From a virus (Duplodnaviria; Caudoviricetes), in IMG/VR virus record IMGVR_UViG_3300021090_000949, positions 1-58,641 of that record: DNA of 58,641 bases. One strand, given 5' to 3'. The translations under genes were made by a program, and so were the position numbers. Positions 1 through 58,641 of the stretch are shown one piece after another. Within the stretch, counting starts at the first letter, position 1; each line of letters opens with the position of its first letter. The notes beneath the pieces are model-generated. The model worked only from the letters and a program-made list of their open reading frames with translations, was not told the DNA's origin and did not search any database.

Positions 1-105
1 AATCTCTCTGGTGTCATCTTCTCAGCCATTGTTCGTTCCCTTTGCACGATGTATTTTATGAATACGGTGCATACGAGAGACCACTTATCGTGCGGTGAGA
101 ATCAG

Positions 106-537
106 TCATTTCGTCACTCGTTCAATCTGCTGCTTTTCTACTATTCGCCGCAGATACTCGATCTCCGCCTGGTGTATGAATCCCGGCTCTTTCTCGTGCT
201 GTTCGAGGATCATCAGCGTAAATTCGTCCCCGGTCATGCGCTTGCCGTAAGCATCGGTGCCGTTCATCGACGCACCGTTACAGGCTTTGCATTGCGGGAT
301 AATGTTCTCGATAGTATCAATTCGACCTTCACGCCCCCGCGGTAGGATATGACCAGGCGTCACCGAATCCGGACGCCGCAGGATCTTCGACAGACATTTG
401 TTGCCAGAATAACATCGCTTCCCGTGGATCCGATAAACTTCCTTCAACAGTGTTTCGTACGCCGCATCTTCGGCCTTGACCTTCGCGATCTTCTGCTCGG
501 TGTAGTTCGGCTTCGGCTGGGGATTGAATTGCTTCAT
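106..537 (-). CDS. HNH endonuclease-like protein
   Basis: C..C, GHILPRGREG, ENIIPQCKACN pattern; ATGA overlap with upstream ATPase. Confidence 0.7.
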   Translation of the reverse strand: MKQFNPQPKPNYTEQKIAKVKAEDAAYETLLKEVYRIHGKRCYSGNKCLSKILRRPDSVTPGHILPRGREGRIDTIENIIPQCKACNGASMNGTDAYGKRMTGDEFTLMILEQHEKEPGFIHQAEIEYLRRIVEKQQIERVTK

Positions 538-2366
538 GCCAGTCCCTCCGGGAATAGCAACTCCGATGCTTTGATGTGACCCGGTCCATCGTTGACCACC
601 GCGCCACTCGCTCGAAGCCTGCTCAGGTAATTGTTGAATGCACCGCCTGTTGGCGCGTATCCGGCTTTCTCCCCGAGCTGCTCTTTCGATAGAGAATGTG
701 GTGACATCTTGATGATCACCACGAGCATCTTCCGCACAGGCGTCGGGAAAAGCTGTAACCAGGCATCGTGCAGATCATCGAGCGTTACTGGCTGATCGGG
801 ATAGCTGGCAATTCGGCGGCCAGTATCGGTAAGCGCCATATATCCATCACGCAGGACGATCATCCCGGCAGCATTCAGACGTGCCTTGTAGTTATTCCAG
901 GCTCCGCCGCCATGGCTATACCCAGCCAGCGCCGAAACCACTGGGATCCGGGGCGTAGTCTGCCCAACTGCCTCCAGCCTGGCCAGTGCGTCAAGTATCT
1001 TCTTGTGGGGGCCGGTGATCCCCTCTGGAAGGTCGGTAGGCATAATTGCCGCATTCCGGCTCGGTCGCGGCTGTGTGAGCGCCTGTGGCGGCTTGTTTGC
1101 CGGAATTACGCGTTGGACCGGCTCCGGTACCGACGTCTTGAGGTTATTTAATTCGAACGATTCCCCTATGATGTCCCGAGAAAGTGACTGCAACGATTCG
1201 GTAACTGCCCCGAGCTTTGGTAAAACTGCATTTTTTAGCGTCTCGAATCGGCTGACCATCTTATCGCGCGCTCTCTCCGCGGCCGCGGAGATCGCTTTCC
1301 AGTGATTCCGTTCGGCCTCAATCTTGGCGAGTCGCTCCTGGCTGTCAGCCGAGAGCCCTTTGGCCTTGCCAGCCGACGAGAGATCCCGTTCAAGTTCGGC
1401 GATTCGCTGTTTGAGTCTCTTCGGATCGTTCGCCTCGGCGCGCTTGACCGTTTCGGCCATCGATCTCCGGAGAGCCTCCATGTCGATATCAGCGGCTCGC
1501 TTTGGCTCAATGCGTTTTTCCCCAGGCTTTGGAGTAGCTCCGCTGTCGAACGTTTCGATAGGGAGCACATGGACGCGCTTAAATATCCCATCTTCGTCTG
1601 GCCAACCTGGCGCCCAGAACCATGCGTCGCCGATAGGCAGCGACGGTAATGATCCCATCAAAGTATGCTGCTGATCAAGAGTACCGTGGACATCAATCCA
1701 CGCCTTCATGGCATCGAGATCCTGCGGCGCGATTGTCCTGAGTGCGACCAGCACACCGACCTGGGTGAGTACGTTCTTGTTGAGCACGGCGCTGCGCTGA
1801 GTTACCAGTGTACAACCAATACCCCGCTGGCCACCGCGCCGAACGATATCTTCAGCTGCGCCGAGCATTCGCTCTTCGCCTTTCTGTGGCTTTTGAGGGG
1901 CAATAGCGTCGGCCTCGTCAATGATCAGCATGACTGGTGTTCGGTTGACTTCCTTCGCTTTGAGCCGATAAAGGTTCTCCAGAAAGGCCGTCATGAAGGT
2001 CGCTACCTCATGCTTGCGGAACACCGACAGATCCAAAAGAATGCTCACGCGCTCTTCGACCGCCAGTTTGGCGACGATCTCCCCCGAACTTGCCTCAAGA
2101 GGAATATCGCCATGCTCGCCGCCCAGGATGATCACCGGGAGCCCCGGTCCTTTGCCGTCTGACGAAGATCGAATCCCATGCCAGTCACCCTTGGGGTCAG
2201 TTATGATGATCTGCTGTCCCGCCTTGAATAACTGTTCAGCAATGCGGCGCGCACAATAGCTCTTGCCGGCACGACGTTTTGCCAGCACGCCGATCGTCTG
2301 AGTGACTGTTTCCAATGGCAAGGTCAGCCCGGATGCAATCTTGAGAGAGTTCGAACTAACCGACAT
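534..2366 (-). CDS. HerA/FtsK-like (DUF87) P-loop ATPase with coiled coil and C-terminal winged-helix-like region
   Basis: Walker A variant AKRRAGKS, IITDPKGDW, Walker B LIIDEAD, RRGGQRGIG..TQRSA. Confidence 0.8.
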   Translation of the reverse strand: MSVSSNSLKIASGLTLPLETVTQTIGVLAKRRAGKSYCARRIAEQLFKAGQQIIITDPKGDWHGIRSSSDGKGPGLPVIILGGEHGDIPLEASSGEIVAKLAVEERVSILLDLSVFRKHEVATFMTAFLENLYRLKAKEVNRTPVMLIIDEADAIAPQKPQKGEERMLGAAEDIVRRGGQRGIGCTLVTQRSAVLNKNVLTQVGVLVALRTIAPQDLDAMKAWIDVHGTLDQQHTLMGSLPSLPIGDAWFWAPGWPDEDGIFKRVHVLPIETFDSGATPKPGEKRIEPKRAADIDMEALRRSMAETVKRAEANDPKRLKQRIAELERDLSSAGKAKGLSADSQERLAKIEAERNHWKAISAAAERARDKMVSRFETLKNAVLPKLGAVTESLQSLSRDIIGESFELNNLKTSVPEPVQRVIPANKPPQALTQPRPSRNAAIMPTDLPEGITGPHKKILDALARLEAVGQTTPRIPVVSALAGYSHGGGAWNNYKARLNAAGMIVLRDGYMALTDTGRRIASYPDQPVTLDDLHDAWLQLFPTPVRKMLVVIIKMSPHSLSKEQLGEKAGYAPTGGAFNNYLSRLRASGAVVNDGPGHIKASELLFPEGLA

Positions 2367-2550
2367 AGATCTCCCAATCTTCGGCTAACAGCGCAGCATA
2401 TGGAGTTCCGAAGTATTTTGCCTTGCTGCCCTTCGCCTGTCTGCTCACCAGGTGACCCTCGGTGATCTTGATATGGTCTCCCTCATTCCAATGGGGCCGA
2501 CGAATCTTTGCACCTTCTCGCATAGCCTTCAAAGCATCTTCAAATCTCAT
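2356..2550 (-). CDS. DUF2829 / Tad2-like small protein
   Basis: MRFEDALKAMREGAKIRRPHWN...LLAEDWEI; start reassigned to ATG 2550. Confidence 0.65.
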   Translation of the reverse strand: MRFEDALKAMREGAKIRRPHWNEGDHIKITEGHLVSRQAKGSKAKYFGTPYAALLAEDWEIYVG

Positions 2551-2653
2551 TTCGATCCTCTCAATCTTTTCCGAGGGCGGTGTGGCCGCCCCCGTTTCCC
2601 GCGGTTCCTGCCAAGGACACACCCCGGCTTCGATCGAGGTGCCACCGCAGTAT

Positions 2654-5176
2654 TTATAAACCTTCTGCTGCCTGTTTCATCTCTCCATCGACAAAATCAA
2701 AGAGCGTCGGCACGTCTACCTGTGACGCCGCCGCCTTGACATACGCCAATCCATCGCGATAATAATCTGCGTTGAGTTCTATTCCGATCCCCTGACGTCC
2801 GAGCTTGATAGCACAATAAGGGACCGTCATTAGTCCGCCGAACGGATCCAATACAGTCTCACCTGGCATGGAGAACTGAACAATGCACCGGTCGACGATA
2901 TCAAATTGCAGCGGGCAGAGATGAGACTGGAGCCCCTTCCTCTCCTGCATCATATTGAGCGTTCGCATGCGGGCGACATCAGTCCAGACATCCGGGTGGT
3001 TGCTGTGTGGAGGTAACAGGTTGAACGTCACCGGCAGCCGTTGGGCGTCTTGCATTAATTGGCCAAGCTGAACATGCCCCTCGTAATCATAGACATTTGC
3101 GTTGCACCAGTCGCGCCACCGTCGATAAATTCCCGCATGCGACAGATTGCGCATTTCCTCTGAGTTCAGCGGCCGGTTGCCCGATGATCGCTGAAACGAA
3201 TTGGCATCGATCTGCCATCGGCAGAGATTATAATCCTCTTTGGATTTGACCACCGGCACATCGGCGTAACCGTTCGAGCGATCGGTCGGCGGCTTCCGAA
3301 ATAGCAGCAGATACTCAGGCATCCCACAACCCATCTTGGTGCCGTCTTTGCACTGCTCGGTCCAGCCCAGCCGATAAGTCTGGTTGTTCTCGCGCACGAC
3401 ATCGGTGACGATGGTCTTCATGCCCATATAACCGAAGCCGTGTTTGGTGTAGTGATAGATCGCCTCGGCATGCAGCGGTTGAACGGTCTGGAATCCAAGG
3501 CCGGTAATGCCAGACGGCGATATCCTGTCCTTGACGTGGATGCAGCAGACTCGCCCGGGCCGTAATGCTCGGAATAGTTCCGGAGTCAGGAAGTCCATCT
3601 GCTGCCAGAAGTGGGCGTTATCGTCCGAGTGACCGAAGTCATTGAAGGAAGGCGTATATTCGTATTGTGTCGAAAACGGAATGCTCGTAATGATCAAGTC
3701 AACGGATTCTGTTTTGAGGTCGCGACTTTCCTGCACACAGTCATTGAGAATAATCCGATAGCCCGGACCCGATACTTCCTGTCGACCGGCGAAGATTGTC
3801 CGCTGAAGAGCCTCGTGGTTCTCGATGTCTGCCAGCCCGTAAGTGCGAATGATCTCCGACATCTTGTCGGCCTGTAGCTGATAACGTTTCCACTTATCCT
3901 CAAGCACCTTGCGGATGGAGTCCTCTGCCTCGGTGTAAATGATATCGATCCGGACGGGGCGCTCCTGGAGAAATCTGTGACAACGGTGAATTGCCTGGAT
4001 GAAATCATTAAATTTGAAACCGACGCCCAAGAATATCTCCCACGCACAGTGTCGCTGAAAATTAGTCCCGGACCCGGCGATCACCGGCTTGGCCGCAAGT
4101 TCGGCAATCTCACCGTCTGAGAATCCGATGATGGCTTGCTCCCGCTCATCCAAATCCTGGCTGCCATAGACAGACACTGCGGCTGGGATGGCGTTTTCAA
4201 TTGCCTTGCGCTCGGCCTCAAGGTCATGCCAGATAATTCGATGGGCAGTGGGATCCCCTGCTCGCAGTTGCATCAGTTTGTCAATTCTTGCACCGAGGCT
4301 CTCCCGCTTTTCACGGGCCGCCTCTGAAACACCATATGCAGATGATTTGAACAATCGCCCTTGGCCAGACTTCTCGGCGCCGGATTGCCGATGATCAGAG
4401 GCCACCCGATGCCAGTTGACTTGCATCTCCGGTAGAACATAGCCTTCATCAGAGTATCCAAGGTCGGATGGACGTTGCGCGAACACTGCCCAGGATGAAA
4501 CCCACAGCCAGAACTCCGCTTCCTTATGGGGATGAAGCGTCAGCTTATCGGCCTTGGTAGAGTCGCGCTTAAAGAAGCGTGTTTTCCCTTGGCCCACGTC
4601 CATCACGTCCAAGAAGGCCGCATAGGCCAGAAGCTCTATGAATTCGTTCGGGTCCGGGGTGGCAGTGGCCACGAAGCGATAGTTGGCGGTACCTTCATAC
4701 AGCCGCATGAATTCGCGGAAGGTCTTCGTACCACCGAATCCGCGCAGACAGGATGCTTCATCAAGCGACACGACAGTAAACCCACGGGGATCCATCTTTT
4801 GGTCGCGTATGGTCTCGTAATTAGTCAGGTAGATGCCTTGAGCGCCGCATTCACTCTCGCGCCTGACGAACTGAGGTTCGACTCCGATCATCTTTGCATC
4901 TCTAATAAACTCCTGGCGAACTCCGAGCGGACAGACAATCAGTCCACGCCCGCCTGCCTCTTTGAGCACCAGGCGAATTGTCTCCAACTGAATAAGAGTC
5001 TTCCCAAGGCCGAACGCTGCGAAGATCGCCCGACGTCCACCGCGGACTGCCCACTTTACGATCGCTTTCTGGTGCGGCTTGAGGACAGGTGAGATATCAG
5101 TGTCTTCAATCTCAAAGCCCCGGTTATCAGCCAACGCACGTTTAGCTTCGAGGAATTTGGTATAGGCGTCGGTCAT
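2654..5176 (-). CDS. SF2 helicase-like domain fused to N4/N6 DNA methyltransferase
   Basis: FGLGKT, LDEAS, TATP, QAIHRCHRF helicase motifs; ITSIPF and VLDPFGG methylase motifs. Confidence 0.85.
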   Translation of the reverse strand: MTDAYTKFLEAKRALADNRGFEIEDTDISPVLKPHQKAIVKWAVRGGRRAIFAAFGLGKTLIQLETIRLVLKEAGGRGLIVCPLGVRQEFIRDAKMIGVEPQFVRRESECGAQGIYLTNYETIRDQKMDPRGFTVVSLDEASCLRGFGGTKTFREFMRLYEGTANYRFVATATPDPNEFIELLAYAAFLDVMDVGQGKTRFFKRDSTKADKLTLHPHKEAEFWLWVSSWAVFAQRPSDLGYSDEGYVLPEMQVNWHRVASDHRQSGAEKSGQGRLFKSSAYGVSEAAREKRESLGARIDKLMQLRAGDPTAHRIIWHDLEAERKAIENAIPAAVSVYGSQDLDEREQAIIGFSDGEIAELAAKPVIAGSGTNFQRHCAWEIFLGVGFKFNDFIQAIHRCHRFLQERPVRIDIIYTEAEDSIRKVLEDKWKRYQLQADKMSEIIRTYGLADIENHEALQRTIFAGRQEVSGPGYRIILNDCVQESRDLKTESVDLIITSIPFSTQYEYTPSFNDFGHSDDNAHFWQQMDFLTPELFRALRPGRVCCIHVKDRISPSGITGLGFQTVQPLHAEAIYHYTKHGFGYMGMKTIVTDVVRENNQTYRLGWTEQCKDGTKMGCGMPEYLLLFRKPPTDRSNGYADVPVVKSKEDYNLCRWQIDANSFQRSSGNRPLNSEEMRNLSHAGIYRRWRDWCNANVYDYEGHVQLGQLMQDAQRLPVTFNLLPPHSNHPDVWTDVARMRTLNMMQERKGLQSHLCPLQFDIVDRCIVQFSMPGETVLDPFGGLMTVPYCAIKLGRQGIGIELNADYYRDGLAYVKAAASQVDVPTLFDFVDGEMKQAAEGL

Positions 5177-6210
5177 GAAACCGGGTCCCTCACTATTCTG
5201 TCAGGCTCAGATTCTTCGAGCTTGCGATAGAAATCCAGGAAAGTTTTGCTCCGGCCATGTCCGTGATGCGTCGGCCGTGGGACTCTAAGAATTGGCCGAT
5301 CGGGGAAGTATCGAATGCCAGGCGGGCGGGTGAGATTTTCCTCATCCCTGGCGTGAAACAACGGCATGCTCTGGTAAATCTTGATCTTGTCCAGGTCAGA
5401 CTCGGCAAAGCATTGAGGGCGCGGTAATGAGCCGAGAAGGCCTTCGTTATCGGCCAGGTCGCGGCGGGTCCCTATACACATGAACCGAGTGCGGTCCTGC
5501 GGTACGCCATATTCGACCGCATTCACCATTCCATAGACCAGTTCGTAATAGGCTCCGTATGCAGTCTTGAGGAACAGTTCGAAATACTCGCCACCACTAA
5601 GTTCTTGAAATCCGGGGACGTTCTCGAATATGAAGAACTTCGGTTGGGCCTCACGCACGACGCGCAATAATTCGAATACCAGGTCGTTACGCTTTTCTTC
5701 GACCTTACCACGATTTGAATTGCTCGTGGAGAATCCCTGGCAGGGTGGTCCGCCGGTTAGAACGTAAGCTTCGCCCACTCGGAGACCAGCCTCACGCAAC
5801 AGCATACTGGTAGGAGTCAGTCGGATATCACCCTGAATCAAGGCACTATGCCTAAACACATTTGGTCGGTTGATCATCAGGGTTTGACAGCAACTATCGT
5901 CAATTTCGTGTTGAACCACCGAACAGAATCCTGCCCGCTCCATGCCCAGGTCAAACCCGCCGGCACCGGTGAACAGGGAAATGCAGGGCATCTCAGGAAA
6001 GTACGCGATATCGTTTCCGTCAGGCGAAAGCAGCGTGATCGTATTTCGTCGTACCAATACGCGTGGTTCCGCCGCGTTCTTCGTCTTGCGAGGCTGCTCA
6101 ACGACACTGGCTTCCACCCAGGCCTCGCGGCCACGGTCCTCCATCCATTGGTCCATGGAGTCCGTTATCTCGCGAGAGTACTTGGTTGTCTTTTGTTGGC
6201 TTCGAATCAT
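5173..6210 (-). CDS. DNA cytosine-C5 methyltransferase (motifs IX/X not recognisable)
   Basis: SLFTGAGG (I), GGPPCQGFS (IV), FENVPG (VI), QDRTR (VIII); start uncertain. Confidence 0.85.
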   Translation of the reverse strand: MIRSQQKTTKYSREITDSMDQWMEDRGREAWVEASVVEQPRKTKNAAEPRVLVRRNTITLLSPDGNDIAYFPEMPCISLFTGAGGFDLGMERAGFCSVVQHEIDDSCCQTLMINRPNVFRHSALIQGDIRLTPTSMLLREAGLRVGEAYVLTGGPPCQGFSTSNSNRGKVEEKRNDLVFELLRVVREAQPKFFIFENVPGFQELSGGEYFELFLKTAYGAYYELVYGMVNAVEYGVPQDRTRFMCIGTRRDLADNEGLLGSLPRPQCFAESDLDKIKIYQSMPLFHARDEENLTRPPGIRYFPDRPILRVPRPTHHGHGRSKTFLDFYRKLEESEPDRIVRDPVS

Positions 6211-6434
6211 CTCATCATCTTCCGGGATCGGGCGGCTTATGCCGCAACACCGCGATCGCACTCTGCGACCGGGCGGCTGATACCACATAACCAGACACTA
6301 TCTCTGTTCACCGATCCCTTGACTTTCTATCCCGAGCCGGCTTCCACAGCCGGCCCGGGTCCGTGGCACTCCAGAGAACTCACCTCCGGAACAGACCCCT
6401 CGCGCCGTTTCGAAGAATCGATCTCCAAGGAGAG

Positions 6435-6575
6435 TCATTTCAATGTCAACTTTCCACCGCACTTTCGACATTTCAGACGCGGCAGCGGTCGCCGAGCTAT
6501 GATCTTCTTCTCTATCTCACAGTTGTTACAGATCACCGCGATGCTGCTGCCCTGGGTGTGTTTGATGTTTCCCAT
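6435..6575 (-). CDS. Small zinc-ribbon protein (46 aa, not in ORF track)
   Basis: MGNIKHTQGSSIAVICNNC...CRKCGGKLTLK; TAATG overlap with upstream gene, GGAGG upstream. Confidence 0.6.
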   Translation of the reverse strand: MGNIKHTQGSSIAVICNNCEIEKKIIARRPLPRLKCRKCGGKLTLK

Positions 6576-6784
6576 TAGTTACTATCCTCCTGGAGAGCGC
6601 CTTCCTTACGGAGCAAATCGATGGCGATCTCGCACATCCTGCAGGTCGGCTTCTTGCTGGTCGGGGTCATTGGTTTGTGCAGTAGCTTGCCGCACGCAGT
6701 CTGTTTGTATGACAGGGAGAGGTCATTCCCCTGCACAATCGGATGCTTGATCCCGTACATCGAGATATAGCCGACGATCTTCAT
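6575..6784 (-). CDS. Hypothetical Cys-containing protein
   Basis: TACG and CRMC motifs; GGAGG upstream; fits the operon. Confidence 0.55.
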   Translation of the reverse strand: MKIVGYISMYGIKHPIVQGNDLSLSYKQTACGKLLHKPMTPTSKKPTCRMCEIAIDLLRKEGALQEDSN

Positions 6785-6876
6785 CGCTTCACCTCCGGCA
6801 TTTGGTTCTCTTGGTCAAAAAGTGATTGAATGGAAATAAGGCGACATCTATATTTAATCCTTAACAAGGAGTCCTG

Positions 6877-7542
6877 ATGATTCAAGGAAAGCCGATCACG
6901 CCATCGCTGCGCAGACAATCGCAGCAAATCATTGACGGATACGTCCAAGGTTCGTCCCTCGACAATTTGGGAGTGCAGTATCAATGTTCCGCGAGCTCCA
7001 TCAGACGCTTGCTGCTCAGCCATAATGTTCTGTTGCGAGCGCCGATTCGATCGCGTGTGCTTTCGAAGTTCAGACATGAAGTCTTGGCGTACTACAGGAC
7101 GGGGGCGAGCCTCTCCCAAATAGCCAATAGATTCAATGTTGACCGCAATACTGCCGGAGAATTCATACGCAAGAATGGGATAAGCCGTGGCGTTGGACTC
7201 AGCAGCTTGACCTTTCACATAACTTCCGATTCGGATAAAGGCATGCTGGCAGGATTGCTTCTCGGTGAAGGCTCGATAATTCTGGGCGGAAATCGGGTTT
7301 GCATTCGCATTGTCAACCAAGACGCTGCTATTCTTGGCTGGCTGGCAAAGTTTGGTGGTCGCCTTTATTGGAGCAAACCAAGGCATCGCTCGCCTAATCC
7401 GTGCGGAGTCTGGGACCTGTCTGGTTCTGTAGACGTCTACCATTGCCTGTCCTCTATTCATCACCTTTTGGTTGGCAAAAAGAAGAGTCTTTGTCGTGCT
7501 GGGCTGAAGCTGCTCGAATCACGCTATTCGCTGAAACTATAG
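6877..7542 (+). CDS. Free-standing LAGLIDADG homing endonuclease-like protein with N-terminal HTH repeats
   Basis: MLAGLLLGEGSI motif; two HTH-like segments (GSSLDNLG.., GASLSQIANRFNV); AAGGAG RBS; antisense to surrounding operon. Confidence 0.75.
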   Translation: MIQGKPITPSLRRQSQQIIDGYVQGSSLDNLGVQYQCSASSIRRLLLSHNVLLRAPIRSRVLSKFRHEVLAYYRTGASLSQIANRFNVDRNTAGEFIRKNGISRGVGLSSLTFHITSDSDKGMLAGLLLGEGSIILGGNRVCIRIVNQDAAILGWLAKFGGRLYWSKPRHRSPNPCGVWDLSGSVDVYHCLSSIHHLLVGKKKSLCRAGLKLLESRYSLKL

Positions 7543-8374
7543 GCATCTGTCTGATGCGGAGATACTCTGGCCAACCCTCTATGTCCTTAGTGATTTTGCC
7601 GTCGATTTGCAGTTGCTTCACGAAAACTGGGGTATTCGTCAATTGACATTGGTCTACGATTTTACGCACCCATTCCAGCTTGCACTCTCTCCGTCCATGG
7701 CCAGATTCACCGCCGACCACAGCCCAGTCGAGTCGGACGGCTTGGGCGTAGGATATATTCAGTGAGCGCTGTCTATCTTGAATATGCTGATGTGTGGCTT
7801 TCCTAATGTCAATTGGCCCGAGCAGCGGCTCGCAGCTCACGAACCGCACAGCGGCCGGAATCTGCAACAGTATCGGGATGCGCAGATCCGCCATCTCCTG
7901 ATTCTCAGCGGACACGCCAAACCAAATGTTAGGGAATGGCATTTGCCATAACTCACCCCATTTTTCTAACGACTTTTTCATGTTATGAGGTCTCTTAGTC
8001 AGCACTTGAAACGTATGCTGTCGACAATATCGCATCATACTGAACACCCGTGAAATTAGCCCATACGGAACATCTTCGTGAAACAGATCGCACATCGAAG
8101 CGAGAAAGAATGTCGTGGGCTTGCGGGTTTGCATGGGCAATTTCAGAATCCGATCATCCAGGAAGAACTCACTGGGCTTGGAGTGATGACTATAATCATT
8201 CCCGTAGAACCGGCGATTCATCGTACCGGCATAGCAATTATTGCATCCGGGGGATACCATTGAACAGCCAGTGCCGTAATGCCCGGACTTCGATATGTTC
8301 GGCTTGCTGTCGATCGCTTTCGCGCGAAGCGGGTTCCAGGAATGCTCGGTCCATTCAATTCGCGACTTACCCAT
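7454..8374 (-). CDS. DUF5131 / phage Gp37Gp68 family protein
   Basis: SRIEWTEHSWNP, CSMVSPGCNNCYA, SMCDLFH, LTKRP, SCEPLLGP, VGGESG, FVKQL. Confidence 0.85.
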   Translation of the reverse strand: MGKSRIEWTEHSWNPLRAKAIDSKPNISKSGHYGTGCSMVSPGCNNCYAGTMNRRFYGNDYSHHSKPSEFFLDDRILKLPMQTRKPTTFFLASMCDLFHEDVPYGLISRVFSMMRYCRQHTFQVLTKRPHNMKKSLEKWGELWQMPFPNIWFGVSAENQEMADLRIPILLQIPAAVRFVSCEPLLGPIDIRKATHQHIQDRQRSLNISYAQAVRLDWAVVGGESGHGRRECKLEWVRKIVDQCQLTNTPVFVKQLQIDGKITKDIEGWPEYLRIRQMPIVSANSVIRAASAQHDKDSSFCQPKGDE

Positions 8375-8672
8375 GAATAGGCACCTTCCCGGATAGCACC
8401 TGAAAATGCTTCTCATTCATGAGCAGTTCCCCGTACTCGCGCGCGTTCATATGGGTCGCGCCCAGCGAGATCGCTTTCCTGCGCATGTTCTCGGTCACAT
8501 CGAAATGCGCCTTGATCGTTCCCGGCTTCTGAATCCACTCTGGTTTGAGGCCGAGCTTCTTGGCGAACTTGATTAGTTTCTGCTCATCGGGCGGCCAGGC
8601 GAAGAGATGGCTCCACGTGCGGCAGAGATTGCCGACGCGGGCTTTGATGCGATTGTTGTCCACGTAGATCAT
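8367..8672 (-). CDS. DUF4031 family protein
   Basis: MIYVD..WSHLFA..FAKKLGLKPEWIQ..HFDVT..RRKAISLGA. Confidence 0.75.
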   Translation of the reverse strand: MIYVDNNRIKARVGNLCRTWSHLFAWPPDEQKLIKFAKKLGLKPEWIQKPGTIKAHFDVTENMRRKAISLGATHMNAREYGELLMNEKHFQVLSGKVPIHG

Positions 8673-8684
8673 CCGGATTAGTCC

Positions 8685-8816
8685 CTATATGTTCCTTGGG
8701 TCTAAGGTCGCCGCCGTTTTCCGGTGCGGCGAGAGTGACTTGTGTCCGCGTTTAGGATTCCGTTGCTTCGGGCCGAGTCCATTCTGGCTCGCTCGCCTCT
8801 TTTGTCTCTTTGCCAT
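8685..8816 (-). CDS. Small basic hypothetical protein (43 aa, not in ORF track)
   Basis: Fills gap in operon; GAGGA upstream. Confidence 0.3.
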   Translation of the reverse strand: MAKRQKRRASQNGLGPKQRNPKRGHKSLSPHRKTAATLDPRNI

Positions 8817-8819
8817 TGA

Positions 8820-9365
8820 CTACGTCCTCTCTTCGAATGCAGTTCTGTATTTCTGACTCAGGTAATCCACATACGCTCTGCGCTCACGCGAAGGCTCCGG
8901 GCTGAATCGATCGGAGTACTCCGCGACGTACCAGGTGCAGCACCCGCAGAGATCTTCGTTGGGCAGCTGGATATTCGACTCACAGCGGGGACAAAGCACG
9001 ATCGGCGGATTGGTACGCCGGACATCGATGTCGAAGAGAGATAGTTGGCCAGGATATTGAGTGACCAGCAGCCGACGTTGATCGGCGAGATAGAATCCCC
9101 ACATGCGCGACTCATGCCATGGGCTGCGCTGCTTCTGAGTGCAGCCAAACAGAAACGCCGAGCCGACGATCGCACCTAAGCTGCCTGATCTAAGGCAACG
9201 CGAGGTCTCTTCGACATACAGATCGGAACCAGCTGGATCCACTCGTTTCCCGGCATGGATCAGGATCGGCCCGCGATAGTCGGTCGACCAAGTGCGGTTC
9301 TCCACGTCCTTGACGCCGGAGACGATCAGTTCGGCCCAGGGCTGTTTGATTGACATGGCTTTCAT
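8820..9365 (-). CDS. ASCH domain protein
   Basis: SIKQPWAELIVSGVKDVENRTW..YRGPILIHAG. Confidence 0.85.
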   Translation of the reverse strand: MKAMSIKQPWAELIVSGVKDVENRTWSTDYRGPILIHAGKRVDPAGSDLYVEETSRCLRSGSLGAIVGSAFLFGCTQKQRSPWHESRMWGFYLADQRRLLVTQYPGQLSLFDIDVRRTNPPIVLCPRCESNIQLPNEDLCGCCTWYVAEYSDRFSPEPSRERRAYVDYLSQKYRTAFEERT

Positions 9366-9574
9366 TACCGCTTCCCCGCCACGCACCTGCAAGAATCCCG
9401 CTTCTTTTCAGATTCCTTCTTGATTCGTGGCCATATCACCAAAAACGCGTACCAGATCACGTTGAATATTACAATCCCGAATACCCATTCGTCGCCGATC
9501 GCAACCAAGCCCACACACAGGGCCGCTAACCACACTTGCCAACATATAAAGTCTTCTGATACTCCTACTCGCAT
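9365..9574 (-). CDS. Small membrane protein
   Basis: Two hydrophobic segments; GGAGG upstream. Confidence 0.5.
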   Translation of the reverse strand: MRVGVSEDFICWQVWLAALCVGLVAIGDEWVFGIVIFNVIWYAFLVIWPRIKKESEKKRDSCRCVAGKR

Positions 9575-9577
9575 GTT

Positions 9578-9775
9578 TTACCTCCCGTGCGGCATAATGC
9601 CGGTGAGAAGTGCTATCAGGTAAATAGCCAGGAACAGCGCGAACGCTTTGCCGGCACGGTCGATCGCCGGATGAGGATCGGAGAGCATCACGCCGAGGCC
9701 ACGGTTGGCCAGCGAGAGCGTCAACTTCATGGACTCGCCAATTTTCGAGCCGACAATTGCGATTCTCTTGAACAT
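9578..9775 (-). CDS. Small hypothetical membrane protein
   Basis: C-terminal hydrophobic helix; fits the operon. Confidence 0.45.
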   Translation of the reverse strand: MFKRIAIVGSKIGESMKLTLSLANRGLGVMLSDPHPAIDRAGKAFALFLAIYLIALLTGIMPHGR

Positions 9776-10149
9776 GGGATCTCCAATTTCAATGTTTCCT
9801 GTATGGGGTCCGGATGTCCGGCCGCCGCTCGTTCCTGTGCTTCATCCGCTCGAATCTGTTCGATCACAGCCTTGATGTGCCATTTCAGGCCATTCAGACG
9901 CGAGAGAAGATGCTTGAGCTTCTTGCGTTTCGCGGCAGAGCCAGGAGCCCAGAAAAAGCCCTGGTTGTTGCTGCCGATAAACGCCAGTTTCCGTTCCGTC
10001 AGATAGGCGGCCAGCTTCCGGAATTCGGGATCCGTGAGATCAAGCAGGGGATGCAGTAGACGCGATGGGACTGGCTTGTCAGACGGAATTGTCCGCACCA
10101 GCGTGATCAGTGCATCTTTGGAAGCGAGCAGTTCCGGCGAAACGCGCAT
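9727..10149 (-). CDS. Hypothetical protein, possible winged-helix domain
   Basis: Helix-helix then IGSNNQGFFWA wing-like segment. Confidence 0.5.
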   Translation of the reverse strand: MRVSPELLASKDALITLVRTIPSDKPVPSRLLHPLLDLTDPEFRKLAAYLTERKLAFIGSNNQGFFWAPGSAAKRKKLKHLLSRLNGLKWHIKAVIEQIRADEAQERAAAGHPDPIQETLKLEIPCSRESQLSARKLASP

Positions 10150-10219
10150 AGCTTTACCCGCGTCCGCCTTCTCGTGTTGTCTTTGTCATCCCTGATGGTC
10201 CCGGTGTCCTGTCAATTCG

Positions 10220-11134
10220 TTATGCGGCCTTGGTGTCCTTGGTGGCTTTCCCTTTATGGGATGCTTTTGGTATTGATGCTGCCAAACCGAGCACCTCCCG
10301 GGCCTTCGCAATGAGCTTGGATCCCTGGAGTGTGGGCTTGTTGTTGATTTGAGCTCGCACGCCACGCGCAGGGGCGAGTCGGAAACGAGGCGAGTTCCCC
10401 CCTTGAACGATGAAGTGCTTACCATCATCGGGAGCTTCGTAGATCTCACCAGCCCATTCGGAGGCGATCGCTTTGATCATATCTCGATCGGTCAGCCCGG
10501 CTTTGATTCGGCCGGCCCAGCGATCGATCGCTTCTTTATCGCGAATCAGCAACGCGACCTGCAGCCGCTCTTCAAGCGAGTCGGCGATGAAGGTTGGGAG
10601 TTCGAGTTTCCCCGCCGAGTGATCCACCAGGGGGGGACGCGGTGCGGCCGATTCATCGACCGGACCCTTAGTCTCACCGGAGGGCTGGCTCGCTTCATCA
10701 GGAGCCGGATTCGTCTCACTCGTAGGCGCCTTTTCGTCAGCGGGCTTCGCCGGCTCATCCAATTTGTAACTGCGCTTATCCTGCGCGGTGATAGAGATGT
10801 GGATCTCCTTGGAGTCGTCCTGGCTCATGGCGAAGAGCTTCGACCGATCTTCCATCGAGACGTTCTTCATGTCGATGCCGATCGAATACTCGCGATCGCG
10901 CAACTTCGGTTTGTCGGCCCGAAGCGCCACGCCAGGGATCGTAACCCCGCTCCTGAAGTCGATCTCCACCTGGTCCTTGGTGGCCATAGACCGCATATTG
11001 ACGATGAACTTCTTGAATGATTCCACCCACCTGTCGAGGGTGAAGCGATTGGCGCAGGAGACTTGCCCGTGCAGGATGACTCCTTCGCCGACATCAACTT
11101 TGTCGATTTTCTCTGTTGGGATAAAGCCGGACAT
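10220..11134 (-). CDS. Hypothetical protein
   Basis: Long co-oriented ORF with GGAGG RBS. Confidence 0.7.
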   Translation of the reverse strand: MSGFIPTEKIDKVDVGEGVILHGQVSCANRFTLDRWVESFKKFIVNMRSMATKDQVEIDFRSGVTIPGVALRADKPKLRDREYSIGIDMKNVSMEDRSKLFAMSQDDSKEIHISITAQDKRSYKLDEPAKPADEKAPTSETNPAPDEASQPSGETKGPVDESAAPRPPLVDHSAGKLELPTFIADSLEERLQVALLIRDKEAIDRWAGRIKAGLTDRDMIKAIASEWAGEIYEAPDDGKHFIVQGGNSPRFRLAPARGVRAQINNKPTLQGSKLIAKAREVLGLAASIPKASHKGKATKDTKAA

Positions 11135-11162
11135 AAAACCTCCGTGTAGTGTGACTATGTTG

Positions 11163-11393
11163 TTAACTCAGACGCTTCTCGTGCCGCAGCTGGTCAGCCT
11201 CGGCGTTCACCTTCTCAAGCTGTCGTGCTTTGGCTGCCCGCTCGTCGATCAGAACCTTCATCCGCTCGGCGTGCTGTCGTCCCAGTTCGCGCAGTTGTTC
11301 GTTCAGGTCTTTGATCTGATCCTCGAGCTGGTAATGCTGGACATCCAGTTCGTTCAAACGAGCATTGCGATCCTGATAAATCTGCTGCGTCAT
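11163..11393 (-). CDS. Coiled-coil hypothetical protein
   Basis: Heptad pattern; AAGGA RBS. Confidence 0.6.
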   Translation of the reverse strand: MTQQIYQDRNARLNELDVQHYQLEDQIKDLNEQLRELGRQHAERMKVLIDERAAKARQLEKVNAEADQLRHEKRLS

Positions 11394-11400
11394 AGCGTCC

Positions 11401-11616
11401 TTACTGCGTTAGAGCTTTTATTAACTTTCCGGCCAACGGCATCAGGAAATCGAGATAGACCATGATCACTACCACCCCGGCAATCAGCGCCACTAATAGC
11501 TGTGCGCCGATATACCGGAAGTGGGAGGTAACGCCGGCATGGGAACCGTGCCGCCGATAGTTCGCGGCCCGATAACGGGCAAGCTGTCGCTTTTGATAAT
11601 CGTTCAGATCGGCCAT
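11401..11616 (-). CDS. Small membrane protein
   Basis: One TM helix; GGAGG RBS. Confidence 0.55.
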   Translation of the reverse strand: MADLNDYQKRQLARYRAANYRRHGSHAGVTSHFRYIGAQLLVALIAGVVVIMVYLDFLMPLAGKLIKALTQ

Positions 11617-11618
11617 GG

Positions 11619-11939
11619 TTATATATCCTCCGCAAAGCCCGTCGGGCGTTGCTGGTCAGGTTTATTCGCCAGGTAAGCTGCGACCTTCGCCTCACTGCCC
11701 CACGCGTCGGTCGGCAACGTACTGAGACAGAGTCCGACGATGTCGGAGAGATTGGCCATGCTGCAGGGATGGGCATGTGTAACGGCCACGATCAGATCGT
11801 TCTCCAGCACGCCGCGCAGGAAACTTCCGGGCGGGATTCTCTGAAAGGCGTATCGGAAGAGACCGTCGACGATCTCAAGCGGTACGGTCGGATAGAGCTT
11901 TCGGGCCATTCCTTCCGCTTCCTGTTGGGTCGTGATCAT
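11619..11939 (-). CDS. Phage hypothetical protein
   Basis: PPGSFLRGVLENDL..AWGS motif; ATGA overlap with sbcC. Confidence 0.65.
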   Translation of the reverse strand: MITTQQEAEGMARKLYPTVPLEIVDGLFRYAFQRIPPGSFLRGVLENDLIVAVTHAHPCSMANLSDIVGLCLSTLPTDAWGSEAKVAAYLANKPDQQRPTGFAEDI

Positions 11940-14389
11940 GCTGTCTCCATTACGATTCCCTTGCCCTTGACAAAGCGCAGGCGGTTGGGGATCAAGTCTT
12001 GGATTGATTCGCGGTGGCTGATCAGCAGGGTCTGATGCATGACGGATATGCGATGAGCGGCCTCAACTGCCTTGATATAATCGATAGCGCGGTCGCCATC
12101 GAGGGCCCCATCACATTCATCCCGAATAGCCGTTCTCAGGTCCAAGCCCGAGCGGCGCCGCAGCATATTGGCGATAGAGTCATATATGACCTGGTCGACG
12201 ATCACCTCTTCCCCGCCTGATAGGTCGGAGAGTTCGCGCGGACCATTCGGCGTATTAACCGTGACGTAGAATCCGTCGACCATCTTCTTCCCGTCAGCCG
12301 ACGGTCGGCAGGTTGAAATCTCAATTGTCCACGGCCGCCCATAGAGCACGAGCAACTCATTCGCGAACGGCGTCATCTCCGCACCGGCGGACTCGACCAG
12401 CATGGATTGGAAGCCGCCTGTGCGCGACAGCGACTGCGCCAGGTGATCCCAGTCGGCCAGGTCGGCTTGAGCCTCGGCGAGCTGGACCTTGGCCACCTGC
12501 AGTTCCTCGATCGATTGCCCGGCCCTGGTCTTGTCCTCGGTTAGGCGCGCGATGTTCGCTTCTCCCTTGGCCACGTCTGAGGCGGTGGAGAGCTTGATCG
12601 TCTCGACCTTCTTGAGTGCCTCGCGCAGATCGCGCAATCGCAGTTCGAGGGTAAATTCGATCTGAGGCTCGAGCGCGGAGATCTCGCCCTTGACGGAATC
12701 GATCTGTAGCTTGAGATCAGTCAGCTTGTTGATAGATTCGTTCTGCAGTTCCTCAAGGCGTGCCCGATTCTCGCTGACCTTTTGCATCAAGTTCTCGACC
12801 TTGGCGCGAATCTCTCGGATCTTCCTCTTTTGGCCCGGATAGTCAGCCTTCTCGCATTCGTCGTGCTTGCGCTGGATAGTTTGCGAAGCGGTAAGATCAA
12901 AGCCGAGAGCCCGCAGGTCATTCCAAGCAGTATCGATCGCAATCTCCAGAGGCACGCAGGCAATCTCCCAATTAGGTTGTGCATCAATCGCCTGTTGGGC
13001 GAGGCCGATCTTTCCCTTCAATTCCTTCGAAGCCGCAGTCCAGGCGGCTTCTGCCTCGGTGAGCTTCGTGGAAAGTCCGGCGATCTGCAGAATCGCATCA
13101 TTGGCATCCTTGAGGAACTGACACGACTTGCATTGTTCACGGCATTCTATCGGGATCGTTTCGTCCTGGCATGGCACAGTCTGCAAGATCTGAGTGGACC
13201 GGGTCTTGCGCGTGATCTCCTCTGCCAACTGCTTGCGAGTAAACTCCGCTCGCGACTCGACTTGATGGTAATCAGTCTGTGCGGCGGTCAGGATCGCCTG
13301 CAGCCGATGGCGCTCGATGTCGTAGTTCGCCTCCGCTATTTCAAGCGCTCGTTTAGCCTCTACATGCTTTGCCACCAGGTTCGAATACTGTTGTCGAGCT
13401 TCGAGAGTCGCCTGATAGTCGGCCTTGGCTTGTTCCGCCATACTGATGCAGCCGTCGATAGCAACTTCATCTTCCAGCGAACATTGAGGGAATAGTCTAT
13501 CGATCTCCTGCTGGTCGGTGTCGATGAAAATCTTGAGCTGGCGCCCCTTCTGTACGGTGCTGTCCTGAATCGACAAATGCTCTGTGTTGAGTGAGGTGAG
13601 CCGGGACTTGGCCTGTGACAGCTTTGACTGAGCAACCGCCTGCGCGGTCTGCTTGGCCTGGTAGATATCCAGGTCAGCCTTATGCTGGGTGATCTCCGTA
13701 TCGAGGCCGACGATCTTTAGCCGATCGGCATCCAGTGCCTTCTGGCAGAGATCGATATCTGAGTCGATCGCGTCGAGTGATCGCGTTGACCTGGCCAGAG
13801 CCTCAATCTCGCCATTCTTGTTGGCAATATCTTCTCTGACGGACTTGGCTGACTGATTGGCATAGTCATACTTTGCCTGGAGATGTCCGGCTCCGAACAG
13901 TTCGAGCAATAGGTCCTTGCGCTTGGCGCCATCGATCTTCGAGAACGGGAGCCGGCGCTGCGGCATGAAAAGCGACGAGAAAAACAGGTCCGCGTCTCCG
14001 AACAGCTTAGTGACAATAACGTCGTACCCTTCGGCGTTGCCGTCCGGATTCAGGCACCCACCGTTCTTATAGACATACGACTTGATGGCCGGCGTCTTGA
14101 GGGTCGGGTTCATTTCGATCAGGAAGCGATACTCATCGTCGCCGATGGACAACAACAGATCTCGACAGCTATCCTTGAGACAGAACTGGCGCGCCAGTCC
14201 ACCCGGGCGCGATCGCAAAGATCGGAATGGCGTTAGGTTTTCGATCACAGTGGTCTTGCCGGCGCCGTTCTCGCCGATCAGCGCGATCAGGCCGGAAGAG
14301 AATTCTCGGAAGTCGATGTTGATCTCTTCAAGACCGAGACCTTCGCGGATACCAATGGCGCCGCGGAGACGGAGTGTTAGCAATTTCAT
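11936..14389 (-). CDS. sbcC: SbcC/Rad50-like SMC ATPase
   Basis: Walker A GENGAGKT, long coiled coil with central CxxC (CKSC), signature LSGGE, DECDGALD, LISH. Confidence 0.9.
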   Translation of the reverse strand: MKLLTLRLRGAIGIREGLGLEEINIDFREFSSGLIALIGENGAGKTTVIENLTPFRSLRSRPGGLARQFCLKDSCRDLLLSIGDDEYRFLIEMNPTLKTPAIKSYVYKNGGCLNPDGNAEGYDVIVTKLFGDADLFFSSLFMPQRRLPFSKIDGAKRKDLLLELFGAGHLQAKYDYANQSAKSVREDIANKNGEIEALARSTRSLDAIDSDIDLCQKALDADRLKIVGLDTEITQHKADLDIYQAKQTAQAVAQSKLSQAKSRLTSLNTEHLSIQDSTVQKGRQLKIFIDTDQQEIDRLFPQCSLEDEVAIDGCISMAEQAKADYQATLEARQQYSNLVAKHVEAKRALEIAEANYDIERHRLQAILTAAQTDYHQVESRAEFTRKQLAEEITRKTRSTQILQTVPCQDETIPIECREQCKSCQFLKDANDAILQIAGLSTKLTEAEAAWTAASKELKGKIGLAQQAIDAQPNWEIACVPLEIAIDTAWNDLRALGFDLTASQTIQRKHDECEKADYPGQKRKIREIRAKVENLMQKVSENRARLEELQNESINKLTDLKLQIDSVKGEISALEPQIEFTLELRLRDLREALKKVETIKLSTASDVAKGEANIARLTEDKTRAGQSIEELQVAKVQLAEAQADLADWDHLAQSLSRTGGFQSMLVESAGAEMTPFANELLVLYGRPWTIEISTCRPSADGKKMVDGFYVTVNTPNGPRELSDLSGGEEVIVDQVIYDSIANMLRRRSGLDLRTAIRDECDGALDGDRAIDYIKAVEAAHRISVMHQTLLISHRESIQDLIPNRLRFVKGKGIVMETA

Positions 14390-15576
14390 ATGGCCACCAC
14401 TTTCTCGTCGACGAGATCCGCCTTGGCCAGAGCGCCTGGTCGCGGCTCTTCACTCTTAGCCGTACAGACCGCCTCATATTGTGATCGCGTGGTTTCTTTG
14501 CTGGAGATGTCCGCGATACGTTCGCGATTGGTGGCCCGGATCGTCCGCTCGATCGCGGCGACATCGATGCCGAGTTGCTTAAGTTTCAAGCGGATATACA
14601 TGTCGTCGACCTGGTGAGCGATCTCCTTCGGGACCGAATAGACCACCTTTACTTCAACATCGCTAAAGTCAGGCGGCCAGTCAGAGCCACCAAATATACA
14701 TTCCCACTCGCCATCGATCTGCCGCCCGGTGAATACGACATCGACCTTCACCATCGGCCGATGCGGATATGGTACCTTGTCCCATTGGATCAGCAGACCG
14801 GAATGTTCATCGAATTCCAGCACGTTGAAACTCTTGGGATCGAGCTCACCCCAATTACAGGGGTAACTGGAGCCGCAGTAGGCGACAAAGTCAGGAGACT
14901 CAGGTTCGCCCCAGTGTTGCGCTTTATGGATATGCCCCAGCAGTATGGCGTCGGCATTCGTAAGTGCGAGATCGTCCAGACCTATGGCCAAATCGGAAGC
15001 GTATAGCGTTTGTCCTGATGCAGTAGCGCAACCGGTCACGCTCCAATGCCCTAACAGTATCTTCGGGCCCGCGAAATGCTTCCAGCGATCTGCGATATTC
15101 AATAGAATGCTACGGATGATATCATCCGGCTCGCCTTCGGGCAGACCCAGTTCGACCGCCCACTTTGACAGCATCGGTTTGTTGATCGCAGGCAATGCGG
15201 CCAGTCGGAAATGCTTCTCTTCGTTGAAGCCGATATCCACTGGCGTAATGCCAGGAGTGTCGAGCACGGTGAAACTCTCGCCCGATGCCTGGCGCAAATT
15301 ATGCAGGAAGCCATATGGTTCGTGGGATGGCGTGCCCTGCAGGAACACCAACGGACATGTCACGGACCGGATCAGCTTCAACAGCGGCCGTAGGTGCTCC
15401 GAGTGCACGTGCAATGGCTTCTCTGTAGTGTCACCGGTACAGACAACAATATCCGGATGGCTGGCGACGGAGTTATCGTTGTGAAGCTGCTCGATCAGAA
15501 AGTCGATAGACGCAGCCGCCTTCTCCGGATATTCGCCGCCGAGATGCAGGTCACCGATATGAACGATCTTGATCAC
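14386..15576 (-). CDS. sbcD: SbcD/Mre11-like metallophosphoesterase nuclease
   Basis: HIGDLH, TGD, GTPSHE, LGHIH, YCGS; directly upstream of sbcC; GTG start. Confidence 0.9.
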   Translation of the reverse strand: MIKIVHIGDLHLGGEYPEKAAASIDFLIEQLHNDNSVASHPDIVVCTGDTTEKPLHVHSEHLRPLLKLIRSVTCPLVFLQGTPSHEPYGFLHNLRQASGESFTVLDTPGITPVDIGFNEEKHFRLAALPAINKPMLSKWAVELGLPEGEPDDIIRSILLNIADRWKHFAGPKILLGHWSVTGCATASGQTLYASDLAIGLDDLALTNADAILLGHIHKAQHWGEPESPDFVAYCGSSYPCNWGELDPKSFNVLEFDEHSGLLIQWDKVPYPHRPMVKVDVVFTGRQIDGEWECIFGGSDWPPDFSDVEVKVVYSVPKEIAHQVDDMYIRLKLKQLGIDVAAIERTIRATNRERIADISSKETTRSQYEAVCTAKSEEPRPGALAKADLVDEKVVAI

Positions 15577-16778
15577 ACGGCCCCCTCTTTCACTGCCGCA
15601 TCCCATGCAGTCATCAATCGATAGAAGTCCTCCGCGAGCACATCGTTTATCCCCTTACTGGCATACATGCCGTCGAAGTTCTCGAGGAAAGCGAGGAATT
15701 GCTTGTCGGTTCTTTTGTTGTCGTGGATGGCGGAGTTGAGCGCCTTGATCTGCGAGACCGACAGGGTCGCGCCTGGAGTCGCCTTCGTTGGCTCTTTCCC
15801 TTCTGGTTGAGCAGCTGCTGGCTCGGCAGGCTGAGTCTCGACTCTCGGCATCTCCAAAGTTCCCTTTTCACAGGCTGTACAGATCTCCTCGTACACTCCC
15901 CGACCGATCTTCCGATCGTCGTCAAGTCCGTACTTGGCCAGTAGCCATGCCTTGAATTCCTGATTGTCGATCTTGTGCGTTTGGCGGATGCCGTAGAGAC
16001 GTCCGGATTGCTTCTGCGAAATCGTATCGCCGTATTTCTTCTGGGCTTCAGCATCCGTCAGGGGTTTGGTGTGGACCGTGGCAGAAGCCTGAGAAGTCGC
16101 GCTGCCAGTAGTATCTCCGCCTTCGGAGCCAGGTTCACCTTCATCCGGATCCTTAGTCGTAAATAGATCCGATGTTGCCGTAGCGAGAACAGTCGCGCCG
16201 ATGAAAGCTCGTTTTTGAGCCATCTTTCGAACGGTATTGCGCTTGTCTGCAAGATTGTCTACCAGGATTCGATATTGAACCCCTTTATTCTCCCCTCTGC
16301 CGCCCACTCGCTGTGGCAGCGAACGGAGGTCCGTTCCCGTAGGCAGTTGACTCTCATACTTCCATTCGAAGCGGTATTTTGATTCGTGCGTTGAGCAGTC
16401 ACCTTCGCATTGGGCGAGCAGGATATTGCTCCCCTTTTGCTTGATATCACATCGATACGTATACGCGAAGAGGTCGATCTCCCAATCCTCTTTCTCTGCG
16501 GTGACCACGAAGCTCGGATAGTAGCCATGCCAATCGAGCAACTTCTCGGCACCCGGCTTTAGAAGCGACCGCTCTTTTGTGCCCGGAATAATCGCGAAAT
16601 CGTTATTGAGCCCCTCCGTGAGATTGTTTTTGAGAAACTCTTTTTTGAGTTTGATCATGTCGGACATACGCTGCATCTTAGCGCGCAATACCTGAGGATC
16701 ACTCGTCGTGGAAAGCGCCAATTCGTTTCCAGCGTGGATCTCCCCGGTGTAGGTGTTGATCTGTTCGTTGTCAGACAT
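15573..16778 (-). CDS. Putative single-strand annealing/recombination protein
   Basis: SLLKPGAEKL and NTVRKMAQKRAF..A..SDLFT motifs; next to sbcDC. Confidence 0.55.
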   Translation of the reverse strand: MSDNEQINTYTGEIHAGNELALSTTSDPQVLRAKMQRMSDMIKLKKEFLKNNLTEGLNNDFAIIPGTKERSLLKPGAEKLLDWHGYYPSFVVTAEKEDWEIDLFAYTYRCDIKQKGSNILLAQCEGDCSTHESKYRFEWKYESQLPTGTDLRSLPQRVGGRGENKGVQYRILVDNLADKRNTVRKMAQKRAFIGATVLATATSDLFTTKDPDEGEPGSEGGDTTGSATSQASATVHTKPLTDAEAQKKYGDTISQKQSGRLYGIRQTHKIDNQEFKAWLLAKYGLDDDRKIGRGVYEEICTACEKGTLEMPRVETQPAEPAAAQPEGKEPTKATPGATLSVSQIKALNSAIHDNKRTDKQFLAFLENFDGMYASKGINDVLAEDFYRLMTAWDAAVKEGAV

Positions 16779-17284
16779 CAGTTATCTCCCCTCTCTTCGG
16801 CCGCCTCGATCGTGGCCGCCCACTGCTTAATGTCTGCGATCGGGATCGCAAAGCTGATCTGCGGCAGGCTGGCGATGAATTGGAACTTGAACTTCATGTA
16901 GTATCGCTCGGCGAACTCTCTGTCCGTGAGTTCCAGCAGGACGGCCAGGGCGAGCTGGGCAGGGCCTGATCCGGCATAGCCCCAGTTGAATCCATCCGGC
17001 GAATGGTTAACAATCGACTGCGACTTTGCGGGATCCAATAGATGACCGTTGAGCCAGCATTCGCGGGTCGCCATGTTGCCGGTGAGATAGTCTTTCATCG
17101 GCCCGAATCCCGGGAGAACTTCGAACTGAGCGGCGTGAGCGGTAAATCCGCATTGGCAACACTCGGCCTGTTCTATCCCGTCGTTAGTGCTTCGATTCAG
17201 AGCGGTCGAATTGCATTGAGGACAGGAATCCTCTGTCGACGCGGCAGCCGTATGCGGACGCGCGCCGTTGGAATCATTGTGCAT
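16778..17284 (-). CDS. DUF6166 domain protein with N-terminal Zn ribbon
   Basis: NHSPDGFNWGYAGSGPAQLALAVL; CPQC..CCQCG. Confidence 0.75.
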   Translation of the reverse strand: MHNDSNGARPHTAAASTEDSCPQCNSTALNRSTNDGIEQAECCQCGFTAHAAQFEVLPGFGPMKDYLTGNMATRECWLNGHLLDPAKSQSIVNHSPDGFNWGYAGSGPAQLALAVLLELTDREFAERYYMKFKFQFIASLPQISFAIPIADIKQWAATIEAAEERGDN

Positions 17285-17772
17285 GTTTCCTTCCTTCTAT
17301 TCTGCGTGTGAATCTGATTTCGTGATCCGACCATGAACCGATAGACAAAATCGGTCCGGGTCAAAGATGGTCTGCCCAGGGTTAGCAATTTCCCCTGTTT
17401 GGCGGCAAGCCAAAGCGTGCGGCGACTGATGTTCAGATGCTTTTCGCACCAAGCGAAATTCACCGGCATCTTAACCGCATCGAGGTCCACCCTATTCCCC
17501 TGGTCATCGACGAAGCTGTACTTCCAGTCGGATCGTGACTTGCGCTTGCGATCGGGAATGGAGGGGCACGCCGGAGCAGGTGAGACACTATCACTTGGAG
17601 GTGAGTCATTCCCTGCGTCCGACGAACCGCAATTGAAGGACGCGCGTTCCGCTGAGCCAGCACCTTCGGGGCGGGGAAACGATGCAGGCGGCGTCGGCGC
17701 GCCCAATGAATCGTTGACAAACTGAGCTTTTATGTTATCTTGCGCATTCACGGATTGATCATTCCCCGACAT
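17197..17772 (-). CDS. Hypothetical protein with excisionase-like HTH region
   Basis: EKHLNISRRTLWLAAKQGKL resembles HTH_17/Xis. Confidence 0.5.
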   Translation of the reverse strand: MSGNDQSVNAQDNIKAQFVNDSLGAPTPPASFPRPEGAGSAERASFNCGSSDAGNDSPPSDSVSPAPACPSIPDRKRKSRSDWKYSFVDDQGNRVDLDAVKMPVNFAWCEKHLNISRRTLWLAAKQGKLLTLGRPSLTRTDFVYRFMVGSRNQIHTQNRRKETCTMIPTARVRIRLPRRQRIPVLNAIRPL

Positions 17773-17780
17773 GATGTCCC

Positions 17781-17984
17781 CTACTTAGTCCCGTTTCCTG
17801 AGGGCTCTATGACTATGACCATCGTTGGCTTGGGGTCGTCTTCCATTTCCTTGCTGCGAAGGAACTCAACCCGATCTCCGGCGCGTATGCCGTATCTCTG
17901 GCGAAGAAACGCGGGCAGCTTGATGTATAGCGTTCCGCCAACTTCCTTCACCTCATGCGCGTCTATTGGTACGAGATTTTCCAT
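17781..17984 (-). CDS. AbrB/MazE/SpoVT family DNA-binding protein in the Cro position
   Basis: GGTLYIKLPAFLRQRYGIRAGDRVEF; divergent from repressor; AAGGAG RBS. Confidence 0.8.
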   Translation of the reverse strand: MENLVPIDAHEVKEVGGTLYIKLPAFLRQRYGIRAGDRVEFLRSKEMEDDPKPTMVIVIEPSGNGTK

Positions 17985-17985
17985 A

Positions 17986-18061
17986 TTTAGAATCCTAAAC
18001 TCCTTAGTTAAAAAAACGCCATACTCGGCCTTTCCGTGCTTAATGTATTTAGAATTCTAAA
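17986..18061. repeat. Two palindromic operator-like sites TTTAGAATYCTAAA (17986-17999, 18048-18061)
   Basis: One perfect 14-bp palindrome and one copy with a single mismatch. Confidence 0.7.
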
Positions 18062-18070
18062 ACTTGTCAA
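18042..18070 (-). promoter_or_regulatory. Sigma70-type promoter of the early operon
   Basis: TTGACA-17 bp-TACATT. Confidence 0.7.
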
Positions 18071-18078
18071 GAGAAATC

Positions 18079-18107
18079 TTGCGAATAGTCGCACTTTCCC
18101 TTAGAAT
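18079..18107 (+). promoter_or_regulatory. Candidate repressor promoter
   Basis: TTGCGA-17 bp-TAGAAT. Confidence 0.45.
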
Positions 18108-18130
18108 CTTCTTGTCGAGCCTAAATCGCC

Positions 18131-18412
18131 ATGTATTATAGGTTTGTGGCTGAATCCTTCGGAGAAAGACTTGATCGATTGATGAAAGAGCGTGATTTGA
18201 ACCAGGCAGAATTAGCTCGTCTGGCAGATGTAGAGCCTGCTTCAATTCACGGCTACCTAAAGAGCAACCGGCGCGTCGGAGTTTATCCGCGCATTGATAT
18301 TATCCTGAAGCTCTGCAAGGCCCTTCGAGTGACCCCGAACGACCTTCTCGGCGGCGATTATTTACTTGACATACCCAAGTCCTTTTTGTATATTGAGTAC
18401 AGAAAGGATTAA
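18131..18412 (+). CDS. XRE/Cro-CI HTH repressor; 3' end supplied by the IS
   Basis: FGERL..LNQAELARLADV..SIHGY..PRIDIILKLCKALRVTPNDLLG; IS left end starts at 18352/18353. Confidence 0.85.
   Translation: MYYRFVAESFGERLDRLMKERDLNQAELARLADVEPASIHGYLKSNRRVGVYPRIDIILKLCKALRVTPNDLLGGDYLLDIPKSFLYIEYRKD
18366..18394 (+). promoter_or_regulatory. Transposase promoter overlapping left IR
   Basis: TTGACA-17 bp-TATATT. Confidence 0.6.
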
Positions 18413-18414
18413 CA

Positions 18415-19308
18415 ATGTTCAACTCATTAGTTTACCAAGACGAAGATAAGGCCAGAGTAGCCCTTGAAGCAATACGCTGGCCCGATGGTCCTATCTGCCC
18501 TCATTGCGGCAACTGTGAAGGCATCTACACCATTCAGGGAAAGTCTACCCGGAAGGGTCTCTATAAGTGCGCTGAATGCCGTAAGCCGTTCACTGTCACC
18601 GTTGGCACTCTCTTTGAGCGCAGCCACATTCCATTGAACAAGTGGCTCCATGCCGTTCATCTTCTCTGTGCAAGCAAGAAGGGAATGAGTAGCCATCAGA
18701 TACATCGGATGTTGGAAGTTACCTACAAAACCGCATGGTTTATGACTCATAGAATCCGCGAGGCGATGAAAGACCCTAAGTTCACTTCCATGCTTGGCGG
18801 TGGTGGAAAGATAGTTGAGATCGACGAAACTTATTGGGGCAACAAGTCGGACAAACCGCGCAATCATCGGGGCATGAATCACAAAGAGAAAATCTTCTCG
18901 CTGGTAGAGCGTGGCGGTCAGATTCGTTCGTTCCACGTGGAATCTGTCAAGGGTTCGACCTTGAAGCCGATCCTCTTTGAGCAAATCGCTCAAGATACCC
19001 ATATCGTATCGGATGACTTTGGCTGTTACCGCGACCTCAACCTGTACTTTGCCGAGCACAGCATTGTGAATCATCAGGCTCACGAATATGCGCGCGGTCG
19101 CATTTATACCAACACTGTTGAGAATTACTATTCCATTCTCAAGCGCGGGCTTCGCGGAGTCTATCAGCACGTTGGCAAGCAGCACCTACGCCGTTACGTT
19201 GGTGAGTTTGATTTCCGCTATAATACTCGCGACCTTACCGATAAGCAGAGAACCGCACTGGCCTTACAGGGCATCAGTGGAAAGCGGTTGTTGTATACGA
19301 AAGCCTAA
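18415..19308 (+). CDS. IS1595 family DDE transposase
   Basis: RWPDGPICPHCG..CAEC zinc ribbon, KTAWFMTHRIR, EIDETY, SDD, TNTVENYYSILKR, EFDFRYN. Confidence 0.95.
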   Translation: MFNSLVYQDEDKARVALEAIRWPDGPICPHCGNCEGIYTIQGKSTRKGLYKCAECRKPFTVTVGTLFERSHIPLNKWLHAVHLLCASKKGMSSHQIHRMLEVTYKTAWFMTHRIREAMKDPKFTSMLGGGGKIVEIDETYWGNKSDKPRNHRGMNHKEKIFSLVERGGQIRSFHVESVKGSTLKPILFEQIAQDTHIVSDDFGCYRDLNLYFAEHSIVNHQAHEYARGRIYTNTVENYYSILKRGLRGVYQHVGKQHLRRYVGEFDFRYNTRDLTDKQRTALALQGISGKRLLYTKA

Positions 19309-19332
19309 AGGCAAGAGGAAAGAGAGTGGCTT

Positions 19333-19485
19333 ATGACCACGCCCAAGAAGACTGGCAAAGTATCAAAGACAAAATCAGGGAAAGGGACAAAGCCAAAAAG
19401 CTCAAAGGACGGCTTGTTCCCCGGAAAAAACGATGAAGAGATAATGGCGGCACTGTTGAAAGTGCCGCCGAAACATAAACAGTAG
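19333..19485 (+). CDS. Small Lys-rich IS-associated protein (50 aa, not in ORF track)
   Basis: MTTPKKTGK...IMAALLKVPPKHKQ directly after transposase. Confidence 0.5.
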   Translation: MTTPKKTGKVSKTKSGKGTKPKSSKDGLFPGKNDEEIMAALLKVPPKHKQ

Positions 19486-20331
19486 CTATAACTGCACTTC
19501 GTTTGCAGATCCCTTCTTTTGAGCAAGATACTCAACGAGGTTACTCGTTCCCTGTAGTATCTTCTCAACCTCACCAGGCGCGTATGTATTCCTACCGTGT
19601 GCATTGTCGTGACGCCACGAATGAAGTATAGCCCGGACAAGACGTACGAGGTCACCGAGCAGTTTTAATTCTTCCCTCACAGCGTCTGATTTCGAGGCAT
19701 TATCGAGGGTCGCTACCTGCTTATCAAGTATGTTACATATCTTCCCTAATTGATCTCGCGTGACTGATTTAGGGTCATAGGTCCCACCCAAAACATGAAC
19801 ACTGGCCGCAAGGTATTCAAGAGTTGGTTGCAATAGACATCCGCAATGATAAACGCAGGCCGCATCGAGACCAAAGGCGAGGCACTTGTTTGCTTGCTCC
19901 AAGTCACGTATGCATTCCGGAAAATAATCTCTGATTATTTGAGGAATGGCATCTGCCTCCAAATACTTGATGCAATCGCGGGAGACCATGAAGCACTTCT
20001 GACCATTCAATTCATTCCTGATAGTTGTACGAATATCCTTGAGAATATCCGCAATCCTCATTACATCAGACTTCGCCCTCAAAGCCGTTTTGAGGACAGC
20101 AACATAATCCTGCACATTGGCTATTTTCGCTGTGACGGAGTAGGCTGAAAAGATGTTGACACATTGCACTAATAGCTTGCCGAGGGTTGGCGGGGGTTGG
20201 CCAAAGTTTCTTGAATACAACTCCTTTTCGACGCTCAATATCGGCAATTCAATAGCCTGATATAATTCAGCAGCTTCCATTACATCAAATTCTGTCAGCA
20301 TATCGTAAAGGCTTATAACCTCTCCCGCCAT
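19486..20331 (-). CDS. IS passenger protein with HEPN-like C-terminal domain
   Basis: DLEQANKCLAFG..ACVYHC helix pair and RHDNAH (Rx4H); own promoter TTGACA-17-TATGCT (20412-20384) favours ATG 20331. Confidence 0.6.
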   Translation of the reverse strand: MAGEVISLYDMLTEFDVMEAAELYQAIELPILSVEKELYSRNFGQPPPTLGKLLVQCVNIFSAYSVTAKIANVQDYVAVLKTALRAKSDVMRIADILKDIRTTIRNELNGQKCFMVSRDCIKYLEADAIPQIIRDYFPECIRDLEQANKCLAFGLDAACVYHCGCLLQPTLEYLAASVHVLGGTYDPKSVTRDQLGKICNILDKQVATLDNASKSDAVREELKLLGDLVRLVRAILHSWRHDNAHGRNTYAPGEVEKILQGTSNLVEYLAQKKGSANEVQL

Positions 20332-20460
20332 TTCCCCGCGCCAAAAGCCGGTTGCGCTGTATTGAGTTAGTCTATCTTCAGTAAGCATACTGGTTCAACC
20401 CTCACTTGTCAATGGGTATGTTAAAGGGATAATCGCCGGATTTAGGGGGATGGAAAGATA

Positions 20461-20486
20461 AGGCGCCACCCAGATTCGAACTGGGG
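20461..20486 (-). other. 3' fragment of a tRNA (Cys-like), candidate att core
   Basis: CCCCAGTTCGAATCTGGGTGGCGCCT = T-arm, acceptor 3' strand, U discriminator; no 5' half upstream. Confidence 0.65.
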
Positions 20487-20540
20487 CCATCGATTTGATA
20501 CCCTGTGAGTTATGAGAATTGCAAAGTTCGCTGATGGTGG

Positions 20541-20972
20541 TCATGCCTTTTCTTTCAATTCTGCGAGAAGGCTCTCAGCCCGGTCTTGATGCTTTAGCTC
20601 AACCTCGCGGATCAGCCGATCGCGGACGGCATCCAACGTTCGATAAAGTTCCCATGATGAAGGTTGAACGGCCCCTTCGACTACATACAAATCGACCACT
20701 CCCATGAATGAGCCAATATATAAGACAATGCCGAACTTGGCTGCAATAGCTCGAAGCCGCTGGAACTCGGCGGCAGCCTCGATTGGATTGAGTTTCTTAA
20801 TCTCCAGATCGACCGCATATCTTTCTCGCCAGCCGACCTGGCAGAACCGGCGTATTTGCTCGTATAGATCCACTGCTTCTGCGCAATCAATCTTCGATAA
20901 TAACCGCGCAGCTTGAAGAAGCAGCTTGTCCGCAGTCACATACGTGTTCTCGCGTACTCGGTCGATGTTCAT
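20541..20972 (-). CDS. Hypothetical protein
   Basis: TAATG coupling with upstream gene. Confidence 0.6.
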   Translation of the reverse strand: MNIDRVRENTYVTADKLLLQAARLLSKIDCAEAVDLYEQIRRFCQVGWRERYAVDLEIKKLNPIEAAAEFQRLRAIAAKFGIVLYIGSFMGVVDLYVVEGAVQPSSWELYRTLDAVRDRLIREVELKHQDRAESLLAELKEKA

Positions 20973-21385
20973 TATGCTTTACCAACTTTCTCTCTCACTA
21001 ATTGCAGCCAGGCGGCAGCCATGTTTTCGTCGGGATCGTCACTATCGCAGCGGACCGTGACGTCGTCCTCGGGTTCCGTTGTTACGCGGAATTCAACGTC
21101 GAACTCCATCCCTTCATAGGGAACTGTCTTCCAGTCAACACTGATCTCGAGATACATGTCCTGGCTCCGGACCTCTCGAATAACGGCCGTCACCAACTGC
21201 GCGAATCCCGGGCAGGCGGCGACCAGCTCAAGCCGTCCGCAGTCGACGGTCAATTCCATCTCAGCTTTCGTCATCAAGTAGATTGCCCGACCGTTTGTGT
21301 AGTAAGCGAAGGCGTGATCGTCTTTAATCTCCTGCGGCCAGGCGTACTGCCGTAGCTCAACGCATCTTTCGAGTGACAATGGCAT
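20972..21385 (-). CDS. Hypothetical protein
   Basis: TAATG coupling, GGAGG RBS. Confidence 0.6.
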   Translation of the reverse strand: MPLSLERCVELRQYAWPQEIKDDHAFAYYTNGRAIYLMTKAEMELTVDCGRLELVAACPGFAQLVTAVIREVRSQDMYLEISVDWKTVPYEGMEFDVEFRVTTEPEDDVTVRCDSDDPDENMAAAWLQLVREKVGKA

Positions 21386-21606
21386 TAATCCTCCTCCGGA
21401 TACGCGCGTCGATACTCTTCGCACGCGAAGATGATCAGGCCCGACAGCGTGCGTCCCTTGGTGATCGCTTCTCCAACCAGGTAGCCGTGGAGATCCTCGG
21501 TCATGCGAAGGTGCACCAGCTTATTGGCCGTTCCCTTTTCCTTGCGCGGAGCCGGTGCCTTCTGGACAGCGCGCCCGCCGCGCCTGGTCGTGAAAGTCTG
21601 TTTCAT
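21385..21606 (-). CDS. Arc/ribbon-helix-helix-like regulator
   Basis: LVHLRMTEDLHGYLVGEAITKGRTLSGLIIFACEEY; GGAG RBS. Confidence 0.65.
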   Translation of the reverse strand: MKQTFTTRRGGRAVQKAPAPRKEKGTANKLVHLRMTEDLHGYLVGEAITKGRTLSGLIIFACEEYRRAYPEED

Positions 21607-21629
21607 GCTATCTCCATTCGGTTGTCGGC

Positions 21630-21726
21630 AATATATACAATGTATATCTTCTGTCAAGCGAGAATTCCGCCGTCAGGCACGGCGGGCATTTTTGTGCTTG
21701 ACAACTATTCTCATAGGGGTTACTGT
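21630..21726. promoter_or_regulatory. Back-to-back promoters with operator-like palindrome and GC hairpin
   Basis: Minus: TTGACA-16-TATATT (21657-21630); plus: TTGACA-17-TACTGT (21698-21726); ATATACA-A-TGTATAT; CCGCCGT/ACGGCGG stem. Confidence 0.55.
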
Positions 21727-21747
21727 GTAACCATGAAAGGAGCCTGC

Positions 21748-22092
21748 ATGGATATCTTTGACACTACTGAAACTTTGCATTACATTAAAGATGATAGGGA
21801 TGTCTGGCACAAAGTATTCAGGTTTTATAGGGACAGGCTGTTTGGTGATTATGCTGTGCTCTGTTGTCATACCGATTATCTAACTGACCCCAAAGACAAT
21901 ACCACCATAGATATTGATGAGTTGAATGTGGCTAAAGAGACTCCGCTCGGCGCAATGTGTGAGTTCTGCGAATCAGTTACGGATCATAGGAAGACGCCGG
22001 ATGATCGACATTGGGCGAGAGGCAGAGAACAAGACGAGAGGCTTGAAGCCGAATTAAGATTCATGCGAAACCTTAAAGCTCTTGAATCGTGA
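21748..22092 (+). CDS. Hypothetical protein
   Basis: AAAGGAG RBS before ATG 21748, downstream of plus-strand promoter. Confidence 0.55.
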   Translation: MDIFDTTETLHYIKDDRDVWHKVFRFYRDRLFGDYAVLCCHTDYLTDPKDNTTIDIDELNVAKETPLGAMCEFCESVTDHRKTPDDRHWARGREQDERLEAELRFMRNLKALES

Positions 22093-22101
22093 GGAAGGCC
22101 C

Positions 22102-22242
22102 ATGCCACGTCGTTCAATCCTATTCACACCTGAGCAGACCAAGCGACTTAACGCATTAGCGGCTAAAACAGATAGGGCTGTGAACTGGCACGTCCGGCAA
22201 GCAGTAGAGGCATACTTAAAGAGGAACGGGAAGAAGAAGTGA
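22102..22242 (+). CDS. CopG-like ribbon-helix-helix protein (46 aa, not in ORF track)
   Basis: MPRRSILFTPEQTKRLNALAAKTDRAVNWHVRQAVEAYL; GAGGAAGG RBS. Confidence 0.75.
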   Translation: MPRRSILFTPEQTKRLNALAAKTDRAVNWHVRQAVEAYLKRNGKKK

Positions 22243-22243
22243 T

Positions 22244-22951
22244 ATGAGAGATTTCATCGAATTCGATATAGCCGAAGCACTAAAAGACGCTGGCTGGCCA
22301 CAATATACGTTTCGGGATGACGGCTATCCGATGATTGACGGCAGGGTCAATGGGATGTGGTGTTCGTTCAAAGGCGACAATGGTCCTGATCATTTGAGCC
22401 CAATTGGGTTCCACGAATTCATCAACATGAACAAACATAATATAGTCGGGCCGTCGGACTATATATGCAATCAGCCATCATTTAATGACATACTGGGAGC
22501 GATAGGCTTGATAGTTGGTTTTGACCATAGGCTCGTTTTAGAATATGCGCCGCCATCAGTAGATTATGGATGGAACATTCATGAATCGGGATTGGCATTG
22601 TTCCGAATTACAGGTGAGGAACGCCTCGAATTCGTGGACAGGGTCTTGGGTTCTTGGTTTCAAGCTGCGGCCTTGCTGTGGATTAAACTAAAAGGTTTCG
22701 AACTGGATGACAGTACGTATGGTAAACCAACCGGTTCAGAAACGCTCGTCCTGGTCACGAAGGAGGAACAAGCGGGCCTTCGAATGAATCCGATCAATGA
22801 GCGAGGCGTTATTCAATGGGTATTAATTGACCCGGTCACAGGTGAAACGAGGTACAAGAAGCTGACGCGCCCCCAGAGTCGAGTAAGACCAATAGGTGGT
22901 GTTTCGTCGCCAGCGATAGTTGATCAGGACGAGCACGGCAAGAAGCGATGA
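22244..22951 (+). CDS. Hypothetical protein
   Basis: 235-aa ORF directly following the RHH gene. Confidence 0.65.
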   Translation: MRDFIEFDIAEALKDAGWPQYTFRDDGYPMIDGRVNGMWCSFKGDNGPDHLSPIGFHEFINMNKHNIVGPSDYICNQPSFNDILGAIGLIVGFDHRLVLEYAPPSVDYGWNIHESGLALFRITGEERLEFVDRVLGSWFQAAALLWIKLKGFELDDSTYGKPTGSETLVLVTKEEQAGLRMNPINERGVIQWVLIDPVTGETRYKKLTRPQSRVRPIGGVSSPAIVDQDEHGKKR

Positions 22952-23198
22952 GCATGTGTCGTGACAAATGGTACCGCAAGAAAGGTCTCAAGCGGGTAGT
23001 GGGTCAGTTTGAAAGCGCAGCCTTGCGGAGCCGCCGCCTTCGAACATGGTATCACCCTCCCCTTTGATGAGCAGTCGCATCTTGACTCCAAAATGGCGCG
23101 AGCGGACGAGGAAGTCTCCATCCGCTCGCTGTCTCCGCAGAATAATCACGCCAGAGCTTGCCATCACTGGCGTGATACTTGGTGCCGATCGTCTGGCG

Positions 23199-23996
23199 TT
23201 ATTGTTTCGAACCGTGTGATTTGTGCGTCTTGACCAAGCGGCCGTTAAGGATCACACTCCCTTGAACTACATTTCCGGCAGTGGCAGTGCGTGGCCCATC
23301 ATATAGAATATTGCCGTTGACCACGATCGTCGATGCAACTCCGGCTTTCGCGGCGTAATCCCACTTGGCGTATATATCGCCATTGACGACGACGGTATCG
23401 TTGTGATTGACCGCGTAAATGGCCACGCCGCCGACGCCCGCGTTGCATCCATAATAGCCCGAATCTCCCTTGGCAGTGCAATTGGCGGTGATCACGCCAT
23501 GCGCATAGGCGGATATTTCGACAGCCGATGATTGGCGACCGACCACGCTGGTAGCGGTTAGGTCTAAAGTGCCATTCCAAAAGACCCCGATCTGGTCACC
23601 CTCGATCGAGTCTGCGACGATCGTTACGCGAGATTGCGGGTTGAGAATCTCTACCGCTCCGCCTTCGAAGCAATTCGTTACGTTGCCGTAAGGGTCATAT
23701 GAATAGATAGTCGGGTTCTTGAGATGCCGCACCAAAAGCGTACAGACCACCGCTTGATTATTGTCTGTCACAGCCGGGCCGCCATCGGAATTGATCACGT
23801 CAACGCCGCTCAGATCGAGATAGCCGCTGGTGAGAATATACGGGCCATTGATCGTCGTCTCCGCCGCTGTGCTCTCTATCTTAGGAGCGGACAGATACAT
23901 TGAATGGTTGCCCGATGCAAGGGCCGCAGAGCTGCTCCCCAACAGCACACAGATCAGAATCAGTGCAACCGCTGTCTTGGATATCAATTGAGTCAT
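23199..23996 (-). CDS. Exported beta-rich (beta-helix-like) protein
   Basis: Signal peptide ending SSAALA; repeated V.VNG.I motifs. Confidence 0.65.
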   Translation of the reverse strand: MTQLISKTAVALILICVLLGSSSAALASGNHSMYLSAPKIESTAAETTINGPYILTSGYLDLSGVDVINSDGGPAVTDNNQAVVCTLLVRHLKNPTIYSYDPYGNVTNCFEGGAVEILNPQSRVTIVADSIEGDQIGVFWNGTLDLTATSVVGRQSSAVEISAYAHGVITANCTAKGDSGYYGCNAGVGGVAIYAVNHNDTVVVNGDIYAKWDYAAKAGVASTIVVNGNILYDGPRTATAGNVVQGSVILNGRLVKTHKSHGSKQ

Positions 23997-24018
23997 TGGA
24001 ACCTTCTTTGTTAATAAG

Positions 24019-24038
24019 CCGGCGCGAGATCGCGCCGG
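24019..24038 (-). terminator. GC-rich hairpin, possible terminator
   Basis: CCGGCGCG/CGCGCCGG stem, weak U tract. Confidence 0.35.
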
Positions 24039-24082
24039 TTGGATGATATGAGAACCCCACCGGGGAACCTCGGTGAGATATT

Positions 24083-24613
24083 TTAGATCCTCAGAAAAAA
24101 GCCGCCCCCCGCGTGCCAGCCTTCAATGTAATTGTCCGACCCGATCTTGTATTTGCCGTATCCCCACAAGCCCCAGGCGCGAGCACCTGTCTTGGCCATG
24201 TTGTAAGCTGCGAGGCCTCCGGCAGCTGCCGCAAGGTAATCCGTAATGCTGCCATCGGTTTGCTGTTGGTCGAAATTAGGCCCAAAGAGTAATCCCAGCG
24301 TCAGACGCGGCGTGAGTATCTCGTCCTTCAACACAAGTTCGAAAGATACGTTGCCGATCTGGCGAGCTTCAGTTGTGCCCGCACTTGAGAATATATCAGT
24401 ATACCACAGCGACGAGAGCGGCCCGATATCGACATCGAGCACAAACGGCACTATCTCGACTTTGTCGAAGAGCACACCGGCTGATACCGCGACCGCCTGA
24501 TCATAGCGAACGCCGACAAATCCGAAGCCCTGCGAGAGGTCGGATTGTGCGAGGGTCGGTAGCGCCGTTACCAAGACGAGCAGCATCACCAATAGGGTTA
24601 GCGATTGTTTCAT
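24083..24613 (-). CDS. Exported protein, possible outer-membrane beta-barrel
   Basis: Signal peptide ending PTLA; alternating Gly/aromatic strands; C-terminus HAGGGFFLRI. Confidence 0.6.
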   Translation of the reverse strand: MKQSLTLLVMLLVLVTALPTLAQSDLSQGFGFVGVRYDQAVAVSAGVLFDKVEIVPFVLDVDIGPLSSLWYTDIFSSAGTTEARQIGNVSFELVLKDEILTPRLTLGLLFGPNFDQQQTDGSITDYLAAAAGGLAAYNMAKTGARAWGLWGYGKYKIGSDNYIEGWHAGGGFFLRI

Positions 24614-24667
24614 GGTTGTCCTTTCCTTAGTCCCGCAATCGTCCGTGTTCTGGATCGTGTCACTCGG

Positions 24668-24701
24668 TAAAAAACAAGCCCGGCTCCGCGAGGGCCGGGC
24701 C
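24668..24701 (-). terminator. Rho-independent terminator after lysis genes
   Basis: GCCCGGC..GCCGGGC stem followed by TTGTTTTTT on minus strand. Confidence 0.7.
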
Positions 24702-24726
24702 TGGGTCGTTGCACAATACCGGCCGA

Positions 24727-25335
24727 TTACTCGGTCGGGATATCTTCGATCGCGCCGAACTTCGGCGCCACGGTGACGGCCTTTCCGACCAGAGCGTTGA
24801 TCTCGAAATAGCCGAATATCTCGCCAGCTTCGCCACCCTCCTCCGGGATCGGATCAGCACCGACCTTGAACTGGCACAGTCCGCTTTTCAGCGGGCGCAG
24901 TGCCTGTCCGCCTTCAGGGCGATCGACGATCGCGAAGGCTCCCTCGGTGACTACCGAAAGAACAGGATTGGTGAGCGGGGTGGTGATGAGTTCTCCGTTG
25001 CGATCGAAAGCGTCAAAGCCTTCGTAGACCACCTGTTGGTCAGCGGTAAGTTCTAATACGACGGACATAGGTCCTTCCTCCGTGATGAGAATTGGTTCTT
25101 TGTTTCCGAACTTCAGATATATTTTTGTCCCGCCCGAGTCAGTCGTCTGCTCTTTGTTTTTCAGGAAGTAGACGATGGTCACGGCGGCTGCGAATCCTGC
25201 AACAATGACGAGCTTAACCGTCGGGATATCGATATAGGCGAGATAGCCTATCAACACGAACGCGGCCAAAGCGACGCCATAGGGGCCTTTTTTGCTGGAG
25301 AAGAAGCCCAGTACCGGTGTTAGCCATGGCCACAT
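24727..25335 (-). CDS. Two-TM membrane protein with C-terminal beta-rich domain (holin candidate)
   Basis: Two N-terminal hydrophobic helices; AAAGGAG RBS; near endolysin. Confidence 0.55.
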   Translation of the reverse strand: MWPWLTPVLGFFSSKKGPYGVALAAFVLIGYLAYIDIPTVKLVIVAGFAAAVTIVYFLKNKEQTTDSGGTKIYLKFGNKEPILITEEGPMSVVLELTADQQVVYEGFDAFDRNGELITTPLTNPVLSVVTEGAFAIVDRPEGGQALRPLKSGLCQFKVGADPIPEEGGEAGEIFGYFEINALVGKAVTVAPKFGAIEDIPTE

Positions 25336-25368
25336 AATCTGCTCCTTTGAAAAGATATCGCGATCCGG

Positions 25369-25731
25369 TTAGAGTGCGCCTTTGAGTTTCTCGACCCAGT
25401 GCTTGCCGTCCTTCAAATTATGCCAGGCCACGAACGAGTTGACCAAAGCATCGATGCCGATATTATCGAGCCACTCAAGTAGCGCCGGCAGCTCGATGAT
25501 ATCGTCCAGCCACTTTTTGACAACCGCCAGCTTTTCCTCACCGGTCACGCCCGCGACTTCGCCCAGATCATCTGCGAGGATCTCAACGCGCTCTACAGCT
25601 TCGTTGCAAAGCGCGAAGATCGCCTTGAGAGAAAAGTCCGCCTTGATGTTGGCGATCGCAGTGGCCAGTTCGGGAGTATCGAAATACTGCTTGAATCCCT
25701 CGAGTAGTTTTTCAGTGTTGATGGATGCCAT
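25369..25731 (-). CDS. Lysis-region hypothetical protein
   Basis: Amphipathic helical protein after endolysin; AGGAAGGTG RBS. Confidence 0.6.
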   Translation of the reverse strand: MASINTEKLLEGFKQYFDTPELATAIANIKADFSLKAIFALCNEAVERVEILADDLGEVAGVTGEEKLAVVKKWLDDIIELPALLEWLDNIGIDALVNSFVAWHNLKDGKHWVEKLKGAL

Positions 25732-25741
25732 ATTCACCTTC

Positions 25742-26131
25742 CTACGGTTTGAAATTCTTGGCTGAGAATCCCCAGTTGATATTGATGTGGATATGTGGAG
25801 CGTTGCCGCCGGGATTGTGGAAGATGCAATGCACAACCGGTCCCCAGTGGTGCTTGACGTAAGCGATGACCTGGTCGATCTCAGGCTGAGAATAGTCTCG
25901 CGATCGGATATCGGCACCGTCTCCGCGGAGGTGTGCCGATTGCGGATTCGATCCAGTCAGATCAGCATTCTCCGAAGGCGTGCGCAGCAGGCAAGTGATA
26001 GTGACTGGCTTCTTGAAGCTCTCGTAAACGAAGGAAGCGAGGTTAAGAACTAAGAACTGCAGGCGGAGATCGATTTCGGTTTTAAACTCATCCTGGAGTC
26101 TCGTCGAGTCGTCTTTGAATTTCACCATCAT
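25742..26131 (-). CDS. Peptidase M15-type endolysin
   Basis: ITCLLR, SAHLRGDGADIR, PHIHI zinc-binding motifs; position after tail genes. Confidence 0.8.
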   Translation of the reverse strand: MMVKFKDDSTRLQDEFKTEIDLRLQFLVLNLASFVYESFKKPVTITCLLRTPSENADLTGSNPQSAHLRGDGADIRSRDYSQPEIDQVIAYVKHHWGPVVHCIFHNPGGNAPHIHININWGFSAKNFKP

Positions 26132-26229
26132 CGTCGTTCCGCCTGCTTGGGTTCGCCACGGAGCCAATATCAGACAGAGCCGAAAATTGAGGCGATAACT
26201 TTAGACGACACAACAACAGAAGTAACCGC

Positions 26230-26421
26230 TTAGCCTCCCAGGATTGAAACCCGTGGCCGAACGCCTGAGGTATTCTCGCGCAGGATTTCTACGGCCACCT
26301 GGCTGCAACGGGCCAATGGCGTTCCACCACGCAGGACCTCCACGCCAACCTGCGTGACTCTGGCGACAGGCGTCCCGCCGCGCAGGACCTCGGTGGTGAT
26401 CTGGGTTGTTAGGACTGCCAT
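26230..26421 (-). CDS. Small tandem-repeat tail-region protein
   Basis: Three ~17-aa repeats Q(I/V)xxE(V/I)LR; TAATG coupling, GGAGG RBS. Confidence 0.65.
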   Translation of the reverse strand: MAVLTTQITTEVLRGGTPVARVTQVGVEVLRGGTPLARCSQVAVEILRENTSGVRPRVSILGG

Positions 26422-27416
26422 TATGCCTCCATCTCAATCCCAAATTCCGCGGCGTTGAGATCTGTCTCGTCCCAGGCACCTGAGCTATCGGGCTGGGTCG
26501 CCCAGATCGCCTGGCTGACTCTATAGCTGTCGAACACGGTCAGCGCGGTTCCAGAGGAGTAATTGGTCGTAGCCTGGCGAATCACCCCCTTGACCGTGCG
26601 GGCTCCGACGTCATCTTTTCTGACTGCCATATTGACAGCGACCGCATGGATCGCACCGCCCGTAGCCTCAATATCGGGGACCGTGTAGGTGTCGATCTGA
26701 CCGGCAGTATCCTCCGAATTGTAAGTGGTATCATCGTCGGAATCGCCATCGTCATCGACGTTTTGGTAGTTCGACCCGGCTGAGGGAGCCCATTCGGTGG
26801 TAGCGCCTGCACCATTAGGCATCAGGACATCAACTCGACAATCCCCTTTGAAATCAGCATCGTCGATAAAGAGATCATCCCAGTAATGCGCGAATGATCC
26901 CCCTCCGATCCGGAAGACATCTGCGCCGCTTGATACCTGCTGAGTGTCGACGCCCGAGGCCGTGGCCACCGCCGCGCCATTGACCCGGATCTCGACCGAA
27001 CCGGTGGAATCGTGGAAGACCACCTTTGCTTCGATGTAAACGCGGGTATTTATCGGGATCACGCCTGCCGCTGAGATGCAGAGCTGAGTGCCCGCCGTCG
27101 TGCCGCGATAGGCTGCGATCGCGCCAGTAGCTGTTACCGCAATAGAGACCTGGGCGGTCGTACCGTTGCGAAACACGATACCATCATGTGACGCAGGAAC
27201 AGCCGTGTAAAGAAATGCTGCGCCGAATACTATTGTAGTCATGGCGCTGGGGAGCGCCAGGGAAGCGAAATCCGCGGAATTGTTTATTTCGAGCGACTTA
27301 CTCCCAGCGCGCAGCACCGGCGATGAGACTATTGCGGCTCCCGATTGGCTCGTCCATTTGCGATCGATCTCTGCTGTCACGTAATGATCAAAGCCGTCAA
27401 TAAAGATGATGGCCAT
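26421..27416 (-). CDS. Tail-associated beta-sandwich (ConA/LamG-like) protein
   Basis: MAIIFIDGFDHY start, VEIRVNG, YWDDLFI; tail-tip location. Confidence 0.7.
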   Translation of the reverse strand: MAIIFIDGFDHYVTAEIDRKWTSQSGAAIVSSPVLRAGSKSLEINNSADFASLALPSAMTTIVFGAAFLYTAVPASHDGIVFRNGTTAQVSIAVTATGAIAAYRGTTAGTQLCISAAGVIPINTRVYIEAKVVFHDSTGSVEIRVNGAAVATASGVDTQQVSSGADVFRIGGGSFAHYWDDLFIDDADFKGDCRVDVLMPNGAGATTEWAPSAGSNYQNVDDDGDSDDDTTYNSEDTAGQIDTYTVPDIEATGGAIHAVAVNMAVRKDDVGARTVKGVIRQATTNYSSGTALTVFDSYRVSQAIWATQPDSSGAWDETDLNAAEFGIEMEA

Positions 27417-27419
27417 GGC

Positions 27420-28208
27420 TTATCCTCGCTTTCCTAACAATGTCAGATTGACCGAAGCTAAGGTCGCATCCTGTGAGCCAGGCGCCTCGATAGTCAGGAT
27501 GTCGCCCGCGGCAAAGCTCGCACCTGACGCAGAGGCAAAGGTTGGGACCGTGCCAGATATCGCAAACGTTGCAGTCCCGAACTCTGTCCCGTTTTTCTTG
27601 ATCGAGAAGATAGCCTCAGCAGTTGCAGAAGTACCTGCGATTCCCTGGGATCCAGTAAGACTCGATGCGAAAGTCACCGCCCGAACCATCTTGATGCGAG
27701 CAATCACCTCCCCTGCCTGTGGCTTGGTGGAGACATAGACTGGTACATCGTAGGCGATCTCCACAAATTCGAGCGCCGTCTCCCCTGTGTTGACACGCGC
27801 GAGTTTGAGCGCCTGTCCGGAATAGCTGTCGGGGGTGTCGATAAGGAATAAAAATGATATACCACCGCCAGTCGCCATGTCCACCCAGGCAGAGCCGTTG
27901 AAGACATAGAAGAGGTTCTCATCCTGCATGTACACCAGCCAGCCTTCGGCAGGCGTATGAAAAGCCCACGCCGATGACTGATAATAGGCGATATGAGTGG
28001 CATGGCCAACCCAAGCGCCGGTGGGAGATCCTGCCACGATATATGTGTCGCCATCGGCCGGTGATCCGGGCGGCGTCGCGAGATCCTTGTCTTTAACCGT
28101 AGCCTGGACGAGAGCGTCGACCGCCCGGATGACTCCCGTATTGACCGTGACCTCTTTCTGCGACTGACTGGCCGAGAGTTCGGCAATTGAGAGTTTAGGA
28201 CTTGCCAT
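27420..28208 (-). CDS. DUF2793 domain tail protein
   Basis: SQSQKEVTVN, PPGSPADGDTYIVA..GAWVGH..IAYY..W.F.TPAEGW. Confidence 0.85.
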   Translation of the reverse strand: MASPKLSIAELSASQSQKEVTVNTGVIRAVDALVQATVKDKDLATPPGSPADGDTYIVAGSPTGAWVGHATHIAYYQSSAWAFHTPAEGWLVYMQDENLFYVFNGSAWVDMATGGGISFLFLIDTPDSYSGQALKLARVNTGETALEFVEIAYDVPVYVSTKPQAGEVIARIKMVRAVTFASSLTGSQGIAGTSATAEAIFSIKKNGTEFGTATFAISGTVPTFASASGASFAAGDILTIEAPGSQDATLASVNLTLLGKRG

Positions 28209-28212
28209 CGTT

Positions 28213-28473
28213 CTATCCCTTCGCTACGCCCGACCAACCGTCGAGCTTTATCCATTCGTGAAATTTGCAACCTTCGGTCGGGCAAACGACACTCGGAGTC
28301 ACGATGCCATCCTGGTCGATCTTATGATGAGATAGCGACGCGACCTGGCCGCAGTCCGGACAGGAGAGGCCCGCGGTCCTCACACCATCCGCCTTCAGGC
28401 CACGCCATTGACCAGGATTCTTCACCGACCAAAACTCTTCAGCGTTCTTCGATTGAGCTATCATCTTGATCAT
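28213..28473 (-). CDS. Small Cys/His metal-binding protein (DUF6527-like)
   Basis: CPDC..H..DG.VTPSVVC..GC.FH.WI. Confidence 0.55.
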   Translation of the reverse strand: MIKMIAQSKNAEEFWSVKNPGQWRGLKADGVRTAGLSCPDCGQVASLSHHKIDQDGIVTPSVVCPTEGCKFHEWIKLDGWSGVAKG

Positions 28474-31400
28474 ACAGTAGCTTCCTGGCCGAAGCCACGC
28501 CCGACGATGGATGAGATTTGATAGATGACGACCGTCACCGGGTTTCCAGGGGTGAGGCTATCCTCGGTCTGCTGAGCCGCGGTATATGAGGCAGACGCCG
28601 ATGACAGACCGGTAATGGTCCGGAGCACCGCACCTCCGGGCGCGGTGAGTACGTCCGCCTCATAGGCCTCGACTGATTCTCCTAATGGAACGTCGATTGC
28701 ATCCGCCCATTCACCGGCGACCCGTGTGCGGCGAATCCAAGTGATTGTCAGGTTATTACTGCCGTCCCGACTCCCCTCGATATGCACCGGCGAGAGTGGT
28801 TTCATATTGCGGAGTTCGCAGGTGAACGCCTGTTGTAGTCCGCTGTCAAAAGCGGTGCCAAGCGTTACCGCCCGGTAGAAAAGCTCTATATTCTGATCAG
28901 AAACTCCGAGCTGGGCGAAGTGGATCTTCGACGCATCGAGAACGGCGAATCGATCTCCGATCGAATGCCCATCGGTGGCATATTCTGTCCCTTTTCGTCC
29001 GCGCAGAAGTCGCGATAGTGTGAACGAACCATCCGCTTCGGCCACAACGTTTTGCCACTGTATGATTTCGTTCGCTATGATCCCAACGTTTGCGCCGTTG
29101 AGGACCTCTGCTTCGGTAGCTGAGGTCAGGGTGTCAGTTGTATCTGACAAAAAGACCCTGAGCGAGTTCCCCTCGTCCCAGACGTTCGGATCAGCAACGT
29201 CGGCCAGTGCGTTGGTAGATGCTCCGATCGTCCCATCATTCACCACGCGTACGAGAATAGTCCAACTGGAACCGTCGATCGATCTGAAAACGGTGGCACC
29301 GCGCCAGTTGGTGGTGACGCCGGTGGCCGCCAGATAGACACCCGGGGTATCGGTCGAATCAGATAACAACGGGCAATCGATGAGTTCATACGCAGTCGGC
29401 CCCTGCCAGTCAATGCCACCCGGCTGATCAGGAAGAATAACTCCGAGGGCATTGGACGAATAGGCCGCCACGTCGTCATCCACGCAGGAGAGTTGCAATA
29501 CGCCGCCGGCATTCTTGATCTGGACGATGCGCAGCCGGTGCTCTGTGCCTGCCGCAGTGACGGTGATGATATCAGTGGGATCGAGCTTGATCTGCTTGCG
29601 ACCAACTGCGATCTCTGAGGCACTGCGTGCAGTCCAGGCGAGTTTCAGATGCTTCTCCGCGAGCTGGGCCGCCTCTGCAGCATCCATCACCAGAGGTAAT
29701 CGGATCGTCACTACCAGATCGGTATCCACGGCTTGGCGGCTGGCGCGTTGGATGCCAACTCTATATGTTGAAGCCGAAGAATTGGTTGACCAGTCAGTGC
29801 CATCAAACACGAAGTAACTCAGTCGATCTTCCGCGAAGATCCTCCAGCCCTCGAGCGGCGTCACGAATTCCCAGCCCCCGGCCGTCCAATAGGCCAGTTC
29901 ATCATCATGGCCGATCCAGGCGCCTGAACCAATGGTGGTTTGGCCTATCACATAGACGTCACCGATGGTTGGCGATATGGGCGGCTCCGCCAGGCCGAAT
30001 TCGACTACCCGCTCATTGATCAACAGCGCGTCCATGTATTCGATCTCGACGATACGCGGGACCTCCCAGAGTTCAGTTCGCGTCTTAGTCAGCGTTTGCG
30101 GTCGTGCACTGTTTTGCTGGTGCGCTCCCAGGTCGACCTCCGCGATCGCGGCAACGGACGAGCCGAGCCTCTTCGGGAACTTGATCTTGCCATCGGATTC
30201 GCACGCATCGAAGAGATAAGCGGCCATCAGCGCTTCGATCGCTGCCCGGCCGGACATCCGGTTATCGATACAAAACCCTTTAACGGTATCAGTCAGCTCG
30301 GTCACCTCGATATCACCTTCCGCCAACCCGAGTTGTCCACAGATATCCGTTACCACGTCGGAGAGCGGCACGCCATTGCCCACCAGGCGATCAAGATAGA
30401 CACGGACGAAGCCGCCTGACGGTGAAACCGCATTGGAACCATACCAATAGCTATGCATCACACTGTCATAGAAGCCGCCCGCGGTCTTGGTGAGCGGGAG
30501 CGTATAGGTTGCCGCAATCGATTGGGAGGCGAGATCGATCTTATAGAGCGAGGTCTGTTTGCCGATCCAGAGACTCCCATCCACGGGGCCTCGCTTGAAA
30601 TCCGACACAGCCCGGTTGCCCACAACACCGGCGATAGTCGCGATATGTGCCATGGTATCTGCATCGAAGAAGGCGAGGTCCTCGGTCGACGTGCTGCCGA
30701 CCATCACCTGATTGGTGATCGGGTCGAAGCAAATGCGATCGCCGTCCTGGATGTAGGCCGTGATATCAAATTCTTCCGGAGTCGTGCCGTCGAACAGCAC
30801 CACGTAGGTTGTTCCGGCACTATCCCCGCTTGAGCAGATCACATAGGCGGTCGGCCGAGTGTAATCGAACCTTCCCTGGGGTCGGGCAGAGATCATATGG
30901 CCATCCGCCGGCAAGGCATAACTGAGGATCGGGTCGTGGCGATAATCGGTGAACCAATAGAAGGTTGAGGCGCCGCCTATGGATAAAGCAAAGAGGACTC
31001 TGGGAGCGTCCGGTGCAGTAGTGATCTGGCGACCGCCATAGGTAACCTGCTGTAGTCCCTGCACTATCTCTTCCCCGGCATCGGCGATCAGGAAGCTCTG
31101 CGCGATCAAGCGTCGAATCGAATAGGTGTTGAATTCTACACCCGGTGCCGCGATATAGAGGTTGAAGTTCCTGTCGAAATCCCAACCACCATTCACCGAA
31201 CCGACATCATCATTGTCGACCTGCAACTGAATGGTCCCGGTTCGGAGATCAATCCGTGTCCACAAGCCCGAGGTATGCAGGACGGCGTAGAGCTGGCTGA
31301 TTGGATCCACCCTAAAGTCGTCCTGGTTTAGTGCCGCAAATGAGAGATCAGGGAGCTCGTCGTATGGTTGACTCGGCGTTGCATTGGTCGTGATTTCGAA

Positions 31401-32024
31401 TGTCAGATTGGGGATCCGATTGCCGAATTCGCCCAGAGGCAAATCATTGAAAACAATGTACGCCAATCCGCGATAGCCGGGTACGTTGCCTATTCCCTCG
31501 AAATGCTCCATCGTCGGATCGGCCGTCTGAGTTTCGTCACCGAGGTAGAGCCTATACGAGAGTCCAGGAATCCGTACGACATCGTGATTCGTCGTGGAAT
31601 TGTCAAAGATCAGCTTGGTATCTGCCCAGATGCGCAGGATCCCATCGATGGGCCCCTGGCATAATCCGACTGCGAGGGTGCCATAATAGGCGAACTCGGT
31701 TATCTCGGTATCGGGACCAAAGCAACCGCCTGAGATCTCATCGGTGAGGCGCTGTTCGCGCAGCGGCCGCGACCAGATGACGTTGCCGGCGAGTCGCATT
31801 GTCCCGTAAAGCCGTTGAATCGGAGTCCCATACGACGAGACCTGAACGAGCAGACTGTCCAGTCGCGGTCCCTGTTGCCGAATAGTATCCGGTCCGAGCC
31901 CGAGCACGTTGTAATCGATCCAGCGTCCGGCCGTCAACGCGGCCATCGATGCAAGCCCCTGAATGATAGGACCGAATGGTGCGGTCAGGACAAAAGCAGC
32001 TGCACCGAGAACTGGACCGGCCAT
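28470..32024 (-). CDS. Central tail tip / host-specificity (J-like, GTA megatron-like) protein
   Basis: GPRLDSL, YGTMRLAGNVIW, PGYRGLAYIVF..FGNRIPNLTFE, LSRLLRGRKGTE, WIRRTR. Confidence 0.9.
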   Translation of the reverse strand: MAGPVLGAAAFVLTAPFGPIIQGLASMAALTAGRWIDYNVLGLGPDTIRQQGPRLDSLLVQVSSYGTPIQRLYGTMRLAGNVIWSRPLREQRLTDEISGGCFGPDTEITEFAYYGTLAVGLCQGPIDGILRIWADTKLIFDNSTTNHDVVRIPGLSYRLYLGDETQTADPTMEHFEGIGNVPGYRGLAYIVFNDLPLGEFGNRIPNLTFEITTNATPSQPYDELPDLSFAALNQDDFRVDPISQLYAVLHTSGLWTRIDLRTGTIQLQVDNDDVGSVNGGWDFDRNFNLYIAAPGVEFNTYSIRRLIAQSFLIADAGEEIVQGLQQVTYGGRQITTAPDAPRVLFALSIGGASTFYWFTDYRHDPILSYALPADGHMISARPQGRFDYTRPTAYVICSSGDSAGTTYVVLFDGTTPEEFDITAYIQDGDRICFDPITNQVMVGSTSTEDLAFFDADTMAHIATIAGVVGNRAVSDFKRGPVDGSLWIGKQTSLYKIDLASQSIAATYTLPLTKTAGGFYDSVMHSYWYGSNAVSPSGGFVRVYLDRLVGNGVPLSDVVTDICGQLGLAEGDIEVTELTDTVKGFCIDNRMSGRAAIEALMAAYLFDACESDGKIKFPKRLGSSVAAIAEVDLGAHQQNSARPQTLTKTRTELWEVPRIVEIEYMDALLINERVVEFGLAEPPISPTIGDVYVIGQTTIGSGAWIGHDDELAYWTAGGWEFVTPLEGWRIFAEDRLSYFVFDGTDWSTNSSASTYRVGIQRASRQAVDTDLVVTIRLPLVMDAAEAAQLAEKHLKLAWTARSASEIAVGRKQIKLDPTDIITVTAAGTEHRLRIVQIKNAGGVLQLSCVDDDVAAYSSNALGVILPDQPGGIDWQGPTAYELIDCPLLSDSTDTPGVYLAATGVTTNWRGATVFRSIDGSSWTILVRVVNDGTIGASTNALADVADPNVWDEGNSLRVFLSDTTDTLTSATEAEVLNGANVGIIANEIIQWQNVVAEADGSFTLSRLLRGRKGTEYATDGHSIGDRFAVLDASKIHFAQLGVSDQNIELFYRAVTLGTAFDSGLQQAFTCELRNMKPLSPVHIEGSRDGSNNLTITWIRRTRVAGEWADAIDVPLGESVEAYEADVLTAPGGAVLRTITGLSSASASYTAAQQTEDSLTPGNPVTVVIYQISSIVGRGFGQEATV

Positions 32025-32434
32025 CAGGACGCCTCCAGGCAATGCAGGCGATAGAGTCCGACCCAGTATGGTTTGACATCTGGATGATTCAGAGGCTGCT
32101 CCACGACCCGCTTTGCATGCGCCAGACTATGAATCACGGTCCCCTCACCGGTCAACACGCCAATATGATTCGACTCGCCGCGATAGTTGAGCACAGCGAT
32201 GTCGCCGGACTGAGCTTCGGAGAATTCTATCCGGCGTCCATTCGCTCGGAGCTGACTGAGCACAGAATCGCTTGATACCTGTTTGCCATATGGCTCCACT
32301 CGGAGCGATACCCCAAGGGTGGCCAGCGACAAAACAACGACGCCGACACAATCGATTCCTTTCCGGTTGCGTCCCTGATACCGGAACCGTACGCCCAACC
32401 AACTACGAACCTCTGCGACAAACCGAGTTCTCAT
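32024..32434 (-). CDS. NlpC/P60 tail peptidase
   Basis: SWLGVRFRYQGR..GIDCVG, HIGV, IHS. Confidence 0.9.
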   Translation of the reverse strand: MRTRFVAEVRSWLGVRFRYQGRNRKGIDCVGVVVLSLATLGVSLRVEPYGKQVSSDSVLSQLRANGRRIEFSEAQSGDIAVLNYRGESNHIGVLTGEGTVIHSLAHAKRVVEQPLNHPDVKPYWVGLYRLHCLEAS

Positions 32435-33306
32435 CCGCCTACCTCATAATCAAGTAGCACGTCCGGACCAGGTACGAATGGCTCCCCCCGAAAATTGACG
32501 AAGTTATTGAAACGATTCTTGCATGTGATCTGAGATTTGTCACAGCCCCAACGCATCTCGTAGGTGTCGCCGATCGTGATGTCGAACGGCATTTTGAGCC
32601 ACAAGGTGATCTGGTCCGTGGCAGGATCGAAAGACTGAACTTCCATCGACAATCCAGTATTGAGTCCGCCCGCCGATGCTCCCCCGGTCCAGGTCAGCAG
32701 ACCGTAGGCGAAGACATCGGATGCTTCCGCGCGAGAGCTATCCACAAAGATCTGCCGGTCCGTGATGGCAGTAACCGAGCCGGAAACGATATACGGTGAG
32801 GCGGAGCCAAAGTCGACGCCACATCTGACGTCCCCCAACGTCGCACGACAGGCGGGACTATAGAGTTCGATCAGACCGGCATTCAACTGTTGAGCGCGAC
32901 TGCGGACTTCGGCAATGGCTATGTAGTCGCGCAACTCTATATTCCCAACGAGCCAATTCTGTGCCAGCAGGACCTTGCCCATGGTCAGATCAGCCCAGTT
33001 GACCAGAAAGACGTCGATAACAGCGCCATCGAACAAATTCCCCTCAATGTCAGCTTTAGTTATCCCAGCGTCATCAAAGGAGAATGCTACTTCGAGATTA
33101 TCAACCCCCAGCCCGGCTTGTTGTTCGAATTGCGATAGGATAGTGCCGTTGACGGGATCGTAGGTATCGCCATCGATAACAAGTGGCGCATCATGGCCGG
33201 TGTGGAAATACTCTATCCCGTCGGTGCGGGTCAATTTCCAACAGGCAGCCACCGTGGTGAAACTTAAGCCAAAATGTGCGAGCAGGCTGGCGCCGATCGT
33301 TTTCAC
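32431..33306 (-). CDS. DUF2163 / BR0599-type baseplate hub protein
   Basis: CWKLTRTDG, CRATLGDVRCGV, GCDKS..C..RFNN..NFRGEP. Confidence 0.9.
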   Translation of the reverse strand: MKTIGASLLAHFGLSFTTVAACWKLTRTDGIEYFHTGHDAPLVIDGDTYDPVNGTILSQFEQQAGLGVDNLEVAFSFDDAGITKADIEGNLFDGAVIDVFLVNWADLTMGKVLLAQNWLVGNIELRDYIAIAEVRSRAQQLNAGLIELYSPACRATLGDVRCGVDFGSASPYIVSGSVTAITDRQIFVDSSRAEASDVFAYGLLTWTGGASAGGLNTGLSMEVQSFDPATDQITLWLKMPFDITIGDTYEMRWGCDKSQITCKNRFNNFVNFRGEPFVPGPDVLLDYEVGG

Positions 33307-33899
33307 AACTTGAGCTCCACCAGCGGTACCGCCGTCGACAGTGCTTGGTAAGTTGAGAGCGTGACCGGTAGATCGTCCGTATCGAAACGCATCGGCACAT
33401 CAAAGGAGAACGAGGCGGTCACTGCCACGCCGACGCCCGGGGGCGAGCTGAACGTAACAATCCCCGTGGTAATATCGATCGTCCACCCAGAGGACTGGAG
33501 CACGCCGGCGAGATAGACCGTGGTGCTGCTGGCGACCGGCTTGGATATCTTCCGGTCGTAATTCTGTCCGCCAAAAGAATACCGCTTCGAAAGTTGGAAG
33601 GCCTTAAGAGCCCCCGTGCCCGTACCGATGGGACTCAAGCTCGCCTGGAAATCGACCCAGTTCTTGAAGCGGAATCCGTGCGCCTTTCCCTGGCAGACCA
33701 TGAAGAACTGCAGCAGCGAGAGCACGTCAGCTTCCGCCTTGACGCCATAGGCGACATTCCATTTCTCGATCGGTCGCGACCAATTCTGGTTGCGCGATTC
33801 CGTGCCGCCGGACCCAATGAATACATCAGTCGAGAAGCCCGGGCCACCCACTGAGTTGAATGAGATATCAGTTGGGAATTGGATCTCTAAGAATGCCAT
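33303..33899 (-). CDS. DUF2460 distal tail protein
   Basis: FPTDI..GGPGFST, G.E.RN.NW, GFRFKNW.D, FDVPMRFDTD. Confidence 0.9.
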   Translation of the reverse strand: MAFLEIQFPTDISFNSVGGPGFSTDVFIGSGGTESRNQNWSRPIEKWNVAYGVKAEADVLSLLQFFMVCQGKAHGFRFKNWVDFQASLSPIGTGTGALKAFQLSKRYSFGGQNYDRKISKPVASSTTVYLAGVLQSSGWTIDITTGIVTFSSPPGVGVAVTASFSFDVPMRFDTDDLPVTLSTYQALSTAVPLVELKL

Positions 33900-36800
33900 T
33901 AACGGTTCCTCCGAAACGCCTGTCCCGCGCGTACCTGAGCTTCTGCCATTAATTGACTCGAACTCGCTTTGAACGATGCCACGTCGGGAGTGACGACGGT
34001 CATCTGGATAGTTATAGAATCGCCGCCGCGCGTATCCCCCGCCGGGTTGACGCGGTCCCAGAATCCGGGCTGGTCGGTGGGCAACACCATCTCGGTGCCG
34101 CGTTCGCCCAGCAGCGCGATGGTCGGTCCGGTCACGATGCCGCCATCGGCAAATTTCGGCAGGCCGAGCCTATCAGCCAGCGCCTCGAGGTTGGGAGCTT
34201 GGGCTATTGTGCGGCGCATATCGGCCTCGACCGAACCAACGTCAATGCCGGTCATCGTACCGATGTCGGTCATGCCTCCGGGCAATGCCTGCAACCGAGT
34301 CTGGGCGGCATCCACCACGCGCTGATCAGCCTCAACCTGCACGGCCATCTCGGGCAATCCAAGGCTGCGCCAGAAATCCCCATCGTTGAGTTTGGGCATG
34401 GGAACAACGACCTCGGGACCGGCTTCGCCGATAAGTGCAAAGGTCGGTGATGTAATTAAGCCGCCAGAAGCAAAGGCGGGACTGAAATTACTACCGGATG
34501 GTAAATCCGGATTGCCGCCAGCAGCCGTCGTGGCGCTGCTCGTAAACAAATTGAATAGACCGCGGGTCAAAGATTGCGCCGCCAGGCGCGCAAACTCCTG
34601 AGCCATGTAGCGAGTGATGTCATTGATGATCGCCTTCACGAAGTCTCGGAATTTGACGAATTCCCCTTCCATGGTGCGGAAGAACGTATCTTCGAATGCC
34701 GAACTCATCGCCTCGGCCAGTTTGCGAGCATCTGCATCCAGTTCATTGAACCACTTCTCCCATGATTCTCCCCAAGCTTCGATCTCTTTTTCCTGATTCT
34801 CTAAATTTGCCTTGAAGTCTGCCGTTAACTGCCCGACGCGATCAGGATTAGATTTTTCCCATGCAAGTTGAAGATCAGCGAGGTTTTCCAACTGCAAAGC
34901 ATAATACTCGGACCAAACGGATTCGAGTTCCGAGGCAGTAAGCGCATTACTTCGGAGCAGGATCTCGAGTCCGGCGATCTGCTGATCTCTGAAACCACTT
35001 GCCACAGTATCAAGACCAGCCAGCTTGGCGTTCGTTTCGGCAACCAGCTTGTTGATTTCGACCAGTGAGTTTTTTTGTTTGAGCAACTTCTCGATGGATT
35101 TTTCGAGTTCATTGCCGACGCGTGATTCCACTTCCGGTCGGGCAGCTTCGAAGGCCTGACTGGAAAGTCCAGGCGTGGAGAGCAGAGTCTGCAATTCCTC
35201 AAATTCTTTCCGTAGCTCGCGAGTGTCGAGCGAAATCTTCAGGGCATGCTCGGTCTCATTAAAGTCCTTGATCTTGAGGCTGATATCCTCGAGCGTGAGC
35301 CCAACCGCATTCCGCAGGTCGGTCATCTTCTCGATCTCAAGCTTCAGCTCTTCAGTCCGTTGTTTGGTATACTCTGCCCACGACTTTTCGAGAGTGCTCG
35401 CCGAGAGCAGCCCTGAGTCCAGTAGCTTCTTCTGTTCATCGATCAGCCGCTGGATGATGCTCGCCTTCTTTTCGATCTTCTCTGCGTCGAGCGCAGCCTG
35501 GGCAGCCTGGCGGTAAGCCGCCTTGGCCGTCGCACCCAGGTTATCATATCTCTGGGCTTCCAATTCGATGCGCGCGAGTTGAGATTTGCTGTATGGTCCC
35601 CACAGGGCGTCGAGCTCAGCCACGGTCAGTTTCTGCGAAGCGAGGATCGGCTGATAGAGTGCTATAGCACGATCAAGCGGCGCCTTTTTCGCGTCGATCT
35701 TTGCGTCCGCAAGTTTTAACTTCTCTGCCTCGATGATCGCCGCTTTGGTCGCTGTCGAAATGTTCTCAAGGGCGTTCAGTTCTTTTTCAAGTCGGCCGAG
35801 CTGCAGACCAGTATAATCCGACCAGATCGCATTAAGCTGGCTCGCGCTGGCTTTGCCGGAACTGATCAGAGATTCATAGGCTTGTAAAGTGCGAGAGATA
35901 GTTTCATCGTCGAGCGGCCCTACTTCTTTTTTGGCCGCGGGTTCCTGCTCTTGCTTTCTGCGTTCGCGCTGGAAGTCACTAAGAAGTTTAAGGAACTCCG
36001 CACCCTGCTCTCTCAGGAGTTTTCTGGCATTATTAAAACCATTTGACGGGTCAAGTACATTGAATTCATCGCTGAGTTGCCTGAGTAGATCCAATTGTTC
36101 TTCGCGAGTCAATTTCAGAGCTGCCGTCCGACGATTGAGTTCCCGAACGAATGCCGGTTGTTGCCTCGCCAATTCATCGGTCTGACCGGCAAAAAGCTGT
36201 CCCAACTGTCCACTACTGCGTTGTGACTGGAGAAAAGCAGCCGGCTGTGCGTTTAGTCCTCTCAATGCACCTTCAGCGAGTTTGACCTCGGCAGCTTTGG
36301 ATTTTAACTCGTCAATGGCAGCATTGATAGCGGCACGATTCTGACGTCGATTGTATGCCTCTTGAGCATTTATATTCGCCCTGAGTACATCGGTATTGAT
36401 CTCGACTGCCTCATTGAGCGAGTTCCATCCGCTTACTGCACCTGGCATGAATGCAGCGATCTCGGCTATGATGTTGCGCTGCTTTCCCTGTTGCTCGGCA
36501 TTAAGTTTTCCGGAAAGAGTCAGGAAATCATATTGTGTCGCCAGAGACCGGATTCGATCGCCTTGCTTGGTATAATCAGTCGCTTGCTGTGACGTTAAAG
36601 CGAGCAGGTCGCTCGCACTCTTGGTTGCCCGATCCAATCCTCCGACAAGCGCCAGCAGATCATCCAGAGTTTGGTTTAGCCCGGGAGATAGCTTGTCAAA
36701 GAGATTTTCAGCTACATTCGAAGTTTCTGAACTGAGCAGAGCCATCTTCCCGGCCGTTTTCTCCATTGCGGCCGCTGCTCTGCCACCAAATCGGCTCTCC

Positions 36801-37546
36801 AACTCTGCCAACAATTGATTGATCTGTTGCTGCTTGGGCAGAGTCTTATCGATCTGAATGCCATAGCGCCCAAGCGCATTAACGTCCGAATCAATAGATT
36901 TTCCGATGAGGTCTGCGGCGGATACGAGTTCCATGTCCTTGGCGACGGAGAGATCCTGAGCAGCCGCAACGAGACGGTAAGAATCAGCGAGATCGATATT
37001 GGCATCCAGTAATCTGATCTGTCCCAGAGCAATCGACTCATCGTCGACACCGGTCGCTTGCTGCCGGGCGGCCGCGAACGTTTTCATCTTGGCAATATTC
37101 TGATCGACCTCAAAGCCGTGCAGCTTCAATGAAGAGGCTACATCGTTCCAGACCTTCTCGGCGTTGGTGCCTTCCGAGATAATGAACCGGACCAGTCGCT
37201 GCGCTCCCTGAACAGAGATATAAGCACCGGCCACCAGCAGTAGCGATCGGCCCAGACCGACCATCATGTTCTGGAGTCCCTTACCGCCTTCTTCTTGCTT
37301 GTTGAATTGTGCGGTGGTTTTATCGATATCCTGCTGACGTTCGACATCGGCCGCCAGTGACTTGATCGAATCGGCAAATGCTTTCGTGTTCCGTTTGGCG
37401 CGTTCCTCGGCCGTACCGATTCCATCAAGCACGCTCTTGGCCGACGCGCCGAGTTTCCCCAGACCCGTTTCGGCTTGGCGCAGATCCCGTTCAAGCGCGT
37501 CAACGTCCAGCCCGATCGATGCAAATAATGTCCCGAGATTAGCCAT
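33899..37546 (-). CDS. Tail tape measure protein
   Basis: 1215-aa Ala/Leu-rich helical protein after chaperones; FAxGG..GExGxE motifs near C-terminus. Confidence 0.9.
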   Translation of the reverse strand: MANLGTLFASIGLDVDALERDLRQAETGLGKLGASAKSVLDGIGTAEERAKRNTKAFADSIKSLAADVERQQDIDKTTAQFNKQEEGGKGLQNMMVGLGRSLLLVAGAYISVQGAQRLVRFIISEGTNAEKVWNDVASSLKLHGFEVDQNIAKMKTFAAARQQATGVDDESIALGQIRLLDANIDLADSYRLVAAAQDLSVAKDMELVSAADLIGKSIDSDVNALGRYGIQIDKTLPKQQQINQLLAELESRFGGRAAAAMEKTAGKMALLSSETSNVAENLFDKLSPGLNQTLDDLLALVGGLDRATKSASDLLALTSQQATDYTKQGDRIRSLATQYDFLTLSGKLNAEQQGKQRNIIAEIAAFMPGAVSGWNSLNEAVEINTDVLRANINAQEAYNRRQNRAAINAAIDELKSKAAEVKLAEGALRGLNAQPAAFLQSQRSSGQLGQLFAGQTDELARQQPAFVRELNRRTAALKLTREEQLDLLRQLSDEFNVLDPSNGFNNARKLLREQGAEFLKLLSDFQRERRKQEQEPAAKKEVGPLDDETISRTLQAYESLISSGKASASQLNAIWSDYTGLQLGRLEKELNALENISTATKAAIIEAEKLKLADAKIDAKKAPLDRAIALYQPILASQKLTVAELDALWGPYSKSQLARIELEAQRYDNLGATAKAAYRQAAQAALDAEKIEKKASIIQRLIDEQKKLLDSGLLSASTLEKSWAEYTKQRTEELKLEIEKMTDLRNAVGLTLEDISLKIKDFNETEHALKISLDTRELRKEFEELQTLLSTPGLSSQAFEAARPEVESRVGNELEKSIEKLLKQKNSLVEINKLVAETNAKLAGLDTVASGFRDQQIAGLEILLRSNALTASELESVWSEYYALQLENLADLQLAWEKSNPDRVGQLTADFKANLENQEKEIEAWGESWEKWFNELDADARKLAEAMSSAFEDTFFRTMEGEFVKFRDFVKAIINDITRYMAQEFARLAAQSLTRGLFNLFTSSATTAAGGNPDLPSGSNFSPAFASGGLITSPTFALIGEAGPEVVVPMPKLNDGDFWRSLGLPEMAVQVEADQRVVDAAQTRLQALPGGMTDIGTMTGIDVGSVEADMRRTIAQAPNLEALADRLGLPKFADGGIVTGPTIALLGERGTEMVLPTDQPGFWDRVNPAGDTRGGDSITIQMTVVTPDVASFKASSSQLMAEAQVRAGQAFRRNR

Positions 37547-37901
37547 GTTGCTTCTTCTTTCGAACTTTCGATTTTAAGAATGCCATTGCTTCGTTCATCT
37601 TAGATTTGGTTTCTTGCATCGTTTGACCTACGCTTGCTCGCAGGTTCTTCGCAAATTCCGGAATGAAATCCGATGGTTTGAACGGCGGCTTCCGATGATC
37701 GCGATGACAATTCGCAATCGTCGAGGCCACAATCCCGGAACGCAGGAATTCCATGTCGCTGCCCCACGGTTCCAGTTCGTAGAATTCGATCCAGTCGCGA
37801 AATTGCCGGCTCGTCAGTCTGTTGAGCAGATAGTCAGGGTGTGCCGCCCCGAGAGCAAGCGCCAGGCGAAAAGCAAAGCGCTGCTCCGGGTCGGCTATCA
37901 G
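37539..37901 (-). CDS. Tail assembly chaperone T part (reached by -1 frameshift)
   Basis: -1 frame reads LIADPEQRFAFRLALALG..LTSRQFRDWIEFYELEPWG and continues into ORF 37539..37754. Confidence 0.8.
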   Translation of the reverse strand: MIADPEQRFAFRLALALGAAHPDYLLNRLTSRQFRDWIEFYELEPWGSDMEFLRSGIVASTIANCHRDHRKPPFKPSDFIPEFAKNLRASVGQTMQETKSKMNEAMAFLKSKVRKKKQHG

Positions 37902-38242
37902 TTTTTTACCGCTGCCTCAGAATTGCTCTTCAGTCCGGACAATCTCGACACTACGTCATAGAGCCGATTGATGACCACGCCCGAGGATTCGAGGAGTTTA
38001 TTCATCTCCTCGTTATCGAACAGACGATCTCCGGTTTCATCAACTAACGCCATGCCGACGGCGAGGGACGTATAGGTTGCGAGTTGGCCGGCTTCATCGG
38101 ACTGACGGAAACTCCGCCCGAGTTCCAGCCGTTCCTTTGCAGTCAACTCGCGAACACGTACGATGCCACCCCACTCCGGGACATCCACGTCCTCGGTAGC
38201 GAGCGGCTGGTTGAGGATATCTTCCTTGCTTAGGAGAGACAT
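37898..38242 (-). CDS. Tail assembly chaperone G
   Basis: VDVPEWGG.VRVRELT, LVDETG.RLF, ends AVKN; between tail tube and tape measure. Confidence 0.85.
   Translation of the reverse strand: MSLLSKEDILNQPLATEDVDVPEWGGIVRVRELTAKERLELGRSFRQSDEAGQLATYTSLAVGMALVDETGDRLFDNEEMNKLLESSGVVINRLYDVVSRLSGLKSNSEAAVKN
37901..37907 (-). other. -1 programmed frameshift slippery site A AAA AAC
   Basis: In-frame X XXY YYZ heptamer immediately before the TGA. Confidence 0.8.
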
Positions 38243-38292
38243 ATTGTTTCCTGCTTTCGATTCGGTTAGTGGTTTCATCGATGCCTATAATC

Positions 38293-38706
38293 TTACGCCG
38301 GCTCGGCGAATGATCCGGTGATCTTGATGGTGATATTGAACCGCACCGCGTCACCGGTTTGCGCCGTGATCGGAAGTCCCTTGATGCGTCCCACAAACAC
38401 ATAATCGGTGGCATCTGAGAATATGAGTTTCATGTTCTTCAGAGCACCCGAATTGAACAGGGTCAGCAGGGTCGCGTAGCCGGCCTGCGTCCAGTTGACC
38501 TCGCCGGTGATCTCGCCGGCTTCTTTGAATCCCGCGATGTAATCACGATAGCCGGAGCTACCCAGATGGCTGACGTCGATATCCTCCGACGTCATTGTTG
38601 GGCCATTGATGCTCCGGAGTTCGGGGATGGCCGTGAAGACCTCGGTCGAAGCGCCGTTGCCGATACTCAGTACGGCTCCCAGTGATGAAATTGCGTTTGA
38701 AGCCAT
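38293..38706 (-). CDS. Tail tube (major tail) protein
   Basis: IDVSHLGS..YRDYIAGFKEAGEITGEVNW; position; AAGGAG RBS. Confidence 0.85.
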   Translation of the reverse strand: MASNAISSLGAVLSIGNGASTEVFTAIPELRSINGPTMTSEDIDVSHLGSSGYRDYIAGFKEAGEITGEVNWTQAGYATLLTLFNSGALKNMKLIFSDATDYVFVGRIKGLPITAQTGDAVRFNITIKITGSFAEPA

Positions 38707-38716
38707 TGCTTACTCC

Positions 38717-39112
38717 TTAGGTTGACGTTCTGTGAATCTGAAAGTTGATTGACAATTCCGGTCTGTTATTATTATCGCGGCCCAGCGACATGATATCTCC
38801 TTTAGCCCAAATGCCGATATAGCGCGTATCGCCGATGGTGGTATTGTGTAAGGCCACCAGGTAGGCTCGAATGGCGATCGCCAACTGGTAAACCGTCTCA
38901 TAGTCCTCGCGCGCGCCCCGCACGCGAACCTGCACCGATGGCCGCCAGTACTCGAAGTTCTGCTCCGGATCACTGCCCGAATAATCAAAAACGGCGACGA
39001 TCGCGTCCGGTGTCTCAGGGAGCACACTGACGAACAGGTTGGTCCCCTGGGCCAGCCCGGTCCCTGAGACGCCGTCGAGCAGGGTCGCGATGTCGGTGGC
39101 CGGCGTCGTCAT
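38717..39112 (-). CDS. Tail completion/terminator protein
   Basis: PSVQVRVRG, LGRDNNNRPELSINF; position. Confidence 0.75.
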   Translation of the reverse strand: MTTPATDIATLLDGVSGTGLAQGTNLFVSVLPETPDAIVAVFDYSGSDPEQNFEYWRPSVQVRVRGAREDYETVYQLAIAIRAYLVALHNTTIGDTRYIGIWAKGDIMSLGRDNNNRPELSINFQIHRTST

Positions 39113-39477
39113 TCCGACTCCTTCGCGGCTCGTTCAAGGATCGCGATGATGGGAACCTCCTGCAGAGCAGTTTCAAGGAACTTTGCCTGGCCGACGTTAT
39201 GCCGGAGTTCCACTCTTTCGTGCACAAAGGGTGCATACGATGCTGTGAGTCCTATCTCCACCACCGGCCCAGAACTTCCCTCATATGGAATGACGTAATG
39301 CGATGCTTTCAGATTGCCTGTGGGACCAACCGGTGTCAGTTCCATCGAGCGGCGCTTGACCTCGAGCCCGGCTTCCCACATACCCGCGATCGTGCGTTTC
39401 TTGAGCGCCTCCACTTCCTTGTTCAGGTTGCGCAGCACTTCGTTGAGCCCTGTAAAGTATCGCTTGCTCATAGCCAA
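39109..39477 (-). CDS. HK97 gp10-like neck protein
   Basis: TPV..TGNLKAS, YAPFVHE, GQAKFLE. Confidence 0.8.
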   Translation of the reverse strand: MAMSKRYFTGLNEVLRNLNKEVEALKKRTIAGMWEAGLEVKRRSMELTPVGPTGNLKASHYVIPYEGSSGPVVEIGLTASYAPFVHERVELRHNVGQAKFLETALQEVPIIAILERAAKESE

Positions 39478-39806
39478 GCCTTTCGCAGCGTCGTATTCGC
39501 ATCCACCGATGGCACGGCACCCGTGGCCCGGACTTCATGAGCTCCGGCAATGAGCAAAGGATCAGTCTCAGAGAGATCTTCTTCGAGCCCCAGCCAGAGA
39601 TAATCCCCCGGCAACACGTAGCGATCGACATAGACGACCGCGCGTGACAGCGATTCCCGTTTGGCCAGATCCACAAACTTCTCCTGCTTATCTTCCCAGC
39701 GACAAGTGATCTCCATCTGCTCGGCGAAGCTGGGCTTGCCATACTTGTCACTGGTCCGACCGGTCCAGAGGACGGCCGTCTGTCTGAAGAACCGGTTCAG
39801 ATTCAC
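39468..39806 (-). CDS. Head closure protein
   Basis: DKYGKP, CRWED; position in head-tail block. Confidence 0.7.
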   Translation of the reverse strand: MNLNRFFRQTAVLWTGRTSDKYGKPSFAEQMEITCRWEDKQEKFVDLAKRESLSRAVVYVDRYVLPGDYLWLGLEEDLSETDPLLIAGAHEVRATGAVPSVDANTTLRKAWL

Positions 39807-40159
39807 CCGAATGCCTCTATGTCTGCCTCGCCCTGGACTTTGGAGAGCAGCCCTTTGAAATCAAAGAGCTGTACGGTTTGCCCCTGAGGACTCGAGGCCA
39901 ATCCTTCGCCCACAGTCGATGTGGCGAAATAGGTGATCGCAGCATCTCCGATCTCTTCGCTTTTGACCCGAGGATCCCGCATCGTGATAAAATGAGCGGT
40001 CAGGTGCTTCTCGATCTGGATCAGGATCTCTTCGTCGTAGGCTCCGTCGCACCGGGCCGTAACTAAGACATTCGCGGCCGTCAGAAACGGAGTTATCTCT
40101 TCGTTGCTGAGCAAGGTGTCGATGAGCTCTTTCACTTCAGCTTCTGTGGTACGTGCCAT
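39803..40159 (-). CDS. Head-tail adaptor protein
   Basis: IEKHLTAHF, SEEIGDAAITY, L.SSPQGQ. Confidence 0.75.
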   Translation of the reverse strand: MARTTEAEVKELIDTLLSNEEITPFLTAANVLVTARCDGAYDEEILIQIEKHLTAHFITMRDPRVKSEEIGDAAITYFATSTVGEGLASSPQGQTVQLFDFKGLLSKVQGEADIEAFG

Positions 40160-40172
40160 TGCTTACTCCATC

Positions 40173-40805
40173 TCAGGCATCGAGCCGCTCGCTTTGGGAC
40201 TCTCGTTTGAACACAAAGGTCTCGATATCCTCACGGCCGAGGACGGTTTCCATAGCATTGCATTCTTTCAACTGGAACCCCAGCCCCTTGAACCATCTGA
40301 TCAGACCGCTCCGCGTGAAATACCAGAGATGTTCGCCAGGTTTGAAATGCCGGCTCTCCCGAACATGGGCTTCGTCGCGAAAGATCGGCAGGGTCACAAA
40401 CGCAAAGCCCTTACAGGCTGCCAAAACTCTACTGGCATCGGGAATGTGTTCGAGTGCGTCCCAGAAGGTCATGTTTGAAAAGCCATCGCGCGGATCACGG
40501 AAGATCCCGCGCTCGTGTAACCATATCACACCTACAGGATTGACGTCATGCCCGAATGTGGTCCCCTTGCGCGTTTCGATGAAATGGCCGCAACCGATGC
40601 CGATGTCAAGCACCGGCGCGGTCGAGGGGAGGTATGTATCCACCAATTCGACCCGCTGCTGGGTGATCTTCTTCCCCATTGGCGTCGATGAGCGGCGGAC
40701 GTATTCATCCCAATAGGATTGTCCATAAAACTCTGCCGCAGGCTGCTGGGGGCAATACCCGACGCCAAGATCGGGGATCCAGGTCATTCCATTGTCTTTA
40801 GACAT
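40173..40805 (-). CDS. Class I SAM-dependent methyltransferase
   Basis: VLDIGIGCG, GHDVNP, FWDALEHIPD, EHLWYF. Confidence 0.85.
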   Translation of the reverse strand: MSKDNGMTWIPDLGVGYCPQQPAAEFYGQSYWDEYVRRSSTPMGKKITQQRVELVDTYLPSTAPVLDIGIGCGHFIETRKGTTFGHDVNPVGVIWLHERGIFRDPRDGFSNMTFWDALEHIPDASRVLAACKGFAFVTLPIFRDEAHVRESRHFKPGEHLWYFTRSGLIRWFKGLGFQLKECNAMETVLGREDIETFVFKRESQSERLDA

Positions 40806-41718
40806 TCGCGAGTTCTTTCCTGTTGATAAGTGACATGATATGACCCGTTATGATGGCGGGGTCAAAGTCGTCTACCTCCATCGGCACATACAGGCTTTCC
40901 GGGCCAACCCAGTTTGTGTGGAAGCCAACATGCTGATAACGATCGCGATTCCAGATCATCACCGTGGGTACGCCGAAGTAGGTGGTCAGAATCGTGTTGC
41001 CGTTGGCAAATCCGATCATGGCATCTGCTCCGCGAAGCAGCGCGAAATACTGATCAGGATCGGTCCTCCCTATGAGGTTTTCGATGGTGACTCCGCTGAT
41101 CCGCTCCGCAAATCCCTTGTCCCAGGGCAGTCCCACCATCAATATCCGTCTGCCCGGAAGAGCGGATTGCAGGTTCCTCACCAGGTCAGCAACTCGCTGG
41201 GGTGTGATGATCGCGGTCCAGCGATCGAACATCTGAGCGAGGCCCGAGAAATACAGCAGCACCCATGGCCCCTTTGCGATCTGTTCCTCCCAATAGTCCA
41301 CCTCAGCATGGGTCTGTAAGATCGGGTAGTCCCAGTTGATCGGTGCGGCATCGAGGGCAGGCTCGAGCGGAAGACCCGCTTCCAGATAACCATTAAGCGC
41401 GATGACGAAGTCAAAGCCCCACTTATCGCACATCACTGGATCTGTTTCTTTACAGAATCGAATTATCTCACTACGATCGGATACCTGGAAATAATCAATA
41501 AAGCGGACGAACGGGATTCGAGTCACGAATTCCGCCGATCGCCGCGGGCCACCGGCGTCCCATATCCAGACATCGGCGCCGTTGTAGCCATTCGCCGCGA
41601 GAAAGCCCTGCAACTTGAGCATTACCCAGTGGATATCACCAAGCCCGGGCGGCAACAAAACGGTTGCGCGACCGGGTGTCTTTTGATATCCGCGAATGGA
41701 GTTTCTATTGGGATGCAT
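40798..41718 (-). CDS. GT9-like (heptosyltransferase-like, GT-B) glycosyltransferase
   Basis: PGLGDIHW, ENLIGRT..LLRGADAMIGFANG..FGVPTV; start at ATG 41718. Confidence 0.75.
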   Translation of the reverse strand: MHPNRNSIRGYQKTPGRATVLLPPGLGDIHWVMLKLQGFLAANGYNGADVWIWDAGGPRRSAEFVTRIPFVRFIDYFQVSDRSEIIRFCKETDPVMCDKWGFDFVIALNGYLEAGLPLEPALDAAPINWDYPILQTHAEVDYWEEQIAKGPWVLLYFSGLAQMFDRWTAIITPQRVADLVRNLQSALPGRRILMVGLPWDKGFAERISGVTIENLIGRTDPDQYFALLRGADAMIGFANGNTILTTYFGVPTVMIWNRDRYQHVGFHTNWVGPESLYVPMEVDDFDPAIITGHIMSLINRKELANV

Positions 41719-42595
41719 GCTCCACCTGTGCTGCGAATTTGGCGGCGGCCTCGACCGCGCTTGTGTTGGCAACGGAATCATATCGATAGGTCGAGCCAAG
41801 CTTGTTCGGGTCGACCCAATTGGTCTGCATCCCCTTACAGAAATAGCCAGACCAGAACATGTAAGTTGGAGTGCCCAGGTGCGTTGAAATGATAGTATTA
41901 CCACCACACCAGCCAACGAATCCGGATGCGGAGCGGATGAGTCCCATCAACTCGTCAAGGCTGGTCTGACCTACCAGATTCTCGACCGGCGCAGAGACCT
42001 GAGACAATAGTTCTTTGGCGAAGCGCTCATCCCAACGAGATCCGGTCAATAGCAATCGATACTCCGGCATGGTTTCGTGCAGCGTATCGAGAAATAGGGC
42101 GATTCTGGCGGTTGTCCAGGAGGCCAACCAGGTGCGAAACATGCCTTGATCGGAGAAATAGAGCAGCAGGTACTTGCCGCGCGAGAGCTGCTCGCCACTA
42201 TACCTGAGTTCCTCCGGAGTGGTCCGGAGCGGATAATCCCATTCGATGGCGCAGTCCGACAGAATCTCTGACAGCGTGCGCCCCTGTCTGAGCGAGCCAT
42301 TGACGCACAGGAAATGATCGAACCCTTCGAAGGGAGTCACGACGTCGCGCGACCCGAGCATGTAGCATTCATTGAATATTGACCGAGTCCGATTGGTCAA
42401 CGGCTGATGCCAGTAACCTCCGGATCGGCAACTCAACAAGCGCTGCACATATTCAAGGCTCCGCGGCCGATCATCGAAATCCCAGACCCAGACTTCAGGA
42501 TCGTCAATATGATGCACCTCGCAGAAAGATCGCAGCTTGAGCGCCACCCAATGCAAATCGCCCAGTCCCGGGATGACAAGAATCCTTGTGCTCAC
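41705..42595 (-). CDS. GT9-like glycosyltransferase, paralog of downstream gene
   Basis: PGLGDLHW, ENLVGQTSLDELMGLIRSASGFVG..HLGTPT. Confidence 0.8.
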   Translation of the reverse strand: MSTRILVIPGLGDLHWVALKLRSFCEVHHIDDPEVWVWDFDDRPRSLEYVQRLLSCRSGGYWHQPLTNRTRSIFNECYMLGSRDVVTPFEGFDHFLCVNGSLRQGRTLSEILSDCAIEWDYPLRTTPEELRYSGEQLSRGKYLLLYFSDQGMFRTWLASWTTARIALFLDTLHETMPEYRLLLTGSRWDERFAKELLSQVSAPVENLVGQTSLDELMGLIRSASGFVGWCGGNTIISTHLGTPTYMFWSGYFCKGMQTNWVDPNKLGSTYRYDSVANTSAVEAAAKFAAQVEHASQ

Positions 42596-43266
42596 TGCCG
42601 GGCTCCAGTCGAATAGAGACGGGGTATTTCAACTTCGCTCGGCCGCGGCCTGCCGTGGAAACAGACAACTGCCGCGTCCTCTGGGATCTTCCCGGATGGC
42701 TTTACATCAACTTTATAGCTGTAGATGCCCGACTGCACCTCTTGAGCGAAGACTACAGGAACTTGCGAGCGCTCGAGCTGCTCACGGATATACTCTTGAT
42801 CGCCGCGGTGGTAATTGCACCCGACGCCATGAACAAGTTCTGACCATCGTGCGCTCTGTGCGAACTTTGCGAACTTCAGGGTGAGCCAGGACAGGTCGCA
42901 GTTCCATGCCATGATCCCTGAAGCGGCGTTCCCATGATAGAAATCGCGGAGCATGAGGACGGCGTCGGTAGGAGTCAAGGCCCACTCACAAAGCTGCTCG
43001 ATCGGTCTGAGGATCCAGGTGTCGAGATCGAAGTAGAGCACGGGTCCAGATATCCGGAACAGTTCCATCTTGGCCCACCAACCCGGCCAGGTGTATGTCA
43101 GAGGCAACGCGATATCGACGATCGGAAGCACTTCATCCGGCCGATCGGTGAGACAGCAACTGCGATGATCTATGCCGACTCCTCGTTGGATCGCCGCGAA
43201 CAACTTGGCCACGTCGGTGCGCGTGAAATCTCCGCCGGATCGATACACGCAGGCAATGGTGATCAT
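42592..43266 (-). CDS. GT-A fold glycosyltransferase-like protein
   Basis: GWWAKMELF, LYFDLD (DxD), GDQEYI, VCFHGRPRP. Confidence 0.75.
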   Translation of the reverse strand: MITIACVYRSGGDFTRTDVAKLFAAIQRGVGIDHRSCCLTDRPDEVLPIVDIALPLTYTWPGWWAKMELFRISGPVLYFDLDTWILRPIEQLCEWALTPTDAVLMLRDFYHGNAASGIMAWNCDLSWLTLKFAKFAQSARWSELVHGVGCNYHRGDQEYIREQLERSQVPVVFAQEVQSGIYSYKVDVKPSGKIPEDAAVVCFHGRPRPSEVEIPRLYSTGARQ

Positions 43267-43517
43267 GATGTGATGCTCCCGTCGCTATGGCGATATTTGA
43301 CCTTACCGCTATCCTCGCCAACAAGCACGATCGGCGGCTTCTGCGGTTTTGGTGGCACAACATTCGTTCGATAAGGCTCTCGAAACACTGGCTTCACTGA
43401 TCCGAAGGGGACAATTGCTCCGCCTTCATTTCTGAGCCCTAAAATGATGAGTGTGACCACTGACGAAATGGCCACGATCGCCACTATCAAGATTCCCCAT
43501 TCGTTTGCGGTCAGCAT
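43263..43517 (-). CDS. Small single-TM protein
   Basis: N-terminal TM helix, GAGGAGG RBS, overlaps both neighbours. Confidence 0.55.
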   Translation of the reverse strand: MLTANEWGILIVAIVAISSVVTLIILGLRNEGGAIVPFGSVKPVFREPYRTNVVPPKPQKPPIVLVGEDSGKVKYRHSDGSITS

Positions 43518-44164
43518 AAGACTGCCTCCTCGATGGTGCACTTCGGAAAGCAGTCGATCGCGCTGTCCGGGCATGCGTTGATGCATGGAATATTGAGTTT
43601 CTCAAGATCTCGCGCGATGGGTGGAAAGCGGTTTCGCATCACTTCGTAATTGCCGACCGAGGCATGCGTCCCATCTTTATGGAGGTAATCTCGGTGATAA
43701 TTGTTGTGGCCATTTTTCTGCTGCATGTCAAATCCCAGGAGCACGATCTTGCCGGCCCCCAGAAGCGTCGCCAGGTTGATCGCGCAGGCTCCCGAGGACA
43801 GGTTCCAGTGGAGCACGGCCGGTTTGGTCGACAGACCCATGGCGTGTGCCTCGCGGAACACGACGCGAATACCAGGACGGTTGAGATGTTCTTCGCGCAC
43901 GGTGATTTTCAGGCCGCCGAAGTCTTCTAAACCTTTGCCATATAGGTCCGGCCAAAGCGGATCGCCGTAGAACATGACGTCAAACTGCCCCAGTCGAAAC
44001 GCGCAGTTGACGGCAATGACCCGGCGACCATCAAGAACTCGCGAATCGAATCCTGCCAGCGACGGTCCGCCACCAATGACGAAGACGGTATCGCCAGACC
44101 AGACCTGAGGAATGCTCCAGTATTTACTGTGCACCCTCGCCCTCACCGGATTTGTTGTCCGCAT
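43511..44164 (-). CDS. DUF115/Maf-like putative glycosyltransferase
   Basis: VIGGGPSL, IAVN, SSGACAINLA..LGAGKIVLLGFDM; start uncertain. Confidence 0.7.
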   Translation of the reverse strand: MRTTNPVRARVHSKYWSIPQVWSGDTVFVIGGGPSLAGFDSRVLDGRRVIAVNCAFRLGQFDVMFYGDPLWPDLYGKGLEDFGGLKITVREEHLNRPGIRVVFREAHAMGLSTKPAVLHWNLSSGACAINLATLLGAGKIVLLGFDMQQKNGHNNYHRDYLHKDGTHASVGNYEVMRNRFPPIARDLEKLNIPCINACPDSAIDCFPKCTIEEAVLC

Positions 44165-44576
44165 CGCCTTGATCACCAGCACCCTCGTCTGTTTTCGATT
44201 CGACTTCCGCCTTCTCGGCTTCCTCAGCAGCTTTCACTGCCGCTTCGGCCTCTTCCGCAAGCACCTTTGCGTCGTATTCTTCGACGGTAATTCCGGCAAT
44301 AGATTCGGCTTCCGCCTTGTGCAGCCGCCGGGAATTGATGGCCACTCCGGTGACGGGGTGGATGACATCGAAATAAGCACCGCCGCGATGTTCGAGTTTG
44401 AATCTCAGCTTCGGCTTGGGCTCAGAGATCGGATCTAAAGCGACGAAGTCCGATTTCATTCCCTCCGGGATCTTCCATTGGCTATCGTCGACGATATGTC
44501 CCGGATAGACATCGAGCCTCTGAGCGCCATTGCGGAGAACGTGGCGGCCTTTGTTTTCCTTCAGCCTATATCGCAT
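44124..44576 (-). CDS. Hypothetical protein after major capsid gene
   Basis: GGAGG RBS; acidic C-terminal tail. Confidence 0.65.
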   Translation of the reverse strand: MRYRLKENKGRHVLRNGAQRLDVYPGHIVDDSQWKIPEGMKSDFVALDPISEPKPKLRFKLEHRGGAYFDVIHPVTGVAINSRRLHKAEAESIAGITVEEYDAKVLAEEAEAAVKAAEEAEKAEVESKTDEGAGDQGDADNKSGEGEGAQ

Positions 44577-44592
44577 GATTCCTCCAATGAGA

Positions 44593-44620
44593 GTGCCGGC
44601 CGACTGTTTACAGCCGGCAC
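44593..44620 (-). terminator. Hairpin downstream of major capsid gene
   Basis: GTGCCGGC/GCCGGCAC stem; weak U tract. Confidence 0.4.
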
Positions 44621-44657
44621 ATGGTTATAGGTACACGATCAATGATCGAGCAGACTA

Positions 44658-45689
44658 TTAGCTCACCGTTCCCTTTACGATGCCGCAATTGCCATCGTAA
44701 TCCTGCCCCAGACGGGGCAAGCGCATACAGATGACCTTGTTGTGCAGGTCTTCGTACGGCGACGGCCCTTCCCACGGGATATTGGCAGTCGGCATACCTT
44801 CGGCCACCTGCACGGTCTGCTCAGAAAGCTCGATCAACAGCGGAGTGTTGGTCGGCAGCTTCGGCGCCACCTGGCAAGCGACAATGCCGTCGATGTCGAG
44901 GATCACCTGCTGCACGTTACGCGCATCGTAATCATAGCAGCGGCGAGCCAGCACCGTACGCCAAGCATCCGGGACGAAGAGTGCCCACGGGCCATAATGC
45001 TTCTTGGTCGTGGACGTGAGGATCAGCTCGAGAACGTCCTCGACGATCTGCACACCGGTCTTTCCGGAAGCATCCCAAGCCGCACCGATCGTCGGGTTCT
45101 GCGTCCCGGTGAAATCAAGCAAGCCGTACAGCGGCGCACTCTTGTAGATCAGCGTAGTGGAGCGTCCGTTGAGGAAGACATCCTCAAGCAGATCGCCCAC
45201 CTGGAAGGCGGCATCCGCGGCCAGCGAGGTATCGAGCGGCGATCCCTGGTTCTGCGACATGTTCAACTCGCGGATATCGATGTCGTAATCCTTGAAGATG
45301 AACGGCAGAGGGATGTACGACCGGCTGTAGACCTGCCGATCGTTCGGGGTGCGCTGAGACGGCCGCATGCCGAGCTGCGCGGGAGCGGTTTGCGATACCG
45401 CATCCCGACCCAGTAGCGTGGCAGAGAAGCCGTCAAACGGAAAGCGCAATGCCCCGCCGTTATAATTGTACAGGAAGTTCAGGATCACCTGGGGCGCTGT
45501 GGCCACCGTGATCACGGTCCGGTCGATGCGCTTCCAGTCCTCTTCGCGCAACGTGGTCACGTTGGCAATGAGGCGTCTCTTCTGGTAGGCACGCCGGATC
45601 TCATTGATGTCTTTGCCCAAAGAGAGCACACGGCGAGTTACTTCACCCTGTCCCGCTCCTTCGGCCATTATCTCGAGGTTTGCAGCCAT
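44658..45689 (-). CDS. Major capsid protein (HK97 fold, Linocin-M18/encapsulin-like)
   Basis: EDWKRIDRTV, PLPFIFKDY.I..REL, PLDTS, YGPWALFV; follows protease and decoration genes. Confidence 0.85.
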   Translation of the reverse strand: MAANLEIMAEGAGQGEVTRRVLSLGKDINEIRRAYQKRRLIANVTTLREEDWKRIDRTVITVATAPQVILNFLYNYNGGALRFPFDGFSATLLGRDAVSQTAPAQLGMRPSQRTPNDRQVYSRSYIPLPFIFKDYDIDIRELNMSQNQGSPLDTSLAADAAFQVGDLLEDVFLNGRSTTLIYKSAPLYGLLDFTGTQNPTIGAAWDASGKTGVQIVEDVLELILTSTTKKHYGPWALFVPDAWRTVLARRCYDYDARNVQQVILDIDGIVACQVAPKLPTNTPLLIELSEQTVQVAEGMPTANIPWEGPSPYEDLHNKVICMRLPRLGQDYDGNCGIVKGTVS

Positions 45690-45759
45690 TGCTTGTCTCC
45701 TTTTGGCAATTGCTTTCGCATTAGTGTCATTCAGTGTTGTCAGCGATCGCTCACAGCCT

Positions 45760-46233
45760 TTAGCCGCGCGTGATCTTTACCCGAATCCGACCGGACGGAT
45801 CGGCTCCAGCCGAACCCGACATATTGACTGCCTCAAGAGCAGTCGCGATGATCGAGCCGACCTTGACCGTGCCGGCCGAAGTGTCAGCCACGACCTTGCG
45901 CAGCGTTCCGCCAGCACCGGATTCCAGTTTGTCGCCGATCGCGACGTTTTCACCGTCGAGCAGCAGCGCGTAGACTTCGTCTCCTTCGCGCAGCCAGGCC
46001 ACTTGAACGAGATCGTCAGTGGAGTAATCGAGAGTGATAGCCCCCCCACCGATGTTTTCCTTGGCTATCAGTGGGGTAATGGCTCCACCGGCGGTGGCGT
46101 GCTTACGCACCTTGCCGGTGGATAGAAGTTCGACGAAATGTCCGGGGGTGATTCCGGCATTTGCCTGATAACTCTCACTCAGATTCGGATTGTATAATTC
46201 ATCCGCTTTGAGGAGGATGGTGTTGTATGCCAT
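45760..46233 (-). CDS. Capsid decoration/cement protein
   Basis: ITPG, IGDKLES.AGGTLR, ALEAV; between scaffold and capsid genes. Confidence 0.7.
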   Translation of the reverse strand: MAYNTILLKADELYNPNLSESYQANAGITPGHFVELLSTGKVRKHATAGGAITPLIAKENIGGGAITLDYSTDDLVQVAWLREGDEVYALLLDGENVAIGDKLESGAGGTLRKVVADTSAGTVKVGSIIATALEAVNMSGSAGADPSGRIRVKITRG

Positions 46234-46306
46234 GGGAATGCTCCTTCTTATGACATGTTGAATTCGTTAATTGTTATCCTCGACATTCTCTCGATCCCGT
46301 CGTGGA

Positions 46307-47929
46307 TTATTTCTTCTCCGCTGCCGCCACGGCGGGCACTTCGGTTGGAATGTCAGGCACGCTGTACGCGCCAAAATTGTCCTGCGAGGTCGGCGCACTG
46401 CCCACCTGACCGGTGTAGTCAGCCACGGTTTCGGCCTTGATGCCGATCGAGCCCGCCAGCTTACCCAGCTCGGTCAGATCCTTCAGCTTCAATTCCTCCT
46501 TGGTGAACAGGCAGCCCTGATTGGCGACGATCTTCTCGATCAACCCATCTTTGGCCTGCTGTTCACGGGTCATCATCCCGCGCACGACATCGCTCACCTC
46601 CTTCGGGGCGGTAGCGAGAAACTGCTCCATTGTCTGTGGCTTAGGTGCCTCCGCTATAGGAGCGGGAGCTGCCGGTGCAGCGGCAACAGGCGCTGCCGCA
46701 ACGGTGGTCGGAGCCACAGCCGCAGGCGGTTTGAGGCGTTCGGCCCATTCATTGAGCTTGCACTCGGTCAGGCCCATCAACATCGGTCGATCTTCTTCCT
46801 TGAAAGGGGTCCGGTCGCACGCGATGAGATCCTTGATCAGATCCTCTTTGGTCTTCATCACACTCTCCTGGTGAATGGTTACATTTGCGGTCGTGGAAGC
46901 GACCGGGACATATTCTGTTTTTTCGACGACCTCAATGGGGCCATCAGCCACGACAACCTTATTGGTAGTTGCGTCGACGCTGAAGCCGCGCTTATACATG
47001 CTCGTGCTGGTCGTACTGCCCGTCATGTTATTGCGCCGCGAGGTGCGGTAAATGAAATAGTCGTCGTAGACTTCCTTGAGATAGTTATAGAACTCAGTCG
47101 AATCGAGGCTGTTGACGAAATCCCAGAGTTGCTGGGATACCTCGTCATGCGACAATTCGTTCGCGACGATCCACAGCGCCTTATCGTCGAGGCTCATGAG
47201 GAAAGCGCGATCCTCTTCGGTGAAATCATTTCCCTTATCCGAGAACAAGGCGTTGATTCGGGTTTCTTTAGTGTCGGGGCTTTTCGCTCCGAGCATCGCG
47301 CGCAGGAAACTCCATTTTCTTGGCATAGGCATAGCTGGCTCCTTGGAAATTGGTAGAATGATCTTCTGATTAGCTCGCACACCGCACCCATCCTCCCATG
47401 AGCAGGCGCCTGAGGCTCCGGGCAGCAACGCAAGATGATCGAAACGGATATTGGTGACCACCTCGTCATAGGTTTCGCCATTCCAGACGCCGGTGGTTGC
47501 GGTCGCATCGCCCATGATCCCGAGTGAAACGTCGATCTGTTCGCCATTCTGCAACATCTCGATGAGACGCTGGGGTGCGCGGGCAGCATCTATCCACGCC
47601 TCGCCACGCAAGCGCTGGTTTTCGGCGCTGACATTGGAAACGCGGCCGATGATAAATGATTCCCCCTCAGGACTGTTGGCCGGCACGAGTTCCGTTGCGT
47701 TCATCGGGTGGTAAAGCGTTGTCGCCTGCCCCGAGAGCGTGTCTGCACCCGCGCTAATTTCTGCAAACGAATAGAAACTCCGCGGTCCCGGCTGACCGGG
47801 TGCAATGATCCCCTGGTGTACTCCCTCGACCATGCCCACAAAAGGCACGACAAAATGGCGGCGGCCGTCGAGCGTTTCTTCACGCACAATGGCACCGCCA
47901 AGACGACAAGCGATATATTTGAGGCTCAT
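46307..47929 (-). CDS. DUF2213-like prohead protease with C-terminal scaffold
   Basis: T.YHP, LRGEAW, DVSLG, DHLALLP..GACS..DGCG; Ala/Pro-rich tail. Confidence 0.8.
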   Translation of the reverse strand: MSLKYIACRLGGAIVREETLDGRRHFVVPFVGMVEGVHQGIIAPGQPGPRSFYSFAEISAGADTLSGQATTLYHPMNATELVPANSPEGESFIIGRVSNVSAENQRLRGEAWIDAARAPQRLIEMLQNGEQIDVSLGIMGDATATTGVWNGETYDEVVTNIRFDHLALLPGASGACSWEDGCGVRANQKIILPISKEPAMPMPRKWSFLRAMLGAKSPDTKETRINALFSDKGNDFTEEDRAFLMSLDDKALWIVANELSHDEVSQQLWDFVNSLDSTEFYNYLKEVYDDYFIYRTSRRNNMTGSTTSTSMYKRGFSVDATTNKVVVADGPIEVVEKTEYVPVASTTANVTIHQESVMKTKEDLIKDLIACDRTPFKEEDRPMLMGLTECKLNEWAERLKPPAAVAPTTVAAAPVAAAPAAPAPIAEAPKPQTMEQFLATAPKEVSDVVRGMMTREQQAKDGLIEKIVANQGCLFTKEELKLKDLTELGKLAGSIGIKAETVADYTGQVGSAPTSQDNFGAYSVPDIPTEVPAVAAAEKK

Positions 47930-48897
47930 GCGACCCTCCGGTGACTGTGCAGGGGGCGAACGTTATCCGTAATGCGATTGCGCGCGATATACGGCTTAGC
48001 GGCGCAGCGGCACTGCGGATGAACGGGGATCATTGACTCTATTTCATCGAGGCTGAAGACCTTCCCCTGAAGCGCTTCACATTCAGGACATACCCTGTCA
48101 TCACCGGCCGTGCTAAATTCCGCCTGCACCTCGACGGTCATTGCGGCATCAGCGCGACGTAATTCGTTGATATTTGCCAGATGATGCGCCCGAATTACTT
48201 CAGTCCGGGCGATCATGCGCGCTCGGTTCAGCCCGATCTTGTCGAGCCCTGACGCGATATCTTTGACCATCTCACGCGCCATCGTGAGCGGCGATTTCCC
48301 TTCCGCGATCCCGCGCGTCAGATTGGTGGTCAGTCCGTCGATCAGTTTGCGCCGGGCATCCGCGTTGACGACTTCCATTACCGTCTTGAGATCTTCGAAC
48401 GTGCGGGTATAGAGCACACCGACGCGGTCAGCGTGCACCGGGAGATTAAAGGCGGTGACGACCATACTTCGGCCAGGCAACGATCCCTGAAGCGGCAGTT
48501 CAAACTGTGCCCGTTCCAACTCTGTCTGCGCGCGTCCGATACCGAGCCGATAGGCAGATTGAATGTAGACATCAGTCCAACCGACGTTGATGGCGGTGTT
48601 GGTCCCGGGACGCAAGACGACTTGAAGGATGCCTGCCTCTTCCTGTTCTTTAAGCCAGAGCAGGAAGGCCTGTACTTTCGCGGCGGTGTCGCGTTCGAAC
48701 GCAAACTCGCGCGGCCGAGCTGCTGCCAGCGAACGCATCAAGGGCACCTCAATTGGCTGGATCCCAAAGCAATCGTTGTCGACGATCGAGAGCCGGATCA
48801 ACCGTAGCAACTCACGGAGGCGCTTCGCCATATCGCCTTCGAAGCGACGACGGAGACCGGAGGTCCGACTGGGATCAAGCTGACTGGGTGTCGGCAT
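47926..48897 (-). CDS. Head morphogenesis protein (Mu gpF / SPP1 gp7 family)
   Basis: RARMIARTE, DDRVCPEC, IPVHPQCRC. Confidence 0.9.
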   Translation of the reverse strand: MPTPSQLDPSRTSGLRRRFEGDMAKRLRELLRLIRLSIVDNDCFGIQPIEVPLMRSLAAARPREFAFERDTAAKVQAFLLWLKEQEEAGILQVVLRPGTNTAINVGWTDVYIQSAYRLGIGRAQTELERAQFELPLQGSLPGRSMVVTAFNLPVHADRVGVLYTRTFEDLKTVMEVVNADARRKLIDGLTTNLTRGIAEGKSPLTMAREMVKDIASGLDKIGLNRARMIARTEVIRAHHLANINELRRADAAMTVEVQAEFSTAGDDRVCPECEALQGKVFSLDEIESMIPVHPQCRCAAKPYIARNRITDNVRPLHSHRRVA

Positions 48898-51653
48898 TAT
48901 CTATTCTTCCACCTTGGAAGGTTCTGGTAATAGACCACCGAGTCACTGACCGGGACCCGGAATTTCTGAACTTCCACGATCTTATCATTAAATCGATTCT
49001 TGATTGTCGCGCGATAGCAGCTGCTATCGTTGGTGAAGAGTTGGTTGGGATACAGATTGACCAATGCCAGCCCGTTTGCGTCTCCCCGGAACCGCATCTG
49101 CTCGAAACTGGCTGCGATCAGCGAATTGTTGATCCTTAGCAGTGAGTCAGGATGCGCGGCGAGCAGTTCGACGGTAACCGCCAGAGAGTCATTGGCTGTG
49201 CCATCCGGTTTCTTTAGCAAGAAGGCGACGGTCGAGGTAAGGGTGTCCGAGTCAACCACAATTGCGGCGCAGAATCGCATGGTGTCGACCCCCACACCGG
49301 AGACGGTGAAGGAATCTGTCTCCGGCAGATAGCGAGGATCGGCATGCAGCCTGACCCAGTTCCCCGCGTTGAGTCCAAGTGCAGCTCGTCCAAGATTGTC
49401 GGTGGTCACCATATATGGATCAGCCGACTGCGCTTGGTTGTTGAAATAGATCGCCATTTGTGGGACAACCTCGTCAGGCGCGGCGGACGTGTCGATCACG
49501 ACAATCGTTCTTGTGTAGCCCAAAGAATCGCCGCAACTGGAGCCCCCTCCCCCACCAGCTCCAATGCGGGAGTAGTAGTAGGCCATCTTACTGGGATCTC
49601 CCAGGTTGTCCTGGTGGCCAACGGTATCTGCGTCATGCATTCGGTTCGTGATATTCGCGGCGAGTGCACCGGTATCACTCGGCGTGAGCGGAACAACTCC
49701 ATCGACATTGACGACTTCCGCGTGGATCAGATTGATGCTGTCGCGAATTGCCAGGAGGCGCGCAATTAACGTATCCACTTCCGGTCTCAGCCAGACCTCT
49801 CCCCCGGATCCGCCTTCAACCGCGAGACGCAGGAAAGCAACCAACGTGGTATCATTATCCAGCGTCTGATCGAGCGTGTCTTTGATCTCCGTATATTCTC
49901 CCGGTGCGAGCTGGGCGGTCGTGCGCCCCGTGCTCGCGGTGATGGCGAGATCCGAGAAGTTCGTAGGGAAAGACTGTGACAACGAGTAGCCCGACTTATC
50001 AGCGTTCGAAGCGACCGTCACTCGTCCTGAACCGTCGATCGAGAAGAGGCTAAAGTTTGTAGGGAAGGTGGGCGGACTCCAGCCGTTGAGATTACCAACC
50101 TCCGCATGAACCAGATTCATACTATCGCGCAGAGCGAGGAGCCTTGCGATCAGGGTGTCGACCTCCGGGCGCAACCAGACTTCGTCGGCAACGCCACCGG
50201 CAGCCGCCAATCTCAGAAGCTGCAGAACGGTGCTATCGTTATCGAGGGCCTCATTGATTGTATCTTTGATCTCTGTATACTCACCAGCTTCCAAGGATGC
50301 AGTGTACCCGGTCTTATCGTTATTCGTGCCGACCGTCACATCAGCAACTTTCCGCTGTGCTATGGTAGTTGAGTCGCCACCTGAACCGGTGGCGATGCCC
50401 CAAACAGTTCGTTTGACCACACGAGCGACCACACCGGAATCAGCTCCAGTCGATGCTCCAGTCTGGCTATAATAATAGGGCATCTTGGTTGGATCGCTGA
50501 TCTCAGCCTGGTGCCCTACCGTATCTTCTTCCGCGACCTGGAAAGCAGCTGTATCACCAATCGTAGTAGCCACACCGGGACCGAGACTCCCGACTGCGAC
50601 ATAACCAGTACTGGCAGTAATTGACAGATCAGAGAAATTAGTCGGGAAGGTTTGAGTTAAGGAGTAGCCTGTCTTGTCCGCATTGGTACCCACAGTCACA
50701 CGGCCGGTTGATGCCGTGATCGCTAAGTCTCCAAAATTGGCAGGGAAGTTTTGGACGAGCGAATATCCAGTTTTATCGGCATTCGTCCCGACTGTTACCC
50801 TGCCGGTTCCGGCCGTAATTGAGAGGTCAGCAAAATTGGTCGGGAAGGTTGGAGGAGTCCAACCATTCGTGTTGACCACCTCGGCATGGACCAAGTTGAC
50901 GGAATCCCTCATCGCGAGGACCCGGTTAATGATCGAATCTCGCTGTGCGGCAGTCCATACCTCGCTGCCGGCTGATATTGTAGAGAGAATGGCGCGAAGA
51001 TAAGCAACGAGCGTCGTGTCATTATCCAGCGCTGAGTTGAACGCGCCCATACGAACCAACACGGAGTCAGTTGCGGCCGCGAAGGTTGATCGAGTCGAGA
51101 TCGCGGCATCGAGGTTCGGAGCTTCAGATGCGTTGATTGCACTGGCTGCGATCTTGTTCGCGGTGATCGCGTCGTCCTGAAGCGTGACTCCGGTGGTCAC
51201 CGAATTGACTGAGCCACTGACATTTCCGGCAACGGAGCCAACCGATCCCACCACATTGCCGCCGACATTGCCGGTCACCGAACCGACTGAGCCCGAGAGA
51301 TTCCCGGTAATATTGCCGGTCATGCTGAACGTTTGTGCCGACGCGAGGACCTGGTTATTTCGAGTGACCGCAGAAGCATGATTAGTGAACGTGTCATTCG
51401 TTGCGTTCGTCCACATGAACTCAAGGTCCCAGTTGTACAGGTCGTCGAGGGTGAGGATCGTATCCTTGTAGCCGAGAGCTGAGATATCGACATCCACTGA
51501 GTCTATCAGGGTCGTATATTCCCGCACCCACCTTATCCGAACATCGGTATAGTCCGTAGACTGGAGATGAATTCGTTTGTCGAAGGTTGCAGCATCGAGG
51601 AACGATTGGCCTAAAGCCAAAACCATCAATGCACATACGATCAACTTCTTCAT
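48897..51653 (-). CDS. Large repetitive protein with signal peptide (918 aa)
   Basis: MKKLIVCALMVLALG..LDA; GSVGSV, VTVGTNADKTGYSL and LDNDTT..RDS.NL.HAEV repeats; GAGGAG RBS. Confidence 0.75.
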   Translation of the reverse strand: MKKLIVCALMVLALGQSFLDAATFDKRIHLQSTDYTDVRIRWVREYTTLIDSVDVDISALGYKDTILTLDDLYNWDLEFMWTNATNDTFTNHASAVTRNNQVLASAQTFSMTGNITGNLSGSVGSVTGNVGGNVVGSVGSVAGNVSGSVNSVTTGVTLQDDAITANKIAASAINASEAPNLDAAISTRSTFAAATDSVLVRMGAFNSALDNDTTLVAYLRAILSTISAGSEVWTAAQRDSIINRVLAMRDSVNLVHAEVVNTNGWTPPTFPTNFADLSITAGTGRVTVGTNADKTGYSLVQNFPANFGDLAITASTGRVTVGTNADKTGYSLTQTFPTNFSDLSITASTGYVAVGSLGPGVATTIGDTAAFQVAEEDTVGHQAEISDPTKMPYYYSQTGASTGADSGVVARVVKRTVWGIATGSGGDSTTIAQRKVADVTVGTNNDKTGYTASLEAGEYTEIKDTINEALDNDSTVLQLLRLAAAGGVADEVWLRPEVDTLIARLLALRDSMNLVHAEVGNLNGWSPPTFPTNFSLFSIDGSGRVTVASNADKSGYSLSQSFPTNFSDLAITASTGRTTAQLAPGEYTEIKDTLDQTLDNDTTLVAFLRLAVEGGSGGEVWLRPEVDTLIARLLAIRDSINLIHAEVVNVDGVVPLTPSDTGALAANITNRMHDADTVGHQDNLGDPSKMAYYYSRIGAGGGGGSSCGDSLGYTRTIVVIDTSAAPDEVVPQMAIYFNNQAQSADPYMVTTDNLGRAALGLNAGNWVRLHADPRYLPETDSFTVSGVGVDTMRFCAAIVVDSDTLTSTVAFLLKKPDGTANDSLAVTVELLAAHPDSLLRINNSLIAASFEQMRFRGDANGLALVNLYPNQLFTNDSSCYRATIKNRFNDKIVEVQKFRVPVSDSVVYYQNLPRWKNR

Positions 51654-51654
51654 C

Positions 51655-52434
51655 TTAATATCTCCTCGAGGCTTTATCCGCCTTTTGCCGGAATCCAGCT
51701 TGATCGGCCTGATATAGAGAATTGGGCAGCGACGACACGACAGGAGTCGAATCGGCAATGGCGACGCCTATAGCAAGTGCATCATCACTGGACTGTGTCC
51801 ACCCCATCGTTACATCTACAGTAGAAATTATATCATAGTAATAGACACCCATAGTCTGAGATGTAAAATCGAACGCATAAGCCGATGTCCAATTAGCTAA
51901 CGGGGTATTGCTTGATGGAGCATTTTCTCCGGAATGAAAGGCTTCGGCACAAAACGATGATACTCCACCAAGTGCCAAAGTTGCACTCAGGCTTGTGCCA
52001 CCAGTCGTAGTAATCGTAATATCGATGTCTTGTACTTTTGTTAGACTCGTAGTACCTGTTACTGTTATAGCAGTAGCCGTTTTAACCGAAGTATTTGTTA
52101 CGGTCACTACGACTGATTGAGTATTGGCAGGAACTCCAGCACCAAGAAAATATGCGTAAACAGTTCCAGGTTCACCGGTAGCACGGGCAAACGGCGAACC
52201 GGTTACCTCTGTCATGTTTACTCCGCCGTAGGTAACACCAGAAACCTCGTCTGTGGCTCCGACATTTTGTACGATAAAGACAATGACTCCTTTTGGTGAA
52301 GCTCCTGCGGTATGATTCCAAGTCAAATTACCAGTCCCCGGAGTTCCATGCGATGTTAAGGCATCGAAAGCCACAGCATAGGTCATGCTACAGGAGCCTA
52401 ACAACAATATGAGTATCAGTTTAATCAAATTCAT
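51655..52434 (-). CDS. Thr-rich beta-sandwich protein with signal peptide
   Basis: MNLIKLILILLLG..; LTWNHT, VSGVTYGGVNMT; TGATG coupling. Confidence 0.7.
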   Translation of the reverse strand: MNLIKLILILLLGSCSMTYAVAFDALTSHGTPGTGNLTWNHTAGASPKGVIVFIVQNVGATDEVSGVTYGGVNMTEVTGSPFARATGEPGTVYAYFLGAGVPANTQSVVVTVTNTSVKTATAITVTGTTSLTKVQDIDITITTTGGTSLSATLALGGVSSFCAEAFHSGENAPSSNTPLANWTSAYAFDFTSQTMGVYYYDIISTVDVTMGWTQSSDDALAIGVAIADSTPVVSSLPNSLYQADQAGFRQKADKASRRY

Positions 52435-55400
52435 CAGTATGCTTTCGGCTTTCCAATGAGCCACGCCTTTGCGATGTAGACCTTGCCAGCCGCGTTCGCG
52501 TTGAAATTAGTTCGGAACCGGGCCACCCAACTGGAACCAGCCAGCTTGAAATCCCGATCCATTGGATAGGCGACATAGGCCCAGCTCGTCGAAGTGAGAG
52601 CGACATCCACCGATCTGATCGAGTCAGCTGCAAAGGCAGCGTCGCCGGAAGGATGAATGAAGAATAGGCTGTCGATAGTTGTTCCTGTGCCTGAGACTTT
52701 GTAGAGGATGCCGACAGAGTCCGCGTCGAACGTGCAGTCGACCGATCCTCCGACCTCGAAGGAATCATTGAGCGCGGTCGAAACATCGCTCGATGCATTC
52801 ATCACCATCCACCGCTCAGCTGTTCCATTGAACCGACCGAAGTGAAGCTCCAGGGAGTCCGTCGCAGCCGGGAGGGTAGACCTCGCATAGACGTCCGTCG
52901 CCGGAAGCCTCGTCAATCGGTGCTGGATATCCGACCATGAGATCGCTGAAGCTGCGATGTTGGTCGAGTCGATCACATCTGCGGCGACGGTGAGTGAGGT
53001 CGCTCCAGTCACTTCGCCTGTGTGAGTGACGTTGTACTTATTGGTAGCACCTTCGGTCAGGTCATCGGTGGAAACCTGATTGGCTCCTGTGCCGAAATCT
53101 ATGTGCGTGTCGTCGATGCCATCGGCTTTGACTTCAAGCTGACCTGAAGCCGTCGTGTCTATTGAATTGTTATCGAAATCGGCGAGGCCGAAGAACCTGG
53201 CGGCGATGTACGCTCTCACCGCAGCGGAATCTACCACAAACCGCATCACATCATAATCGGTCGAGTCTTCTCGCTGGATATCGAGCCAGGCGCCCTCCTT
53301 TATCTTAAGGAGATTATTAAGGATCGAGTAATATGTCGAGCCGTCGAAGATCGAGAGCGAATCTTGCGTCCCTGAACCAGCACCATCGTCCGTATTTGGC
53401 GCCCATGCAGTACCACTCCATTCTAATACTTGACCAGTACTGGCACCAGATTGCGCGATTATGCCAGGCTCCATTTTATCGTTGTCCGTCGCGTCACCCG
53501 CCAGTTGATCCGGGTCAAGATCGGTAGCGCAGGAGTCGTTTGCCCAGCCGAGAGAATCCGGCGTCGGAGTGGTTTGGAGTTTCTGTATTTGGCCGTTTGT
53601 TCCTGTAGTGGTAGGGAGACTGTAGTTTGTGAACGTGATCTTTCCTGTCGTGGAGACGGTGAATCTGTCGGCGACACCTGATCGACGAAGCACGAAATCA
53701 TCAGTCGTGGCGTTGTGCTTGATCTGCCATTGCCCTGCTCCAACTTCCTGAAAGAAGATAGATGGATCGCCGGATGTCGCATCGAGGACGATATTGGCCG
53801 AAGCGCGTTCGATTTCAAGTGGGCCTGCCGGAGTCGTGATTGCCGCTCCGATGCCGACGTTATTGTGGAATATCACTTGACCGATGAGTCGGCTCGTCCC
53901 GGCTACGTAGAGCGAATCATTAATCGCCAGAGTATCTGTCTTATTGAACTTGACAATGTCAGCCGTTGACCCGCTTATACCCGCCGTGACATTCGGCGCC
54001 AGATAATTCTCGATGATCAAGTTCTTCGACGATGAAGTCAAAAGGAGACCATAAGCCTGCGTACTGTTCGGGCTGGAGCATACGTTGCCGCGTACGTCAT
54101 TATGCAAGCAACTGTTCAAAGCAATTCCAGCGAATGTACCAGAAGTAAGAGAGTCGTTATTGACGCAAACATTGCCGCTGATCGTCGAGAAGTCAGTTGA
54201 GAGAAGATAGATGCCGTTCTGCTCCGCCTTCTGAATGGTGTTGTTGGCGATCGTGATGTACTCGCCTCCTGATGCGCCTTCCGAGTAGATGCCGTGACCA
54301 TTGGTCTGGGATACGACGTTGCCGGTCACTGAACTGTAATGAGAACTCTCGAGGTGAATGCCATAGCCATTGGCACCGTAGACCTTGTTGCCGGTCACGG
54401 TGCAAAAGTCGCCCGCGACTCTGATAGCAGTCGTATCGCAGGCATAAACCAGGTTATCGGATATCACGTAATGATCCCCAGATGCAGCATTGATCGCATT
54501 GTCGGTCTGGTCGTAAAAACTGTTCCCGGTTATCGTGATGTTCTGCGACTGGACGCTGACGGATGAAGTATAAACTCCGCGCCCGGCGCACTCGACAAAG
54601 CTATTGCCTGAGACGGTCGTATTGTAGCCCTCTTGCAAGTGCACCGTCGTCTGGTTGCATCTCAAAAACAGATTGTCAGAAATGATGATATTCCTGAGCG
54701 TGTCGCCGCCCTCAATGTTGACGTCGATCGCGGCTCCACCGGCAGTGATCACATTACCATAGATCGTGACCTCTGAGGCTTTGCATAAAACTCCGGATGG
54801 AATTAACCCGCCGAATAGGTAGCCGATTGGCTGTCCGGCGATCTTGTTATTGCTGATGATGATTCGGCGAGTCGTGAGCCCACTGGCCGTTATCCCTTCT
54901 TCCCCGTTCGCCCACAAGGTATTCCCGGATATCTCAACATCCGTAGAACCATTACGGACGGCGATCGCATCCTTGTCTGCTCCCGCGATGAAACATCCCC
55001 TTATCGTCGACTTGGATATATTCTTGAACGAGACGACATCAGCGGAATCCGGTTCTGAGTAACTGGCATAAGCCTTGCCGCCATCCAGGGAGAGGTTTTC
55101 GATAACGATCCCCGTATTGCCGGCTGTCGTGTCTGCGTTCTCGATCATCGTCCGAGTAACGGCTCCGGACATCTTGAGCGTCGCCCCTTCGCCGCTTCCG
55201 ATGATGCTGGTATGTGAAGGAAGATAGAGAGTGGCATCGATCAGATAGACTGAGTTACTCAACGGGACGAATACCACTCCACCTGAATCAGGGAGCGCGT
55301 CGATAGCAGCTTGAATCGCTGCTCGGTCATTCGTCGTGCCGTCGCCTTTGGCGCCGAAATCGCGGACGTTCTTCCATTGCTTGTTTTTCACGTAGGCCGG

Positions 55401-55478
55401 GACCGACACCGGCGAATCCTGTGCCAGTGCGGGCAGCGCCCAGATGATCAGCAACAAACCGAAGAGGATGCGTTTCAT
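52434..55478 (-). CDS. Pectate-lyase-like right-handed beta-helix protein with signal peptide
   Basis: MKRILFGLLLIIWALPALA; NVRDFGAKGDG..DRAAIQAAID; many I(S/T)GN repeats. Confidence 0.85.
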   Translation of the reverse strand: MKRILFGLLLIIWALPALAQDSPVSVPAYVKNKQWKNVRDFGAKGDGTTNDRAAIQAAIDALPDSGGVVFVPLSNSVYLIDATLYLPSHTSIIGSGEGATLKMSGAVTRTMIENADTTAGNTGIVIENLSLDGGKAYASYSEPDSADVVSFKNISKSTIRGCFIAGADKDAIAVRNGSTDVEISGNTLWANGEEGITASGLTTRRIIISNNKIAGQPIGYLFGGLIPSGVLCKASEVTIYGNVITAGGAAIDVNIEGGDTLRNIIISDNLFLRCNQTTVHLQEGYNTTVSGNSFVECAGRGVYTSSVSVQSQNITITGNSFYDQTDNAINAASGDHYVISDNLVYACDTTAIRVAGDFCTVTGNKVYGANGYGIHLESSHYSSVTGNVVSQTNGHGIYSEGASGGEYITIANNTIQKAEQNGIYLLSTDFSTISGNVCVNNDSLTSGTFAGIALNSCLHNDVRGNVCSSPNSTQAYGLLLTSSSKNLIIENYLAPNVTAGISGSTADIVKFNKTDTLAINDSLYVAGTSRLIGQVIFHNNVGIGAAITTPAGPLEIERASANIVLDATSGDPSIFFQEVGAGQWQIKHNATTDDFVLRRSGVADRFTVSTTGKITFTNYSLPTTTGTNGQIQKLQTTPTPDSLGWANDSCATDLDPDQLAGDATDNDKMEPGIIAQSGASTGQVLEWSGTAWAPNTDDGAGSGTQDSLSIFDGSTYYSILNNLLKIKEGAWLDIQREDSTDYDVMRFVVDSAAVRAYIAARFFGLADFDNNSIDTTASGQLEVKADGIDDTHIDFGTGANQVSTDDLTEGATNKYNVTHTGEVTGATSLTVAADVIDSTNIAASAISWSDIQHRLTRLPATDVYARSTLPAATDSLELHFGRFNGTAERWMVMNASSDVSTALNDSFEVGGSVDCTFDADSVGILYKVSGTGTTIDSLFFIHPSGDAAFAADSIRSVDVALTSTSWAYVAYPMDRDFKLAGSSWVARFRTNFNANAAGKVYIAKAWLIGKPKAY

Positions 55479-55494
55479 GGTTCTATCACGTCTC

Positions 55495-55932
55495 TTAGAA
55501 AGTCACGTTGAAATCGTTCACCTTGTTCGGCTTCAACGTGTCCGGGATGATGAACGACTTGATGTTCGAGATATCCGACCAGTTTGGCGTTTCGTCGGCA
55601 GTCTTGATTGCCGAGTAGTAGGTCACACCCGTCAGCAGCGACAGTCCCTTGGTGACTGATTCAGGGGAACCGGCGACCTTAGGCGCAGGCAACCCGGTGA
55701 CAGGTTTGCAGGCCGACCAGAAGCTGGTCAGACTGTCCGAGGTACGGGCATAACGAATGTCGTAAGCAGATGCCTGACCGATCATCCCGTCATCGCCAGG
55801 CGCGGTCCAACTGAAGGTCACATTGACCGTGACCGTTTGTGAATGGGTTTTGTCGCATCCGATCAGCATCAACTGCAATAGGGCGAGTAACATCGCCAGC
55901 ATGGTCAGTCTAAACATCTTTGTTCGGGTCAT
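55495..55932 (-). CDS. Fibronectin type III domain protein with lipoprotein-like signal
   Basis: LMLIGC lipobox; WTAPGDDG..YDIRY..YYSAIKTADE..NWSDISN; GGAGG RBS. Confidence 0.75.
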   Translation of the reverse strand: MTRTKMFRLTMLAMLLALLQLMLIGCDKTHSQTVTVNVTFSWTAPGDDGMIGQASAYDIRYARTSDSLTSFWSACKPVTGLPAPKVAGSPESVTKGLSLLTGVTYYSAIKTADETPNWSDISNIKSFIIPDTLKPNKVNDFNVTF

Positions 55933-57301
55933 CGCCATCCTCCGGGTTTGGGAGATCCTCGGGTGGGAGCTCCTGCAGTTGTGTGGATAGTTTTTCCATG
56001 ATCCCCTTGATTTCTTCTGGGGTACACCCCAGCCAGCCAAGGAACTTCTCGATCGGGATGACCGTATCGCCGCCACTATTGAGGAAGGTCGCGGTTGCTT
56101 CGGCTCGCGTCTTCGCAACGTCAGCCTTCTCTTTGTCAGATGGCGAGAGTAGATCATCCCACTTCACATTGTATTGGGCAGCCTGTTTTCGCTTGAGGAT
56201 GCCCACCTCGACCAGGCGATCAAAGAATGGGCGAATGATACTTGGCTCGCAAAACTGCTCGCGCCGGCTCTTGATCTGGCGGAACCACCGGACGAGGTCC
56301 ATAGTCGAGGCAAGCTCGCCGAGTTCTGAGCCCAACAGCACGCGCTTGGGGATCCGCTTGCCCGCTGCGACCATGTCCAGCTGCATCGAGAAGTGATTAA
56401 TCGGGTCAGAGATCTGTTGGACCAGCTCTTTCGCTTCGACCCCCTGCAACAGCAGGAATTTCTTCATGCGGTGGACCAGGTCGAGGATCTTCTCTTCGTA
56501 TTTTGCCTTGACGTCGTCCCCGATCGTGAAGGTCTTGTCCAAATTGAAGACCATACCGGGATCGGCCAGGCGCCAGAATGCTTCCGCGTCCGCACCGACC
56601 AGTTTTTCGATATCATAAAGGCGATTGAAGATCACCTCCAGCTGCGGCGTCCCCTCCACCGGATTGGTCAGACATTCCTGAGCCACATGGATAACTCTGG
56701 TGTAATGAACATCTGTCGGTGTCACTTTATCGCCGACGCCTATCGATAAGGAATAAAGAACGGGCAAGCCATACCGAGGACTCTGAGGACTCGTGTCGGT
56801 CGACTTGATAGTGATCGACCCCTCACCGTATGGTGTGGCGTACAGTAGGTCAGACGACGTCGTTGCCGGCTGAGTCAGGCTGGTCGAGCTATCCTTGAAT
56901 CCAAGGAGTAAGACCGCATACTTCCCGAGCGATGACAGGATATCCAGCCGTGAGAAGACCTGCTGCAATCGAAACTTGGTGACGATCTCAGTGGCCGCGC
57001 GCTCGAACACAGTGTCCTGTTCTGCGGACTCTTCGATGGTCGGGAACGTCTCCCAAGACGCGGCTACGGGAGCATTGATAACGCCCTTGGCTATCTCATT
57101 ACGCAGGTAGTATGACTGATAGTCGATGTAGGTCGGCTCCTTCTTGTAGCCGAGCGTTTTGGTCAGATCGCGCTGACCATCGTATTGCTTGCCCATCGCT
57201 TCGCCGATGCGTTGCCTCTCGAACAGGGTGCTCGACAGTCCGCGAAGTTCTGAGATGATCGCGGACGCTTGGGCCGCCGACATGGATGACTTGCCGCTCA
57301 T
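55910..57301 (-). CDS. Portal protein (DUF1073-like)
   Basis: SPRYGLP..Y, VHYTRVIH, IPKRVLLG..GELAS..D; position after terminase. Confidence 0.85.
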   Translation of the reverse strand: MSGKSSMSAAQASAIISELRGLSSTLFERQRIGEAMGKQYDGQRDLTKTLGYKKEPTYIDYQSYYLRNEIAKGVINAPVAASWETFPTIEESAEQDTVFERAATEIVTKFRLQQVFSRLDILSSLGKYAVLLLGFKDSSTSLTQPATTSSDLLYATPYGEGSITIKSTDTSPQSPRYGLPVLYSLSIGVGDKVTPTDVHYTRVIHVAQECLTNPVEGTPQLEVIFNRLYDIEKLVGADAEAFWRLADPGMVFNLDKTFTIGDDVKAKYEEKILDLVHRMKKFLLLQGVEAKELVQQISDPINHFSMQLDMVAAGKRIPKRVLLGSELGELASTMDLVRWFRQIKSRREQFCEPSIIRPFFDRLVEVGILKRKQAAQYNVKWDDLLSPSDKEKADVAKTRAEATATFLNSGGDTVIPIEKFLGWLGCTPEEIKGIMEKLSTQLQELPPEDLPNPEDGDDPNKDV

Positions 57302-57537
57302 TCGCCGTTTTCTCCGAGGATCTCATTAACCCGATCTAAGGGCATGTGCTCTTTCTCGATGAGGTACCAGCGGGCGAAGTTGACGACTGCCCAAGTACGC
57401 CGTTCGAGGTTTCCGAGGTCTTTCACGAGTGACGATAACTTGTACTGCATCACGCCATAGGTGACGGCAAAGGTCAGAACCGGTAACCCGATCTGCATAA
57501 CGATACTCAAGTCTACCACCACTGGAATGCCCTCCAT
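57298..57537 (-). CDS. Small single-TM/coiled-coil protein
   Basis: Hydrophobic N-terminal helix then amphipathic helix; ATGA overlap with portal. Confidence 0.6.
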   Translation of the reverse strand: MEGIPVVVDLSIVMQIGLPVLTFAVTYGVMQYKLSSLVKDLGNLERRTWAVVNFARWYLIEKEHMPLDRVNEILGENGE

Positions 57538-57539
57538 AA

Positions 57540-58641
57540 TTATCCGAGGTAAAACTCTTTCGGGTTTGTGAGGCGCAAAAAGGCGCCCGACAATGCATCG
57601 ATCTGATCCGATTGACACTTGTCTGTACCGTCGTAATTTTCCGCCTCGCCGAGAAACTCTTCCACCCAGGGGCCGTCGACGAGCTTGATCAGTTGCGCCT
57701 CTGCAGCAGCGGATACCGGCTCAGCTCGTTTGCCTTTGGATTCATGCACGGGATTGGCGTAGGCGATGAATCCTTTCCCGATCAGCTTTCGAACGTGCAT
57801 CTGCGCTTCCATTACTCCCGCCTGGCCGGGATCCTGTTCGATGCCGATATGTACGGCGTTGCCATCTCCGCTCGCGGTGTTGTGGATCCGTGTTTCAACG
57901 GTGAGCGGGCTGCCCTGAAAACGCTCGACATGCATGAGGAAATATTCACCTTCAGCGGTCTTCCCCAGTTTGACGCCGGCGGTATGCGAAGAACCTTTCC
58001 TGGCCTGATCGGCCGCGGTGGCCGCTCTATCCCAGTAACGAACCACATTCGGACATCGGGGTGCGGTCTTGACGATCTGAAAGTATGACCGCTGGAAGAA
58101 GGTGCCGGCGTGATCGTGAACGTTCCAGTTGCCGCCCTTATCCTCGTGACCAAGCAAGCGCTCTCGTTCAACTTTACGCAGACTCTTGAGCTTGGCCATA
58201 TAGGACGGGTCAGCGGTCAGCAGGGCCGGATTGTCGATCGTGCGTGAGCGGATGAAGGTAAAGGATAGCGGGGAACAGTCGGTGCCGAACCGATCGATCA
58301 TCTCCTGGCGGGTGTTGCCCCATTCCAGCTTATTATTGAGATTGACAAACCATTGCAGCACGCCCGAGCGTTCGGGAATGGCATACCCATCAGGCGCGAT
58401 GTACCAATCGACCATCTCGCGCAACCAGCCCCCGACTTTGTTCTGGCGGGGCACGGGGTTACATGTCGCACACATTCGGGGCCGGACGCCCGAGGTTGAC
58501 CGGTTACGCGAGAGCATGTAGAAGAACTGGTCGCGCTCGAATGACTCGAGCTGATCAAAGCCGATCAACGCGATCTGGGATCCATCCCACTTGTAGCGAT
58601 CGGAGACCTGCTCCATGTGAGCGTATCTGACCGTGGCTCCC
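57540..58641 (-). CDS. terL: Terminase large subunit (5' end outside window)
   Basis: ATCNP, DNPAL, YWDRAAT, IEQDPGQAG, DQIDALSGAF nuclease motifs; upstream of portal. Confidence 0.9.
   Translation of the reverse strand, partial: GATVRYAHMEQVSDRYKWDGSQIALIGFDQLESFERDQFFYMLSRNRSTSGVRPRMCATCNPVPRQNKVGGWLREMVDWYIAPDGYAIPERSGVLQWFVNLNNKLEWGNTRQEMIDRFGTDCSPLSFTFIRSRTIDNPALLTADPSYMAKLKSLRKVERERLLGHEDKGGNWNVHDHAGTFFQRSYFQIVKTAPRCPNVVRYWDRAATAADQARKGSSHTAGVKLGKTAEGEYFLMHVERFQGSPLTVETRIHNTASGDGNAVHIGIEQDPGQAGVMEAQMHVRKLIGKGFIAYANPVHESKGKRAEPVSAAAEAQLIKLVDGPWVEEFLGEAENYDGTDKCQSDQIDALSGAFLRLTNPKEFYLG

Follow-up and report, generated by a model that had tools for sequence, protein, structure and literature searches.

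The window analysed here is the whole 58,641-nt stretch of an uncultured freshwater-sediment phage, an IMG/VR record that is linear and has a CheckV completeness of 88%. On its minus strand, the gene order is TerL, a small membrane ORF, portal, A, B, C, D, and a head morphogenesis gene of the Mu-F/SPP1 gp7 type. The normal arrangement has the portal and Mu-F genes side by side, as in gp062-gp063 of the Cellulophaga baltica phage phi10:1. The block and its boundaries comprise the following features (arrows mark predicted cleavage sites):

55910..57301, minus strand: portal gene, upstream boundary of the block (PF06381, E 1.8e-28; phrog_146 portal, E 5.4e-60)
55495..55932, minus strand: gene A, predicted lipoprotein of 145 aa (ATG at 55932, GGAGG 6 nt upstream)
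55858..55932, minus strand: predicted leader of A, residues 1-25 (read from the sequence; rule score 2.57)
52434..55478, minus strand: gene B, right-handed beta-helix protein of 1014 aa (Beta_helix 1.1e-39; NosD 2.9e-25; Pect-lyase_RHGA_epim 1.1e-16)
55422..55478, minus strand: predicted leader of B, residues 1-19 (MKR, 12 hydrophobic residues, A-L-A↓Q)
51655..52434, minus strand: gene C, two-lobed beta-sandwich protein of 259 aa (72 relatives; AF2 model with pLDDT 91 and pTM 0.84)
52393..52434, minus strand: predicted leader of C, residues 1-14 (read from the sequence; rule score 2.93)
48897..51653, minus strand: gene D, modular fibre-like protein of 918 aa (GGAGA 7 nt upstream; 637 partial relatives)
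51591..51653, minus strand: predicted leader of D, residues 1-21 (MKK, 11 hydrophobic residues, L-D-A↓A)
47926..48897, minus strand: Mu-F/SPP1 gp7-type head morphogenesis gene, downstream boundary (PF04233, E 1.6e-17; phrog_758, 5.4e-26)

The portal stop and the Mu-F start are separated by 7012 nt, where the earlier note had put about 7 kb, and the four reading frames in between are all open. The make-up of the block is also as the note had described it: a lipobox and an Fn3 domain in A, a beta-helix in B, a Thr-rich C (14.2% Thr), and D. The genes are tightly coupled, as claimed. The last 23 nt of the portal gene overlap A, 16 nt lie between A and B, the stop of B is overlapped by the ATG of C (TGATG, -1 nt), C and D are 1 nt apart, and the stop of D and the Mu-F ATG share 1 nt. 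Between positions 44000 and 58641, neither promoter-like sites (9 versus 9.3 in shuffled sequences) nor terminator-like sites (13 versus 11.7) were in excess. This packing (-23 to +16 nt) within the head operon, together with the lack of additional promoter or terminator signals, argues for late co-expression of A-D. None of the RNA runs holds the A-D stretch.

A block sitting where portal and Mu-F normally adjoin could be a chimeric assembly or a dead insertion. We regard such an artefact as very improbable, because independent contigs from two studies read through the junctions and the borders between the genes with 0-1 differences, the four frames are open, and three of the four genes have the codon composition of the phage. 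A Logan contig of run X1, which possibly represents the source sample, covers 47910-56326 with 0 differences. From another study, run X2 yielded one contig covering 51204-53182 with 0 differences (the start of D, the whole of C and the end of B) and a second covering 55275-55966 with 1 difference (the start of B, the whole of A and the end of portal). The codon composition of A, B and D is the phage's own. C alone is compositionally foreign, with a GC3 of 0.365 compared to 0.59-0.76 in 19 other genes; its leader is as low in GC as the rest of the gene, and probably came with it. A pattern scan of one genome per species (185,579 species) revealed no close homolog of B (best identity 26%). With the phage-like codons of A, B and D and the operon-tight packing, this speaks against the host-derived insertion that the earlier note had considered as a refutation.

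All leaders are predictions read from the sequence and not the output of a dedicated signal-peptide predictor. A fixed rule was applied: K/R first, followed by an uncharged 10-residue window with a mean Kyte-Doolittle value of at least 2.2. By this rule, 6/68 genes in the window are leader-like, namely A, B, C and D as well as 24613-24083 and 23996-23199; A and C, which are absent from the automatic gene set, were scored separately for this count. A run of four leader-like genes occurred in about 0.12% of permutations (6 flagged among 68). The leaders have a complete n/h/c layout that ends in A-x-A or a lipobox. The basic-then-hydrophobic start noted earlier for all four proteins is also found by this rule. 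The suggestion that the true starts might lie downstream is unlikely to hold for A, B and D, where translation from behind the leader would cost the protein part of a conserved domain, but it may hold for C.

The leader of A consists of MTRTKMFR, 16 hydrophobic residues and the lipobox L-I-G-C, with Cys26 at 55857-55855 and Asp at position +2. A second ATG lies at 55938, near the start of the gene. Residues 34-145, approximately, form a single fibronectin-III-type domain, and since a start behind the leader would cut into it, such a start is unlikely. Pfam gave nothing at E <= 0.01 for A itself, and there was no direct PHROG match. The assignment therefore holds via relatives only: the domain matches 7783 proteins (E <= 0.001), mainly giant multi-repeat proteins, and five of these relatives, each aligned in 5-9 stretches, hit PF00041 (E 1e-38 to 1e-73).

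B has a predicted pectate-lyase fold (residues 28-530, approximately), followed by a 480-residue fibre-like C-terminal extension in which residues 764-853 match S74-bearing fibre proteins; it also matches PHROG tail spike (4.8e-29). A leader precedes the same mature start in all five nearest relatives (P0122-P0126; 35-50% identity over residues 1-650), whereas 49 of 50 more distant viral relatives examined are leaderless. B shares the pectate-lyase-type right-handed beta-helix with the Sf6 and P22 tailspikes, and its residues 28-133 align with residues 153-261 of full-length Sf6 tailspike (7sg7, E 6.5e-9). In Sf6 the equivalent point of the helix, residue 153, lies behind the particle-binding domain. 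The helix of B, in contrast, begins about 9 residues past the predicted cleavage site, so that the leader stands where virion tailspikes have their N-terminal particle-binding domain; no such domain was recognised before the beta-helix in this alignment. The long C-terminal extension of B is a further difference from virion tailspikes.

In C, MNLIK is followed by LILILLL and either G-S-C (Cys15 at 52392-52390) or a cleavage site T-Y-A↓V, so C is perhaps a second lipoprotein, processed by signal peptidase II. Codon 17 is an in-frame ATG (52386), and a start there would bypass this leader, making it the weak one of the four. Starting there, the protein reads MTYAVAFDA..., the usual leaderless start of its family, and scores no leader. 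The public gene call (P0193) uses Met17, and C may indeed begin there. About 14/72 relatives carry a leader ahead of the conserved AIAFDA start. The best fold matches are annotated as 'minor tail protein' of Gordonia and Mycobacterium phages (E 2e-11, TM 0.56-0.71). The usual place of this family is at the N-terminus of long fibre-like proteins of phages; in 48 of the 75 viral loci, it forms the N-terminal domain of a protein of more than 300 aa.

D has a beta domain at its N-terminus and then G-x-V-x-S-V repeats; FPTNF...DKTGY repeats interleaved with three helical segments follow, and a beta-sandwich (residues 706-918, approximately) forms the C-terminus. No Pfam family was found for D, nor any solved chain matched by sequence (0 at E <= 1). 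The monomer model is poor (pLDDT 41.8) except at the C-terminus, and the structure atlas gave CarboxypepD_reg as a lead, with scores below 0.9. A leader is present in 32 of the 119 relatives listed, and in 8 of the 10 that keep the C-terminal domain of D. In the closest relative (P0004), MKR... V-Q-A↓ANFNKR aligns with ...L-D-A↓ATFDKR of D. The mosaic adhesive trimer (MAT) fibres of Bdellovibrio bacteriovorus, as described in PMC10769870, are likewise phage-tail-fibre-like proteins of about 1000 aa; their signal peptide leads directly into a beta-rich domain, a long trimeric shaft ends in an adhesive tip that varies, and the fibres are displayed outside the cytoplasm for prey recognition. MATs are cell-encoded, whereas D is phage-encoded, and the likeness is one of layout, as D matches no solved chain by sequence. 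The likeness to spike or fibre proteins stated in the earlier note holds for B (tail spike), C (minor tail protein) and D (fibre-like).

In the C and D families, the leader is an add-on directly before the residue where leaderless relatives begin. The neighbourhoods of C relatives were compared in 75 viral loci. Same-strand neighbours within two genes are leader-like in 11/26 cases if the C relative has a leader and in 18/204 if it is leaderless (Fisher p 4e-5); beyond this range, 11/538 genes are leader-like. Judged from these loci, the leader state belongs to the module as a whole. The leader-bearing neighbours are of the types Beta_helix, Peptidase_S8, PKD and CBM96, which are envelope-active types. 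Being conserved or modular, the leaders of the block look real and not like chance ORF extensions. They probably are not idle either, as a non-functional extension would not co-vary across neighbouring genes.

These results make it improbable that A-D are conventional virion proteins which, as head or neck fibres, are built into the particle inside the cytoplasm, their hydrophobic N-termini unused or skipped. The place beside the portal gene would fit such appendages, the Met17 start of C gives the family's usual leaderless N-terminus, and in viral contig L002 a related gene has no canonical start codon before the hydrophobic stretch. Nevertheless, the truncation of A, B and D, the complete leader layout, its retention in the nearest relatives of B and the co-variation between neighbouring genes in other phages all argue against this explanation. 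Even less probable is a moron or lysogenic-conversion cassette, through which a prophage would equip the surface of its host with adhesins and a glycanase, to the host's benefit. Lambda lom and bor show that temperate phages can carry genes for exported proteins within their late operons, the GC3 of C suggests recent acquisition, and an IS1595 transposase in the phage genome suggests time spent inside cells. However, promoter and terminator signals do not exceed chance, the junctions overlap or measure at most 16 nt, no integrase or repressor was found among the subset of ORFs scanned in this 88% complete record, and the scan of bacterial genomes for B found no close homolog.

With export signals on all four proteins, A-D probably mature outside the cytoplasm, the site of particle building. 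We tentatively favour, at roughly 45%, a late, Sec/Lol-exported accessory module of tail-appendage origin that acts on the envelope glycans of the producer cell. Gene order, packing, leader sequences, their conservation and module-wide co-occurrence, and domain assignments are seen directly; from these we infer export itself, the timing of expression, the substrate and the benefit. B and D would leave the cytoplasm via Sec and signal peptidase I, and A, perhaps with C, would be processed by signal peptidase II as lipoproteins. B, C and D would descend from virion tail-appendage families, but in this block they have been given leaders and show no recognisable part for binding the particle. Late in infection, the most likely target of the set would be the envelope of the infected cell itself: B would cleave polysaccharide at the surface or still being made, the C-terminal beta-sandwich of D would attach to a surface ligand, and the lipoproteins would hold the set at the membrane.

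The main competitor, possible but somewhat less probable, is that all four proteins, or at least B, C and D, are appendages that pass into the periplasm, fold or undergo modification there, and join finished particles only at lysis, once the compartments mix; the host-recognition gear of the phage would in this case be completed outside the cytoplasm. This would fit the origin of B, C and D from tail-spike, minor-tail and tail-fibre families (including the C domain at the head of long proteins) and the position in the head operon, where they are made alongside virion parts. It also draws on cultured Cellulophaga phages. In phi10:1 (KC821618), the leader-bearing gp091-gp094 are annotated 'structural protein ... 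experimental MS/MS' and are directly followed by gp095, a leader-bearing pectate lyase; phi46:3 (KC821622) has five consecutive leader-like proteins (gp079-gp083), four of them called structural by similarity. By our rule, 5/5 proteins are leader-like in each cassette. The statement that tailed-phage virion proteins lack signal peptides was hence too absolute, and the phi10:1 annotation favours such proteins ending up on particles. MS/MS detection in a virion preparation, here taken from a GenBank annotation, is also compatible with co-purified envelope material. Both systems share a run of consecutive late genes with Sec-type leaders (five there, four here) and a pectate-lyase-type enzyme, but A-D and the Cellulophaga cassette have no sequence similarity (best E 0.004 in a database of 8 proteins). 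The Cellulophaga cassette closes the run of tail genes, with the lysis genes after it, whereas the present block splits portal from Mu-F. The Cellulophaga host belongs to the Bacteroidota, while the present phage uses Shine-Dalgarno sites. Unlike the Cellulophaga case, it has separate leaderless tail fibres besides the block.

This last point is one of three that lead us to favour action on the producer cell's envelope over virion appendages: a leaderless host-recognition set is encoded elsewhere (J-like tip protein, 32042-28470; baseplate hub; tail fibre, 28208-27420), B has no particle-binding domain before its beta-helix, and at least one member is a predicted lipoprotein (the lipobox of A is canonical), which would be unexpected on a non-enveloped particle. 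Several observations weaken the envelope explanation. The B, C and D families have other members at tail-fibre positions, such as the D-like gene of L243, which directly precedes an endolysin-like gene; in L130, L132 and G001, leader-bearing proteins lie at the end of the structural genes. Late expression leaves a short time for reshaping an existing surface. The Sec route ends in the periplasm and does not by itself account for B and D arriving at a surface glycan in a diderm host. The computed results do not decisively separate the two explanations. What stands of the earlier note's proposal are the export signals on tail-appendage-like proteins, supported by the relatives (leaders in 5/5 for B, in 32 of the 119 listed for D and in about 14/72 for C); its two alternatives both still lead.

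T5 Llp and Cor-type proteins are small phage lipoproteins, encoded beside receptor-binding genes, that block the receptor and shield progeny from debris. The same producer-cell-envelope logic is proposed here for A (and C) together with B and D. The likeness is one of function: Llp and Cor each consist of one small protein whose target is a receptor protein of the outer membrane, whereas this block combines a 1014-aa enzyme-like beta-helix and a 918-aa fibre alongside late head genes. Predicted signal peptides were reported for 3261 of 64,678 phage-borne glycan-active enzymes (5%) in a survey that covers auxiliary enzymes of prophages and by design left out genes of the tail-fibre or structural type (PMC13507307). 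Unlike the enzymes described there, the present block is a whole cassette in a late structural operon. If it acts on the producer cell's envelope as proposed, the glycan receptor or matrix on this cell and its debris would be destroyed or masked, and the progeny would escape and not be lost to re-adsorption.

The earlier note had placed four consecutive signal-peptide genes between the portal and head morphogenesis genes, and this layout was confirmed. The distance from the portal stop to the Mu-F start is 7012 nt, and between them lie four minus-strand genes, here called A, B, C and D. The junctions portal-A-B-C-D-Mu-F measure -23, +16, -1, +1 and -1 nt. The window (58.6 kb, linear, estimated to be 88% complete) carries nearly all of its long ORFs on the minus strand, with the following genes in the late region and the tail module:

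57540-58640, minus strand: TerL, first gene of the late region, truncated by the window end
57298-57618, minus strand: 106-aa ORF with a membrane helix, between TerL and portal
57301-55910, minus strand: portal, after the 106-aa ORF, at the upstream edge of the block A-D
55932-55495, minus strand: gene A, 145 aa
55478-52434, minus strand: gene B, 1014 aa
52434-51655, minus strand: gene C, 259 aa
51653-48897, minus strand: gene D, 918 aa
48897-47926, minus strand: Mu-F/SPP1 gp7-type gene of the late region, directly after D
Late region, after the Mu-F/SPP1 gp7-type gene: DUF2213 protease/scaffold-like gene
Late region, after the DUF2213 gene: XM1 gp53-like minor capsid gene
Late region, after the XM1 gp53-like gene: HK97-type capsid gene
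37546-33899, minus strand: 1215-aa ORF without a family match, which we take to be the tape measure by size and position
Tail module: phiJL001 gp84/BR0599 hub
Tail module: 1190-aa Rcc01698-like tip protein, leaderless
Tail module: DUF2793 tail fibre, leaderless
Tail module, 26167-25742: endolysin

The tail module below the late head genes is of the long-tailed type, as in alphaproteobacterial phages and gene transfer agents. The cassette A-D separates the portal from Mu-F, and it coexists with a complete leaderless tail-fibre set in the same phage. Among cultured viruses, TerL was most similar to that of a Methanoculleus virus (archaeal, 43% identity), followed by Rhizobium phages (39%), and the tip protein was most like those of alphaproteobacterial phages (31-36%). 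Neither the ribosome-binding sites nor the tail module of the window point to a Bacteroidota host. No integrase was found in the subset of ORFs scanned. The early region (534-16778, minus strand) encodes a HerA-like ATPase, two DNA methylases (N6/N4 and C5), a DUF5131 protein and an SbcCD-like pair (AAA_23 and Metallophos). On the opposite strand, an IS1595-family transposase (18415-19308, plus strand; DDE_Tnp_IS1595 2.4e-32 and a zinc ribbon) is surrounded by a low-GC island (GC 0.47-0.48 at 18-21 kb).

The block is not an assembly artefact, a possibility we regard as close to negligible. A Logan contig of sequencing run X1, possibly the source sample, spans 47910-56326 with 0 differences, and independent contigs of a second run, X2, which belongs to another study, cover the D/C/B borders (0 differences) and the B/A/portal borders (1 difference). 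Both runs are labelled freshwater sediment metagenomes; no RNA run was listed among those containing the stretch. Variant contigs, present in both runs, show 30 listed differences from the window within 57278-57469. Of these, 23 fall on third codon positions of the 106-aa ORF, so that this ORF seems to be a genuine gene subject to purifying selection. A second strain, roughly 14% diverged, coexists with the window phage.

It had also been considered that the block could be a dead insertion of host origin, and this was not supported. The GC3 of A, B and D (0.61-0.71) resembles that of the rest of the phage (0.59-0.76), and a pattern scan over 185,579 species, each represented by one genome, revealed no close relative of B, the best match being a Planctomycetota MAG at 26% identity. 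Gene C differs in composition (GC 0.458; GC3 0.365 vs 0.59-0.76 in 19 other phage genes). Since its leader codons are as AT-rich as its remainder, C appears to have been swapped in recently, leader included, and composition thus points to a recent replacement within an otherwise native-looking cassette. Relatives of C are encoded in 95 IMG/VR stretches, so the donor was probably another phage. Single-protein scans of IMG/VR yielded no relatives of the portal or of D, an alignment scan of the same resource none of D's C-terminal domain, and a metagenome scan with the smaller alignment A4 a single 2.8-kb contig. C and D had no match in 50,697 GenBank phage records, and the only organism name given by a cluster look-up was an Omnitrophota MAG, for P0113.

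At the start of all four proteins, a basic stretch precedes an uncharged hydrophobic core and a plausible processing site; we call this arrangement a leader. Leaders were called by a heuristic rule considering charge, hydrophobic core and cleavage site. By one fixed rule, 6 of the 68 genes in the window are leader-like, namely A-D and two ORFs next to the lysis genes, and four such genes in a row occurred in about 0.12% of permutations. Under this heuristic, B (MKR / ILFGLLLIIWAL / A-L-A↓Q) and D (MKK / LIVCALMVLAL / L-D-A↓A; arrows mark predicted cleavage) have the features of Sec/signal peptidase I substrates, that is, a positive n-region, an uncharged core of 7-15 residues and small residues at -3 and -1. 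Bacterial lipoproteins carry the lipobox consensus [LVI][ASTVI][GAS]C at the end of the hydrophobic core. In A, the lipobox L-I-G-C with Cys26 closes the core, and the protein is a predicted lipoprotein processed by signal peptidase II. The weak member of the four is C, whose core is short (7 residues) and followed by G-S-C or T-Y-A↓V. Its lipobox candidate L-G-S-C has an unusual Gly at -2, and an alternative ATG at codon 17, used by the public gene call, would remove the leader and give MTYAVAFDA..., the family's usual leaderless start. The two further leader-bearing ORFs (24083-24613, minus strand, 176 aa; 23199-23996, minus strand, 265 aa) match no PHROG family and are located immediately downstream of the endolysin and a 202-aa membrane ORF; they may encode spanin-like proteins or additional exported accessories.

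Comparison with relatives indicated that the predicted export signals of B and D are real, as the earlier note had proposed. The five proteins closest to B, with 35-50% identity to it across residues 1-650, all carry an equivalent leader that precedes the same mature start, whereas the script called none of 50 more distant viral relatives leader-bearing. The leader is therefore specific to B's own subfamily and not general to phage beta-helices. In L002, the contig with the closest of these distant relatives, the hydrophobic core and the cleavage motif are kept without a canonical start before them. This relative (L002 362-5797, locus G001) is a 1803-aa ORF with a stop codon 8 codons upstream of its first canonical start, which reflects either a non-canonical start or a contig error. 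Before it lies a 1311-aa protein whose PHROG matches are weak; the one that has a name is 'internal virion protein with endolysin domain' (E 8.2e-4). For D, 32 of the 119 listed relatives have a leader, including 8/10 of those sharing its C-terminal domain (the other two have unclear or truncated starts), and in P0004, P0003 and P0026 the leader is kept and the mature start conserved. In a related group with a 'QKNVA' N-domain, this motif stands 3-5 residues past the predicted cleavage site where a leader is present and at residue 2-3 where it is absent.

The leader of C is probably real too, judging from its family. About 14 of 72 relatives have a leader of 20-24 residues exactly before the conserved AIAFDA start; the script had flagged 16 of 73 proteins, of which 3 proved on inspection to be an internal strand, and had missed one leader (P0202). 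The family occurs in 75 viral loci, seven of them with a leader-bearing C relative (two of these, L103 and L104, are near duplicates). Neighbouring genes (same strand, within two genes) were leader-like in 11/26 cases beside a leader-bearing relative vs 18/204 beside a leaderless one (Fisher p 4e-5), and more distant genes in 11/538. Because leaders co-vary between neighbouring genes, they do not represent chance ORF extension, and the leader state appears to be a property of the cassette. That the leaders are unused or skipped, as a start at codon 17 would imply for C, we consider improbable. Leader-bearing neighbours of C relatives include a beta-helix protein, an S8 subtilase lipoprotein, a PKD protein and a CBM96 protein. 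In four IMG/VR contigs (L097 465-7602, L130 4337-12384, L132 6874-10351 and L086 4930-8726), 3-5 leader-bearing proteins surround the C-family member, among them a beta-helix protein, an S8 subtilase with a lipobox-like LLSC and a PKD protein. Small membrane ORFs after the L130 cassette are a possible lysis cassette, and PHROG searches with the neighbours of the leader cassettes in L086, L130 and L132 named nothing useful.

The mature part of A is predicted to be a single fn3-type domain (residues 34-145). A itself had no Pfam match at E ≤ 0.01, PF00041 included; the domain matches repeats in 7783 proteins, with thousands of copies in giant proteins, and five checked relatives match PF00041 (E 1e-38 to 1e-73). 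B is a right-handed parallel beta-helix of the pectate-lyase superfamily, with matches to PF13229 (Beta_helix, 1.1e-39), PF05048 (NosD, 2.9e-25), PF12708 (Pect-lyase_RHGA_epim, 1.1e-16) and the PHROG tail spike family (4.8e-29). An N-terminal particle-binding or adaptor domain is absent: the helix motif starts at residue 28, directly behind the leader, whereas in the full-length Sf6 tailspike (7sg7) the same motif is found at residue 153, behind the particle-binding domain. The C-terminal extension of B (480 residues) contains short stretches common to S74-bearing fibre proteins. Export for the sake of disulfide formation received no special support, as B has 11 Cys (1.1%) vs 0.84% in the leaderless J-like protein.

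The model of C is a two-lobed beta-sandwich (pLDDT 91, pTM 0.84). A Foldseek search against BFVD gave 100 matches at E ≤ 0.001, the best (E 2e-11, TM 0.56-0.71) being 'minor tail proteins' of Gordonia and Mycobacterium phages and of uncultured Caudovirales, and C matched this actinophage-type fold over its whole domain. Among solved structures only weak beta-sandwich matches were seen (Foldseek TM ≤ 0.30, VIA Z ≤ 6.1). In the 75 viral loci, the C domain stands alone (at most 300 aa) in 27 and forms the N-terminal domain of a longer protein in 48. D matched no Pfam family and no PHROG tail family. Its modules are a beta domain at the N-terminus, G-x-V-x-S-V repeats, three helical segments in alternation with FPTNF...DKTGY repeats and, at the C-terminus, a conserved beta domain; this layout of repeats, coiled coil and C-terminal beta domain, predicted from sequence, fits a fibre. 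The AF2 model of the D monomer (pLDDT 41.8) was too poor for fold searches, the Atlas provided only leads below 0.9 (CarboxypepD_reg), and no match at E ≤ 1 was found among the ORFs of the viral loci L002-L162. A 316-aa leader protein of L002 was not supported as a 'mini-D' (best BLASTP E 0.15), and neither was kinship of C with the 396-aa protein of L002 or of the two small leader proteins with each other. Complex prediction for C (17-232) and the N-terminal domain of D (23-110) scored 0.00 in a run without controls, which is no evidence either way.

The closest functional analogs of A-D were found in cultured Cellulophaga phages, although their sequences are not homologous. In phi10:1 (KC821618 41847-48878), the five consecutive late genes gp091-gp095 are all leader-like by the same rule; according to the GenBank record, gp091-gp094 are 'structural protein, annotation based on experimental MS/MS proteomics analysis' and gp095 is a pectate lyase. 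In phi46:3 (KC821622 30343-38945), gp079-gp083 are likewise five consecutive leader-like late genes, of which four are labelled structural by similarity in the GenBank record. The leaders of both phages are Sec-type, ending in ...SAQ↓T or similar. Lipoproteins of the T5 Llp/Cor type exclude phages by binding and blocking the phage's own receptor. They come closest to the role proposed below, a likeness that rests on predicted lipoproteins and adjoining receptor-binding-type genes. In architecture, D is closest to the MAT fibres of Bdellovibrio, described as phage-fibre-like proteins of about 1000 aa with a signal peptide followed by a beta-rich domain (PMC10769870). MATs are defined by this conserved domain, which is about 130 aa long, follows the signal peptide and is homologous among them, and phage tail fibres by an elongated homotrimeric shaft bearing a distal binding domain; for D, a PDB sequence search, covering solved fragments only, gave 0 matches at E ≤ 1. 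Signal peptides were reported on 5% of prophage CAZymes in a survey that excluded structural-type genes (PMC13507307). In the main texts of the literature searched, no paper reports tail-fibre or tailspike cassettes of tailed phages that carry export signals. Exported proteins encoded by phages are known, as are tail-appendage families.

The block A-D is a real and unusual feature, and its best explanation, to which we give a probability of roughly 0.45, is an exported accessory module. A-D would reach the periplasm late in infection, where lipoproteins would keep the protein set at the membrane, B would cut envelope glycan and D would bind it, so that the receptor or matrix on the producer cell and its debris would be destroyed or masked. 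This would follow a T5 Llp-like logic, carried out with repurposed tail gear. Such a module is consistent with a phage that already has a leaderless tip protein and tail fibre, with the location of the block outside the tail module, with a B that has no particle-binding domain and with the predicted lipoprotein A. It does not explain, however, by what route a Sec substrate would get to the surface glycans of a diderm host, or the extent of what late expression could achieve.

The second of two surviving readings, and in our estimate the less likely one, is the main rival, according to which A-D are real particle parts that mature in the periplasm and attach to completed heads or tails not before lysis; A and C, as putative lipoproteins, could then be membrane docks for pre-assembly of a B/D appendage. 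B, C and D descend from virion families, and in other phages leader-bearing relatives occupy expected tail-fibre positions. The annotations of phi10:1 and phi46:3 raise the weight of this rival; however, these are record annotations of a cassette not homologous to A-D, and co-purifying envelope material is possible. We judge it very improbable that the block is a moron expressed from a prophage. A moron is expected to have its own promoter and terminator, but the junctions here measure only -23 to +16 nt, and consensus scans found promoter and terminator motifs at the level of shuffled sequence.

According to textbooks, tailed phages are assembled entirely in the cytoplasm; genes of the tail-spike and fibre types are, as a matter of routine, annotated as parts of the virion. 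A cassette in the late operon with an export signal on every such protein would mean either that some phages complete their particles outside the cytoplasm, giving tailed-phage assembly an extracytoplasmic last step, or that some have turned receptor-binding gear into envelope effectors acting on the producer cell. If the latter is true, these effectors may serve in receptor destruction, help with egress or exclude other phages. For such leader-bearing genes, predicting the host range from 'tail fibre' annotations would give wrong results, and exported depolymerases would be an obvious place to look for secretable anti-biofilm enzymes. With the cultured Cellulophaga phages an experimental system is already at hand, and either reading would add an unstudied step to the phage life cycle.
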